DNA of 64,000 nucleotides from Anthoceros angustus (Eukaryota > Plantae > Anthocerotophyta), in contig MU008152.1 of NCBI GenBank assembly GCA_010909165.1, positions 372,001-436,000 of the forward strand. Direction: 5' to 3'. Made by a program: the position numbers and the translations under genes. Shown one piece after another: positions 1-64,000 of the stretch (its first letter is position 1; every line of letters starts with the position of its first letter). The notes beneath the pieces were generated by a model. It was not told the origin of the DNA. It searched no databases and saw nothing but the letters and a program-made list of their open reading frames with translations.

Positions 1-3000
1 CCGCTCAGTCTGGCTCCAGGGTGAGGAAGAGGAAGAGGAGAGGGAATGGCAGGAGGGGAGAGAGGGCGCCGTGGCTGCAGCTGCACGAACAGTGGGAAGA
101 AGTGGAGATGGCGGGCGGAGGAGGCAACCCTGGGGCAGCAAGGGTGCGCTCAGAGGAGGAGCAGGCAGCAGGGCAGCAGGCGGGGCTGGGACAGCGGAGG
201 AAGGCACCCAGGAGGAGAAAAGAGTCGCAGAGCTGTCTTGCTTCTACGGCGGCCTCGTGTCTAGGCTAGCCGCCTTGAGTTTCGCCGGCGGGAAGATTCG
301 CCCATTGCCTTACGCCGCGGTCAAACGGTAGTCGAAGAAACGGTGTTAAAGCCGCGTTCTAGGCGGCGCCGACGCGTGGAGGCTAACGGGGGCAGTTGTC
401 GACGCGTGGCCGGCCGTGACACACGAGAGGTGCTTTCGCGACGGCGAAACCCGTTTCGCCTTGAGCGCCGGCGCAAGGGCTCTCCAGGATGCCCTAACGG
501 AACGGGACGTGTGTGGGTGACAAATGGAGGACACCGGCTGGGCTGCTGCCGGGGGCACACTTGGTGACAATCGCTTCGCTTCTCATCGCCCGCTCATTGA
601 CTTAGATACCCTGTTTGGTGAAGCGCAAATGGCTGTGTTCCGAGAACGACTGCTGGCCCCGGCCTTTAAAGGACACTTAGCACCGAACAGCAAGTTACTA
701 CAACAACGAAACGACGTGTTATATGTAAGCACGGCCTGCTTTCTCCTGGTCCTGGCCCTGGCCCTGGCCTTGCCCTTATTGCCTTGCTTCTGTTGCTCTT
801 GCACCTGACAATGCAACAACCACTAAATTCGACTGTACGATTCTGTTTTCTACTCTGTGCTCTGTGCCCTTCCCTATTTCTTCACCCACAGCATGCCAGA
901 AACACGCTGACGAGTGTCCATTTGTGACCACCGTGGGGCACAACCTCCCCTCCTTCTCCGCATGTGCTTTCAAATTCAACCGCCCATTGTTTCCTATGCA
1001 TGCATCGCCTGCAATATTTTGATCTTTATCAGGATGTTTCTTCCCCCGGGTCTAGGAGCTTCCTCCCACAGCACACACCTGCGCATTGAGGTTACCTAAA
1101 TGGTATCATAAGTTCCAAATCCTAAGTAGACAAACATGGCTTCACACACGTTGTGGGGTCCGGGGACAAGACAAAAACATCACTATGGTACCTTTATAAT
1201 TTTAATCTTATACATGTATGTGGTTTTGTTTTGTGCATTCCACGTGGCACTGCGATATAACTATAACGGCTTTGTTTACAAAACATAAAGATTAATTCAT
1301 CCCGAACTTTTGAATTGAGATTTTTCATAGCATTGGTTCATCACGATTTTGTGTGTGCTAATAGTGTGGGAGAAGAGGTTTTTGAGCCCGGCTGGAGCCC
1401 TTTTTGATTAGGGGTTGAAACCGTCGGTGGAATATGAGCCGGTAAATACATACCCCTATTCTCCCTCCATTCTTTATGGATTCTTGATCTGAAAGTCACA
1501 GCGTGTAGGTGAGGACAATAATGGGACTTCACGTTTTTTAGGAGACCAACATGGTGGGAGTGAATTAAAATGCATAACTCAAAATACTCGGAAATAAAAT
1601 TTCCAAAAGAGGGTGGGTATATTGTGATGACCTAGCCCCCGCACGCTTTAGAATGCTTTCATAAACTTTTACTAGATCAAATCTCTTGATGGCTTTGCAT
1701 GTTAAATTGACTGAAAAATAAAGGTAAAAACCTGATTTGGCTATTCATCTTCCCTAAGGGTAGATTATCGTTTTTTCTCTAGACAAAGCAAACCTGCAAG
1801 TAGTTCATCTTCATAGACTAAGTTGAGTAAGGAAGATAGGGGTTTCAGGTTTACTCATCTCCCTCAAAGTTAACCCTCATTCTCGTATGTTACTAAGGAG
1901 AAGCATTTACAGGGCGTTTGGACTCTGTTGACTATGTCTAGCTGTAACCCAATTGACAATAGGATACACAAATCGTTGGAGACTGAATTGAGGGCATTTC
2001 TCTACGTAGTAGCCATCCAATATGTTACCAATATGCCATCTACCTAGTATGCTATCCAGTGTCTAAAAATTATAAAATAATATAGTTTAAGACTTTGGTA
2101 TATGATTTTATAGTACTTATTAATCACCCATCTTGAGATTTGTTTTTATTCCGTGAGTACATGTATTGATTTTGGTTCTCATTCTATTCAATATTCATAT
2201 TTTATCCTTCCTTTAATACATTAAAATACTTAGCTTATAGATTAGAGAGAGAACGCAATAAATTTTACCGGAAAGGACATAGTTAACCAAAAATCTTAGA
2301 AATCCCCACCATGACTCGTAGAAAACCCCAACCACGTTATGGACGTTAATATAGTAAGTGGGAGACCTTGGACTGTTCGTCGACTTCGTACTAGGTTCCT
2401 ATTCTTCCTTCCTATTGTACAGAGCGAACAAGTTGAACGGACAGAGCCCTACGTCACTTACAAATCGCCTGTTCCGCACACACCTCACGGTGGAAGAACT
2501 TTTCTTAAAAGCCTCGTTTTCTGGCTGGAGCTCCTCTCCGTTCTAGGCACCTTCGTGTTAAATCAGAAACTCACACGCCGCGGCCTGAGGACACCAAGCA
2601 GGCAGCAGGCAGCAGGCACCAGGCATCACGCGCTGAACATGGGGGTACATGATGTTTGCGGAAGTGTGACGAGTCCCTGGTCCCCTCTGGGGCCCTGATA
2701 CCTAGTTTGAAAGACACCAGATAAATCCGGGAAAGTTTTCCCGTCATAAAAATCATCACCAGACAATACAATACGACAAAACGAAGGAGGTCCTTTCTGG
2801 GCCAATGTGGGCATCTGCGGAAGACAAACCAGTAGATGCGCGACACCGACGCCCATAGAAGCACGCACCAGAAATAGGTGAAAACCACCTGACAGTGCAG
2901 GATCTTTGAGTTCAGGTTGGAACACTTGGCTCCTTGCTTTCAGCGCCGAGCATGAGGCACACTGCACATTGCATGTCAAATTAGGGTTCAATCGCCTTCA

Positions 3001-3702
3001 CTGACTATTCACATGACCGTACTAGATACTACCTTACCCGGAGTTTGGCCATATTATGTGCCTGCCGGCCACCATACCAAGTGTCAATTGCAACGGCTAT
3101 GCAAAGATGGTTTGGATTCTCTTCAGCCTTTTCCAGGATATCACCAGGTATGCACCAGGGGAGTCATTCAAGGAAAAAGGACAATCGAGGACAAACACGC
3201 CTCACATCGCGAAAGAGTCTAAAAAGCAAGCGAGCCCTAGAACGCTTACTTCCAACTGTTCGTGTGCCGTGACACGAAGCATCTTGCTCCCATAATGTCT
3301 CTCAATCTGCAAGAAGAGAACGATTAGCTGGAAGGCAACGCTTCAGCAAACTTATTTGAACTCAGAGCTGCCACAAGCAATACGAGTGAGTACCTAGCTG
3401 CGTTATTGCGCCTGCAGGAAACGCATCAGCCGCTAAGCTGATTCCTCTTAATGCTCCCTCACATTGCTGATATACTTACGCCAAATGGAAATCCGTAAGA
3501 TAGTGGTAACCAAACCTAGCACTCTTACAACGTACCAAATCACCGTTTCTGTCAACAAGATCTCGACAGTCCCTGCACACTCGGTTCTATTGTTTTCCTT
3601 GAATACAGCACTGGATTGTCAGCTGCACCCAACTCGAGGCACTACATCCTACACTGACTATGGTACAACACAGGTGTTCGGCAACAGTGCTGCCAGTCAC
3701 GG

Positions 3703-9040
<5,338 letters not shown>

Positions 9041-9822
9041 ATGAGCGGGCTGCGCAAGGACCTCAAAGCCCCACAGTAGAGAGACTCTGTTCGTGTGCGG
9101 TCCGTGTCACACTCACAGCAACCGCGGATCGGACCATCCGCCGACACGCTAGAAGAGGCAGCACCTGAGGGCACCAAGCAGGAGTACGCAATGCAGCTGC
9201 GGCGCTGGCTGTAGAGGCCGACAGGTACATTCCACCAGAGCCACCAACTCCCGCCAACCATGCGATGAGAGCAACGCACATGCAGGTCCTCTGGCAAATT
9301 GCACTCAAAGAAACTGCTTTCCACAGCACAGCAGCCGCAGCAGGCAGCAGGCAGCAAGGCGCCACCTGCAGAGTAGAGCGTCAACTTCTGAGCCACCGGC
9401 AAAGGTGCATTCCAATGCCGCTCCTGGTGTGTGCAACGAGACGAATTCCTTGGGCTGGGGCACTACTGCCAACAAGCTCCCGTCTACACTCTTGCCTCGG
9501 CTTGCACGGGATGAGGGAGTCGGCGCTTGCGGATTTTTCCGACACGAGGCAGCAAGCCGCGCGAGTTTGGCCGTGGGACAGATTCAAAGTGGTAAAGCGA
9601 GGGAGAGCTGTTGCTACGGCACAGCATTCACTTCACTCCACCCCGGTTGCGGTTAACTAGATAGTTAATGCAGGATCAGTCGTTGCTGCTCAGGCTCAGA
9701 ATAAACTCCATTTCTGGCTAAAACGCGATTCATGAATGAAAAGCCCGAAGGTAAGGGACGCGCTGTTCCGTTCACACAGTCGGAGCTTCAATCCGATACC
9801 ATTTTCCATGACCATACGTACT

Positions 9823-12800
9823 TTACACGCGCGAAGGCGAGGGACGCGCTGTCCCGTTCACTGGTGTGATTTTGGGAGGCGGTGGCGATGCGACGCTTGC
9901 ATTCCTCCTGGCCATCAAGGCACGCACAACCGGTCCCAGTTTCTCGCTCGTCTTGATCATCAGAAAGAAGAGCAGGCGGTAAAGGAATGCGTCGATGAAG
10001 AGAATGGCGAGGTTCTCCCACTTGTCTCGGCTCAGAGTGATTTGGTACGACTCCCGCAGCACATCCTCTCCTCGGATGTTGCTACCAAATGTGAGTCCCA
10101 GGAAGTCGTTCTGGTACATGCCCTGCTCGTGCAACGAGAATCATCAGCTGAGCGGTGTGACCCTGTCTCCAGGAAGAAGCAGTTAAGGATCTACATCCAC
10201 CGGACATTTACCTGTAGGGCGTACATGTGGAAGCCGATGTAGGACATGGGGTACCGCCAGAATGGCTTGGGCATGTCATTAGGCAGGCGGAAGAAGCCAG
10301 CCACAAGCAAGTAGATACCCTGCAGCCGGAAGTTTGCTTGTCAGTGGGCTTGTCTGGGCCCAAAGGCACCCACAGTGCAGACAGCTGGGCTTCCTTTGTT
10401 TGCAGCACCAACCTGAATACCAGCGCCTGTGATGATGCCCATGAGGAAATTCGGAACCACGCTTGCCACTGCCATCATGAGGCCCTCCACCACCAGCATG
10501 CACGCAAAGAGGGAGAGGATGAAGTAGCTGAAGTGGCCAAAGCCTGGATGGAGTTGCACCATGGAGTAAACTATAGACCCAGTAGCGAGTGAGATGAGGA
10601 AGAGGAAGGGCATGGAAGACACAGAGTTTGCAATCACAAACGCGGCAACTCCGTAGTGTCCGTTCAGTCTTTCTCGACTGAAAACCTGGCAGTCACAAAA
10701 TTCATGATGTGAGCTCTCCTTGTGCGGGCAGCTGCCTAGGCATGCGTTTGGCAACGTGCGCACTGGACTAGTATTCCAGAAGAGTTGGATCCTTTACCTT
10801 CATGTCCTCTACAAAGGAGGGGAACCCTCCTATTGCCATGAAAGTCAGGAAGCCGGCGATGAATGACATGCATGATGCTCTTGCCTGCATTCCGGAGAGT
10901 ATCTGGTGAGCACATTCCCTTCTTTTCTAGCCTACTGGTACCATACCTAGGTGGAATGAGATCATGGTGATGATGATCAGGCATACCTGAATGGAACCCT
11001 CGGTGACCCCAACTTTGTAGTAAACGGTTCCGATGCAGATGGCCAGCACGATGTAGATGGCAAGACGGAGCCAGTAGTAGCCCATGTCTCTAAACATGTT
11101 CACAAACGATCTTCGGGCGAGTGTGAAGGTCTGCTTGAAGAAGCTGGCGTGACTCCCTTTTGACTCCAAGACTGCGCCATGCTGCAGCACAATCAAATTG
11201 AACCACATGTGGTCATGGCAAGAATGCTGGCTGGAGCAGCTGAAGCATGGAAGGAGCAGGGCCTGGCGTCTGTCATGGTACCATCTGAGAGATCTCGTGG
11301 ACTTTGGCCCTGGCCGACATGGCGAAGTCGGAATCCTGGTATGCATTGACAAGAATCTCCATCCTCATGCTGGTGCTCATGGTGCTCATGGGGTCAGCTT
11401 GCTCGATATCGTCCTAGTACCATCAGCAGTAGAATTACTCACCAAACTGCCTGTAAGTGGAGTGATGTAAGTGGAGTGAACTTGTGAAGGAGATATGGTA
11501 CCATTCTGAGCTTGAAGGATCCTTTGATGGTGGCCGTCACCCTGTCGAAATCCGAGTTGATGGCTCGCAAGAAATGGTCGGATGGGTTGCGCCTGGCGGG
11601 ACAGGGGAAGCCGGCATCGGCAAAGTGCTGCGGCCAACAATTGCAGCGTCAGCTCGCCATCGGCACGAAACTTGCTGTCCAGAAAAGCGTTCTCCAAGGT
11701 TCAGAGCTGGGCGATGGCATACCTGGTGCGCGACACCGGCCTTCCCGAAGTAGACCGTCTGCCCCCCCGACAGAAGGAAGAGATTGTCGAAAAGCTCGAA
11801 CACCTCGCTGCTGGGCTGGTGTATGGAGGCGATGACGGTGCGGCCGTCGCGGGCCAGGTTCCTCAACGTGGTCACCACGAAGAAGGCGGAGGCACTGCGA
11901 CGCCATGGGAGTTGCGAACGTGACTAAAAGGCGGCGACGGCGGCGGCCATCTCCAATCCAGAGAGGCGGAAGGAACGTCATCAACCTACCTGTCGAGCCC
12001 GCTGGTGGGCTCGTCCAGAAACAGCAGGCGAGGCCGAGTCAGGATCTCCAACGCAATGCTCACCCGCCGCTTCTCCCCGCCGCTCAGCCCCCGCATATGC
12101 CAGTTCCCGATGGCCGTGTGCGCCGCGTCCTGCAGCCCCATCTCGTCGATCGTGGTGTGCACCAGCGCCATCTTCTCCGCCCTGGGCATGCTCTCCGGGA
12201 GCCGCAGGCTCGCCGAGTACGTGATCATCTCCAGCACTGTGAGCGTCCCCAGCAGGGTGTCGTCCTGCGTCACGTACGCCTGCAGCCAAGGCAGGGAGAC
12301 CACCACACTCGCCATCACAACCGAAATCACAACAATGTGCAACATCGCCAATGCCCGCGGACGCTTACCGATGCTCCAATCGAGAGTCTCTTCTTCTTCT
12401 TCCCGTTCAGATACATGTCCCCGGACAGCCTGGCGTTGGGAGACAGCCGCCCTGCCACAGCGCCTTCCCATGATCACCCCGATCGACAACAGCCAACAAA
12501 CAGCAAGCATGGTCTCCCCGTATCTCCATACCAGCCAGAGTGTCGAGCAGAGTGGATTTGCCCGAGCCCGAAGGACCCATGATGGCCGTGAAGCTTCCAG
12601 GCTCCGCATACCCCGTGAGCTTGCGCAGCAGAACCTGGGCTGCCTCCTCCCCGGCGCCTGCTGCCATGGGCACAGTGACAGTGACATCATTCCAGGCGAG
12701 GAACGCGCCCCCGCTGCCCACGACCGGGGCGGGGGCCGCATTGCTTCCCCGGCTGTAGCTTCTGAAGAGAGTCTGGCTGAGCGGGCTGAGCTCAGGCTGC

Positions 12801-12826
12801 GGCTGCACCGCCGTCAGCCCGGCCAT
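9823..12826 (-). CDS. ABCG (WBC) half-size ABC transporter, ABCG11/12/15-like, multi-exon
   Basis: Walker [20 protein letters not shown], signature [12 protein letters not shown], Walker [12 protein letters not shown] and [12 protein letters not shown] are present. TM exons include [17 protein letters not shown] and [17 protein letters not shown]. Stop at 9823. The start is uncertain: ATG 12826 is used, but an upstream exon is possible. Confidence 0.9.
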
Positions 12827-13616
12827 GCTCTCCACCTGCTGCGAGACGGGATGGGACGCTGGAGTCGACTCTCAGCCTGGGCTGGGCCGCTGGAGCTGGA
12901 GCTGGAGCTGGGCTTCCGGGACACGCTTGAGGCTGGGCTGGAGCTGGGAGAGAGCTGGATTTTGAAGGCGTGTGCAAGTCCGTGCCACCAACCCGGGCCC
13001 CGCTCGGACGCCATTGATGGCTCTGGCTCCGCGTGGGTAGGTGAAGCCGCGGTCGCGCAGAGGATCAGATTAGGCCTTCAACTCCCGCTGCCCGGACTGC
13101 CGCTTAATCGCACAACTGTCATGAATTCCAGGTCCCAGGACATGGTACTTGCACGCCATCGTAATGTCGACAAGGAAGGTCCGTCACGGAGTCAACCCGC
13201 GCTAACCCCCCACTCCGCACGCCCCTCATCAAAGACTATTAACTCCTCCGCCATGGCAATCCCACCACCATTCCCCCATCATCGCCACCTAATACCCAAA
13301 GAAGCTCTCCATACTTGAAAGCGCACACTCGTGCTTTACCAAGACCATGCGTGCCTCGGGCTTCACATTTCATTTACCTTCTCAAACCATCTGCCAGCGT
13401 CTCACAAGGCCTCTATCGACTTCAATCTGGAAATGCACGCTTGCCGAGCTCGGGATTCACAAACTTCTGCCAGCAGGCCATTCAGAGAGTCCCGTTCGTC
13501 AGACAATTTTTACTGTCTCGCGCAAGGGATTGGGTGCTAAGCTGGGCAATTTGTAGTTCTCGTGTAAAGGGCTTCATGGAATGCCGATGGAAGACGAGTT
13601 TTGCATCCAGCTTTGT

Positions 13617-13672
13617 GGAGCAATTGGGTATGGTACGCTGTCGTGGAGCAATTGGATATGGTACGCTGTCGT
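13617..13672. repeat. 28-bp tandem duplication (2 copies, 1 mismatch) upstream of the ABCG gene
   Basis: ggagcaattgg(g/a)tatggtacgctgtcgt occurs at 13617-13644 and 13645-13672. Confidence 0.9.
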
Positions 13673-15359
13673 GGGTACAGTTGACGGTCGCCATCTGGGC
13701 AGGTGGGTAGCTTGGCATGCAGACGAAACGCGCCAAATTCAGTGGGCCTCTTCATGGGATGGGCAACATCTCTTTTATCCCTCCGTGTGAAGGGCACACC
13801 AGTTCTAGCTGGTGTTGCCCACAGTCCTCAACAATGTGACCTTCGTGAATGCGCGGATTTGGTAGTTACGGAATCGCGATTCGCGACCCTCCGACGCTAA
13901 GAGCTCACTGATCAGGTCGTGTGGCCTACATTCAATCGTCAGTCCTTCTCTTGAGACTGTAGCCGCTCTGCCTAAGCTCGTAAATGCAGGGCACCCCTCC
14001 CTGTCCAGGATGTACCTCCATCGCTCCACAGCTTGATGTGCTGTAAAACTGGTTTTTTAGCGAATTTAATTTTTATTTATGCTGTTCCCTAATATGTACA
14101 CAAAAGCCAAGATTCTCGGGGCAAGCGGGCAAGCGAGAGGGAGAGGATTACCCTACCTAACCCCACAACGCTGAAAGGGTTTCCCCTTGTTTTGAGCTAA
14201 TTATTAGTTTTCAATGAGACGTAATTAAGAAAAAAATCCGGGGACCCTATTCAGAACTCCTCGATTACGAGTGCCTCTTGCTCTACCGACTCATGTGTTC
14301 TGGAAAAACGTGAGCCTCATTCCTTCCCGTCACTTTTTTCAATGTCTCTTTGCGAACTTCATAGCCATGTCCGCATGGAAAAGCATCTATGCTCGATGTG
14401 GTCGCCTCCCAATAACCCACGTTGAGCAAACATTATCACCAAAACACCACAGCACAAAGCACTTGGTCACCAAGTTTGGAACATGAGAGACTTTCATAGC
14501 GGCCGCAATAAATTTTGAAACAAGGAACCACACCTCCATAGCTATGAAGCGGTAGGCCAAACTATCTACAAAAAGTCTCCAAAATTGGGCTGCTTCTACT
14601 CGCTTAGGCCAACTGCTTGACGACGCTACCGGCCTCAAGCTTGGATATTCAAAGAATATGGTGTAGATTGCCATGTCATAGTGAGGCGGCCACTGGACCT
14701 CGCATTGGCGGAGGTCATGGAGAGGGAGCTCAGTGTGAGCGCCTCAAATTCACTAGAGCCATAGGTAGATGCAGTGGTGCTTGCGCGCAGCCACAGGCTC
14801 GATCGTGGCCTTCTTGGTCCTGTGCTGGCGCTACCAAGCATGGACCCTGTCCCAGAGACTAGCCTGCTACCGCATTATGGCTATGACTGCCTCGCAATGT
14901 CTTCTTAAAATTGGTGATATTTGATCTCCCCGAATATGTTTGTGGTAGCAAAATTGAAATTTCGCTAAAAACAAAAAGTATGTATGTAGTAGTCGATTTT
15001 TCACCTCAATAAAAACCTCTCTACGTAGTAGTCAGTATATGTAACTACCTACTGCACTACAGAAACGTCGAATGTTTTAAAGCACATTAATGTGTTAGTT
15101 GCTGAAGAGGTTATCCCCGGCTGCGCACCGGTTCTGTTGTTTATTATCCCTAGAATGTTGAATCCACTCATATTGAGTCGTTCAACTCACTTTTTGGGCT
15201 CTTGAATTTCTTTTAAACGCAGGTTCCACTTGGAACCTTTGAGCGATGTCTGTAGATGGGGTGGGCAGCGCGTTAGATTTTACAATACAAAAAACAGACC
15301 CCCATAGGCACATCCAGACCACATGTTACTCTTTGTTGAGCTAAATTCTCTTGTGGGTA

Positions 15360-15385
15360 AACAAGGTCTCCTAAGACCTGGAGAC
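15360..15385 (+). repeat. Left 26-bp terminal inverted repeat
   Basis: Perfect inverted match to 18396-18421; identity breaks off on both sides. Confidence 0.9.
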
Positions 15386-16567
15386 GGCTCCTCGTCTTTG
15401 GTTTTGAGGGGGTGAAATTTGGGGCTTGGAAACAAAAAAGCCTGAATTTCATAATTTGCAGAATTTAAAAAAAAAATTGCATGATAAAGATGTGACTTTA
15501 AGAATGAAACCATGCATTTCAATGGTTTTAAGGTAATAAGACCTTCACATGGTCTACACTCCTCCAAGTTCTCATGAATCAACTGCCAATTCTTTAAGAC
15601 AGATACGTGCAATTTTTAGGCCGCACAAAATGGATATTAAAAAAAGGTCCACAAAATGAGTTTAAGGGTCCGTAAACTGACCAGAAAAAAGGAGCGACGC
15701 ACATTGTAATGTACTTGTATGACCCCGGACATCTGGTGAATGTGCGAATGGTATGAATCCGTTAGCTGGTGCAGGCCCGAGGTTGCAATGCCTTGGAAAT
15801 TGGATGAAATTTTCGAATTTCATACCGGCTGGCCTTTCGGACACACTATGCGGAAATCTATTTACAATTGCGGGTTCAATGCGATCATTCCACGCATCGT
15901 GACATGGCACACATCTGTATGGTTACATGCATATGATGAATGCATTCATCATGTCCGTGACTAATCACCCACGCGGCGAAGCCTTTCCACTACAACAGAC
16001 CCCGTGTGGCCGTGTTCAAACCGATTTTCTTATAGCAATGCATTTCGCTCTTCGTTCGTCTGGTATAAGCGCCCAGCATGGTTGATATGCGATTTGCAAT
16101 TCCGATAAGGTCTCGACCATGACACTTCACGCACATGGACGAGGCTCGGAATCGGGTGCCACTACCGGCCTTCCCTACGCCTCAGTCTCGAAGGGGGGGC
16201 CAACTCATGTACGCCAATGCGTCGGCCCATGACCGCAAAGGCTCGGAATGCCGATTGAGGCTGCGTAATCCCTTTCCGGTGTTCGATTGAAGGATATGCA
16301 TGACGATGCTCATCGATGCAATGTTATTTAGGTGCCGACCATGTTTGTACCATGCCTGAGCAGCCATCGTGAACGAAAAATGGTACTGCAAGCCGAGCTT
16401 AGAACAACGGGACACCGTGGACACCGAACAGCAGCCTTTATCACCGGCTGTCCGGTGTTATGCAAGACTTGGGGCCGCTATCTACATCGCAAGTTGTCTC
16501 ACAATGTTTGGAGTCCAACACAAAAAGCAACGTTAACCAAACTGGTCGTCTGCAGGTTTCCTAGCCC

Positions 16568-17831
16568 TCACACATCTCTCCCAATCCCGGATTCAGATGC
16601 CACGAGTTTTTTTTGGCTGTCCGCCCAGTCGTTGTCTGGAGAGTCAATCAAGCCATCATACTTCTTGGTCGCCGTCTCAAGGGGATGGAACTCTGATCCA
16701 TTAGCCCCCCCCAATGTTGTAGCAAAAGCCTCTTCTCCAGCCATCTCGCCAATGTGCGCTGCGCGTTTCTCACTAACCTCCCCTGCACTTGTCGACGGAT
16801 GTCCTACAACACCAGTCGAAAGTGAATCTGACACGCCTCCAAATGTGCATCGCGTCTTCTTGTCTGCACGCCGCTTCAGACCCACAAAACAACCTCGGCC
16901 ACCTGCGACAGTGTTCACCATGGGCTCTTTGCTGCACGTCTTGGGTGCTGCATACCCGTCAACGTCTCCTACCTCCTCCTCCTCGCTTGGCCAGTTGTCC
17001 ATTGTATTGAGCCGCAAATCCATGAATTGCACTGCTCTAGGATCTATGTCTATCGAAATGACATTGCGGCCAGACTTGAGGGCTGCTACCATACCCAAAC
17101 CAGAGCCTGCGCATCCATCTAGGACCCACTTGCCTTCCATTGTGTACAGCTCAATCAACTTCCTCAACAACCTAATGGGCTTCAGTGCGGAAACCACCAC
17201 ATCATCTGACTTATCATCGTGTTGTAACATAGCTTATGTTCCACAGCCTTCTCAACAAAGCAAGTTGTCAACCCTCTGCCGTCATTCATAACATCGCTTG
17301 ATGCCGAGGAGAAATCAAGGCATAATCCGCTTTAATGAGCCTGCGCCCGTGGTGATGTAATCCCATCATCATCTGACTTATCTGGAGGTGCGTCACATTA
17401 GTTTTGTGCCAGAAGGAGGACGTGACACCACCTTTACATGCTGCAAGCAAGACTTCACGAACCATGGACTTATCATCAGGCGAATGGAATACCACGACTC
17501 GAAAAACCTCAGACGTTGTGATGCCCTGGAATGTCATTATGATCTTCTCAAATTCATCACGAATGAACCGCGTGTCATACTCCCTGGAGTTTGCATCCAA
17601 ATTCAACCCCCGGGGCAAGTCCAACAGAATCATGGCAAACGGACGGGGTTCTAGAAACTAGGCCATCTGCACGATGTTGCCACATACTATACCTACCCTG
17701 CAGGTTCTTTCAGCGTCATCTCTGAAAGTCTTTAACTTTTCGGAACTGGAGGCCTCCAACAATTGTCGCTGCTCATCCAACAATTGTCGCTGCAAGTATG
17801 TTTTCTGGCCTTCTGAGATTGTTGTCGCCAT
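16568..17831 (-). pseudogene. Beta-class N6-adenine/N4-cytosine DNA methyltransferase (N6_N4_Mtase-like), disrupted
   Basis: One frame from ATG 17831 reads ...IVCGNIVQMA*FLEPRPFAMILLDLPRG (motif IV-like; in-frame TAG at 17658-17660). After frameshifts, ORF 16568-17230 reads KPIRLLRKLIELYTMEGKWVLDGCAGSGLGMVAALKSGRNVISIDIDP (motifs X, I, II). Catalytic motif before SAM-binding motif is the beta arrangement. Confidence 0.8.
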
Positions 17832-17936
17832 TGATGTTTTTGTCAGTGTTGTTGCTTTGGGTTGTGTTGTCTTCCGGGTATTTGCTGGTGCTGCTGATGG
17901 TGCTGATGCTCATGCTCATGCTGGTGCCGAAAGGTT

Positions 17937-17945
17937 TTAGGGTTT
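17937..17945 (-). promoter_or_regulatory. Telo-box (AAACCCTAA) about 110 bp upstream of the MTase ATG
   Basis: The + strand has ttagggttt at 17937-17945. Telo-boxes are a known plant promoter/5'UTR motif; function here is not shown. Confidence 0.35.
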
Positions 17946-18395
17946 GACTACTGATTGTTATGGTTTATTATTCAGATGGCGCATTCAGGCATAGAGGGTG
18001 TACAGCTTAGGAGACTAGCGTAGGAATGAGCACGTCTGGTTTTGGTTTCTCGCCACAGATGCTCACACAATCGGCAACAATGCTTTTGTTCATACCTTCA
18101 CACACACTTTGGTCTGAAAACGTGAGGGACATCGGTTAAAGTTGTTACAATTTGGGCATCGTGTGAGCTGGTGCTCATCGGACATCCGGGTTTTGGCCAA
18201 CTGTTTTCATTCGCCTTCTCCCCGTTGACGGCACTTGCCGGTGTTTAAGCTATCTCTTTTTATAAGTGAAGTAAAGCAGCCTGCCTCCGGCGGTCTGGTC
18301 TAGTGGCCAGTGTTCGGGTTTTAAGCACAAATTGTTCCGTGTATTTCAGATAGCAAATGTGTAGAAGGGCAGTTAATTACTAAAAAGAGGGGTGT

Positions 18396-18421
18396 GTCTC
18401 CAGGTCTTAGGAGACCTTGTT
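18396..18421 (-). repeat. Right 26-bp terminal inverted repeat
   Basis: GTCTCCAGGTCTTAGGAGACCTTGTT is the reverse complement of 15360-15385. Confidence 0.9.
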
Positions 18422-19429
18422 GGTACACTAGATGGCTAGCGCATTTCCCACACGGTGGTGGAGAGTGCGCCGGCCGTCCAGCACACTCTCGAGCTCTTTA
18501 AATTTGTTGCTAAATTCATGAGTTCAGTATAAGTTTATGTCTTATACTTAACTCGGCCTGCAAGTGTCTTATGCCTAACATAGCTTCGCCAGAGTGTTTT
18601 TAAGTTCTTTAGTGGTGAGTTCGCATATCGTCTAGTACAATTAATTGATTTATGTTGAGAATGACTAATTGAACTGCGGATGCGCCACCGTCGCACTCCC
18701 TGCCACTCTATGCTGAGTGCGTCGACCGTCTAGCACACCTGTAGGGTTTCCCTCAATGTTTTCATCTGAACCTAAGGCTTCGGAGATGGTGACAACTCAA
18801 GTAGTCTACTGCATGGAGTGTTTGTCTGTGTTTGTCGATAGACTACACCACAATGCATCAATTACAAAATACAACACAAATGTCTGCCTCTCGTTCATGG
18901 CAGGTATGGGTTACCGTCAGCCATTCCAATTGCTATTAGTCTTTTGCTAACATGTATATGTGTATTTAACAATACCCTTGCCAAAAACCTAGCCTACACC
19001 AACAAAACTAATGATATTGGTACCCTTCCAATCTAATTCTTAAATTGGGCGATATTTGATCTGTCATAAAACTACGCCGCATAATCGACGTAGTCCCCAC
19101 AAAGAGAGGGGCCTACACTGGCCAACCGGGCACCTTCAATACAACTTTGGTAAAAATATCCTTCATCCCTTAGATATCCCCCATGACCTAGTGGTCCCGA
19201 ACTTACTGCCAAACAACAAAACCTAATCCATCTCCCTATTTGCAAAGTGGATGTAGAAAAAGCAAGCGGCTTTCGGATTATTTTGCAGTTGCACCAACTA
19301 GGTCTTCCCGGAGATCCTAGGAGATAAAACTATATACCTAGATAGAAGGATGTAATCATATATTCTAATAAGATGGCAATTACACCACCATTGCATTCGC
19401 TTGGAAATATTGGTAGGAAGCATTGGCTT

Positions 19430-20230
19430 GTAACTCTAGCCGAGGTGGGCGATGTTGTCACGGAGCCGACTGAGGCGACGAGCGCGGGGAGGCCATGCCA
19501 AGGTGGCGGTGCCGGAACACAGCAGAGAAAGGCAACCGTCTTGACCACCTGTCTTATGCTGTAACTCAGAAAACACGGCAATGGTTATGTACCGTTGTGC
19601 CTGGATCTCAGTGTCGCTACACGCGGTGACGGGGAGACCTAGAAGTATCTCTAGCTTAACGATATAGAGATATGTGTTCAGCCATCTAACTATAGCTTGG
19701 GGGATGGTCCTGGTCCCATCGTTGCAAGCATATAGGATAGAAAGGTGCCCCACATCTGGAACTGTGAGCAACTTACAAAGGCTTTGGGTGTTTTGGTGCA
19801 AACAAAATATCTCGTTTCTCATTCTTTACTTTGTACAGTCCTCAAGGATTTTTCCAGGTTCGTCAAGGCCTATACTTTCCACTCTCGCAAGAATGGGGTT
19901 GGTCTCCCACTTTCTTATATTATGGCTTTTTTCAGGCAACGGGTGTCCATCGCCTTGTAGAGGGCGTTGGCGAATGCAGTGTACAAGATGCGGCAAGCGT
20001 AGGGGATGCGGAATCTTTGGCCCTGGTGGTGGGTAGGCCTTTTCATAAACATGAAATTTTCGAAGATGTATGTAATTTCAAGGTGAGCCATGGCAGGGGC
20101 TAGTCCCCTTGGTCGGGTGCCCTCTCGAGGGTTGCTCCCCTTTCTCGGAGGTAAATTTATGATATTTTTTAACATAAAATCTCCACGTTCTGTTCATTTT
20201 AATGGTCTTGGGAAGTCAAGTTCGGTGAAG
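19430..20230 (-). mobile_element. Degenerate LINE reverse transcriptase fragment
   Basis: Minus strand shows eroded RT motifs in the expected order: cgaccaaggggactagcccct (RQGDPLAP with indels), RILYTAFANA (resembles L-x-x-x-FADD), and later ILLGLPV (resembles YLGxP). Stops and frameshifts throughout. Confidence 0.45.
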
Positions 20231-20568
20231 CGAGGAGAAGTTAGAGTGGAAGACGAATGAGGGGCTGCCACGCAGGCAAGAATGAGTTTGAGGCCGGACG
20301 CGGCCCCCTTCTTGCTCCGGTTGGGTTGGGGTTTGCACCATCTGGCGATTCGATATCATCATGATGCGCGAATCGCGATGAATGTCGTTGGGGTTTTCAG
20401 GGTTTGAATGCGGGCGCGCAAGCTAGGGAATGCATGGGCAGGACGCTTCGGATGCTGCTGGGAGCACCGGATTCGGAACGGCCGGCCGCGATACAGTCGG
20501 GACGGATGTGATTGCGGCCGCGCCGGGTGGATGCTGCTAGTCCGGCCACCACTTGCTGATTTGGGAGA

Positions 20569-23483
20569 ATGATGCTTGGCCAGCAGAAGCGCGCGCTGGA
20601 TGGGGCTGCCGATGCCCAGGAGGAGCAGCCTTCCAAGTACCGCAAGCCCAGCGATGATGTCAAGCCCCACGGCGATGGCCCCGCGGAGCCCGCCAATGCT
20701 TGGTCGCAGGAAACCCCTGTCAGCCGCCCGACGGCGTCCGCGGCTGGGTTCGGCCGCAGGCCGGTGGCGGTGGCGGCGGCGGCGGCGGGGGCGGGTGATG
20801 GCCATCCGCACGGGGAGCTGGCGGAGGGGAGCAAGAACGGGCGACGGAGTGAGCCGATTGGACCCGGCGATGGTTCCGCGTTTCTTTCTGACCTAAGCGG
20901 TGCTGGCTCAGGTGATTCGGGGTCGGCATTGCTCGACTCCAAGTTCGCAACTCCGGTTTCGCACGCCGGAAGGGATGAGCTTGGCGATGGTGGAAGGAAG
21001 GAAAGGGCGGGCTCGGGCTCGGGCTCGGGTTCGGCTGCTGGTGCAGCTCGGTCTGCGCGGGGATCGGGTCCATCTGGGTCCAGCGGGCATCGGAATTCGC
21101 GCAGCAGGCAAGGCAGCGAGGAGGTGGAGGCCGATCAGGCCGTGTGCCGAGAGACTGTGGAGAAGGAGTTGGAGGCGGATCAGGCCGTGTTTTTGGAGAC
21201 TGTGAAGAAGGAGTTGGAGGCCAAGCGGTCGAAGCGCCTCAGGCCTTTGCCCGTCGTGGTGGCGGGGAAGGTGGTGGATCTATACAACTTCAATGTCAAG
21301 GTGCGGGAACTGGGGGGCTATTGCAAGGTCAGTGCCGACTCACTGTGGGGGAATGTAGCGGAGGAGCTGGGGCTGGACAGGGTGTGTGGGCCCGCCGTTA
21401 AGTTGGTTTATTTCAAGTATTTGCGGAAGCTGGAGAGTAGAAAGTCGGCGGCACCTGGGGCGAGGATTGGGCCTGCACTGTCGCAGCACCTTGCCGTTCC
21501 GGGCGGGGAGTTGAGCAATGGGAAGCGGGAAGCCAAGGCGGTGGAACAGTCTGGGGACAGTGAGTCGTCCAAGGAAGAGGCTGAGGAAGGTGGAGCGAAA
21601 GGTGAGGGCGGGGGCCTGCGAGAACAGCGACCCTGGTTGCCTGATGTGCGTGAGGGGAATCCGGCCTGGTCTGCGTCTGGCAGTCTCAGTCGAAGCGGTT
21701 CAGAGGGAGCGGGGATTCTGTTTGCGGACGGGGCCAACGAGGAGGGTGATGGTAGAGGAGGGCAGGGGCAGAGAAGGTTTGACACGTTGGCCCATATGCT
21801 GCAGTGGATCAGACGACTGGCCGTCGATCCGAATGACCCGTCAAAGGGGCAGGGTGAGGCGGGGTCGGGTCAGGATGCGGAGTGGGTCCGAGAGTGCCTG
21901 GCAACGGCGCAAAGAGTTCGTGGGTTCTTGTGGAGGAAAAGAGATGAGCCGAAAGCGAGGAACGGTGGTGGTGATGGATTTCATAGCCAGGTAGAGAACC
22001 ATAAGTATATCACTCGTCTGATGCTGGTAGCAAGTGACAGTAGTGTAGCGTGTAGTACTTCTGGTTTCTTTGTTCTGATTCGCGTACACTGCAGAACAAG
22101 CAGACTTCGCGAGGTTATTACGAGGAACCAGCCCAACCAGATATGCAGGCTCTCGACAAGTTGAGATCTACTAAGGAGCGGATAATACACTATGGGTTGC
22201 AACCTCCTCAAAGTAGTCAGAGGCCTGCCTCTAGCACCCTCGGACATCATAACAACAACCGGCGGTCGTGCTCACCACCTCCTGTGTTTTACATTGGAAG
22301 TGGGGATGAGCGGAAGGATGTAAAGATGGGGCACCTTCATCAAGCGGAAGTACCCGAGTGGAATCCTCGTTCCATCCCTCCAATCGTATCTGCTGCCGAC
22401 GGGTCCCTTGTGGAAGGTTATGCATTCACTGAGGAAGGAGAGGACGATGTGCGGAGGTGGTTTGGAACTCGAGTTTGGCCACGCTTGGGTTTTGATAGCG
22501 TTGTAAATAAACACAGGGTAGGGGCAGGTAGGTCAGACGTTTGTTCTTGCGAGGAAGTGGAGTCCGTTGAATGTGTCAGACTGCATGTGCACGAGGAGAA
22601 GGAAAAATTGAAAGCGGAGCTGGGCAGTGCATTTGACGATTGGAAGTTTCAGGATATGGGCGAAAGCGTGGCTGATCAGTGGACAAACGAAGAGCAGCAT
22701 GCTTTCACAGCTCTTGTTAAAATGAACCCTGCAATATTGGGCAAGAATTTCTGGGATCAACTGCCTGTGGCTTTTCCCAACAGAAGCATGAAAGAGCTAG
22801 TTAGTTTCTACTTCAATGTGTTTGTGTTGAGGAGACGAGCTATTCAGAACAGGCTTCTCGAAGAAAAACTGGACAGTGATGATGATGACAAGGAACTCCC
22901 AGTTACTGATTCTGAATACACCGACGAGTCCGACAGTGGGGAGGACGACGAGGAGGAGGTGGAAGACACTACAGGGGAAGATGACGCGGAGATTACAGCA
23001 GGAAGTCCAGTTTTAAAGGGCAATTCCCCTAGACACCCGCATTTTACTGAACTGGAAGCAAGTCTCAACTACAGCGCTAGCAAAATTGAAGCTGAGGGTT
23101 TGGATGCAGTTCTGGGACTCCCTCCCACAGTAGCGTCAAGGCTCGATGATGCGGAGAGTCAAATGTTACGGTTGGGTCAGAGGAACCTCAGGGAAACGGC
23201 GCATTTAGGAGCTGACTGGGAACACGAGCTTCATGGTAGTGAGAAGCATGATATGGAGGGAGTCACTTCGATTGCCGATGATGCTCTGCAGCAAGTTCAA
23301 GGATGGGAAGTTCTTCACTGGGATGAGACTGACCATGACTTTGCCAAGTTGAATTCAAAGCAGGAGGAGAACGTCCGCGAAGACGATTCACAACCGTTTC
23401 AGGTTCTACGAGGTTGCAAGCAAGAGGAAGGTTCGGCGCAAGTGCCACCCATTCCTTGCAAATCAGAACGAAATGATGTGTGA
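20569..23483 (+). CDS. ARID + ELM2/SANT-like chromatin protein (plant ARID1/ARID2-like), at least 2 exons
   Basis: ARID domain PLPVVVAGKVVDLYNFNVKVRELGGYCKV...WGNVAEELG...LKLVYFKYLRKLE. Intron 21991-22148 is GT-AG, phase 0. Exon 2 has IGSGD...HQAEVPEW (ELM2-like) and WTNEEQHAF...FWDQLPVAFPNRSMKELVSFYFNVF (SANT-like). Confidence 0.85.
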
Positions 23484-26400
23484 CAGGGTGAGGAGCACTT
23501 CCGGAATGGCAGAGACGTCGAGAGTTAACGGTACCCAAGACCTGTCATGTACTTGGTCCACTCTCATGCAGGGAATACTGTGGCCTCCGCTTTCACGCTG
23601 GAGACTGGTGTCTGTTGGCAAGAGAGAACAACATCTGGCTGTCGTGTCTTCACGGAAGACGTGCCTTGGTAGTAGTAGTGTCGGAGCAGGTAGACATGCG
23701 GTATATATTCCAGATGCCTCGGTAAACAAAGAAACTTGAAGGTAGCCAGTCCTGGCCTCAGCGTTTGCGAAGGGGTAAGGCAATAGCTACAGATTTAGAT
23801 TTGGCAACGTTGGAACCCGCGCAAGATTAACTTCATGCCTCTGGTGTCAGGCCATTTGATCTTTACATAGTCCGCTTCTAGGGTAAGCGCTGGTGCAAGT
23901 GGCCATGATACGCCAACAGTTGGGCACGTCATATCTATCTGCCCCTTCCTGGAGCCTGGATTTGGCTATGCAGGTGGTGTGAAAGCCCCGCTCCCCGGAG
24001 AAGCATACTTTTCTCACTGTGTGTCGGAGGTCCTGTTGTTTGTGGATAGGTACAATGGACCCACGTCGAAGGGGTGGAAGCCCAGTCGGTGTCATCGCCA
24101 TCGCGCCCAGTGGCTTCGAACAAGAAGGACAGAGAAGCCACTTCACTATGTGTATGCTTGCCTTGCCGGAGACTGGAGAGGATAGACTTCACAGCAATCA
24201 TATCTTTCTTGTAGGCTACCGGGGACAACAAGCTGCCCTTATTAGCTTGGCACGTGTCTTACTGACCCGCTCAATCAAACATTGTTGCCCTCGCCGGGGG
24301 CCAAAGACACTGTCGGCAACTACATAATATTAAAACTTGTCCTTTCCAGAGCGTCACCCACTGGGATAAATTACCAACCGATCTTCTGACTACCTGTGCC
24401 CTACGCAGGGCCAGAAAGGGAGAGAAAGCTTTTATAAATATAAGTTAAGCCTCTTATTCTGTTAAAAATTAGATATTTAAGCTGCTCCCATGGATGGTAA
24501 AGAATAGGATAGGGCATGTGCCATTTTTGGGACTTTTAAACTTTTCACCTTTTTAAGTATGTAAAGAATATTTTTCTTTCGAGAAGGACTGTAAATTTAA
24601 CTTGACTCATTAGTATGTGCATCATGGTGTGTATGGGCATATAAAGCATAGATTTCTTGGTGTTAGGTACTCAAGGGATTATGGTTGGTCCTAGTATTGT
24701 ATGGGTATATTTATTTATATCCGAAGCCAGTGGCAAAGTTAATGTCAGACTTTTATCTTAATGATTGCTACATTTTCAGATTTGAGTATACATATTTTCA
24801 ATTGGCTCTAACCCGAGAATAGAAAAATCCAAGGATTATCGATCCAGATATTTCATAACAAGAGAAAGGAATGTCATAGATTTTGGAGGCATTGATGTTA
24901 ACACTATCTCTAAAGACACTCCACTTTGCATACCTCCGAAGTTGACTAAAGTTATCACTTACAAGTGATAGCTGATTACTTAGAAGACCTGAGAGAAAGA
25001 ATGTCAAAGATTTTGCAGGCATTAATGTATACACATCACAAATTACATACCATTTTGTGTACTCTCTAGAGTTCAGCGCGAATGATGAACTTCAATATAG
25101 CATTTGTGATATACCTAATGGTTAGGTGAAGACTCATCTAAACTCCAATATGCCGGTTACATAATATCTACTCTTTTTGATTCTTAATGCATTTTAATTT
25201 TATTATTTATTAAATTACATAATAATAAAATATTTAATTTCTTGGTCTCCAGTTGTTAAGGTTCTCAACTCTAAAATATTTATGGTAAGTAAATATATGT
25301 GTAGAATTGTGTGTGGGGGCTGGTGCAGTGTGCAGAAATTGTGGTGTAGGCTGCTCCCGAACGTGAGAAGAGTCGGTATCTGTCATGTCCTGATTGGACA
25401 TGAAAAGATAGTTTACGGAAAAGTAACTTGACGCTTTGAAATATTGTTGGATGGCTAAAATAAGGAGCATAATCGTGGCTGGTGGGTGCGTGTTTGGGTT
25501 TGGGTGAGGCCCCGCAAGCAAAGAGGAGTCGACAAGAGAAACGGTTTTGGAGAGTGCGTGCCGTCACAGGTCACAGAAGCGAACGTGCGAGCGTGTGTGA
25601 TGGATTACCGCGACTTCATAAGCAGTGAGTGAGGGATCATGGTCCCTGGTTGGGCTCCGCAGATGCGCCGGCATATAACCCTCCACGATGCACCATCGCA
25701 CACTCGCAACAGCAACAAACAACAAAACCCCAAGCAGCCGAACAGGCCAGCGGCCAGCGGCCAGCAGCCAGCCGAGGCTTGGCCCCACGCCACAGCCAGA
25801 TTCGGATAATCTTCCTCCCCCCGCCTCCGCCAACAAGGAGACGGAGCTTCTGAGCATGCTATGAGGCGGCTGGGGCTGGGGCTGGGGCTGGGGCTTCGGC
25901 TGCGGCTGCGGCTGCGGCGCCAACCCTAAAATCCCACACCAACAACTTGCTTTGTCCGGCCACGACAATCAGGACAAAGGACGCCCGACGCCCTTGAACA
26001 CCACCGTTTATGCCGTAAGTGATTCCCGGCCCAAAGCCCGGGAATCATGAATTTGTAGGTATATCAGCGCGCGCCCAAGCCACGCATATTCTTCCTCTGG
26101 CGCTGCACAGTAAAAAGGCGGGGGGGAAGGAGGTGGGGGGCATAATCTACCCGGTTATTATGTACTCATGTGTATGTACACATTAGGGCACGCGGCAGTG
26201 GGTAGAAAGAGAAACTGGGTGTGTGGGTGTAGAGAGAGAGAAAGCGGGCGAGTCCAGGGTCCGAGGCCGGGCGGGCGGGCAGGCGTGCAGCGGCGCGTGA
26301 CAGATTCTCTGGAAGTTGTGCTGGAGTCGTCACTCCACTCCGGGCCTGCGCTGTTGGCTGCTGGCGTGGTGGAAGGAATGCGTTCGATGCCAGCTATTTC

Positions 26401-27015
26401 CAAGCGCTGTTGGAGCCGCGCAGTGTGAAGAGGGCTTGCGCCCGCAAGTGCGTCGTCCACTGTCGTCAGGGGCTGGGCTGGGCTGAGCGGGGCTGGGCTG
26501 CAGCCTGGCGATGGCCCGAGGCCAAAACATCTTCCTTGCTCGAGCACGCGAATGAGGCGGCACTGCCGTGCAGCGCCTCTCCCTGCTCTGCTGCGCTCCG
26601 CTGCGCCGCATCGCGCTTTTCGCCGCCGCTTCTGCCCTAAGCGCTCGTTGCTGCTGCTGCTGCTGCTGCTGCTCCAGCCCAGGCCCAGGCCCAGGCCGGC
26701 CTTTCGCCGTCCCCGCCGCTCTCTGCTGCTGCCGCAGCTCCGCCTCAGCTGCCCGCCCTGCCGCCGACCTTGCTGCCTCTGGGTCCTTCGCTGCGCGGCT
26801 GGCTGCCTGGCTTCGTCTTCCCGGTGAGCTGCGGCTGGAGGTGGCATGGCGGCGCCGGACCCTAGCGGAGGAGCTGAGCTCGATGGCGTCGGCGGGCAGC
26901 AATGTGGTGCATGGCGGCGTGGGCTGCGGCCGGGGCTGGCCACCTGCTGATCTGCCGCAGCTGCTGCGCTTGGCTTCCAGGTGGATGACGCGGAGGAGGA
27001 GGTAGCGGAGGAGAG

Positions 27016-30000
27016 ATGGCGACCGAGAGTCCGGTGAGGATGCTGCCGGGGGCGGGACGGGGATGCGGGGGATCAGGGGCTCAGCGACAGCCTTAGGGCT
27101 GGGGCGCAGGGGGCACGGCCACAATTCCTCGCCCACGCGGGACGGCGTGGCGCAAGAATTGGGGCTGCTGCTGCGGGGGCGCGGGAGGTATGAGAATCTC
27201 ATGATGGGGAGGGACGTGCCGCAGCGGAGCGGGAGCGCGCCGCCCAGCGTCGAGGGGTCTCTGGCGGCTATGGGAGGCTTGTTGTCGCAGCACCCGTCGC
27301 CGGCGGTGCGTCTGGCCAAGCACGGGGGTATGGACGGGCTTGATCTCTTGGACAACGAGCAAGAACTGCGCTCTGACCCTAGCTACCTGGCCTACTACTA
27401 CACCCACATCAATCTCAATCCAAGACTGCCGCCGCCTATCACGTCGTGGGACAATCCGCGCCTTGCTCAACGCTTGTCGTCGGCGGCCGGGGCTCTTGGG
27501 GGTATCGGAGATAAGAGGAAGGGCAGGTCTTTGGATGATACCACCAGCAAGTCGCTTTTTTCGACGCAGCCCTTGTCCACGCACCGGGAGGAGCCCGAGC
27601 ATTTGGAGGATGAGAGTTCCCCCATAGGAAATCTCGTGAGGCAGAGCTCTGCGGATTGGGCTGAGAGAAGGGGGGACGGCCTTGTCGCTCTGTCTAGCAT
27701 TGGTCTGGCCGTTCGACCCAAAAGTTTAGTGGATCTGATCCAGGTGTGTCATTCTTTTCCTTCCTGCAACGGGCCTTCCATGTGCTCCTTCGTCACCTCC
27801 CATTCTTGTGAACCGAGGGAGTTTGTGAGTCTTATCTGGTGGCCTGGGGGCAGCTGGATGGTGAAAGGCCTCCGACCTTGATGACGTGTGCTCGTGTTGT
27901 TGCTCTGATGTGGGTGAGGTGGGACAAACATTGTGGTGGTGAGGTGGTGACGGCATGACGAGTGAGGTTCTTGTCTTGGATTGGGAGCTTGAAACATATT
28001 TGTTGTGGAAGAGGAGGTGCGAGTGGGGTTTTGATGCGCTACTTGTTCGTCTTCTGGATCTCGTCTTAAAATCGCTCTTTGCAGGAAGATTTCCCTCGAA
28101 CACCGTCACCTGTGTATAATCATTCCCGATCTTCCAGCAGAGCAGCCAATGAGGATGGGGTGGATGAACTGCAGCTGACGCATTTGCGAGATGCGGCTGC
28201 CATGGGTGCGGTATCTGTCGCAGATCTAAGTGCAGTGGTAGCGAGTTTGTCTCGCTCGTCAACTCCCAACCCTGGCGGAGTGCAACTGCATGGAGGTTCA
28301 ACCCCAGGTGCCACGTCTACAATGCCGTCTGCACCTATTCCAAGGTTAGCCTCTTCAGATGATACGAATGTATCCGTGAGGTCTGCAAGCCCTGGCAGTG
28401 CTATGATGGCTGCAGTCGGGCTGACTTCAGGTTTGAGCATGTCTGGCTCTGAGTTGCGAAGCGTCTCTCTTGGCACAGCAGCTAGCGCTGGTGCGGCTGA
28501 GCTAGCTGCCGCACTTCAAGGCTTCAACCTGTCGGATGGGCGTGCAGCTGCAGCTGATGAGCATGAGAATCTGCACCAGCACCAACAACAAGAGTTGCAG
28601 CAGGAGCAGGGAGATCAGCAGCAAGTGCGCTCTCAGCAGCAGCAGCAGCAGCAGCAGCAACATCAGCAGCAGCAGAGACAGCAGAGGGCGCAGATTGCCC
28701 AGGCCCACGCTCAGGCCCAAGCACAGGCCCAAGCACAGGCTCAAGCTCATTCTCATGTGATGGCATACTCCCAGGCTTTTCAACAGCAACAGCAGCAGCA
28801 GCAGGCTTATGCTGGTGTGGACCAGAGCTACAGGGGCCAAATGAAGTTTGGTATTCCCAACATGACTCCCCAAGCACAAGGTGCTGGCATTCAGCAAGCT
28901 GGAATGGCTGCACCAGATATGTATGCCACTGCTGCAGCAGCGATGTCGTACATGAATCCGTTCTATCAAAACCTGCACTCAGCAGCTCTTTATGCTCCGC
29001 AGTATGGACTTGGTGGATATCCTATGAATCCAAGCATGATTGCACCAATGTTTGCTGGCTATCCCCCACCAGGCCCACTTGGATTTGAAGGAGCAGCAGC
29101 TGCTGCGGCAGCTGCTGTGGCTGCCAGCATGGGGGTGAGGACAGGGGTTCCTGGTTCGCCAGGTGCGACTGCAGGAGTAGACATGCACCATATGTACAAG
29201 TTCTCACCCCAGCAAGGTCTTTCGGGAGCCGTGCAGGATCCCTACTACCAGTATGTCAGGGTTGCTGACGAGAATGCCCGAGCTGCCGCAGCTCTGAAGG
29301 ATCCCTCTGTCATCAGAGGCTACATGGGTGGAAATCATGTTGATATGATGGATCTTCAAAAGAACCAACTTGGTCCGATGCTTGGCTATTCTCCTGATCA
29401 GAAGGGCCAATATCAAAGAAGCGGGGCAATTGGTGTCCCTATCGCCAGTAAAAGTGGTTCAGTGAGTCCAGCATATTATGGTAGTCCCCCAGGAGTTGGG
29501 CTAGTCATGCCGTACCCAAATTCACCGTTGGCAAGTCCAGTACTGCCGGGTTCGCCTGTTGCAGCAGGTACCGTTCGAAGGGATGACAGGGCAATGCGCC
29601 TTGCAGGTAGTACGAGCAGGAATGCATCTACTGTGTCTAGCTATACAGGCTGGCAGCCTCAAAGAGGCACTGAAACGGGAGATGAGATCCGGGGATCTTC
29701 TTTGCTAGAAGAGTTCAAGAACAGCAAAACCCGTCGATTTGAGCTCTCAGACATTGCAGGGCATGTCAGTGAGTTCAGGTACTACATTCCTCTTCGTCTT
29801 TGTTTCATTAGGGGTTTCTTTGCAGAGCTTTGCAATCAGCCGCATTGATTGTTGTTTGGTTTTGTTTTCAGCGCTGACCAGCATGGGAGCAGATTTATTC
29901 AACAAAAGTTAGAAACTGCAAGTCCTGAGGAAAAGGCTATGGTATTCCAGGAAGTTTTACCAAGGGCTGTGCCTCTCATGACTGATGTCTTTGGAAACTA

Positions 30001-31484
30001 TGTGATACAAAAGGTGCGTCATCAATCCTAAAGTGGGTTACGAATCTGCCAGTTCGAACCCGTTTTTTTTTGTCGTATTTGCTACAGTTTCTCCTTCAAT
30101 GTTTTAAGTGGAAGTTGTTGGTTCAGTTTTTTGAGCACGGAACGCCGCAGCAGAGGCGAGAGCTAGGAAACAAGCTGGTTGGCAATGTGTTATCCCTGAG
30201 CCTTCAGATGTATGGATGCCGTGTAATCCAAAAGGTACTACCGAGTTAATACTTGCATCTGTAGACCACAGTAGTTGGATCATAATGACGAATTCATAAT
30301 AGTCTTGGAGTACTTAACCTGGGTGATTTTTTCAGGCTTTGGAGGTGGTGGACGTTGATCAGCAAACCCAACTAGTCACGGAACTTGATGTGCACGTAAT
30401 GAGATGTGTACGCGACCAAAACGGTAATCATGTTATACAGAAATGTATAGAGTGTGTTCCTCCAGACAGGATCCACTTCATTATATCGGCTTTCTACAAT
30501 CAAGTGGTGAACCTTTCCACTCATCCATATGGTTGCCGAGTAATTCAGGTAAATGCTTGTATAGGCAGTTTCCCCTGTTGATCTGCTGCAAATGTCTGTA
30601 TGTGGAGGTTTGCTAGTGAGTGCCCCTTCTGGAGTTGAAATCTTCAGCGTCTGCCTGCTGCAGAGAGTATTGGAGCACTGCACAGATGAGCAGAAGCAGC
30701 GTGGCATTATGGAAGAGATTCTTCGGGCCACTTGCACCCTTGCGATGGATCAGTATGGCAACTATGTGGTGCAGGTTTGTTACTTTCTGGAAGTTGTTGA
30801 TTATGAGGTGTTTTTTTCAGTGTATTCATCAGTCTTCTTCCTTGTGCAGCACGTGCTAGAACATGGCCGTGGACATGAGCGATCTGAGATCATAACGAAA
30901 CTGGCCGGGCAAATTGTTCAAATGAGTCAACATAAGTTTGCATCAAATGTGATAGAGAAGTGCTTAGAGTTTGGGGGTCCTGCAGAGCGCCAGATCTTGA
31001 TAAATGAGATGCTTGGTCACACGGATGAAAACGAGCCTCTGCAGGTACTTCTGAACATTATGAAAGATGTGCATAACCAATTTTTTGAGTTTCTAAGAGC
31101 TTGGTGGCTATGTTTTTTCGCCTCAGTCTTTTCATGGCCTGTCTTGATGCAGGCAATGATGAAAGACCAGTTTGCGAATTATGTGGTTCAAAAAGTTTTG
31201 GAGACTTGTGATGACCAACAGAGAGAAATGCTCCTTGCACGCATAAGAGTGCACCTGCATGCGCTGAAGAAGTACACGTATGGAAAGCACATAGTAGCCC
31301 GGGTTGAGAAGCTTGTGGCTGCAGGAGGTTTGAAGCTCTCCCATTCCTGATTTCCTTGTTGCATCTTCCTTTCCATTGGTTTTCCGTTGGCTGTAGTTGG
31401 ATCATATGGCCTGAGTGCTGTGGTACTGACTGTGTTGCAGAGAGGAGAAGTGCTACGTACATGGCACACCTGCCAGCTCAGTGA
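27016..31484 (+). CDS. PUM: Pumilio/PUF RNA-binding protein (APUM1-6 class), multi-exon; apparent 1-nt frameshift near the start
   Basis: N-terminus ELGLLL...[15 protein letters not shown] and [22 protein letters not shown]; [11 protein letters not shown]; PUF repeats [51 protein letters not shown]. Last exon 31441-31484 gives ...AAGERR...stop. [10 protein letters not shown] at 27016 is out of frame with ORF 27063. Confidence 0.92.
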
Positions 31485-33374
31485 AGGCTTTGCCAGTAGC
31501 CGTGAGAGCATGGGATGAAAATATCGGGTGTGGCAAGCCATGCACACTTGGCTCGTGCTCTTGGTTGCAAGGTGAGACCTTTTAAGGAGATGGAGGCTTC
31601 AAGGCAAATCTTTGGCCGCTGGGGATTTTCCTATGTAAGTAATGGTGGTGGCTTGTTGCCTTTCCAGCAGTATATAGTGTTTGTGTAATATTCTACTCAT
31701 TTGCATGCGATGACGGCGCAAATTTGTGTCCAAACGGCTGGAGGAGAGTGATAATGCAGCTTGTACCGGGATGTATCTTTTGTAGCCCGTCCTTGGTTTG
31801 TGTATTTAGAGGCTCTTCTGAGACAGCCTGTACTAGACGATTTATTGGTTTTCCAGTCACAGTGACCCATTGATTGCCAGGAGGGTCCATCTAGTAGAGA
31901 ACAGCTGGTGGTGGAGCATCTTATCTTCAAATTGCTGGAATCAGGTGTAGGGACTGGGCAGTGTAAAAAGTGAGGGTCTATAGTGTCCAACTGTACAGAC
32001 TCACTCATGTAGGTCGAATTTCAACATCTTGGAATGGTGGCTAAGCTAGAGTGCTACTCTGAGGGGAGGCGACTTCAGGCTTAGCCGGGCAATTGTGTCA
32101 TGGGCCTTCGTGCTGTACATATGGTCCATCTAATAGTGTGGGCTGATGGGCAGTGTATGCTCTGCCCATTGTGATGTGGTCTACAGAGCCAGCCACAAAT
32201 TTTGTTTGCTGTTGCTTTTTTTCTTTCTAGGTTTTCTGTTCAGTTATGATGGTCTTTTCAGAGTAAAGTTATGTTTCAAGCCCCTTAGTGAGATTATGCA
32301 GCCTAGTTGTGTAAATCAGCGTTGTTGATCTGTGTGGATTATTCTCATCAAATCGGTGATCCGGGACTGTAGGAGGACTCCGTAGCGAAGGATTGTTAAA
32401 CTTAGATATGTCATTTGTGGTGGCAGATTGCCTGTTTAAGCATTACAGCATTATTTTCTCGCGACTTCACTGTTAGTATAATTATTCGCACATTTGGGGG
32501 CTTGAAACGGAATCTCGTTCGTTTCGCCTCGGCTCCCTTGTAGATCACAATTCGTTCTGTCCTGCAATTAGAGGAAGGATTGTCGAGAGAATATGTAATG
32601 ATCACTGACTGCTACGAACTTGAAAAGGTAGCCAAGTGCCTAAGGCCAGTTTCGCATGTGTCCGGCTGCGGTTCAGGAAAAACCGTTTCTATCGAAACCG
32701 ATATGTTCGCACGTGTGTATAAGAGACCACGGGAACCTACTCATGTAGGTTGCAGGTGGCAAATTGCACTTGAGCAAACTTGAGCACATTTTTTGCGATG
32801 GAAAGGCTTGTGCCCTTCCTTGGAGCATGTTCATCGAACGCAATCGAGTACCATTCCATTGCGTAGGACATTTCATCGTGCACCATCTCACCAAGAAGAA
32901 TTGGAGACCGCTGTTCAATTGGTGGTGTTGGAGATCTTGGCGTTACTAGCGCTTCTAAACGATTTGGTAGGCTTCCCATCCCGGATGCTGAAAAGTATCC
33001 AGGAAGGTGAATTCTACATCAAGCCTCGAGCTGAGCTGCAAGGCTTGGTAATGGGCTCGGTGTGGAACAAGGCACGACCGCAAGTGCCGTAACATCTATA
33101 GTCTCCACGCCGGCGGACGCGGGGGAGGGGAGCTCGCAAGAAGGAATGGTTGTGCATCATGCCCTCCAAAAGGTTGGCAGATCAATCCGTCTTGGATCGC
33201 AAAGAGTTGAATAAATTGCGAACCCAGGTGCTAGAAGAAGAAGAAGAAGAATTTTATTTAAGTCCACTAGGACAGATTTCCAGTGTGGGACGAAAATATG
33301 ATAACTACATAAATTACGGTAAAATGGTCTGGACGAATGTAAGGTAAAATTCAAACAAGACAAATAATCTTCAA

Positions 33375-34582
33375 TCAATCAACAGTGTCAATGAAATTGC
33401 GTGAACGAGGGCCAAACACCACCAATTCATCCCCACGAAAGAAAGCCACTTGACCTGCAGCACAAGCTGCTCTGAAAGCGGGTAACTTCTCCTTCTTAGT
33501 CTTCCATTGCAATGGTGTAAGATCCTCATTGATATATAACTGAGTTGTCCGGAACATAGACCTAGTCTTCATAACCTGGAGGCGATCATCCAAAGAGTGA
33601 AAAGTCATAATCAATATGCGCTCCCTACCAAGATTCTTTCCAAGCCGGAAGGCTCGAGGAACGACCACATCGACTTCTAACCTAGTGAGAAACTCCTTTG
33701 CAGCCACAAGTGGTGCAACAATGTCATTATCAAGACCAGACATTCTCAAGTTCAAAGCACGGCGAGCACGATCCGTCGTCTCGGAAACAACTTCCGATAC
33801 TGTGTTGCCACAAGGACAAGAAAGAGTAGGGGGATCATTAATCCCCATGAGATTTTTTCCAGTAAGCTTTTCCAACTATGTAGGTAAAACTTGTTTCGTT
33901 GAAGTGAAATGATTTTCCAAATTTATGGCTTTCTCCGCTATGGTCCGTGAAAAAACTTCATTTTATAACCCTTACTCCACCAACCTTTCTGAGAGTCTTC
34001 CAACCTGATCATCCAAACCCTGTAACTTTTTGGCCATATAAATGTGCATTTCTTCCCTCTGTGCATGAATAAGCTCGAGATTAACCTTCTTGTAACCTTC
34101 CAAACTAAGTGCCAAATCTGCCTTCGACAAGCAACCCACACAAGGAACAGGAATTTCAAGGCATTGACCTGCAAAAGCAATGAATCAAACTTGACTTAGA
34201 AAGACTCCTCAAAATCTTTAGCCCATGAGCTTGCCGATTCAAGATCCTGTTGCAATTTTCTAATGATAACATCATGACTATTAAATCTCTTATCTATAAG
34301 ATCATCCATTACGGAATTGAACTCATCCCCCTCGTCCTCCTGGCCCTCCTCACCCCCCTCGTCCTCCGAGTCCTAGGCCAAAGATTGGTGCTTAGCCAAA
34401 AGAGACTTATATTTTTCCCTTAAGGAAATATTCTCCGCTTCAATATTAAGTACTCTAGTCTCCAATGCAGATACAATGTTGTCTTCATATTTGTCCTCAA
34501 TACTACGTAATCTAGTCTCCAATATTGATACCCTCTTGTCTATATATTTAACTGTTTTACGCTTAGCGACGATAGAAGCCAC
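33375..34582 (-). mobile_element. LINE ORF1 remnant (coiled coil + RRM-like domain + CTD), with stop codons
   Basis: Coiled coil SILETRLRSIEDKYEDNIVSALETRVLNIEAEN, TAG at 34373, then an acidic linker. ORF 33375-33875 has RARRALNLRMSGL...RAFRLGK...RILIMTF...QLYINEDLTP, typical of LINE ORF1p C-termini. No intact ORF2 follows. Confidence 0.7.
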
Positions 34583-35579
34583 AACCTCAAAACATCAACA
34601 AAAATAAAAATAACCGCGACCTCCCCTACACCACGCACCACAATCGCCGCACCAAAAACCTTAAATAATGTCTTCACCGCAACCTCCTCGACCCCATGCT
34701 CACCGCAATATCAACCCCAACGCCCCATGCTCCAGAGCCACATAGGCCGCCACCACAAAGCAAGCCATGAACCCTGGGACATACCCCACCGCACACGGCA
34801 CTGCACCGCTCCACACACCGCACCGCACACTGCACACCGCACCCGCAAGGCACCGCACCGGGTGTTGGCACGGTGAAGAGAAACGCATGCCACACATCGG
34901 CCAGTACCAGGAGGAGCCCATTAGCATCGCTTTCCGGAACCGAAAAAATGTACACCTACCTAAAAATGGCCTAGGCACCGCACACATAGGGATACCCTTC
35001 TGTATGCTTAATAATATGGACATTTATCATGATGGATTGAAAAAAAATGGACAATCATCAGGTTGAAAAAAGATGAGGTGAGTCCATCTACCTTTGAAAA
35101 GCTAACACAAGTGATCCCAAGGATCGGATTGCTCCAAATCTACAATCGCCTATAGCTCCTACAATATCATGACTACTCAAGTTAAAAGACCTACAAACAA
35201 CAGAGGTCAAGGAGATGGCATCACCTATTGTCATTGCCGTCCTAAGGATGGCTCCTACCAGTGCCTGTTGGAGAGTAATGGACATCTATCGTGGAAAGAA
35301 AGTTGTGAAGTAAAAGAGACGAAACCCAACACCATATCTGCAAGCGTGATAGGCTTTAGTGAGGGACTTATAAATTTATTAAAGTCTATCAGCCAACGCC
35401 TTATCAAAGTCTATCAGCCAACGCCCCGTACATTTCTAGGGCGAGCGAAACGGCCCGCTTGCATCTTCGCCCTAAAACTGGCCCGCTGGCATCCCTTTGT
35501 ACTTCCTGATCGTGAGTGCTGGCGCCCAGGAGCCGTGCAACCTCGGCAGCTAATGATGACCTATATACTGCTTGGGTTT

Positions 35580-35661
35580 GTTGTGTACATAACACCGTTC
35601 TAGGGTAGCTGGACACTGGTTGTGTACATAACACTGTTCTAGGGTAGCTGGACACTGGTTG
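35580..35661. repeat. 39-bp tandem repeat, 2 copies
   Basis: gttgtgtacataacac(c/t)gttctagggtagctggacactg at 35580-35618 and 35619-35657. Confidence 0.95.
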
Positions 35662-35747
35662 ATCGACACTCAGGACACCCACTGATACATGAAAACCAAG
35701 GCATTATGCTAAACCATTCATTCGCTCTTCACACTACTGCTAGGTGT

Positions 35748-35906
35748 CATGGCGCCCAAATTCTATCCCCACTAACCTCCCTCAAACATGGCAACCAAAT
35801 TCTATCCCCACTAACCTCCCTCTAACATGGCAACCAAATTGTATCCCCACTAACCTCCCTCTAACATGGCAACCAAATTTTATCCCCACTAACCTCCCAC
35901 TAACCT
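35748..35906. repeat. 39-bp minisatellite, about 4 copies
   Basis: catggcaaccaaattctatccccactaacctccctctaa units start at 35748, 35787, 35826 and 35865. Confidence 0.95.
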
Positions 35907-36376
35907 GACATCTATGCTACCGCGTCCTCCACGGTCATGCTACCATGATTTATGTACAGACTCAAATGTAGGCCTAAAGTCTGGAATTGAGACGGTTGGG
36001 CATTCTGGGTTAAGGAAAATGATGTTGCGACAACCCTGGTGTGTCACAAACATTAGTTCTCGCGCACGGCTCCGGCAGCTGTCGTGGCCACACGTACAGC
36101 AGCTCCCAAACTTTACGCAAGAGATACTCAGCCTGCGGAGACTCTGCGGTGTGCTGTGCGCATCGGGCGCTGCAGTCCTCCTCGCCTTGGGCCTCGTGGG
36201 AGCAGGCCACCTCAAGACCCATCAGTATGTGTATGGTAAGAGGAAGCATGCAGCGATTCCGTTAGGTCTGTCCTACTGTCTCGGCATGTACTAGCCTGGA
36301 CTACGGGCGTGCATTTCCCATGTATCAATTCAATTCAACCTGCGTACCGCAAGAACATGGAGGAGACAGAAATGTT

Positions 36377-36399
36377 AACCCTAAACCCTAAACCCTAAA
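36377..36399. repeat. Short interstitial plant telomeric repeat (CCCTAAA)3
   Basis: aaccctaaaccctaaaccctaaa. Confidence 0.85.
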
Positions 36400-38165
36400 G
36401 GCGATGATACAGCCGGTTTGCCTTGTTGCATAGCACCCAGAGGTCATCGGAAGCGCTCTTCTCGTTCCCATTCGAACAAGCCTATATATGTAGGCTGTTA
36501 TCAAGGGTGAGAAAGTACGACAAAGGCTGTTACCAGCTTTGATGTCGAGCAGAAGGGCCAGAGCGGCATTCAAGGAGAGGTAAGAGAAACTTCCGCAGAA
36601 AAGTGATCACAGAGAACTGCGATTGGATGCGCAGTTTGATGCGTGTGTGGTTGCTGGGCTGGATAGGCTGGTTAACTCAGTGCCGAGGATGTTCGATGAT
36701 AATCGGTGACTTAGGACCACATGGTTAGTAGGGATTGGAGTTGGGCTTCACTTGAGAAACAAATTGATGCAAGCTGGGGCTTGCTAGCAATCTCAGCACC
36801 CTGGAGGTGCAGCGCAGGGCACGATGCAGCAGGCGCAGACTGGATAGAACCAAAATGCTGGATGGACCACATAAGCGGTAGATACGGCGTCATGTTCACA
36901 GGGACAGAGGAGGCTCCACAGTGCTATGGAGCACTGCAGCTTACGCTGTGGGGAATTATGTTGCTCAGGGCCTGCACAGTGAAATGGATTTAGCTGTCCG
37001 ATGCCGGGGCCCGGGAACCAACATTGATTGCGCTACGCTTTTTTATCCTTGTTTGCCGAAGCGGCTAGCGTGACTGATTTCAATTTTCCTTGGGTTGGAA
37101 TTTCAGTGCGAGGAGAGCAAATGCTGTTGAAAAGAAGGCAGACCCAGCAACAGCCCCAGCCCCAGCGCCACCCTCATGACTGGTTGCAGGGGCAAGTTGC
37201 TTGACACCTTATGACTGTGGTACGGGCTTCACACTGCCCTTTCTCCTCCTCCCGTAGCTTATGAAAGTGTGTGGATACCGTCTTTTGTGCATCTACTTCA
37301 ACATAGCTCTGGAGTTTGGCTGTTTAATAGTAGGTTTTCCTGGTTCTCAAGGAATCCTTGTGGACCTGGTTTTAGGAGCACTGAGTTTCAGGGACGCGGC
37401 AGGTGAGAGCAAATCTTGCTAAAAAGAAGGCAATACCAGCCCCAGTCCCATGGCTGGCTTCGGGGGCAAGTTAATTCATACCTTTTCCAGATGTCCCTCT
37501 CCTGGTTGTGTAATAGGAGGTTTTCTCGTTCTCAAGTAATCCTTGTGAGCTTGGTTTCAGGAGCTCTGGAGTCTCCGGGGACAGTGCCGCTGTTCCATAA
37601 TTCGAGTTCGCCCTGTTTCCTGCTCCATCTTGCTCACTGATGTTCTCTAGGTCTGTTCACATCTGTCCTCTGTCCTTGAAAGATATGCGGTTCACGACTG
37701 AAGGAGCCACTGACACATATTTTGTCAAGCGTGGGACTGAGTTCACCTTCCTCGTACCCGCCTGTTCTCTTCGGCTTCACAGATGCTCATATTGAAGGCC
37801 AAGGCGCGGAAGCTTCCTGGATGTGGCGATGCAGCTGCGGAGCAGTGCGAGGAAGGGGGTAGGCACTGGCAGGCCTCTGCCGGAACGTGGGGAGCAGCAA
37901 GCATCCGAGGAAGACACAGTGTCAACCGTTTCGAAAAGCTGAGGTGAGTTTCAAAGAAACAGTCCAGCCTAATCCAGAGCTGCTGCGATATTGAGATGTG
38001 TCCTGTGCTGCAGAAGTACGGATCTGTGCGGCAAACGATGGGAAAGTCTCGCGATGGAGTCCAAGTTCCTCCAGAGTTCCTAACGATGAGAAGGCGGTTC
38101 AGATGGTTTGCAGTGACGTGGTAATATAATACGAATAGACTGGTGAGAGGTTGAGTAGTGACAAA

Positions 38166-40418
38166 ATGAGTGTGCCTGGGTCTCCTGTCTCGTCGTCGGG
38201 GGACGACTTCGAGGCTTTGCTGGAATTTGAGTTGCAACTGATGGGCAACGAGGAAGCAGACGGAGCAGAGGGGGCAGGGGCAGTGGAAGAGGAGTCCGAC
38301 GAGGCAGACGAGGCAGATGAGGCGGGGAACGCAGTGGAGCCTGAAGTCGATATCGGCAATGACTCAGGGCAGGGCAATGACTCAGGACAGGGCAATGATG
38401 AGGATCAGCAGGGGGGGGAGTTGGAGATGGAACGGCAGAGTACCAGTTGCCCTCCTCACCCCGGCTTCATGTGGAATGTTTGCATCCGCTGTGGCAAAGA
38501 AAAGCCCTACTCTACAGGGTCGAGTGTCTCCCTTCGCTACATGCACGAGGTCAGTTGGTTTTCCCTGGCTGCAATGGGTGCAGCAAATGTTGTCATCGTT
38601 GTGGGTTGAGACCATGTGAATGCCGAATTTTAGGGGTTGGAACTGACCACATCAGGAGCTGCACGAATGCGTTATGATGAGCTGGGGAGGTTGAAGGCGA
38701 GCAAGAAGTTGTACCTGGTGCTGGATCTAGACCACACACTCCTCAATTCTGCGAGGTTCGTGGAGGTTACGCCGGAGGAAGAAGCATACCTAGCGACAGC
38801 GTATGCCCAGGATATGTCAGTGGTTACCCAGCCTCCAGGTACGCTTCTGGTGAATTAGGGTGAGCCTTCGCTGTGAATTGCAGAGTTAGGGCTTTGATGT
38901 ACGTGTTTTTGTCCTCCGTCTGACTGGATGGACGGCCGAGTTTTGCCCTCGTTCCTCACTGTGTGCAGCGTGGGGAAAACCAGGGGAAAGTCAGTCCGCG
39001 CTTAAGAACAAAGCCAGTTTGCATAGGCTGGAGCATTTCCAGATGTGGACAAAAATCCGCCCCTTTGTACATAAATTTCTGGAAGAGGCGAGTAAGCTGT
39101 TCGAGATGTACGTTTATACCATGGGAGAGCGAATATATGCACTGGCCATGGCTCGGATACTGGACCCGACTGGACGTTTTTTTGGGGACCGCGTGATTTC
39201 TCAACGGGATAGCACTAAGCGGCACACCAAGGATCTGGACGTTGTCTTGGGGGCAGAGTCAGCCGTAGTCATTCTAGATGACACAGAAAGGGTATGTTAA
39301 GGTGGCCTTGTTCCCTTTTGTTTATTTTTTCTGTCAGGGTAGAGGAGGTTGCCTCATGTCGTGGAAGCTTGAAAGAGTAGTAGTAATCAGCAGTCTTTGT
39401 TTACATGTTGCGTAGGTTTGGCCAAAGCACAGAGCAAATCTGGTTTTGATAGAAAGGTATCACTTTTTCAGCGCCAGCTGCCGGCAGTATGGTGTTCCTT
39501 GTGAATCTCTGTCTCAGAGCCAAAGGGATGAGAGGGAGTTCCAGGGCACTCTGCAAACTGCCCTCGACATCCTTCGGAGTGTCCATGCCGAGTTTTACAA
39601 CGCCAGGATTGAGCAGGTCGGTCGGGAGAGTGTGTTATATCTCGGCCTGTGCTGCTGTTAGTTATGGAGGAGGGCTGATGAATTTTTATGTTACGTGTAG
39701 TGATGAATCCCAATCTCACAAGACTCTTTGTCGTTGCTGCAGGATGCAAACGGAAGACACATGGACGTATTTGGGTCAAGGGACGTGAGACAGGTATATG
39801 TGATTTGTGTTCAAAGCTAGGAGAAAAGGGCCATTCGTTTTGGCTTAGTCCGCTACGCATTGCATGCTATGGCCGTCCTCCTCATGTACAGCCACTTGTG
39901 TGCAGATCCTGGGAGAGGCTCGTAGCAGAATTCTAAAAGACTGTGGCGTAGTTTTTAGCCGCATTATCCCAACAGAATATCCAGAGCCTGAAAATCACCC
40001 TTTCTGGCGGTTAACAGAGGAGCTTGGTGCACAGTGCTTTCTCACGGTGAACGAGCTGACCACCCATGTTGTAGCCTTAGACCGAACAACAGACAAGTCT
40101 CGATGGGCTAGGAGCCACGGGCTTCACCTGGTCCATCCCAGTTGGGTGGAGGCCGCCCAGTATCTGTGGCGGAAGCCGGCAGAGGAAGATTTTCCAGTCG
40201 GACCCTTCGAGCCAGGGGAGAAGATTCTAGCGACAAGCTTCGTGAAGACGGTGGAGGTGGCGGGAGCAGCACGAGCAGTGTATGCGGAGGCGGAGGAGGG
40301 GACGTTACTGGACGTGAGCGATCCCAATGAGGCTAAAAAACGGGCGTTGGAGTCGGAGTCTACGTCGGGCAACGGAGCTGACGGAGAGCAGCCCGTTGGG
40401 AAGAAGCAGAAACTTTAG
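38166..40418 (+). CDS. CPL4: RNA polymerase II CTD phosphatase-like 4 (FCP1-type) with C-terminal BRCT domain, multi-exon
   Basis: MSVPGSPVSSSGDDF, CPPHPGFMWNVCIRCG, KKLYLVLDLDHTLLNS (DxDxT), WTKIRPFVHKFLEEASKLFEMYVYTMGERIYA, DLDVVLGAESAVVILDDT, and BRCT ILKDCGVVFSRIIP...HLVHPSWVEAA. Confidence 0.93.
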
Positions 40419-40727
40419 TAGTAGGCTGTACATTATTTCTTTCTCAACTTGCAACGCTGAAACGCGGGTTGGTGACAAAGAACACCACCCCTTGTGACCT
40501 TCACTATTCGACAGTAGGCCTCTAGACGCTTTCTAATCCCTTTTCGAGGCACGGCGTGAAGCTCGCCAGGGATGTCTCGCCTTCTGCGACAGGGGAGCCA
40601 CCTGTTGGTCGCACGTTCGATAAAGCAGTCTGAGGACAGCCTTGAACCAGTCCGTGAACTTCAAAATTTTTTTCTTCTTCTTGATTCAGGCATGAACAAA
40701 GCGAAGCCATGGAATCTGAAGTGCCCG

Positions 40728-40866
40728 GATAACGTAGTGGTGGGCACCTGGCTGGTGGATATGTATGCAAAATATGGTGAACTGGAAGATGGGAGCCAGG
40801 TTTTTGACAGCTTGGCCACAAAATGTGGTGACATGGAATGCCCTGATTGCTGGGTATGCCTAGCAT
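40728..40866 (+). pseudogene. Isolated PLS-PPR fragment
   Basis: DNVVVGTWLVDMYAKYGELEDGSQVFDSL, then after a frameshift NVVTWNALIAGYA-stop. Confidence 0.7.
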
Positions 40867-40949
40867 GTGGTAGGACAACCGATGAGATGAGAAGAGTTTT
40901 AGTCTCCATGCATCTGCAGGCGCTAACTTTTTGGGTTTTCCTTTCAGAG

Positions 40950-42240
40950 CTGCTGCTGTCGAAGTTCAGAGACGGGCGGAGATTGAGTATGTATCTTATG
41001 CCACTATTTGGACCTGATCACGTGTCAGAATGCCTTTCAGAACCCGACACTCTGCTCGGAGGTCTATGATCATGCTAGGGGGCGAAGGGCTATCAAAGTT
41101 TGTGTACAAAGCGTGGGTGCTGGATGCGAAGCCTGATTCTTCAAAGCTGGCACATGCTGCTACTGCGTTCCTTGTCCCGAAGGTGAGAAACACTGTCAGC
41201 TCATGGTCAGGCAGACGACAGGCAACGTTGATGCTGATAAGAGAGAGCTCTTTTTTCCATCAGTTTACTGGGGAGTCATCATCTGTCTCACTCGTTATTG
41301 CGGGGCCGAGCCTGATTCTTTAGAGCTGGCACATGCTGCTACTGTGTTCCTTGTCCTGAAGTTGAGAAACACTATCAGCCCGTGGTCCGCTACGTTGATG
41401 CCGATAAGGGAGAAAACTTTGTCAATCAGTTTACTGCGGAGTCATCACCTGTTATTGCAGGGCCGAGCACATAAGTGGCTCTTCTCACCAGAGGAAGGAC
41501 AATTGGCAGGTTGCAGCAAGTGCAGAAGCTGGTCGACTCAGACTGGTAGAATTACAAATGTCTCTGTGAAGTCATCACTCTGATTGGCCAAGCTTAATGT
41601 GGATTGTGCTTTTTCTCTCAGGTTTTCCTGGAATTGAAAAACATCCCAGCGACTCCTCCAAGGGGTTAGTAACTGACAACATTTCTCGGTATTGCAGGAT
41701 GATTTTTCTCCACTTGTGAGGATGCTATTGCCCGAAGATTACCGAGATGGAAAAGATGTAGCGAAAGTGATGTCATTTGTTTGAGCAGCCAATGCTTTGC
41801 CCCTCCGAGGCTGACATGTGCATCTGGGCAAATAAACAGTCTTGCCAGCAATAATGGGTGGACAAGCGATGGTGCTTCTAACATCCTCTCTCCTGGGATC
41901 ATTGCTGGTACATGACCATGATGGTTGTGGGGCTTGGAGCCGGGCTTTTGCCAATGTTTGTCCACACTTGTGTTTTGGGTAGGTGAAAAGATGTCAACCT
42001 TCTCCTTCCTGCTGTACCAGATTGCAGAGTGGGATAAAGGAGTGGAAGATCTAGCAAGACGCCAATTTGGCTTGATCGGCAGCGATCGCGTGAAGGTAAT
42101 GTGCTGTACTTCGTGCATCTTCCTTCCCAAGGATCGTGTGTCCCCTCTGCGTGGCGATGGTAGCTGTGGTCTCTGTGGACGTTTTGCAGCTGGAAATTGG
42201 AGATGGGATTGCAGCAGTCAAAGCCATTGAAAGTTATCGC
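40950..42240 (+). pseudogene. METTL13 / eEF1A methyltransferase-like C-terminal fragment, disrupted
   Basis: YKAWVLDAKPDSSKLAHAATAFLVPK; GRAHKWLFSPEEGQ(W)QVAASAEAGRL; TMMVVGLGAGLLPMFVHT (about 41915-41970); EDLARRQFGLIGSDRVK; IGDGIAAVKAI. Contains frameshifts, stops and an internal duplication (41131-41309 / 41310-41467). Confidence 0.7.
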
Positions 42241-44190
42241 GGATCAGCGTGCTGCTAAAGACTGAAGCCACGATTCTGTGATAGCAGCATTGAGAAAGCT
42301 TTCAGTGCGGTCAGGACAGGCGTCATCATACATACATGTTCATGTACAGACCAGGACGCAGACCCGATTCCAGTACTGTGCCAGGACGGGGGAGCATGCG
42401 GAGCAGCATGCATATGCGTATGCATTGGGAGGTGAGACGGCAGTTTTGAGTCGGTCCCAAAAGTTCTTCAGGTGAGTTTCAAGACACAGTCCAGTCCAAT
42501 CCGGAGCTGTTGCGATGGTTACGTGTCCTGAGCTGCAGAGAGCGCATCGCTGTGCGGGAATTCCGAAGTGACACGAAAGTCACGAGACGGAGTCCAGGTT
42601 CCCCCACTGTCCACAGTCCCGGACCCCAAACCGAAAATGCAGTGGCAGGGAACCGGAAATTGGAATGTTCACGATCTTGGCTTGCTTGACATCAGGCATG
42701 AACCCCCAAATCCCATGCCTTCCCGGGGCGGGCCGGGCCGGGCAGGGCCGGATAGGTTGCCTCTCGGACCGGTTCCCTCTTTGTCAGCCAGTCAGATGAA
42801 GCCGATGAACCGGGCAAGACGAGACGCTTGGCAAAGCGTGCCAATTCCAGGCGAACCTCTTTCGAAACGCGTGACTGTCCCATGCACGCAGACCCGTCGG
42901 TGCCAAGTGGCGAGCAAGCGTCCTCCAATGCCATCCCTGCAGGCTGCAGAGCCGAGCTCGCAGTCCGCATGTGCAGAGTTACGGAACCATCGCTTTCCTC
43001 CAAGCCAGTCGCAACTACACACATGCATATGTACAAAGCAAGCAAAGGAGGGGACACACAATTCCGGTGGGTGGCCGTGTTGTATCAGTGTCCTATCCTG
43101 CGCTTGCATCTCTTGTGTGTGGAAGAGATGCTCAGGACTGTACTCGGCAGCCTGGCCGGCTATCGCCTTAGGTTTCGACTGCCCGAGCTCACAAAGCGGC
43201 AACGACAACAAGACGAAGAATAACATCTTTTTTTAATTCAAAGTCTGCTAAACCCTACAAGACAAGGAAGGCGCCACGCTCAATCAGGCTCTGTCACACT
43301 TGCAACCTTGGAGGCGCAAATTGGGGACGACAAAGCCCCGATCCCGCTCCTGATCGCGCGCCTGGCTCTTCCAGTGCGGGCCAACCGCGACAGATGCAAA
43401 AGGGGAAGACGCGCGGCCTGTTCCGGCCCGGCCCGAAAGCTTAGGTTGCAGTGCAAGGTTCTCGGATCGTTGGCGGAGGTGTTACCCGGCCCCGGCCATG
43501 GCCCCGGCGGCGGACAGGACAACGCATGAGTTGGGCCCGCGCAGATTAGTAGCTCATTTAATAAACGATTAAATGCTGCAGGGTGGAGGTGACATGCCTC
43601 CCCCGGGCGGCCCCGCCTGGTAGGTAAACAATGCGGCTTCCGCCATCCCAGGGAGAGATGCGAGGGCAGCGTCCAGCCCGTGGGGCGTGGAGCGTGGGGC
43701 GTGGGCGGTGGCCAGTGGCCACCACGGCAAGACGCCAGGACAGAGCCCAGAGACAGAGCCGGGCAAGCATCCCGTACCGTCGCGGGTACTTCCGCGTACG
43801 GCCCCGAATTCCGCACCAGCAACGTCAGTCGCAGGTAGGGAAGGTGCCCCAGGTGCCATGTGCATCTCGTCCAGGCGGCACTCGGGGCTGGGAAGGCAAC
43901 CGCAACTGCAACCACAGGCCTCCTCCGGATACCACCCGGGCTATGGCGCTGTCACTGCGTCCCTGCAGCGACGCTGGGCACAGCGCGCCGCTCGCCCGCT
44001 CGCCCGCTCGCCCGCTCGACCGCTCGACGCTCGGCTCCAGGCCTGGAGCTGGTGCAGGCGCCATCGCTTCCATCGCCCCCTTTAAGGCGACCGCGGCCCA
44101 GCCAGGCCATGTTCATGCTCGTCTCAGAGTCTCCTTCCTTCCCGTCACCGGCGCCTGCTCAGCTCCCTCGTTCTCCTTCCTGCTGCAGCC

Positions 44191-45877
44191 ATGGCTGCCC
44201 TGCAGCAGCATTCCGTCTGTGTGCCTGCGGGGTCGCTGGAGACGACGACGACGACGGTCACCGTGGTGGGCGATGGATCCGGAGGTGACGGGACGGGCGA
44301 TTGCAAGGCCCCGGAGCCCAGCCACGGGCGGCTGCTTCCTTTGGGGAAGTTCCTCATCGTGTACGGCTGCATGTCTACCGGGACGCTGCTGGGCGCGCTG
44401 GATCAGACGGTGGTGGCGACCATCCTGCCCCGAATCTCCACCGACTTCGGCGCGGCGCGGGACATTTCCTGGGTGGGCACGGCCTTCCTCCTCACCTCCA
44501 CCTCCTTCCAGCCCATCTTCGGCTCCCTCTGCGACGTCCTCGGCCGGAAGGCCTCCTTCCTGCTCTCCATGATGCTCTTCGCGCTGGGCACGCTGGCGTG
44601 CGGGCTGGCGCCCAACATCATCTCCCTGGTGCTGGCGCGGGCGGTGGCGGGGCTCNTCGGACGTGGTGGTACTCCGGCACAGGGGGAAGTACCAGGGCAT
44701 CCTCCAGGCCGTGAACGGGGCCGGGAGCTTGCTCGGCCCGCTCGCGGGGGGGATCTTCGTCAAGACCCTCTCCTGGAGATGGGCCTTCTACTTCCAGGTG
44801 CCCATCGCCGGGGCCGCCTTCATCGCCTCCCTCTTCTTCCTGCCCAACACCGGCAAGCCCGCGGGGAGCCTGCGGGAGCGATTCAAGACGCTCGACTACA
44901 CCGGGATGCTGCTCCTGGTATCCGGCACCTGCATCTTCATGACGGGCATCACGTACGGCGGATCCACCTACCCCTGGCACCACCCCATCATCATCTCCCT
45001 GCTGGTGGCCGGCCCGGTGGTCATCCTCGCCTTCGTGTACAACGAGTCCCTGGTCGCCGTGCCCATCATCCCCGGCAGCATCTTCAGCATCGCCGCCGTC
45101 GACCTCATCTTCTGCGCCAACTTCCTCTTCGGCCTCGTCTTCTTCTGCTCGCTCTACTACCTCCCGCTCTACTTCCAGGTGGTGTCCGGGCAGGACGCGC
45201 TGCAGTCCGGGATCTCTCTCATCCCGCTCACCGTCACCTGCATCTTCTTCTCCTGGTGCAGTGGCCTCATGACCTCCCTCACGGGGAACTACAAGGTGTC
45301 GCTCATCGTGGGCTACACGCTCATGCTGGTGGCGTCCGGGCTCATCTACACGCTCGACAAGCACACGCCCAGCCCGCTCGTGAAAACCTACATGCTCATC
45401 ATGGGGTGCGGGATGGGCTGCCAGCTGCAGAACTCCCTGGTGGCCGCGCAGTCCGCCGTGCGGAAGAAGGACGTGGCTCGCACCACCGCCGTGCGCAATT
45501 TCTTCAGGAACTTCGGGGGCGTCTTCGGGCTGGGGATCTCGTCCGCCATCCTCAACACCACTCTCAAAGGCGGCATCAACGCCCTTCTGGGCCCCATCCT
45601 GCCCGACGTCACCACGGATCAGATCATCGTGTCGCCCCTCGACCTGCAGGTCTTGGGCTTGAAAGACGAGCACGAGGACATCGCCGTCAACGTTTACGTC
45701 AAAGCCCTCAAGCTCGTGTTCCTGGTGTGGATCCCGGCTTCCGCCGTCTGCTTCGTCTGCGGCTGTGTCGTCCCGTCCTACGATCTGGACCGCGCCGACG
45801 ACGGCGAGCCCCGACGAAAGCCTTACCTCTGCTCGCCGCCGAGGCATCCGGCGGTCGCGGCTGAACCCAAGCCTTAA
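44191..45877 (+). CDS. Intronless DHA2-family (14-TMS) MFS drug/H+ antiporter, fungal/bacterial type; assembly gap (n) at 44656
   Basis: GALDQTVVATILPRISTDFGAARDISWVGTAFLLTSTSFQPIFGSLCDVLGRK; after the n, SDVVVLRHRGKYQGILQAVNGAGSLLGPLAGG...SWRWAFY...DYTG...YYLPLYFQVV...SGISLIP...AVRNFFRNFGGVFG. The frame change coincides with the single n. Confidence 0.9.
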
Positions 45878-46959
45878 AGCTTTAGTTTCGTTTTCGTTAT
45901 CGTTAATTAGCCTAGCCCATTTTTGGTTTCCTTACTCCGGGCTCGCTTCGGCGTCAGACAACTTTTTCCAGAGCTCCTCGACTCCATAGCTCCTCGACTC
46001 TTACGACCTTTCTTGTGAATGACTCTTCTCTGGCTCTGTAAAGGTATCAGGCTTGCCTAGGCAGCGGCAGCGGCAGCGGCAGCAAGGCCCTTATTACACC
46101 TTTCTTTTTTTTGATACTGGTGCAGAAATACCTCCAGGGTCTCACTTATGAACGACAGCCTTTCCACACCGAGTCCTTGCTGTGTGCTGCAGGGCTATGA
46201 TGCTGCCGGCCTGGCCTGGCCAGACGAACAATGAACACACACTAGGCTCTACTGGTACATATGCCTACGGGCTGCCACAGACGCTGCTGCGAAAGCGATG
46301 AAGGCAGACACCTGCACTGACCGGCCAACGGGACCCCTGACACACGCTCACGCTTCCTGCGAGGCCGCCGATGGACAGTGATAGGCACACGGCACACATG
46401 CACACATGCACAACAGGCAACCCAGCAGAGAATATTAATTGCTTGCAAGGTCAGGACGCAGGAACTTAGAAGCTCCGCAGCAGACAGGCACAGCCTCGTT
46501 CATTGCTGAATGCGTTTTTTGTACAAGGTAGCAGAGCCCACTACATATAGCGGCGGCATGCTACTAAGATTGCCAGGCGCCCGAATCCCAGGTGCCTGCA
46601 GTTGCTGCAAAGGCCACCTGCTCTTAAAATACGAACACTTCAATCTAACCACGCAGATCAAATTCATCTTCACACCGTCTTGCTTCTTCACCCGCACAGT
46701 CCCCTATGTATGTATGTGTACCAGATACATATGTGTGATCCGGTTATGGTGATATGTAGAGGGCTGTTGCCGGGAGCCATGGTTGTCTGCCCGCCCCTGT
46801 ACCAGGATGCCCTTGTGGGGACAATGGCGGTGGGGCGACCGGAAACATCGGTGTCAGGAGTGTCAGTTGGCGTGAATTTTTATACGCATAGGGCGTCCCA
46901 GAAGGACGTGTGGCTCACCAGCCCTTCTTCCTGAAGAAAGAAGAAACCAGCCTTCGTGG

Positions 46960-49755
46960 ATGGCGGAGCTGGCCGTTCCGGGCGGTTGTGCCCCACTGGC
47001 GAGCTGGAGCTCGGTGGACGCTCGTCATTCTCGGGGGCCGGCAGGATGTGAAACGGAGGTATCGTCTGAAACTGTGCGCAAGCTATGCCAGCAGGGGCAG
47101 CTCGATAAGACCGTTGAGGCTCTGGGAATTCTGGTGCACTCCGACTGTCACGTCTCCAAATCTCTCTTTCATACGGTCCTCAGAGAATGTGTGGTTAAGA
47201 GGGATCTGTATCTGGGTCGCCTAGTCCATGCTCTGTCTGTGAAGGAGGGATACGAGTCGGACACGTTCTTATGCAACCACATCCTGAGAATGTATGGTTC
47301 CCAAGCCAGGTTGGGGGAAGCGATGGATGTGTTCACCAAGGTTGCCAAACCGGATGCCTTCACGTGGTCTGCCCTGATTTCTGCGCATGTGAAACACGGG
47401 GAAGATAAGCAGGCCATAGAGCTGTATCATCGGATGCGCAGGAGCAGTGTGACGCCAGATGGCCATGTCTTTGTAGCAGCGCTTCAGGCTTGTGCGCGAG
47501 GGGCGGACTTGGAATCTGGGCAGCTGGTGCATGCTGATGTAGTGGCCAGTGGCGTTGAGCCTGATTTGTTCGTCTGCAGTGGCTTGGTGGACATGTACGC
47601 AAAGTGTGGCAGCTTGGAAGACGCTCACAGAGTGTTTGACGGGGTGCCTTTCAAAGATGTGGTGATGTGGAATGCCATGATAGCAGGATATTCCCAGCAG
47701 GGCATGGGTGAGGAAGCCCTTGCTCTTTACACTGCAATGCGACAAGAAGGCATCGCTGCACCCAATTCTGTGACATTTGTCTCCCTCCTGCAGGCATGTG
47801 CAAGTGTGGGCAGCACGGCTTTGGAGAAGGGGAAGCAGCTTCATGGAGAAATTAGAGATCGTGGACTGCGGGCTGATGTAGTCCTTGGTGGGAGCCTTGT
47901 GAACATGTACGCAAAGTGTGGCAGCCTAGGGGATGCCCGGTGCGTCTTTGACCGACTTTCTGAGAAAGATGTCGTGACGTGGAACGCCATGATAGCAGGG
48001 TACTCACAGAAGGGCAAGGGGGTGGAGGCTCTTCATCTTCTCAATGCTATGCAACACGAGGGCATGGTTGCACCCAGTGCCTTGACATTTGTGTCCCTCT
48101 TGCAGGCATGCGCAAGTGTGGGCACCCTGGCTATAGACGTGGGGAAGCAGCTTCATGCACATCTTAGAGAAAGAGGGCTTCAGACTGATGTCTTTGTGGC
48201 CAACAGCTTAGTAAACATGTACGCAAAGTGTGGGAGCCTGGAAGATGCGCAGGAAGTGTTTGACGGACTCGGTCAGAAGAATGTGGTGACGTGGAATTCA
48301 GTGATAGCAGGGTATTCTCAGCAGGGCATGGGGCAGGAGGCCCTTCGTCTGTACAATGCCATGCAAGAAGCAGGCATCATTGTACCCGATGCTGTGACAT
48401 TTGTGTGCCTCCTGCAGGCATGTGCTTGCTTGTCCACCGCCGGTTTGGAGAAGGGAAAGCATCTTCATGCTCAAATTAGAGAACAGGGACTTCAAGCGGA
48501 TGTCTTTGTAGCCAGCAGCTTGGTAAATATGTATGCGAACTGTGGAAGCGTAGATGATGCTCGGAGCGTGTTTGACGGACTCGCTGAAAAAAATGTTGTG
48601 ACATGGAATGCCATGATAGCTGGATATGCCCAGCAGGGCTTGGGGCATGAATCCCTTGCTCTGTATAGGGCTATGCAAGAAGAAGGCATGCCTGCACCTG
48701 ATGGTGTGACATTTGTGTCCCTCCTACAGGCATGTGCAAATGTAGCAGCTTTGCATCTGGGAAGGCAGCTCCATCAACAGATTAAAGAACAAGGGCTTCA
48801 AGCGGATGTCCTTGTAGCCGGCAGTTTGCTCAACATGTATGGGAAGTGTGGTAGCATGGTTGATGCGCAGCGTGTATTTGAGGCATTACCCGAACGAGAC
48901 GCAGTCGCTTGGAATGCACTGATTGCAGGCTACACTCGTCAAGGAGACAGTGAAGTGGTCTTTGACTTGGTTCCCAGAATGAAAGAGGATAGCATACAGC
49001 CAGACAGCATAACGTTCCTTAACGTACTAACGGTGTGCAGTCATACAGGCCAAGTGAACAAGGCGCAAGAGTACTTTGAGGCAATGAGCGCAGACTATGG
49101 CATCATTCCCACGACAGACCACTACACATGCATGGTGGATGTCCTGGGTCGTGCGGGACTTTTGGACAAGGCACTAACTGTAGTAAGAACAATGCCTGCC
49201 CTGCCTGATGCTGCTGTTTGGCATACTCTGCTAGCTGCTTGTCGAAAGTGGAGCAACGTGGAGGTGGGGCGCCATGCTTTTGATGAAGCAGTGAAGCTAG
49301 ACAAGCAAGATGACGCTGCATATGTGTCAATGTTGAATATTTACACAGGGGCCCAGATGTGGAAGCAGGCAAAGGAGATGCAGGAGAATAGAATGAGAAA
49401 CAGGGCATGGAAGCAGCCAGGCCAGAGCTGGTGGACAGACATGGATGGGCTGGTGCATAGCTTTTTGGTTGGGGATCAGAGGCATCCTGGAAGTAAAGCA
49501 GGAGTGAGCAATCACCTTATGTCTGAATTGAAGACACAAGGGGTTGTGTCGAATTCGGAGTCTTCCCCGCCAGACGTAGCTGATGATGAAAAGACTAATC
49601 ATTTGTTTGATCACGTTCTAACGCAGTGTAAAGTAGTTGCCCTGACTAAGAGCAGCCCAGGGGATCTCGAATTTCAAGGTTTGCTTCGTTTACGGTATGG
49701 CCATGGCCTTCACATCGAAAGTAGAGAACCAATCCATGCTTCTCAGTGGTGCTAG
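46960..49755 (+). CDS. PLS-class PPR protein with E domains and PGxSWW box; DYW domain degenerate/frameshifted (organellar RNA-editing factor family)
   Basis: 931-aa intronless ORF of P-L-S triplets (VVTWNAMIAGY / VTFVSLLQAC / ANSLVNMYAKCG), E1/E2, KQPGQSWWTDMDGLVHSF, then DVADDEKTNHLFDH. Confidence 0.93.
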   Translation: MAELAVPGGCAPLASWSSVDARHSRGPAGCETEVSSETVRKLCQQGQLDKTVEALGILVHSDCHVSKSLFHTVLRECVVKRDLYLGRLVHALSVKEGYESDTFLCNHILRMYGSQARLGEAMDVFTKVAKPDAFTWSALISAHVKHGEDKQAIELYHRMRRSSVTPDGHVFVAALQACARGADLESGQLVHADVVASGVEPDLFVCSGLVDMYAKCGSLEDAHRVFDGVPFKDVVMWNAMIAGYSQQGMGEEALALYTAMRQEGIAAPNSVTFVSLLQACASVGSTALEKGKQLHGEIRDRGLRADVVLGGSLVNMYAKCGSLGDARCVFDRLSEKDVVTWNAMIAGYSQKGKGVEALHLLNAMQHEGMVAPSALTFVSLLQACASVGTLAIDVGKQLHAHLRERGLQTDVFVANSLVNMYAKCGSLEDAQEVFDGLGQKNVVTWNSVIAGYSQQGMGQEALRLYNAMQEAGIIVPDAVTFVCLLQACACLSTAGLEKGKHLHAQIREQGLQADVFVASSLVNMYANCGSVDDARSVFDGLAEKNVVTWNAMIAGYAQQGLGHESLALYRAMQEEGMPAPDGVTFVSLLQACANVAALHLGRQLHQQIKEQGLQADVLVAGSLLNMYGKCGSMVDAQRVFEALPERDAVAWNALIAGYTRQGDSEVVFDLVPRMKEDSIQPDSITFLNVLTVCSHTGQVNKAQEYFEAMSADYGIIPTTDHYTCMVDVLGRAGLLDKALTVVRTMPALPDAAVWHTLLAACRKWSNVEVGRHAFDEAVKLDKQDDAAYVSMLNIYTGAQMWKQAKEMQENRMRNRAWKQPGQSWWTDMDGLVHSFLVGDQRHPGSKAGVSNHLMSELKTQGVVSNSESSPPDVADDEKTNHLFDHVLTQCKVVALTKSSPGDLEFQGLLRLRYGHGLHIESREPIHASQWC

Positions 49756-50192
49756 TCGAGGCGATGTGTAAAAGTGTGACGCGGCGAGACCTCACCCTTC
49801 AGGATGGGAGTCGCTGGTTTCACGTCGTACCCCAAGCTGTCGTCACATCAAAATGCGTAGTACATCAAGTCCCCCCTTGCGACGGTGTGTGCAGAGAGTA
49901 TGTAGGTAGTCCTTTCCGATGGAGATGCCAGACGCGAATTCGAATGTATGCAAAACTGGGCCTCTTAGAGCCCTAGGCCCAGCACGTGCTCCTGGCAGCA
50001 TGGCTTTCTGGAGCGATGCAATTGAGTCACGAACACAGCAACAGCATCCCTGGTGGGCACAGGTTCTGTGTACCCAAGTCGCTCGGAAGGGTTCCCGCTC
50101 AGCCGACTCAAGGATCCAACCGCTGGGAACAAACGATGGCTCAACGGGGAGCAGTCAAAGTCTGCTGAGATAACACCAACACGAGCTCCCAT

Positions 50193-53100
50193 TTGCCTGA
50201 ATGCCCGAGTCTCAGGAGGTCGTCAGAGTGGCTTAGTAGATTCTACGAGCCAGCTTGGGTGGATCCAAAACTGGCTGCTGCTCCGGTGGATATGCAAATG
50301 GGTTGTGCTACCCCTACATCGAGCTGGACCGTGCCGGATGCTCTTGACACTCGCAAGCCTGCAGGTTATGAAAGTGGTGTAACTGCCCAAACCGTGCGCA
50401 AGCTATGTCAGCAGGAGCAGCTCAGTAAGACTGTCGAAGCTCTGGGAGTTCTCGTGCACACAGACTGTCCTGTTTCCATCTCTCTCTTTCATACTGTACT
50501 CAGAGAATGTCTGTCGAGAAAGAATCTGCATCTTGGCCGTCGTGTTCATGCGTTTACCGTGAAGATGGGGTATGAGTCGGACACGTTCTTGTGCAACCAC
50601 ATTCTGCGAATGTATACTTCGCATGCCAGGTTACTAGAAGCTATGGATGTGTTCGCTGAGGCTGCCAAGCCAGATGCTTTAACGTGGTGTGCAATAATAT
50701 CTGCGCATGTTAAACAGGGACAAGATAAGCAGGCCATTCAACTGTACCAAAGGATGCGCAAGTCCGGTGTGAAACCAGATGGTCATGTGTTTGCAGCAGC
50801 TCTTCAGGCTTGTGCAAGGGGAGCAGACCTGAAATCTGGGCAGCAGGTGCATGCTGATGTGTTGGATAGTGGCATTGAGCCTGATTTGTTTGTATGTAGC
50901 GGCTTGGTGGACATGTATGCTAAGTGTGGCCGCTTGCTAGAAGCTCAGAAAGTGTTTGATGGGCTTCCTCAGAAAAGTGTGGTAACGTGGAGTGCCATGA
51001 TTGCAGGGTATGCCCAGCAGGGCATGGGGCAGCAGGCTCTCCACCTCTATAAGGCTATGAGAGAAGAAGGTATTGTTACACCAAATTCTGTGACATTTGT
51101 GTCTGTCCTACAGGCATGTGCAAGTGTGGGTACGCTGGCTTTGGAGAAAGGGAAGCAGCTTCATGCAGAAATTAGAGAACAGGGACTTCAAGCCGATGTA
51201 GTTGTAGCCAATAGTTTGGTAAATATGTATGCAAAGTGTGGCAGCATAGCGGATGCTGAGGTTGTGTTTAACGGGCTTCCTCAGAAAGATGTGGTGTCAT
51301 GGAACATTATGATTGCAGGATATTCCCAGAAAGGCATGGGGCCCGAAGCTCTTCATCTCCTCATGGCTATGCAGGAAGAAGGCACAGCTGCACCCAATCC
51401 TGTGACGTTTGTGTCACTCCTGCAGGCATGTGCATGTATGGGCACCCCAGCTTTGGAGAAGGGAAAGCAGCTTCACACACAGATAACAGAACGAGGGCTT
51501 CATACCGATGTCTTCGTAGCCAATAGCTTGGTGAACATGTATTCAAAGTGTGGGAGCCTAGAGGATGCTCAGGGAGTGTTTGACGGACTTGGTCATAAGA
51601 CTGTGGTGACTTGGAATGCCATGATAGCCGCATATTCCAGGCAGGGAAGGGGGCATGAGGCCCTGCGTCTTTACACTGCTATGCAAGAGGAAGGCATTTT
51701 TGCACCTGATTCTGTGACATTTGTGTGCCTCCTGCAGGCGTGTGCGTGTCTGGGCACCTCTGGTTTGGAGAAGGGAAAGCAGCTTCATGCACGAATCAGA
51801 GAACTGGGACTCCAAGCTGATGTGTTTGTAGGCAGTAGTTTGGTAAGCATGTATGCAAAGTGTGGCACCCTAGAGGATGCTCGCGGGGCGTTTGATGGAC
51901 TTGGTGACAAGAATGTGGTGACGTGGAATGCCATGATATCAGGATATTCGCAGCAGGGAATGGGGCAGGAGGCTCTTGATCTCTACCATTGTATGCAAGA
52001 AGAAGGGATTGTTGCGCCGGATTCTGTGACATTTGTGTCCCTCTTGCAGGCATGTGCCAGTGTGGGCGTCATTGCGTTGCAGAAGGGGAAGCAGCTTCAT
52101 GCACATATTAGAGAACAAGGACTTCAATCTGATGTGGTAATTGCGAACAGCTTGGTGAACATGTATGCAAAGTGTGGAAGCTTGGAGGATGCTCATGGCG
52201 TGTTTGATGGACTTCCTCAGAAAGATGTAGTGACTTGGAATGTCCTGATATCAGGATATTCCCAGAAGGGGATGGGGCTGGAAGCTCTTCATCTTCTCAG
52301 TGCTATGGAGGAAGAAGGCATGGCTGCACCCAATTCTGTGACATTTCTCTCTCTACTGCAGGCATGTGCAAGTGTGGGCACCCTGGCTTTGGAGAAGGGG
52401 AAGCAGCTTCATGCACAAATTAGAGAACAAGGGCTTCAGGCTGATGTGTTCATCGCCAACAGCTTGGTGAACATGTATGCAAAATGTGGTAGCCTAGAGG
52501 ATGCTCAGCGCATGTTTGATGGACTTTCTCAGAAAGACGTGGTGACGTGGAATGCCATGATAGCAGGATATTCCCAGCGGGGCATGGGCCATGAAGCCCT
52601 TCGGCTTTGCGGGGCCATGCAAGAAGGCTTGACTGCACCCGATTCTGTGACATTTGTGTGTCTCCTGCAGGCATGTGCATCGTTGGGGAGCCTGGCTTTG
52701 GAGAAGGGAAAGCAGCTTCATGCACAAATTAGAGGACAAGGACTTCAAGGTGATGTGACTGTTGCCAGCAGTCTATTAAACATGTACGCAAAGTGCGGCA
52801 GCCTAGAGGATGCTTGGGACATATTTGAGGGGCTCAATGAAAAAAATGTGGTGGTGTGGAGCGCCATGATAGCAGGGTACTCGCAGCAGGGCATGGGGCA
52901 GGAAGCTCTTGGTCTTTACAGGGCTATGCAAGAAGAAGGGATTGTTGCACTGGATCCTGTGATCTTTGTGTGCCTCCTTCAGGCGTGTGCAAGTGTGGCA
53001 GCTTTGCATGTGGGTAGGCAGCTACATTCACAGATTGAAGATCAGGGGCTTCAAGCGGATGCTGCGATAGGAAGCAGTCTGATAAACATGTATGCGAAGT

Positions 53101-53828
53101 CAGGAAGCATGGTTGACGCACAGCAGGTGTTTGACGCTTTGCCGGAAAGAGACGTAGTCATCTGGGGTGCACTGATTGCGGGATACGCCCGTCAAGGAGA
53201 CAGTGAAGAGGTCTTTGACCTGGTGCTCAGAATGAAAAAGGATGGCATACTGCCAGACACCATCACATTTGTCAATGTACTAACAGTATGCAGTCATAGG
53301 GGTCTAGTGACCGAGGGGCGAGAATACTTTGAGGCTATGAGCAGAGTGTATGGCATCACACCTACAACGGACCACTACACATGCATGGTGGATCTCCTGG
53401 GACGTGCAGGACAACTGGACGAGGCTCTAGCCGTAGCAAGGGCAATTCCTGTAGTGCCTGATGCTGCAGTCTGGCACTCTCTTTTGGGTGCTTGTCAAAA
53501 ATGGTGCAACGTGGAGGCGGGACGCCATGCTTTCGATGAAGCAGTGAAGCTAGACAAGGAGGATTCTGCAGCCTATGTCTTGATGTCGAACATATATACT
53601 GGTGCCCAGATGTGGGAGCAAGCCCGGGAAATACAGCTGAGGAGACAAGGCAACAGGGCAAGGAAGCAGCCAGGACAGAGCTGGTGGACCGACATGGACG
53701 GACTGGTGCATAGTTTTTTGGTTGGGGATAAGAAGCATCCTTGCAGCGACGCAAGGATAAAACTTTTGTTCCTCAAAATGAATAAAGATTATTATGAACC
53801 ACACCTGGACTCCCAGTCGGCCGGATGA
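50193..53828 (+). CDS. PLS-class PPR protein (1211-aa ORF; first ATG 50292) with E domains and PGxSWW box; DYW truncated by frameshift
   Basis: Same architecture with more triplets. Ends KQPGQSWWTDMDGLVHSFLVGD...YEPHLDSQSAG-stop; a shifted frame continues PDDGMEDLVCGHS. Confidence 0.93.
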   Translation: MPECPSLRRSSEWLSRFYEPAWVDPKLAAAPVDMQMGCATPTSSWTVPDALDTRKPAGYESGVTAQTVRKLCQQEQLSKTVEALGVLVHTDCPVSISLFHTVLRECLSRKNLHLGRRVHAFTVKMGYESDTFLCNHILRMYTSHARLLEAMDVFAEAAKPDALTWCAIISAHVKQGQDKQAIQLYQRMRKSGVKPDGHVFAAALQACARGADLKSGQQVHADVLDSGIEPDLFVCSGLVDMYAKCGRLLEAQKVFDGLPQKSVVTWSAMIAGYAQQGMGQQALHLYKAMREEGIVTPNSVTFVSVLQACASVGTLALEKGKQLHAEIREQGLQADVVVANSLVNMYAKCGSIADAEVVFNGLPQKDVVSWNIMIAGYSQKGMGPEALHLLMAMQEEGTAAPNPVTFVSLLQACACMGTPALEKGKQLHTQITERGLHTDVFVANSLVNMYSKCGSLEDAQGVFDGLGHKTVVTWNAMIAAYSRQGRGHEALRLYTAMQEEGIFAPDSVTFVCLLQACACLGTSGLEKGKQLHARIRELGLQADVFVGSSLVSMYAKCGTLEDARGAFDGLGDKNVVTWNAMISGYSQQGMGQEALDLYHCMQEEGIVAPDSVTFVSLLQACASVGVIALQKGKQLHAHIREQGLQSDVVIANSLVNMYAKCGSLEDAHGVFDGLPQKDVVTWNVLISGYSQKGMGLEALHLLSAMEEEGMAAPNSVTFLSLLQACASVGTLALEKGKQLHAQIREQGLQADVFIANSLVNMYAKCGSLEDAQRMFDGLSQKDVVTWNAMIAGYSQRGMGHEALRLCGAMQEGLTAPDSVTFVCLLQACASLGSLALEKGKQLHAQIRGQGLQGDVTVASSLLNMYAKCGSLEDAWDIFEGLNEKNVVVWSAMIAGYSQQGMGQEALGLYRAMQEEGIVALDPVIFVCLLQACASVAALHVGRQLHSQIEDQGLQADAAIGSSLINMYAKSGSMVDAQQVFDALPERDVVIWGALIAGYARQGDSEEVFDLVLRMKKDGILPDTITFVNVLTVCSHRGLVTEGREYFEAMSRVYGITPTTDHYTCMVDLLGRAGQLDEALAVARAIPVVPDAAVWHSLLGACQKWCNVEAGRHAFDEAVKLDKEDSAAYVLMSNIYTGAQMWEQAREIQLRRQGNRARKQPGQSWWTDMDGLVHSFLVGDKKHPCSDARIKLLFLKMNKDYYEPHLDSQSAG

Positions 53829-54406
53829 TGGCATGGAAGATCTCGTGTGTGGGCACAGCCGATATCTTCGGCCTAAGCCTAGCAGTCGGGTTGGAAAAGG
53901 TGAGCAGGAAGGAAATTGTCCGAGAAAGGACCATGTAGATGTGTTTGTAGACTCCGATCTCGCGTGTACTATTCGCACTGCATGCTTTTCACAGACGTTA
54001 AAAACCTCAGCAAGTAGCTAGACAGATCTTCTCATTTGATGCCATTGTAGTCGCAGCGTTGATCAGCTGGACCCGACATACGCTTGCTGTGAGAGGTAAT
54101 AATCAAAACCGTTGCGAGGGTTTTGCGCATTCTCCTGTAGTTTGATCTCTGCGTCCAGTGCCGAATTGCAACCACAGGCCTTGCAGATGACTTGTGATTG
54201 GTCGTGGCCAGATCCATGGCTCACAGGTTGTACTCACCTCTGTGCCTCTTGCACTATCAGGTTTACAACGTGCTCCTGCATGCGATGGCTGTCAGGAGGG
54301 TAACGGGAATTGTTGGAAGAGCCTCCGCTCAGTCAACTTCAAGGATCGGAAACAGGGAGGCCTCGAGGTCCAGCACCTTGGATAGAAAGCTAGCTCCGCC
54401 AAACCC

Positions 54407-57313
54407 ATGTGTCACTGGAAAGCGATCTTCCAGCGAGGGTCGTGGCCGGGAGCGCTCTTGTGGAAACGACTTTTCACACATGGGTGGGGTAACAGATCAT
54501 CCACCTGCAGCTTGCCGGATCTCTGGGACCCTCGCAGGTGTGCAGGATGCGAAAGTGGCGTAACCTCTGAAAGCATAAACAAACTATGCCAGCAGGGGCA
54601 GGTCAGGGAGGCCGTTGAAGCTCTGGGATTTCTGGTGCACGAAGACTGTCGGATCTCGAGATCTCTCTTTTTTACGGTCCTGAAAGAATGTGTGGCTAAG
54701 AAGGATTTGCATCTGGGTCGCATTGTCCATGCTCTAGCCGTGAAGGAGGGTTATGGGTCGGACACGTTCTTGTGCAATCGCATCCTGCGAATGTATGCTT
54801 CTCACTCCAGGTTGAAAGAAGCGATGAATGTGTTCACCATGGTTGCTAGACCAGATGCCTTCACGTGGTCTGCTGTAATATCTGCATATGTAAAACATGG
54901 AGAAGATAAGCAGGCCATACGACTATATCATCGGATGTGCAGGTCAGGTGTGCAGCCAGATGGCCATGTGTTTGTAGCAGCCCTTCAAGCTTGTGCCAGG
55001 GGAGTAGACTTGAAATCTGGGCAGCAAGTGCATGCTGATGTGTTGGCTTGTGGCGTTGAGCCTGATGAATTTGTCTCTGGTTGCTTGGTGGACATGTATG
55101 CAAAATGTGGCAGCTTGGAAGACGCTCAAAGAGTGTTTGACGGGCTTCCTCACAAAAGTGTGGTGACGTGGAGTTCCATGATAACAGGATATGCCCAGCA
55201 GGGCATGGGGAGGGAAGCCCTTCACCTCTACAGGGTAATGCAGGGAGAAGGCATGGTTGAACCGAATTCTGTGACCTTTGTGTCCCTCCTCCAGGCATGT
55301 GCTAGTCTGGGGAGACCTGGTTTGGAGGAGGGGAAGCGTCTTCATGCACAAATTAGGGAACAAGGGCTTGACGCTGATATGTTTGTAGGCAGCAGTATGG
55401 TAAACATGTATGCAAAGTGTGGCAGCCTAACAGATGCTCGGAGCGTGTTTGATGGGCTTGATAAGAAAAATGTGGTGACGTGGAATGCCATGCTAGCAGG
55501 GTATTCCCAGCAGGGCATGGGGCACGAAGCCCTTGATCTGTACAGAGCTATGCAAGAGGAAGGGATCGTTGCGCCTGTTTCACTGACATTTGTGTCCCTC
55601 CTGCAGGCATGTGCTAAAATGGGCACCCCGGCTTTAGAGAAAGGCAAACACCTTCATGCACAAATTAGAGAACGGGGCATTCATGCTGACGTGGTTGTAG
55701 CAAACAGCTTGGTAAATATGTATGCAAAGTGCGGCAGCCCAATGGATGCTCAGGGCGTGTTTGATGGACTTGGTCAGAAAGATGTGGTGACATGGAATGC
55801 TATGATAGGAGGATATGTACATAAGGGCATGGGGCTTGAAGCCTTTCATTTACTTAGTGTCATGCAACAAGAAGGCTTGGCTGCACCCAATTCAGTCACA
55901 TTTATGAGTCTCCTGCAGGCGTGTGCAAGAGTAGGCACCCCGGCTTTGAACAAGGGGAAACAGATTCATGAACAAATTAGGGAAAGAGGGCTTCAAGCTG
56001 ATGTCTTTGTAGCCAACAGCTTGGTAAACATGTATGCAAAATGCGGCAGCCTACACGATGCTCAGGGTGTGTTCAATGCACTGCCCCAGAAAGATGTGGC
56101 AACGTGGAATGCCATGATAGCAGGCTATTCTCAGCAAGGGATGGGGCAGGAAGCCCTTGGTCTTTACAGGGCTATGCAAGACGTAATTGCTGCACCCGAT
56201 TCAGTAACATTTGTATGTCTTCTGCAGGCATGTGCACAATTGGGTACGCCAGGTTTGGAGATGGGAAAGCAGCTACATACGCAAATTAGAGAGCAAGGAC
56301 TACATGCTGATTTATTAGTAGCCAGCAGTTTGGTGAACATGTATGCCAAGTGTGGCAGCTTGGAGAATGCTAGGGCCTTGTTTGACAAACTCTGTGAAAA
56401 GAATGTGGTGACCTGGAGTGCCATGATAGCAGGATATTCCCAGCAGGGCATGGGACAGGAAGCGCTTCATCTTTACAGGACTATGCAAGAAGAAGGCATT
56501 GTTACACTTGATTCTGTGACATTTGTTTGCCTCCTACAGGCATGTGCAAGTGTAGCAGCTTTGCATCTGGGAAGGCAGCTTCATGCACAGATTCAAGTTC
56601 AGAAGTTGCAAGCTGAGCCTATCCTTCGCAACAGTTTGATAAACATGTACGCAAAATCAGGGAGCATGCTTCATGCTCGGCAGGTGTTTGATGCATTGCC
56701 AGAAAGAGATGTTGTCACATGGACTGCACTGATTGCAGGATACACCTGTCAAGGGGACAGCAAAGAGGTCTTTGACTTGTTTCTCAAAATGAGAGAAGAT
56801 GGCATAGAACCTGATGGCATCACGTTCCTTAGTGTACTAACAGTATGCAGTCATAAGGGTCTAGTGAACAAAGCGCGAGAGTACTTTGAAGCTATGATCA
56901 GAAAGCATCGCATTACTCCCATGCCAGATCACTACACATGCATGGTGGATCTTCTGGGTCGAGCAGGGCAATTGGACGAGGCAATAGCATTGATAAGTAC
57001 GATGCCTGTACGGCCTGATGCTGCAGTTTGGCACTCTCTTCTCGCTGCTTGTCAAAAGTGGAACAATGTGGAGGTGGGATGCCATGCATTTCATGAAGCA
57101 GTCAAGCTCGACACTAAAGATGCTGTAGCATATGTGTTGATGTCCAACATATATAGTGGTGCCCAGATGTGGGAACAATCACAGGAGATGAAGTTCAGGA
57201 GAATAAGAAACAAGGCTTGGAAGCAGCCAGGCCAGAGCTGGTGGACAGATATGGACGGGCTGGTCCATAGTTTTCTGGTTGGGGATCAGAATAGTTGTCT
57301 GGGTTGGGGATAA
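54407..57313 (+). CDS. PLS-class PPR protein (968 aa) ending just after the PGxSWW box; no DYW
   Basis: PLS triplets, E domains, KQPGQSWWTDMDGLVHSFLVGDQNSCLGWG-stop. Confidence 0.93.
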   Translation: MCHWKAIFQRGSWPGALLWKRLFTHGWGNRSSTCSLPDLWDPRRCAGCESGVTSESINKLCQQGQVREAVEALGFLVHEDCRISRSLFFTVLKECVAKKDLHLGRIVHALAVKEGYGSDTFLCNRILRMYASHSRLKEAMNVFTMVARPDAFTWSAVISAYVKHGEDKQAIRLYHRMCRSGVQPDGHVFVAALQACARGVDLKSGQQVHADVLACGVEPDEFVSGCLVDMYAKCGSLEDAQRVFDGLPHKSVVTWSSMITGYAQQGMGREALHLYRVMQGEGMVEPNSVTFVSLLQACASLGRPGLEEGKRLHAQIREQGLDADMFVGSSMVNMYAKCGSLTDARSVFDGLDKKNVVTWNAMLAGYSQQGMGHEALDLYRAMQEEGIVAPVSLTFVSLLQACAKMGTPALEKGKHLHAQIRERGIHADVVVANSLVNMYAKCGSPMDAQGVFDGLGQKDVVTWNAMIGGYVHKGMGLEAFHLLSVMQQEGLAAPNSVTFMSLLQACARVGTPALNKGKQIHEQIRERGLQADVFVANSLVNMYAKCGSLHDAQGVFNALPQKDVATWNAMIAGYSQQGMGQEALGLYRAMQDVIAAPDSVTFVCLLQACAQLGTPGLEMGKQLHTQIREQGLHADLLVASSLVNMYAKCGSLENARALFDKLCEKNVVTWSAMIAGYSQQGMGQEALHLYRTMQEEGIVTLDSVTFVCLLQACASVAALHLGRQLHAQIQVQKLQAEPILRNSLINMYAKSGSMLHARQVFDALPERDVVTWTALIAGYTCQGDSKEVFDLFLKMREDGIEPDGITFLSVLTVCSHKGLVNKAREYFEAMIRKHRITPMPDHYTCMVDLLGRAGQLDEAIALISTMPVRPDAAVWHSLLAACQKWNNVEVGCHAFHEAVKLDTKDAVAYVLMSNIYSGAQMWEQSQEMKFRRIRNKAWKQPGQSWWTDMDGLVHSFLVGDQNSCLGWG

Positions 57314-57327
57314 TGAAGCAATGGATG

Positions 57328-57531
57328 AGTAATGAAGTATTCTGGGCATTTCATCCAGCGTAGCTATCAGATGATTAGGGGTTAAAAGAGTTTTCTGGTT
57401 AGGGATCAAATAGTTTGCTGATTGAGGACCGGAATAGTTTTCTGGTTGAGGATCAGAATAGTTTTTTAGATAAAGTCTGACTATGAGATTGACTAGGTGT
57501 GATAACTACATCCCCATAATGCTTCATTACT
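57328..57531. repeat. ~200-bp fold-back (19-bp inverted arms) enclosing two extra copies of the PPR3 3' coding motif
   Basis: 57328-57346 agtaatgaagtattctggg versus the reverse complement of 57513-57531, agtaatgaagcattatggg (17/19). The motif agttttctggtt(g/a)(g/a)ggatca occurs at 57268, 57389 and 57435. Confidence 0.7.
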
Positions 57532-58100
57532 GATCACAAGTGTTTTGGCATCTTCAAAAAAGTTGTGCGCAAGTGAATTATTACGAAACATTATCATTCG
57601 CACCTAAAGTCGCTTGGAATCAGGCTGGTAATGGCTGGGGATCTGTCGTTACCCTGGACATATTCCACCCAAGGCACCCTGTCTGGGTATTTGCTTATAC
57701 AGACATCTATGTATATAGAAGAAAAGAAAATATTGGCATAGGCTTGTGCTGCACGTTATGTGAATTTGCTCTCTGTGGCGCCGGTGGTCTAAACTCTAAA
57801 CGGCGTCTAAACTGCCTGTGAAGGCGGCCCTTCCCTGAATCAAGCATCAGCGGCCTTGGGCGAACTAGTTTGGTCCCCGCAACTGCCGCAACCGTTTTAC
57901 CCGTTGAACTGACCACATTCACGGGGCTGGGAGTGAGCGGCGAGAAATGTGGCTCGTAGCCCAGCCCTGACCTGCATGATGTTTCTGGCATCGAATTCGG
58001 ATCATTCACAAGTCTGTGTGCACTCCGCCATCAGCTCCTTCCTGGAATCGGAGCTGGTCGCTCAGTTGCAGCAACGGCAGGAGCTTTGTAGCGCTAAACC

Positions 58101-59824
58101 ATGGCCCCAACTTCCGGATGTGGCACAATGGCAGCTGCGGCTGCAGCGTTGGGCTTGTGGGTGTGTGTCGCTTGCCTTGCTTGGGCGCCAGCTGGCTGCA
58201 ATGCTGTTGCTGGTGCAAGAAGCTTCGGTGCAGCCGAGTACCAGGAAGCCCCGTCCAAGGCCATCCTCTTCTACGAGGGCCTGCGATCTGGGCCGCTGCC
58301 CACATCCCAGAGATTGACGTGGAGGGGGGATTCTGGCTTGACTGACGGATCCTCATCCAGCGTAGATTTGGTGGGAGGATACTACGACGCTGGCGACAAT
58401 GTCAAGTTCACCTGCCCATGACCTTCACCATCACGCTGCTTTCGTGGACGGTGATCCAGAAGGGCAAGGAGCTGGCTGCAGCGGGAGAGATGAAGCACTC
58501 ACAAGACGCCATCCGCTGGGGCACTGACTACTTGCTCAAAGCTCACACGGGACCGAGCGAGCTGTACGTTCAGGTGGCGGACTCGACCAAGGATCATGCG
58601 CGCTGGCAGAGGCCCGAGGACATGCAGACTGACCGCACTGCCTACAAGATTGACGCCACCAATCCAGGCTCCAACGCTGCTGCGGAAACGGCTGCCGCTC
58701 TGGCTGCTGCCTCCATTGTGTTCCAGGCCAGTGACGCCCAGTACTCTGCTACGCTTTTGGCAAGTGCCACTGAGCTCTTCTCTTTCGCGGATGAGTACAG
58801 AGCAGCATGCAGCGACGGGTCGCTGAAGCCGCAAGTGTGCCCATTCTACTGCCCCCACTCGGGCTTCAAGGATGAGCTGCTGTGGGGAGCCGCCTGGCTG
58901 TACAAGGCATCCAGGGACGACAAGTACCTGCAATACCTGGTGGACAACGGCGAGGAGCTGGGTGGAGCCACCACCTCCGCGCCGACGCTCAGCTGGGATA
59001 ACAAATATGCGGGTGCTCAGGTCTTGGCTGCCCAGTTCTTCCTTGCGGGCAAAGCCGATGGTCTTGGCTGCCCAGTTCTTCCTTGCGGGCAAAGCCGATA
59101 GTCTGCAGGGCTACAAGCAGCAAGCCGATGCATTCGTGTGCGGCATCATGCCAGGCGTCTCTGCAGCCAAGTATACTCCTGGTACGTCGTGCTTCTACAT
59201 TTATCCGTTCCCCTAGCCTTGCCTTGTTGAATATTGAAGGAATGCTGAGATGATTGATCGCCTTGTGAACCTTGTATGACGTCTTGTGCAGGCGGGCTCT
59301 TCTAGATCTATTTCGCGGCAGGCAGCAATCTGCAGTACGTGACCGCATCTTCCTTCCTCCTTCTCGTCTACGCCAAGTACCTAGACTCATCGCAGCAGAC
59401 AGTCACATGGCACCACGACCATCACTCCCTCCCAGCTTTGTGCCCAGGCCAAAACCCAGGTACAGTCGGGATGGTACAAATCTGGCTCCTCCCCCACTTA
59501 TATTTAATGCATTCTATACTTTTTATTCTGGCTGAGACTCTGCATCCTCATCACGTTTCGAAATTCATTGATGCCTGCTGCAGGTGGACAACATTCTGGG
59601 AGACAATCCTCAGCGCATGTCGTACATGGTGTGATTTGGTTCACCATTGGGCGGCTTCAGTGCCGTGCATCAAGACTCACCCTGCCGAGATCGCCTGCTC
59701 TGACAGCTTCTCCTACTACAAGGCCAGCATCTCCGACCCCAACCCTCTAACAGGAGGCATTATGGGAGGACCCGACGAGGCCGATGCCTATGGTGGGCCT
59801 CTTGGCACACCTTGCTGCAGCCTG
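58101..59824 (+). pseudogene. GH9 endo-1,4-beta-glucanase pseudogene (copy 1)
   Basis: Signal peptide, [19 protein letters not shown]...[46 protein letters not shown]. Lesions: frameshift near 58410, 40-bp tandem duplication 59020-59099, stop/deletion in the SYMVG...HHR region, and loss of the segment between GGPD...AY and VGLLAHL that normally carries the catalytic Glu. Confidence 0.9.
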
Positions 59825-59892
59825 ATGCTTTTCACACTGTGAAGCGTTCGATCGTCTCGACCCAAGCTTGTATCATGTATGAAGAAATTTAG

Positions 59893-59980
59893 TCCAGTTA
59901 GTGTAGGCAGTTGCTAGCGCTGCGGCCGGAAGGCCTATACCCATTGAAGAGCATTAGGTGCCTCCCTGGGCTGCCCTTAG
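59893..59980 (+). repeat. ~90-bp dispersed direct repeat, copy A (copy B at 62595-62679)
   Basis: tccagtt...tgtagg-agttgc...ccggaaggc-tataccc-ttgaagagc...gtgcctc-ctgggctgcccttag is shared by both copies. Confidence 0.8.
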
Positions 59981-61004
59981 GTAGATTACTCATTCGTTGT
60001 GTAGCTCAAAGTTGTGGTACAACTGAAAAGCTGGACCAACTCGTTCTTGGCCGTTGGCTATAAGTAAATGCATCTCCATCTAAAAGCCTATTTGATCTGT
60101 CCACAGACTTCAAATTTGGACTAAACGTTTTTGCAGCTTGCATCCTGGAGTCCTTGTCCTTCCTTGCCTGGTTCCTTTCACGAGAATCCCGACCACGTTC
60201 CTGCAAGAGCTATAAAACCAGGCAGGCAGGAGCTGTACATGTTGAGGTACAGACACCTACAGTCTCCTGCAACCTCATTTCCTGGCTACCCTAAAATTTT
60301 GGGCCGCACGCCAATCCTGCGCTCATCTTAGCTTGGATGCTTGGCTATCACAACAAGTTTCTCCGACTGACCGAGAGGGGAAGTGGTCAGCATAATCTCG
60401 GTTGCCTGACCACCCAAACAGTCAACTTGCCAGACAAACAGTCTTGCCTTTGCTGCTTCACACCATGATCTCGCTAGCACGAGAACTGAAAAGGTACGCA
60501 AGAAAACGGATGATCTTCTAGTTGGAACCCTATGGAAGCTGCAGCCATGTCTTTCACCTTGGACTTCCGTGGCATGTCCTACATACGCCCTGTTTTCTGT
60601 ATACATTCCGGCAGAGCAGTTAGAAAGGAACATAATTTATGGCCCCAAAATGACATATTTTTGACCACCTGGTGGAAGGTCCGACCATGCATCGTAGACA
60701 ACCATTTCCATGCTTGTAAGTTGTTCATGTGTTTATAACTGAGCTTGCAAGGCAAATACTGGCCGGATACAGCTTGGGACTGACAAGGCGCTCCAGTTCT
60801 TGGTCTCTCACATCATTGGACGGTCGCGCCCCGATCGCTTGACTTCATCGACTGTATGCACCAAGCCTCAGAGGGACGCAGCGGGAACCAACAAAGGGTC
60901 AGTGCAGCCGCAGCAGGTACAGACACACTTGTCCTGGCAAACAAGGATTGGCTATCATTGTAAATGTCTACATCCGTTCAGGTGTTCACCATGCGCGGCT
61001 AGGG

Positions 61005-62036
61005 TCAGGGCCAGTTCATGGCCCACAGTGGATCCATCTCCTGCTGGGAGACTGCAGCGGAGTCCCTTTCGGTATCGTTCGGAGACGCGCAGTTTTGCGT
61101 ACCATTTTGAGGAGGGGAAGCGAGCAAATTCATGACATTCATGCCCTCAAATAAAGAGCAGCAGCACGGCTGTGATGTCTGTCCTGAATCTGGCCCAAGA
61201 AGACCATTGCTGTCACTACTTGGAACTCCGCAGCAGCAGCTGCAACTGCTGGAAGCTGCCCTACTGCTATCTACGTGGGAAGTGCTGATGAAGTCCAGGT
61301 CCGAGATGCCAAGTTCAGGGTAGGCGGGACCGAGATCGAGAGCAGGGAAGTCGTCCACGTCCAAATTGTAGGCGGGAAGTTCCGGCATCAGATTGTCCTT
61401 GCATTCCGGTGACTTGTCAGATTCTACCTCCTTCAGGCGTTTCACCTGGAGGACAGTTGGACATTCTCATGTCAAACAAAGCCAACAGTGCACTCAAACA
61501 AGGTTACAGCTACATCAAACTCCTGAAGGGGCGAAACGCTGACAGCATTGAGTTCAAACAAAAGAGAAACATCAATTTCCGTCAGTGTCCGCATACATGA
61601 ATGATCAAACCGGTAGGAAGCATCCAGTGTCACGCGGTCCCCCTCACAATAAAAAGCACGAGAAAATGAAATTCACCTCCTCAGCGAGTTTCTCCTTCTC
61701 ATCCAGCAACGCATTGTACTTGTCCTTGAAGGCAAGGTACTCAGCCTTGAGAAGCAGGAAGTCCTTCTCCAGCTGCTTCCCCTTCCATCTCGCGCGGCGG
61801 TTTTGAAACCAAATCGCCACCTGTCGCGGTTGCAAAGCCAGCTCCCTGGCCAGCCGGAGCTTAGTTTCCTGCTCCAATCTGGGGCCCTGGGTAACGAAGT
61901 TGTGCTCCAGCACCCGCACTTCCTTAGCCGTGAGCCTCCGCTTGGAACTCTTCCACTGCCCGGCCAATTCTTCCTCTCCGGCACATCCGGCATCCGCGCC
62001 GTCCGCCCCGCCGTGGCCACTCAAGTCGGCCGCCAT
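61005..62036 (-). CDS. Class I HD-Zip homeobox-leucine zipper transcription factor, at least 2 exons
   Basis: [16 protein letters not shown]...[35 protein letters not shown], followed by a zipper continuing into exon 61005-61445 (VKRLKE...PLWAMNWP-stop). The start may lie in an upstream exon. Confidence 0.88.
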
Positions 62037-62594
62037 GGACACAGACGTGATTCGACGACATTGAGGCCGCCGCCACCGGAGGCCCCTTAAGCGCAGGCAT
62101 GCCGCGGCCCCTGAAGCTGGCTGAGCTCACCAAGCAACAGCGCAAGCTAATCCTGGGATGCCATGGAAACCCGCGGGCAAGGCATCGGGAGCGGCTGCAC
62201 GGGGGCTCGCGTCCCGCGGAGAGAGAGCAAACCGTGTGATTCCCTGACTCTTATCAGACAACCCTAAAAACACCATGTCCACGTAGCACACGGATAACGA
62301 ACGCGTAAACACCAATCGCCTGACCCCAAGCCACGACCTCCACTACCCTGGCAGCAGCCAGGAACGCTTGAACTACTCACCGCGCGGGTCACAACAAGGA
62401 GCGGCCTGCTTCCGCCATCCGCCATTGCCTTTGCTGATCACACTGCGGTCTGGGAGTAGATTACGTACCTTAGGGAGCAGAGCAACAAATCAGCCACCTG
62501 GAAAGCATGTTGCCAAGGGCGGTCATCTTGCTGTGTGTGCATTTGTGGGTGAAGTGGTCAGTGGTCACCAAATTTGTCTCATAAATGCAGAACA

Positions 62595-62679
62595 TCCAGT
62601 TCCTGTAGGTAGTTGCCACCGCTGTAGCCGGAAGGCTTATACCCTTTGAAGAGCCAGTGCCTCACTGGGCTGCCCTTAG
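62595..62679 (+). repeat. ~90-bp dispersed direct repeat, copy B
   Basis: Aligns by eye to 59893-59980. Confidence 0.8.
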
Positions 62680-63239
62680 CACAAAGTCGTCATGGTGCAA
62701 CGGAGGCTGCACCAATTCGCACAAAGTTATTATGGTACAACTGAGGCCGCACCAATTCATTGTTGGCCATTGGTAACCAAAAAACAAAAAGTATTATCTC
62801 CTTCTAAAGCCTCTCTATCCACAAACTTCAAATCTGGATTCAGTGTTGATTGAGTCCAGACTAACCACAATTTGCACTTCAAATCCTTCCCATCGCCTCT
62901 CAATGAGACAACATGATTGCTGCCCTGCGGAGGGAAGGGTGGTAGGCATTCTACTGATCCCTTAAACCCTTCAAGCACTGTGTTGAAGGCCATTCAGGCA
63001 AACGCTGATGTTGCAAGATAGCTTCATATCTGGCTGAGCTCCCGGCAGGGCATAAGGCAGCAAGTCCCTCGTCTATCAATACCGTGTTATGCAAGTTTGC
63101 ATTTGAAAATTATTCAACATCCCGACATCAACATCAATATTCTGAACAGACATAAGCTTGAACAGACGGTTTCCGTGTTTCTGCCAGATCAGCCTCTGCT
63201 AAAGTTGCAGATGATGCCTGGTTTAGTTTGCACTTTGAG

Positions 63240-64000
63240 TCAACTGGGCTGGCTGCAATGCTGGTGCTGGTGCAAGAAGCTTCGGTGCAGCCGAGTACCT
63301 GGAAGCCCTGTCCAAGGCCATCCTCTTCTACGAGGGGCACCGATCTGGGCCGCAGCCCACGTCCCAGAGATTTACGTGGAGGGGGGATTCTGGCTTGACT
63401 GACGGCTCCTCCTCCAGCGTAGATTGTGGGAGGATACTACGACGCTGGCGACAATGTGAAGTTCGGCCTGCCCATGGCCTTCACCATCACGCTGCTGTCG
63501 TGGACGGTGATCGAGAAGGGCAAGGAGCTGGCTGCAGCGGGAGAGATGACGCACGCACAAGACGCCATCCGTTGGGGGACTGACTATCTGCTCAAAGCTC
63601 ACACAGGGCCAAGCGAGCTGTACGTTCAAGTGGCGGATCCGACGCCACCAACCCAGGCTCCGATGCTGCTGCGGAAACGGCTGCCGCTCTGGCTGCTGCC
63701 TCCATTGTGTTCCAAGCCACTGATGCCCAGTACTCTGCTACGCTTTTGGCGAGCACCACTGAGCTCTTCTCGTTTGCGGATGGGTACAGAGCGGCATACA
63801 GCGACGGGTCGCTCAAGTCGCAAGTGTGCCCATTATACTGCTCCTACTCGGGCTTCAAGGATGAGCTGCTATGGGGAGCAGCCTGGCTGTACTAGGCATC
63901 CAGGGACCACAAGTACCTGCAATACCTTGTGGACAACGGCGAGGAGTTGGGTGGCGCCACCACCTCCGCCCCCACACTCAGCTGGGATAACAAATACGCG
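63240..64000 (+). pseudogene. GH9 endoglucanase pseudogene (copy 2), 5'-truncated, runs off the window
   Basis: Nearly identical to 58190-59010 but with its own lesions: frameshift at agattgtggga (about 63420), ~70-bp deletion near 63640, and TAG at about 63893 where copy 1 has AAG. Confidence 0.9.

Follow-up and report, generated by a model that had tools for sequence, protein, structure and literature searches.

The window, that is, the whole 64-kb stretch of DNA analysed here, contains a pair of terminal inverted repeats (TIRs) that, together with a short direct duplication, bound an element of 3062 bp (15360-18421). The left TIR (15360-15385, plus strand), starting with 5'-AACAAGG, is the exact reverse complement of the right TIR (18396-18421, minus strand; 26/26 positions), and the tetranucleotide GGTA lies directly outside both arms (15356-15359 and 18422-18425). 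This confirms the perfect 26-bp TIR pair with abrupt ends and flanking GGTA that had been described in an earlier interpretation of the same DNA (hereafter, the sequence-only reading). The accompanying assertion that such a match is not fortuitous also stood up: with up to three mismatches allowed, the 26-nt TIR had no further match in the 64-kb window beyond the two arms, 100 dinucleotide-preserving shuffles yielded zero matches, and a looser terminus pattern returned the same two sites only. No other copy of the element was found within the window. The element ends are not compatible with a duplication of 5 bp; four bases at fixed positions agree by chance with a probability of 1/256. A repeat search gave longer arms of 37 nt (86%), with the perfect match itself ending abruptly; the extension comprises four consecutive mismatches, at the GGTA/TACC positions, followed by six matches out of seven. 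These mismatches are expected for a non-palindromic direct duplication, and we read the extension as a partly palindromic target site rather than as a longer repeat.

The interior of the element harbors a remnant of a PF01555 methyltransferase on the minus strand. Its C-terminal piece (16568-17230), comprising the AdoMet-binding motif I (DGCAGSG) and the tail, matches PF01555 at E 7.3e-10 and 39.6 bits (Pfam cut-off 26.7; the related protein P0002 scores 30.0). An exhaustive search retrieved the methyltransferase relatives P0002-P0009, which align at 44-61% identity, a range that also holds for the C-terminal piece and P0002-P0005. A middle piece, lying in another reading frame (17200-17331, minus strand) and identified by translation and by tblastn of P0003 and P0005, matches the family block preceding the QKP motif and is flanked by frame changes on both sides. 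The N-terminal catalytic piece (17286-17633, minus strand; 52% identity to P0005) carries DLPRG instead of DPPY at motif IV in the alignments. Upstream of it, an in-frame TAG stop (17658-17660, minus strand) separates the catalytic piece from an N-terminal extension detected by tblastn (17661-17846, minus strand), and residues 32-185 of P0002 cover positions 17846-17358 in a single frame. When the translation is compared with the relatives, the TAG occupies the position of a conserved residue within their FLEPR block, so it is not part of an intron. A 16-nt direct repeat is present at both frame-change points.

Compared with its relatives, the window copy additionally lacks ~20-35 codons of the target-recognition region and reads SALKP in place of the family motif SPYQKP. 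A single in-frame stop, an internal deletion and two changes of frame leave it without an intact open reading frame: the gene is a pseudogene and this copy of the element is dead. The sequence-only proposal that the enzyme marks or protects the element therefore fails for the window copy, since a pseudogene cannot mark or protect anything at this locus.

A profile of the methyltransferase family matched CcrM across the whole domain (E 4e-13), followed by DpnA, M.MboIIA and M.RsrI, and motif IV precedes motif I, the order of the beta class. The profile places the window's motif IV position on the DPPY of CcrM. Rather than the catalytic (D/S)PP(Y/F), the window copy and its closest relatives read DLPRG, and copies from the liverwort Riccia sorocarpa and from fern-like contigs read D(I/V)PYG, close to the canonical form. 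Given that DLPRG lacks an aromatic residue, methyltransferase activity is doubtful in the window's clade, intact copies included.

Full-length relatives of the element, 7.6-9.6 kb in size, come from R. sorocarpa, from fern-like contigs of metagenomes and from the assembly of a single sequencing run. Each contains three genes, encoding a DUF7869 protein, a protein with a ParB-like fold and a beta-class N6/N4 DNA methyltransferase. This layout recurs in four fern-like ENA contigs (L019, L022, L067 and L070), in R. sorocarpa chromosomes (L092 and L094) and in a contig of SRR33208241 (L093); in L002, the open reading frame upstream of P0002 corresponds to the C-terminus of the ParB-like gene. The genes form two divergently oriented units, one being DUF7869 (~850 aa), the other the ParB-like gene followed by the methyltransferase. 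Some gene models annotate the latter two as one fused gene. The search for longer, transposase-bearing copies proposed in the sequence-only reading thus succeeded in other genomes, in the form of a putative DUF7869 transposase inside TIRs.

The termini of every member examined (L019, the L022 subfamily, L067, L070, L092, L094 and L093) start with AACA, and TIRs of 21-37 nt were present in L019, L022, L067, L070, L092 and L094. Five copies of the L022 subfamily stop at the same base, beyond which their flanks differ; sharp boundaries with unrelated flanks were hence observed on relatives, not on the window's own genome. Locus-specific 4-bp duplications flank three of the five complete copies (GGTA in the window, TGTT at L067 and, in a chromosome-level assembly, ATGA at L094), and none was found at L019 or L070. 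Under our assumption, these two metagenome assemblies of a multi-copy repeat may be chimeric. The anticipated pairing of TIRs with locus-specific duplications around methyltransferase homologues was accordingly borne out in full for L067 and L094, and at L019 and L070 for the TIRs but not for the duplication. Taken together, inverted repeats at both ends, duplications of fixed length and differing sequence, and sharp boundaries are the features of a class II cut-and-paste element.

A direct link between the window and this family comes from L093. Its terminus (positions 1807-1817) is identical to the first 11 nt of the window element (11/11), and positions 1827-1844 match 15380-15397 at 17 of 18 nt, in both cases offset by 20 nt from the end of the element. 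The match includes a left subterminal stretch (15386-15397, plus strand) absent from the window element's right end, and the L093 terminus is placed as in the window, on the downstream side of the methyltransferase and with matching orientation. Overall, the match is short (30/38), and the other end of L093 is off the contig. No flanking TIR was detected within the short contigs of the other close methyltransferase relatives (L002-L005 and L007), the TIR 20-mer was not found in metagenome and viral collections, and the window proteins were not present in the searched protein collection. Within the window, tblastn found no relics of DUF7869 or of the ParB-like protein (nothing below E 0.6), which agrees with the earlier description of an interior holding a methyltransferase and no recognisable transposase. 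The window element therefore shares a terminus with the family while lacking its transposase; the view of it as a non-autonomous member of a methyltransferase-carrying TIR family is upheld by full-length relatives having the same gene, AACA TIRs and 4-bp duplications.

For the putative transposase, Pfam gives only DUF7869 (E 1e-53), a domain that databases list solely without a function and that the literature searched does not mention. Three aspartates are invariant in 33 DUF7869 sequences; in the segment that was modelled they are D144/D147, D225 and D267. The AlphaFold model (pLDDT 82.9) locates them past strand 1, past strand 4 and on the helix that follows strand 5. The best PDB fold matches were all RNase H-like (among them RNase HI, IstA, retroviral intasomes and a CAST transpososome), at weak Foldseek E-values of ~1e-3. 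DDE/DDD transposases are characterised by such a fold combined with three acidic residues at canonical positions. DUF7869 is multi-copy in Riccia and has relatives in plants and in a coral. Judging from predicted fold, motif and context, it is likely the transposase of the family.

The ParB-like protein had no sequence-level Pfam or PDB match. Its model (pLDDT 80.5) adopts the fold of the ParB N-terminal domain, with ParB, Noc, KorB and sulfiredoxin as best Foldseek matches (probability 1.00, E 1.5e-5). The pair of ParB-like protein and DNA amino-methyltransferase is kept across liverwort, fern-like and gymnosperm sequences, and the methyltransferase gene has introns in the fern-like and Riccia copies. 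Between fern-like copies, the methyltransferase had dN/dS values of 0.02-0.11 and the ParB-like gene of 0.10-0.16, as compared to ~1 for a 3' non-coding control, indicating that both genes are under strong purifying selection in the relatives. The sequence-only reading had regarded the methyltransferase as captured cargo. Instead, it behaves as a conserved family gene under purifying selection in relatives, and the occurrence of the same methyltransferase in every full-length relative indicates that it is a native accessory gene of the transposon family, not captured host cargo.

We consider it highly probable (roughly 0.87) that the window element is a non-autonomous member, shortened by internal deletion, of a land-plant cut-and-paste DNA transposon family. 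A complete element would span 7.6-9.6 kb, with TIRs starting 5'-AACA and target-site duplications of 4 bp. The window copy would retain the two termini together with the methyltransferase end, have lost the ParB-like gene and the transposase, and have inserted at GGTA, presumably moved in trans by a DUF7869 transposase; its methyltransferase is a pseudogene today. As to the accessory module of intact elements, our best guess is ParB-targeted adenine methylation: the enzyme might modify the element or nearby DNA with the ParB-like partner as targeting factor, and might thereby regulate transposition or blunt host silencing. A more far-reaching scenario is possible, though we hold it only tentatively. 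Here, DUF7869 elements would constitute an undescribed lineage of plant, possibly also animal, DNA transposons, with a self-encoded ParB and adenine-methyltransferase module as their defining trait; the module would recognise palindromic arrays specific to the element and place methyl marks on its DNA, to time transposition or escape host silencing; the DLPRG clade would be a derived form with changed or lost activity.

Other explanations of the locus were weighed against the internally deleted copy. The gene might still work and deliver an active enzyme, the stop and frame changes being introns or assembly errors. Introns do occur in the fern-like and Riccia copies, the window copy retains an intact DLPRG block and motif I, and assembly errors are conceivable. 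However, the TAG sits inside a block that aligns residue for residue with the relatives, the conserved SPYQKP motif is altered, and no GT...AG pair fits the junctions read. Moreover, the region between the frame changes is already shorter than in every relative, so that an intron there would cost the target-recognition region even more sequence. We regard a working gene as very unlikely.

Even less probable, in our judgement, is a Pack-type origin, in which transposon ends captured a host gene that has no particular bearing on the family. Plant TIR elements are well known to pick up fragments of host genes, and the methyltransferase alone sits between the window TIRs. Against this, the gene occupies the same end, in the same orientation and beside the same neighbours (ParB-like and DUF7869), in Riccia, the fern-like contigs and SRR33208241; it is under strong purifying selection between element copies, and the exhaustive protein search returned no close stand-alone annotated host homologue. 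Lastly, the inverted repeat could be no transposon end at all but have been left behind by an inversion, or by some local rearrangement near a gene in decay, the GGTA match being accidental. The repeat pair is the only one in the window, a 4-bp match is expected by chance once in 256 cases, and the 16-nt direct repeat at the frame-change points is a sign of microhomology-mediated rearrangement. Yet another genome has a full-length element at whose boundary the 11 terminal and 18 subterminal nucleotides reappear, at the same position relative to the methyltransferase, AACA ends are found in every member examined, and 4-bp duplications recur, leaving such a rearrangement extremely improbable.

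The window feature itself is ordinary, a dead non-autonomous transposon copy. The family it belongs to appears to be unannotated so far, and the combination of a transposase, a ParB-like protein and a DNA methyltransferase was not found in the literature searched. Transposons with their own DNA-modifying enzyme bear on the contest between mobile elements and host epigenetic defence, for which a land-plant cut-and-paste element with an adenine-type enzyme, if borne out, would provide a new test case. Such an element might, in addition, account for 6mA or 4mC signals in these genomes. For annotation, methyltransferase matches of this type in bryophyte, fern and gymnosperm genomes should be assigned to transposon genes rather than to host chromatin enzymes.

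Among DNA transposon superfamilies, characteristic duplications are 3 bp for CACTA, 8 bp for hAT, 9 bp for Mutator, TWA for PIF/Harbinger, TA for Tc1/mariner, and TTAA for piggyBac and Kolobok. All seven were rejected on the grounds of 4-bp non-TTAA duplications and AACA termini, in line with the sequence-only statement that the rules of CACTA, hAT, Mutator, Mariner and PIF do not fit. Sola elements, as Bao, Jurka, Kapitonov and Jurka are said to have described them in 2009, have DDD transposases unlike those of other superfamilies and 4-bp duplications, and occur in plants and animals; we take Sola to be the candidate superfamily lead for the DUF7869 elements. The likeness lies in the invariant aspartate triad, the RNase H-like fold, the 4-bp duplications and the plant and coral relatives. 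We know of no description of Sola elements with a ParB-like gene and a DNA methyltransferase. As of 2017, Sola had no Pfam family (PMC5751038); DUF7869 might be the one that was lacking.

Bacterial and phage modules of ParB-like and PF01555 proteins show the same pairing of a ParB/Srx-fold protein with a beta-class amino-methyltransferase. Such pairing is common in phages and plasmids. It is also touched on in PMC4738411. CcrM is the best relative of solved structure. Here, in contrast, the pair belongs to a TIR transposon of eukaryotes and contains introns, and gene models differ in showing it as split or fused. Motif IV reads D(I/V)PY in the Riccia and fern-like copies and DLPRG in the window's clade. 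As Ds does with respect to Ac, and dSpm likewise, the window element keeps its termini, has lost the transposase, is flanked by a duplication and presumably needs a full-length partner; unlike Ds and dSpm, it belongs to a different family and its interior is an accessory enzyme gene, not a transposase fragment.

Mobile elements with a DNA-modifying enzyme of their own further include DNMT-bearing retrotransposons of dinoflagellates and algae, fungal KDZ transposons linked to TET/JBP genes, and DIRS1. These are retrotransposons with C5 methyltransferases, or carry dioxygenases, whereas the present family, found in land plants, is of the cut-and-paste type and brings an amino-methyltransferase together with a ParB-like protein. 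The DIRS1 methyltransferase-like domain and cases in Trichomonas have been described (PMC4738411). Finally, Marchantia MpDN4MT1a/b and bdelloid N4CMT belong to the same Pfam family, PF01555, and N4CMT structures were among the PDB matches of our family profile (E 1e-8). Both are host genes with an SPPY-type motif (TSPPY in MpDN4MT1a/b, according to the Marchantia preprint) and are not described as transposon-borne. The transposon family, unlike these, has D at the SPPY-type position, and among solved structures it matches adenine enzymes best.

The arm at 15360-15385, once reverse-complemented, matches the arm at 18396-18421 at every position (26/26), and GGTA directly adjoins both outer ends. 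The terminal inverted repeats (TIRs) and the 4-bp target-site duplication proposed in the sequence-only reading are thereby confirmed. With up to three mismatches allowed, matches to the 26-mer were restricted to these two arms, the sole pair in the window, with none in 100 shuffles; a looser terminus pattern again returned just the two arms. A repeat finder lengthened the arms to 37 nt at 86% identity, the added stretch consisting of four mismatches, which coincide with GGTA, and then 6/7 matches. This is the pattern expected of a direct duplication within a partly palindromic target site, and the distribution of mismatches is unlike that of an older, longer inverted repeat, which we rejected as the source of the extension. 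Outside GGTA, the flanks (15349-15355 versus 18426-18432) are complementary at 6/7 positions, implying that the target site was an imperfect palindrome; such sites are common for dimeric transposases. The window's TIR 20-mer had no match in metagenome or viral collections.

The window itself is nuclear land-plant DNA, coding for a RUNKEL-type kinase, an ARID/Myb protein and a pumilio-type NABP protein, with a GC content of ~50% and no tRNA genes found. Positions 46960-57313 hold a local tandem expansion of PLS-class PPR genes: three intronless copies that have E motifs, encode 931, 1211 and 968 aa and share 72-80% identity. Further downstream, a direct repeat of ~92% identity (58191-59011 versus 63248-64000) reaches the window end. 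Another direct repeat (23/26; 14902-14927 versus 19037-19062) lies ~450 nt to the left and 615 nt to the right of the element. Sensitive comparison extended it to just 39 nt at 79%, and as this weak match was all that turned up, a larger LTR-like repeat structure around the element was dropped.

Within the element, pieces of a PF01555 (N6/N4) DNA methyltransferase lie on the minus strand, the C-terminal piece (16568-17230) passing the Pfam cut-off. Comparison with relatives revealed an in-frame TAG within a conserved block (17658-17660, minus strand) and two reading-frame changes between 17394 and about 17235 on the same strand. The variable middle region is short of some 20-35 codons, and the conserved SPYQKP motif of the relatives reads SALKP. 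Judged against its relatives on these features, the window methyltransferase is a pseudogene. An exact direct repeat of 16 nt (extending to 31 nt at 77%; 17185-17215 / 17352-17382) marks both frame-change points and suggests that microhomology mediated a deletion or rearrangement within the gene. The methyltransferase previously noted between the TIRs is therefore present but, given the stop, frame changes and lost codons, dead in this copy.

Its 220-aa open reading frame (ORF) and eight other ORFs of the window had no exact match in the protein collection, and a word-indexed protein search with the methyltransferase returned just one weak bacterial match. An exhaustive HMMER search recovered a small family of close relatives (P0002-P0009, unnamed proteins) from one sequencing-run assembly (SRR33208241) and one ENA assembly. 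Around the close relatives on L002-L005 and L007, no flanking TIRs were found, and homology among these contigs is confined to coding sequence. One of them, L005 from SRR33208241, carries a 31-nt inverted repeat (1566-1596 / 2087-2117; 97%, arms 490 nt apart) beside a methyltransferase fragment, which looks like an unrelated MITE.

When metagenome contigs were scanned with the trimmed family alignment, many of the matching ones came from ENA assemblies ERZ1034375-ERZ1034427. These have a GC content of ~39% and include one PPR gene; the closest named proteins to theirs come from the ferns Ceratopteris and Adiantum, so their source is probably a fern. On the fern-like contigs, the methyltransferase has a distant, full-length relative that invariably takes third place in a three-gene unit. 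The first gene, an ORF of ~850 aa on the strand opposite to the other two, matches Pfam DUF7869 (E 1e-53), while the second (~560 aa) has no Pfam match. The same layout occurs on two Riccia sorocarpa chromosomes (L092 and L094) and on contig L093 from SRR33208241, the sample that also holds the window methyltransferase's closest relatives; on L002, the second gene's C-terminus is encoded by the ORF upstream of P0002. In Riccia sorocarpa (L092 4531-9180) and in Ginkgo biloba gene models (P0263 = Gb_10123 and P0018 = Gb_37443), this second-gene region, which is ParB-like, is fused to the methyltransferase (670-856 aa), extending the family to gymnosperms. Splicing may join the two accessory ORFs into a single gene. 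With the layout shared among relatives, the methyltransferase is a native gene of the family and not captured cargo, which corrects the cargo reading first given. On L092, two gene models (1-3804 and 24013-24286), each with Ion_trans and EF-hand domains, flank the element and its neighbourhood; they may be a tandem pair or parts of a single gene interrupted by insertions.

All termini identified in the relatives start with 5'-AACA, like those of the window element. L094, in a chromosome-level assembly, carries an element (5063-14616) with 36-nt TIRs flanked by ATGA on both sides; on L067 (about 707-8393), imperfect TIRs of about 35 nt are flanked by TGTT on both sides. No flanking 4-bp duplication is present at the L019 element (180-7773; TIRs of 37 nt, 97%) or the L070 element (about 3150-10952; imperfect TIRs of about 35 nt), plausibly owing to chimeric flanks in metagenome assemblies of a multi-copy repeat. 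The left end of the L092 element falls within an assembly gap, leaving 21 nt of the TIR visible and the duplication unreadable. In the L022 subfamily, five copies terminate at the very same base, beyond which their flanks are unrelated. The fern-like, Riccia and SRR33208241 relatives thus bear out the postulated methyltransferase-carrying transposon family, and the longer copies sought, encoding a putative transposase (DUF7869, see below), exist in these other sources.

Contig L093 ties the window element to these units. Its element boundary lies ~530 nt past the methyltransferase stop, in the same orientation as in the window. The first 11 nt of its terminus are identical to the window's; nine variable bases follow, and then a 17/18 match to window 15380-15397. 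This matching stretch reaches 12 nt past the window's 26-nt repeat, and those 12 nt are not found at the window's right end. By this end-specific homology, the left end of the window element corresponds to the terminus nearest the methyltransferase in an element of this kind. Neither the DUF7869 nor the ParB-like gene left a trace in the window, marking the window element as a deletion derivative, in line with its proposed non-autonomous nature.

Sequence comparison connected DUF7869 neither to known transposase Pfam families nor to solved structures. An alignment of 33 members revealed three invariant aspartate positions. In the AlphaFold model (pLDDT 82.9, pTM 0.80; core beta1-2-3-alpha-beta4-alpha-beta5-alpha), two of these follow strands 1 and 4, respectively, and the third lies on the helix that comes after strand 5. 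This placement corresponds to the RNase H-like layout of DDE/DDD transposases. The top PDB fold matches are all RNase H-like (RNase HI, IstA, retroviral intasomes, CAST transpososome), with weak E-values. Riccia has multiple copies of the protein, which also occurs in ferns and a coral; we infer it to be the transposase.

The second gene likewise had no sequence-level link to ParB; its C-terminal 289 residues, when modelled (pLDDT 80.5), gave fold matches to ParB, Noc, KorB and sulfiredoxin with probability 1.00. Short palindromes or repeats are clustered in arrays in full-length relatives, for the most part in the region separating the divergent genes, and their sequence differs by subfamily (L022 3687-4096; L093 3673-3944; L092 4300-4329, 8006-8211, 8691-8773, 10047-10079 and 12035-12151; L094 6772-7044, 8800-9050, 11509-11540 and 13569-13595). 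None were found in the window copy. As the second gene is ParB-like, these arrays could be candidate parS-like binding sites, and their element-specific sequences would suit a putative ParB-like binder.

The methyltransferase family profile aligns full-length with CcrM (E 4e-13), followed by DpnA, M.MboIIA and M.RsrI, classifying the family by sequence as beta-class. Identity with Marchantia DN4MT1 or rotifer N4CMT was ruled out by motif (TSPPY in Marchantia versus the D-type here) and context. A viral origin was rejected, IMG/VR returning just four weak matches, to generic methyltransferases. ParB domains were absent from the contigs of the prokaryotic methyltransferase relatives examined. 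At motif IV, the Riccia and fern-like copies have D(I/V)PYG, and DLPRG is found in the window (~17616-17602, within the piece 17286-17633), P0002, P0005, P0006 and L093 (3195-3455). With Arg where the aromatic stood, the window's clade has lost the aromatic catalytic residue, yet the altered block was kept, being invariant across five sequences otherwise just 45-60% identical. Catalysis in this clade may be altered or lost while the protein is still constrained.

Between fern-like copies 89-96% identical, dN/dS was 0.02-0.11 for the methyltransferase and 0.10-0.16 for the ParB-like gene, against ~1 for a 3' non-coding control in the same comparison, indicating that the ParB-methyltransferase module is maintained by selection as elements spread. 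The window unit is a TIR-bounded element with a 4-bp duplication, and full-length members of its family encode an RNase H-fold protein of the DDD type. This DUF7869 protein would bind the AACA termini, excise the element and reinsert it through a 4-bp staggered cut; having no gene for it, the window copy would depend on a full-length partner to move. Given perfect TIRs and duplication around a badly damaged gene, the damage was probably inherited from the source copy rather than acquired in place. As to the module, our first preference is that methylation of element DNA might couple transposition to replication, by analogy with bacteria, where Dam methylation does so for IS10 and Tn5. Interference with host silencing is a possibility we place second, and a ParB-type clamp bridging element DNA is a possible third.

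Duplication length and termini exclude CACTA, hAT, Mutator, PIF, Tc1/mariner, piggyBac and Kolobok, extending the misfit to several of these superfamilies already noted from the sequence. The Sola superfamily, which occurs in plants, combines DDD transposases with 4-bp duplications as its defining features; the DDD protein, 4-bp duplications and plant hosts of the present family agree with it, making Sola a candidate superfamily. The literature searched contained no mention of DUF7869, and a 2015 survey of eukaryotic adenine methyltransferases includes no land-plant, transposon-borne combination of ParB and a beta-class enzyme (PMC4738411). The window feature itself is an ordinary relic; its family is an unusual, apparently undescribed TIR-transposon variant.

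Follow-up and report, generated by a model that had tools for sequence, protein, structure and literature searches.

A decayed beta-class DNA amino-methyltransferase gene in plant nuclear DNA and its probable origin from a DUF7869-linked, transposon-like unit

What is the gene of a bacterial-type DNA methyltransferase doing between two plant genes? Land plants are thought to modify their DNA via the MET1/CMT/DRM toolkit, and to our knowledge the 4mC enzyme specific to Marchantia sperm is the sole exception that has been functionally shown. The first-pass annotation of the window (the 64-kb stretch of Anthoceros angustus DNA analysed here) described the pieces of a beta-class amino-methyltransferase gene broken by a stop codon and frameshifts, and compared it with captured eukaryotic enzymes of the DN4MT1 and N4CMT kind. 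The class and the damage were borne out, and the feature (16571-17846, minus strand) is best read, with a probability of roughly 0.8, as a decayed, 5'-truncated methyltransferase gene fragment from a DUF7869-linked, transposon-like unit.

The open reading frames and their translations contain all of the conserved pieces that had been listed, IVCGNIVQMA, ILLDLPRG, WVLDGCAGSG and ISIDID, on the minus strand, to which the coordinates of the gene refer. Piece A (17831-17661, 57 aa) has the G(D/N) motif IVCGNIVQMA at its C-terminal end; this motif and the N-terminal helical leader QRQLLDEQRQLLE make up a segment (17661-17846) that can be aligned with residues 32-90 of the intact relative P0001 and also with P0221. 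The 21-bp tandem duplication noticed earlier (17755-17796) is real, containing an 18-nt exact repeat (17755-17772 and 17776-17793), and is specific to this locus, being single-copy in the relatives. An in-frame premature TAG follows (17660-17658), at a position where the relatives have E, D or A, and piece B (17657-17289), with ILLDLPRG, resumes the frame of piece A past this codon. The N-terminal, catalytic lobe (17395-17657), identified by the family profile and the relatives, includes FLEPRPFAMILLDLPRG, motif IV DLPRG (17621-17607, with the codons of D at 17621-17619 and of R at 17612-17610), VVFHSPDD and FWHKTNV. It is 52% identical to P0001 and P0004 and was aligned by column with the bacterial-type DPPYG/DLPYG sequences.

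Directly past FWHKTNV, the protein-to-DNA alignments of the relatives reveal a first frameshift (~17383-17394), from phase 0 to phase 2. The middle segment (17218-17382), recognised by phase 2 high-scoring pairs in tblastn, lies in the third frame, is shorter than in intact relatives and ends with CFVEKAVEHKLCYNT, which corresponds to NVFRE.AVEHKLCY.T of the relatives; a second premature stop, TAA (17334-17332), is located inside the tblastn-aligned stretch. The second frameshift (~17209-17218), from phase 2 to phase 1, was observed in the protein-to-DNA alignments of five relatives. Piece C (17230-16571) is in a frame different from that of piece B and contains KPIRLLRKLIELYT, WVLDGCAGSG and ISIDID. 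The C-terminal, SAM-binding lobe with its acidic tail (16571-17209), identified by PF01555, the relatives and the family profile, comprises a degenerate motif X, motif I DGCAGSG (17119-17099), IDIDP and a conserved LP.E.EE(V)G tail, and is 45-61% identical to P0001, P0003 and P0151. Motif X reads AL-KP in place of the invariant PYQKP, one codon being deleted and Y and Q lost, and the family residues N221/V222 are altered.

A 16-nt direct repeat, GATAAGTCAGATGATG, has one copy beginning at the first frameshift site (17382-17367) and another overlapping the second (17213-17198). The 167 nt between the copies are not a simple insertion, for the frames would still be out of register after their removal. 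Nor do pieces B and C flank an intron: the conserved coding sequence runs on through the breaks, in three frames.

The homology to the family has its 5' limit at a (TGCTGA)n-type microsatellite (17883-17927, Tandem Repeats Finder), which is the truncation point of the 5' side of the gene. Compared with full-length members of the family, the gene lacks the N-terminal partner domain described below and is thus 5'-truncated. The picture of a complete enzyme in pieces changes accordingly, the local copy keeping a part of the gene only. To the TAG and the frameshifts already noted, the second stop, the PYQKP codon deletion and the 5' truncation are now added. With two stops, two frameshifts, this codon deletion and the truncation, the gene is therefore dead, and the window copy is a non-functional relic that does nothing at its present locus. 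The lesions are not of the homopolymer-error type, and the adjacent plant ORFs (931-1211 aa) are intact. It might still be supposed that the locus works, with the stops read through, the frameshifts programmed or the lesions spliced out, as long ORF pieces persist and the terminal branch leading to the window copy (0.52 in the family tree) is not longer than those of the intact paralogues. However, the four disabling lesions are independent and lie within conserved aligned coding sequence, not in plausible introns, and the losses in PYQKP and at N221/V222 and the missing 5' partner domain also speak against activity, which makes this explanation extremely improbable.

The assignment to the beta class was confirmed by the profile search that had been suggested for it: piece C matches PF01555 with 39.6 bits, above the gathering score of 26.7. 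Pieces A and B gave no significant family match in the Pfam and NCBIfam searches, and their identity was obtained only through intact relatives, two of which (P0013 and P0218) cover positions 5-218 of the 221 in the PF01555 profile. A profile built from the eukaryotic family matches both lobes of the window copy (E 9e-30 for 17726-17370 and E 2e-40 for 17383-16847). These matches go well beyond what chance would give. The order of motifs is permuted, with motif IV N-terminal to motif I, in agreement with the column alignment of bacterial-type sequences. The SAM loop and the acidic residue are present in WVLDGCAGSG and ISIDID, and D268, G272, G274 and D291/D293 are invariant across the clade. 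The structural evidence comes from the intact relative P0001 and not from the broken window copy: its AlphaFold core (pLDDT > 90) matches solved beta-class enzymes in Foldseek with a probability of 1.00 (E 6e-13 to 3e-9), among them M.BceJIV (E 6e-13), CcrM, M.MboIIA, M.RsrI, N4CMT and M.PvuII. The feature is thus the relic of a beta-class DNA amino-methyltransferase of the N6-adenine or N4-cytosine type; we agree with the first-pass annotation that the D-x-P-x motif does not tell these two specificities apart.

The placement of the gene in a plant nuclear genome also proved correct. The pseudogene is intergenic, with an ABCG transporter gene and an ARID/Myb gene as its neighbours. The segment runs without a break into these plant genes and has a similar G+C, so that it is a genuine part of the nuclear genome of the plant. 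In view of the overwhelmingly prokaryotic distribution of the domain family, one might suspect recent bacterial or phage DNA, either an assembly contamination, which had been considered earlier, or a very recent horizontal transfer. Besides the contiguity and G+C of the segment, the relatives argue against this. The search of a representative library yielded 443 family matches, of which the best are eukaryotic: one Logan sample, Adiantum, Ginkgo, Riccia and sea cucumbers. Introns are present in some of these nearest relatives. The prokaryote scan produced distant matches only, the best having 32-55% identity across 29-76 residues, and in the tree every plant sequence falls into a single group (support 97/99), apart from the bacterial-type sequences. 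The probability left for recent bacterial or phage DNA is negligible.

Intact relatives exist in plants, and the family is plant-wide, with members in a liverwort, a fern and a gymnosperm; the window relic is one of them. It is repeatedly present in individual genomes, with at least six copies in the Logan sample, at least six in Adiantum and at least four in Riccia. A profile search of a set of 5.8 billion proteins added P0221 alone among the matches listed.

The tree places the window copy inside a clade (support 99/99) that is characterised by an unusual motif IV. Instead of the canonical (D/N/S)-P-P-(Y/F/W), the window copy and four intact paralogues read D-L-P-R, in which D and the second P are retained and Arg takes the place of the aromatic residue. 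The four intact DLPRG paralogues all come from one Logan sample, where their genomic setting is seen on short contigs only. In the relatives from Riccia, Adiantum, Ginkgo and a metagenome this position retains an aromatic residue or His (DIPYG, DVPYG, DAPYG, DFPYG, DIPHG), and Arg occurs there in none of the bacterial-type sequences of the alignment. The dN/dS values between intact paralogues (0.15-0.30) indicate purifying selection. Thus, DLPRG is no product of decay but has been derived in this clade and conserved there. To judge from its residues, the clade may still bind SAM, with its catalysis changed or gone; with Arg substituted for the aromatic residue of motif IV, the deposition of 6mA or 4mC by the DLPRG clade is therefore doubtful.

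Another feature of the family is its neighbourhood. At four independent loci, two of them designated L002 and L006, the others from Riccia (L011) and a metagenome (L012), the intact gene is located next to a gene for a DUF7869 (PF25273) protein, and the two are divergently oriented in all four loci that have enough context. The DUF7869 proteins themselves occur in multiple copies in each of Riccia, Ceratopteris and Adiantum. They share three conserved acidic blocks (IDGMDQ, LDNTARENKN and GHTHDDIDQ); their full-length members carry no extra Pfam domains, and their sequences gave no match in the PDB. An AlphaFold model (mean pLDDT 71) had no significant Foldseek match, partly because the modelled protein lacks the first acidic block; for its C-terminal barrel there were weak BAH/chromo-like hints only. 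No mention of DUF7869 was found in published papers, and no description of a mobile-element-like unit of a methyltransferase and DUF7869 was found in the literature. Going by sequence features and copy number, DUF7869 is most likely a transposase, and the unit may be mobile.

The Riccia unit is about 11 kb long and consists of two genes between TIR-like ends of ~31 nt (4043-4075 and 15043-15075 of that locus), the left flank being masked. Arrays of the palindrome TGTAT-N6-ATACA were found in the Riccia and Adiantum units; the window, the Logan loci and L012 contain no such sites. The CCTTCAAGATGCAA arrays of L006 were considered as terminal inverted repeats and rejected, because all copies are on one strand. 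L002 and L007 carry multi-gene units of unknown proteins, which could be taken as a sign that the pair of DUF7869 and the methyltransferase is an endogenous viral element (of a giant virus, virophage or polinton-like type) and the window copy a relic of viral integration; PF01555 DNA methyltransferases are common in chloroviruses and phages. However, capsid, packaging ATPase, polymerase and integrase genes were undetected in every locus, no relative was found among the 2.9 million viral contigs scanned, and the Riccia unit is small, with two genes and TIR-like ends. A viral origin is thus very unlikely.

Full-length genes of the family encode, upstream of the methyltransferase or fused to it, an N-terminal partner domain with the consensus Y.YYVLGG.HS...DHN...FIQK, which was found in L001, L002, L007, L011, P0012, P0017 and P0019. 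It is a part of the gene product in three of the four DUF7869-linked loci and in Ginkgo. Riccia and P0019 have it fused to the methyltransferase, and the "488" ORF of L002 shows homology to the N-terminal parts of P0012 and P0017. The GG(G/N)H(S/T) box of the domain resembles the DGxHR box of ParB/Srx. The domain had no PDB match by profile, and its comparison with DUF6551 gave one weak match, from a single member; its ParB/Srx-like nature is tentative.

The window itself retains only the methyltransferase part of the gene. Profile, tblastn and tblastx searches of the 64 kb found no trace of DUF7869, of the "488" partner protein or of other element ORFs; comparison of 13.5-20.5 kb with the whole window revealed neither LTRs nor a second copy, its matches being limited to a 26-nt inverted core and a microsatellite, and the Rfam and tRNA scans of the window gave no match. 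The inverted core belongs to a family-specific non-coding motif. One copy, (GAGCC)GTCTCC-N9-GGAGACCTTGTT, is located downstream of the pseudogene (15349-15385, minus strand), matching in orientation the copies that follow the intact genes of L001, L002 and L004, and a second, inverted copy lies upstream (18396-18432, plus strand). By chance, zero occurrences of GTCTCC-N9-GGAGACCTTGTT are expected. The two copies form a 37-nt inverted repeat, 86% complementary with the 26 nt of the core exact, and enclose a unit of 3,084 bp, at the ends of which no target-site duplication was recognisable. Since the window has no DUF7869, partner domain, target-site duplication or TGTAT-N6-ATACA sites, the origin of the pseudogene from an element therefore rests on its relatives and on this one short shared motif.

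The following course of events would account for the locus. The intact gene product consists of the partner domain, a linker and the methyltransferase, its gene being head-to-head with that of DUF7869, and the pair constitutes a DNA-transposon-like unit. A copy of this element or a deletion derivative was probably inserted between the ABCG transporter and ARID/Myb genes and lost all but the methyltransferase part, after which stops, frameshifts and losses of invariant residues accumulated. In active elements the methyltransferase, guided by the partner domain, might mark the DNA of the element, perhaps at the palindrome arrays, and such marking could regulate the access of the transposase or counter silencing by the host. 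A bolder version, which we regard as rather unlikely, is that undescribed DNA transposons of land plants (liverworts, ferns and gymnosperms, possibly with relatives in sea cucumbers) carry an active methyltransferase fused to a ParB/Srx-like domain, write 6mA or 4mC on their own TGTAT-N6-ATACA arrays to control transposition or evade 5mC silencing, and are the source of domesticated enzymes such as DN4MT1.

The gene might instead have been a domesticated epigenetic writer of the host, pseudogenised in this lineage only, with intact orthologues that serve the host in relatives. The purifying selection on intact paralogues and the span of the family from liverwort to gymnosperm would fit such a history, and Marchantia sperm does use a prokaryote-type N4 methyltransferase. 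In Marchantia polymorpha, DN4MT1a/b are tandem host genes whose expression falls in late spermiogenesis and on which genic 4mC depends (bioRxiv 10.1101/2021.02.12.428880). The likeness is that of a prokaryote-type amino-methyltransferase in a land plant, and the present family has a clade in another liverwort, Riccia; by their description as host genes, DN4MT1 (Mp6g18330/18340) are set apart from DUF7869-linked units. The bdelloid N4CMT (PDB 8s9m; PMC8885841) is likewise a PF01555 beta-class enzyme in a eukaryotic nuclear genome (structural E ~1e-10); it is encoded by one domesticated gene of the host, has an SPPY motif and carries a chromodomain at the C-terminus, and its authors reported no eukaryotic homologues (PMC8885841). 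In contrast, the present family is multi-copy and DUF7869-linked, reads D-x-P-(Y/H/R) and is no nearer to N4CMT (14% identity) than to bacterial enzymes; SPPY or a chromodomain was seen in no family member examined. The copy numbers of the relatives, their multi-copy DUF7869 partner at every locus with enough context, and the nature of the window copy, a truncated intergenic fragment beside an element-specific motif, also make a former host writer unlikely. The gene is accordingly not a stand-alone captured gene of the host, and the family adjoins multi-copy DUF7869 wherever context is available.

The family shares the permuted order of GD motif, motif IV, target-recognition insert, motif X (Q)KP and motif I GSG with M.BceJIV, CcrM, M.MboIIA and M.RsrI (N6-adenine) and M.PvuII (N4-cytosine). 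The fold is that of bacterial and phage beta-class enzymes (Foldseek probability 1.00, TM ~0.6-0.75 on target), but the identity to these is only 14-21%, and the plant family is eukaryotic and adds the N-terminal partner domain and an acidic C-terminal tail; close bacterial-type relatives have DLPYG/DPPYG against DLPRG in the clade of the window copy. The fusions of ParB domains and methyltransferases in phages and plasmids, and the ParB-Tls loci (PMC4738411), similarly join an N-terminal nucleic-acid-binding domain to an amino-methyltransferase, a parallel limited by the ParB assignment of the present partner domain, with its single weak DUF6551 match and no match to a solved structure.

The concept of a mobile element with its own prokaryote-derived DNA adenine-methyltransferase-like domain is shared with eukaryotic DIRS and LTR retrotransposons that carry a Dam-type domain; DAM-LTR elements were reported absent from Streptophyta (10.64898/2026.05.21.726589), and the DIRS1 methyltransferase domain is thought inactive (PMC4738411). 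The methyltransferases of retrotransposons are Dam or PCIF1-like and part of a polyprotein, whereas the present family is of the PF01555 beta class and a separate gene beside DUF7869. Disrupted active-site motifs have been noted in methyltransferases (PMC4738411). A possible model for the DLPRG clade is the METTL14-type pseudo-methyltransferase, in which EPPL stands for DPPW and the fold is conserved under selection while the motif IV aromatic residue is lost; METTL14 differs in belonging to the MT-A70 clade and in being the partner in an RNA-acting heterodimer, and no partner enzyme is known for the DLPRG clade.

The gene of the window should be annotated as a transposon-derived pseudogene and not as a plant methyltransferase. 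Bacterial-type amino-methyltransferase genes are scattered across liverwort, fern and gymnosperm genomes, in units with a putative transposase, and the replacement of an aromatic residue by Arg under purifying selection offers a natural experiment on the role of this residue of motif IV. If any of the enzymes are active, they would be a source of 6mA/4mC signals in plant methylomes and a plausible reservoir for domestication by the host, and their units would be DNA-transposon-like elements with an epigenetic writer of their own, an arrangement found in the literature only for retrotransposons.

The methyltransferase motifs named by the first-pass annotation were all found, distributed over three minus-strand ORF pieces of a pseudogene (16571-17846). 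Piece A (17831-17661) has IVCGNIVQMA at its C-terminal end; piece B continues the same frame past a TAG and holds ILLDLPRG; and piece C (17230-16571), in another frame, contains KPIRLLRKLIELYT, WVLDGCAGSG and ISIDID. The 21-bp duplication reported near the N-terminus is borne out as an exact 18-nt repeat (17755-17772 and 17776-17793). In the Pfam profile check, N6_N4_Mtase (PF01555) was matched by piece C alone, at 39.6 bits versus a curated threshold of 26.7, and pieces A and B matched no family in the libraries searched. Homology to the family starts at ~17846, adjoining a (TGCTGA)n microsatellite, and peters out at ~16613.

Lesions were called from the agreement of protein-to-DNA alignments from six relatives. 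These confirmed the suspected TAG, at 17660-17658, where relatives carry E, D or A, as well as the frameshifts, one after FWHKTNV (~17385-17394) and a second between 17218 and 17209. The third-frame stretch following the first frameshift, ending C-terminally in CFVEKAVEHKLCYNT, is shorter than in relatives and includes a second premature stop (TAA, 17334-17332). PYQKP, invariant in relatives, became AL-KP, and N221/V222, invariant in the family, are altered. A 16-nt string, GATAAGTCAGATGATG, is present at both frameshift sites (17198-17213 and 17367-17382, 167 nt apart), the repeat extending to 31 nt at 77%, and may be the trace of a microhomology-mediated event or rearrangement. Neither site is a homopolymer, and the long plant ORFs nearby are unbroken; the lesions are therefore genuine mutations rather than sequencing errors. 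We conclude that the pseudogene is the truncated, dead remnant of a beta-class DNA amino-methyltransferase gene carried by an element. An antisense ORF of 319 aa runs across it (16332-17291, plus strand), which we take to be a by-product of coding-strand composition.

The window is authentic nuclear DNA of a land plant. It contains exons of a RUNKEL-type kinase (3703-7735, minus) and of an ABCG transporter (~10341-12835, minus), an ARID/Myb gene (20569-23483) and a Pumilio NABP gene (28079-29848). The pseudogene is placed in a ~7-kb spacer between the ABCG and ARID genes, and its G+C content is close to that of the surrounding DNA. Two segments (20001-22000 and 26001-28000), which fall on the 5' exon of the ARID gene and on sequence upstream of the Pumilio gene, have a G+C content of 0.61-0.63 and a positive GC skew of up to 0.28. 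Three tandem intron-less pentatricopeptide-repeat genes of the PLS class with E motifs (46960-57313, plus; 931, 1211 and 968 aa) probably encode RNA-editing factors and have the look of a local tandem expansion; taken with the compact genes and ~50% G+C, they suggest an RNA-editing-rich plant lineage.

Piece C, used as query in an exhaustive search, returned 443 matches, among which a small group stood far above the bacterial background. The close relatives all come from Logan sample SRR33208241, and the more distant ones from Adiantum nelumboides, Ginkgo biloba, Riccia sorocarpa and two sea cucumbers. One intact relative, P0001 (446 aa), is 40-52% identical to pieces A, B and C of the window. 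In the phylogenetic tree all plant sequences form a single group (97/99), and the window copy lies within the clade carrying DLPRG (99/99), sister to five Logan-sample paralogues. Rows called prokaryotic in this tree are ENA or Logan sequences of typical bacterial architecture, their prokaryotic origin being assumed. A scan of genomes of 185,579 prokaryotic species returned distant matches only (32-55% identity over 29-76 residues), and a scan of the viral collection found no relative. Both contamination and recent transfer can be ruled out. In the tree the sea-cucumber sequences attach with weak support (86/80): P0014, P0219, P0220 and P0034, from Holothuria leucospilota and Apostichopus japonicus, belong to proteins annotated as DNA methylase N-4/N-6 domain-containing, several per genome, and no recognisable D-x-P-Y motif was seen in P0219.

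LLDLPRGL is common to the window copy and four intact relatives (P0001, P0004, P0005 and P0221), so DLPRG is a conserved character of the clade and not a product of decay. When columns are aligned with full-length bacterial-type enzymes, those have DPPYG or DLPYG as motif IV, against DAPYG in Adiantum, DIPHG in Ginkgo, DIPYG and DVPYG in Riccia, and DFPYG in the metagenomic P0019. The replacement of the aromatic residue by Arg is the sole departure of the window clade from the nearest consensus, and Arg occurs at this position in no bacterial-type sequence of the alignment. Between intact paralogues dN/dS is 0.15-0.30, with dS near saturation, indicating that these proteins, odd motif included, are kept by selection; the Arg substitution may be functionally meaningful. 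In rotifer N4CMT, changing SPPY to APPA abolished activity (PMC8885841). The AlphaFold model of P0001 has a confident core (residues ~68-320, pLDDT mostly >90) and matches solved beta-class DNA amino-methyltransferases with a probability of 1.00, including M.BceJIV (E 6e-13), M.MboIIA, CcrM, M.RsrI and M1.HpyAVI. N4CMT and the N4-specific M.PvuII match likewise; identity is 14-21% throughout, and N4CMT is not specially close.

Gene context agrees between four loci, in which the methyltransferase gene accompanies a gene of the DUF7869 family (PF25273). In Logan locus L002, DUF7869 (56-1915, minus) is followed by the '488' ORF (3375-4841, plus) and the methyltransferase gene (~5430-6752, plus); in Adiantum (L006), a DUF7869-like gene (37% identity, E 6e-80) is accompanied by a weak 488-like match and then the methyltransferase; in Riccia (L011), DUF7869 (10001-14286, plus) lies beside an annotated PF01555 gene of 856 aa (4531-9180, minus); and in a JGI metagenome (L012), DUF7869 (378-2120, minus) lies beside a single-ORF gene of 789 aa (6015-8384, plus). 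In its C-terminal half, the '488' ORF shares homology with a domain found N-terminal to the methyltransferase in the fusion proteins Adiantum P0012 (E 2e-12) and Ginkgo P0017 (E 2e-10), and this partner domain is likewise fused in the Riccia gene and P0019. It follows that the ancestral product had the order partner domain–linker–methyltransferase. The sole library match of the partner domain was a weak one to DUF6551, in one member; its GG(G/N)H(S/T) box presumably recalls the ParB/Srx box.

DUF7869 proteins are multi-copy: Riccia has at least ten distinct ones, Ceratopteris and Adiantum have further members, and single clusters comprise as many as 51 sequences. The proteins have in common cysteine clusters and three conserved acidic blocks (IDGMDQKKT.LPH, LYLQLDNTARENKN and LLVGHTHDDIDQMFS), a sequence pattern that fits a DDE/D-type transposase, which is the probable role of DUF7869. 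No solved structure was matched by sequence, and the model of P0152, the L002 protein, whose sequence begins within the first acidic block, had no significant match among known folds. Its C-terminal beta-barrel (residues ~380-475) showed a weak BAH/chromo-like resemblance, with non-significant Foldseek matches to BAH domains of DNMT1, ZMET2 and SHL (probability 0.96-0.98, E ~0.1), and may, judging by the model, be a chromatin-reading module on a putative transposase. In another locus of the Logan sample (L007), a decayed 215-like/488-like/methyltransferase module is followed, a few kb downstream, by a Ulp1-type Peptidase_C48 gene (11918-12892) and a RecQ-helicase fragment (15394-15961); Peptidase_C48 is a frequent passenger of plant DNA transposons.

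The Riccia unit (L011:4043-15075, CM100794.1) consists of two divergent genes, for the 856-aa partner-domain/methyltransferase protein and DUF7869, and lies between two Ion_trans/EF-hand channel genes. Its ends form a perfect 21-nt inverted repeat extending to ~31 nt (4043-4075 and 15043-15075; N-masking of the left flank hides any target-site duplication), within which are 17 TGTAT-N6-ATACA palindromes (consensus ACTGTATGCGCGCATACAGT), some arrayed with a 25-nt period. The Adiantum unit (L006:4449-9944, JAKNSL020001228.1) has ~35 palindromes, TGTATTCCAGAATACA, arrayed with 29-31-nt periods and restricted to the interval between its divergent genes. Half-sites and spacing are identical in both plants, which suggests, from sequence, a conserved DNA-binding specificity; no such sites were found in the Logan loci, L012 or the window. 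Eighteen copies of CCTTCAAGATGCAA flank the Adiantum unit on its two sides (L006:90-1130 and 11931-13833); they were rejected as inverted terminal repeats because all are on one strand, and may represent a satellite or some other family of repeats.

Three Logan loci (L001, L002 and L004) have in common a conserved non-coding island, GGAGACCAGGAGCC-GTCTCC-N9-GGAGACCTTGTT, which lies 500-730 nt past the stop codon of the methyltransferase gene. The same island occurs in the window at 15349-15385 in the same orientation, and together with an inverted second copy at 18396-18432 it encloses the pseudogene in a 3,084-bp unit. The 64-kb window retains neither a DUF7869 gene nor a partner domain, nor any other ORF of the element.

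N4CMT was described as a PF01555 enzyme without eukaryotic homologues (PMC8885841), and Marchantia DN4MT1a/b are described as host genes needed for sperm 4mC (bioRxiv 10.1101/2021.02.12.428880). A survey of eukaryotic adenine-methyltransferase clades covers families other than the present one, which also differs from that of the Dam-type domains in retrotransposons, the DAM-LTR elements being reportedly absent from Streptophyta (10.64898/2026.05.21.726589). Our literature search found no mention of DUF7869 or of a plant PF01555 element. Members of the present family may be active in DNA methylation, and the unit formed by the methyltransferase and DUF7869 genes is probably mobile.
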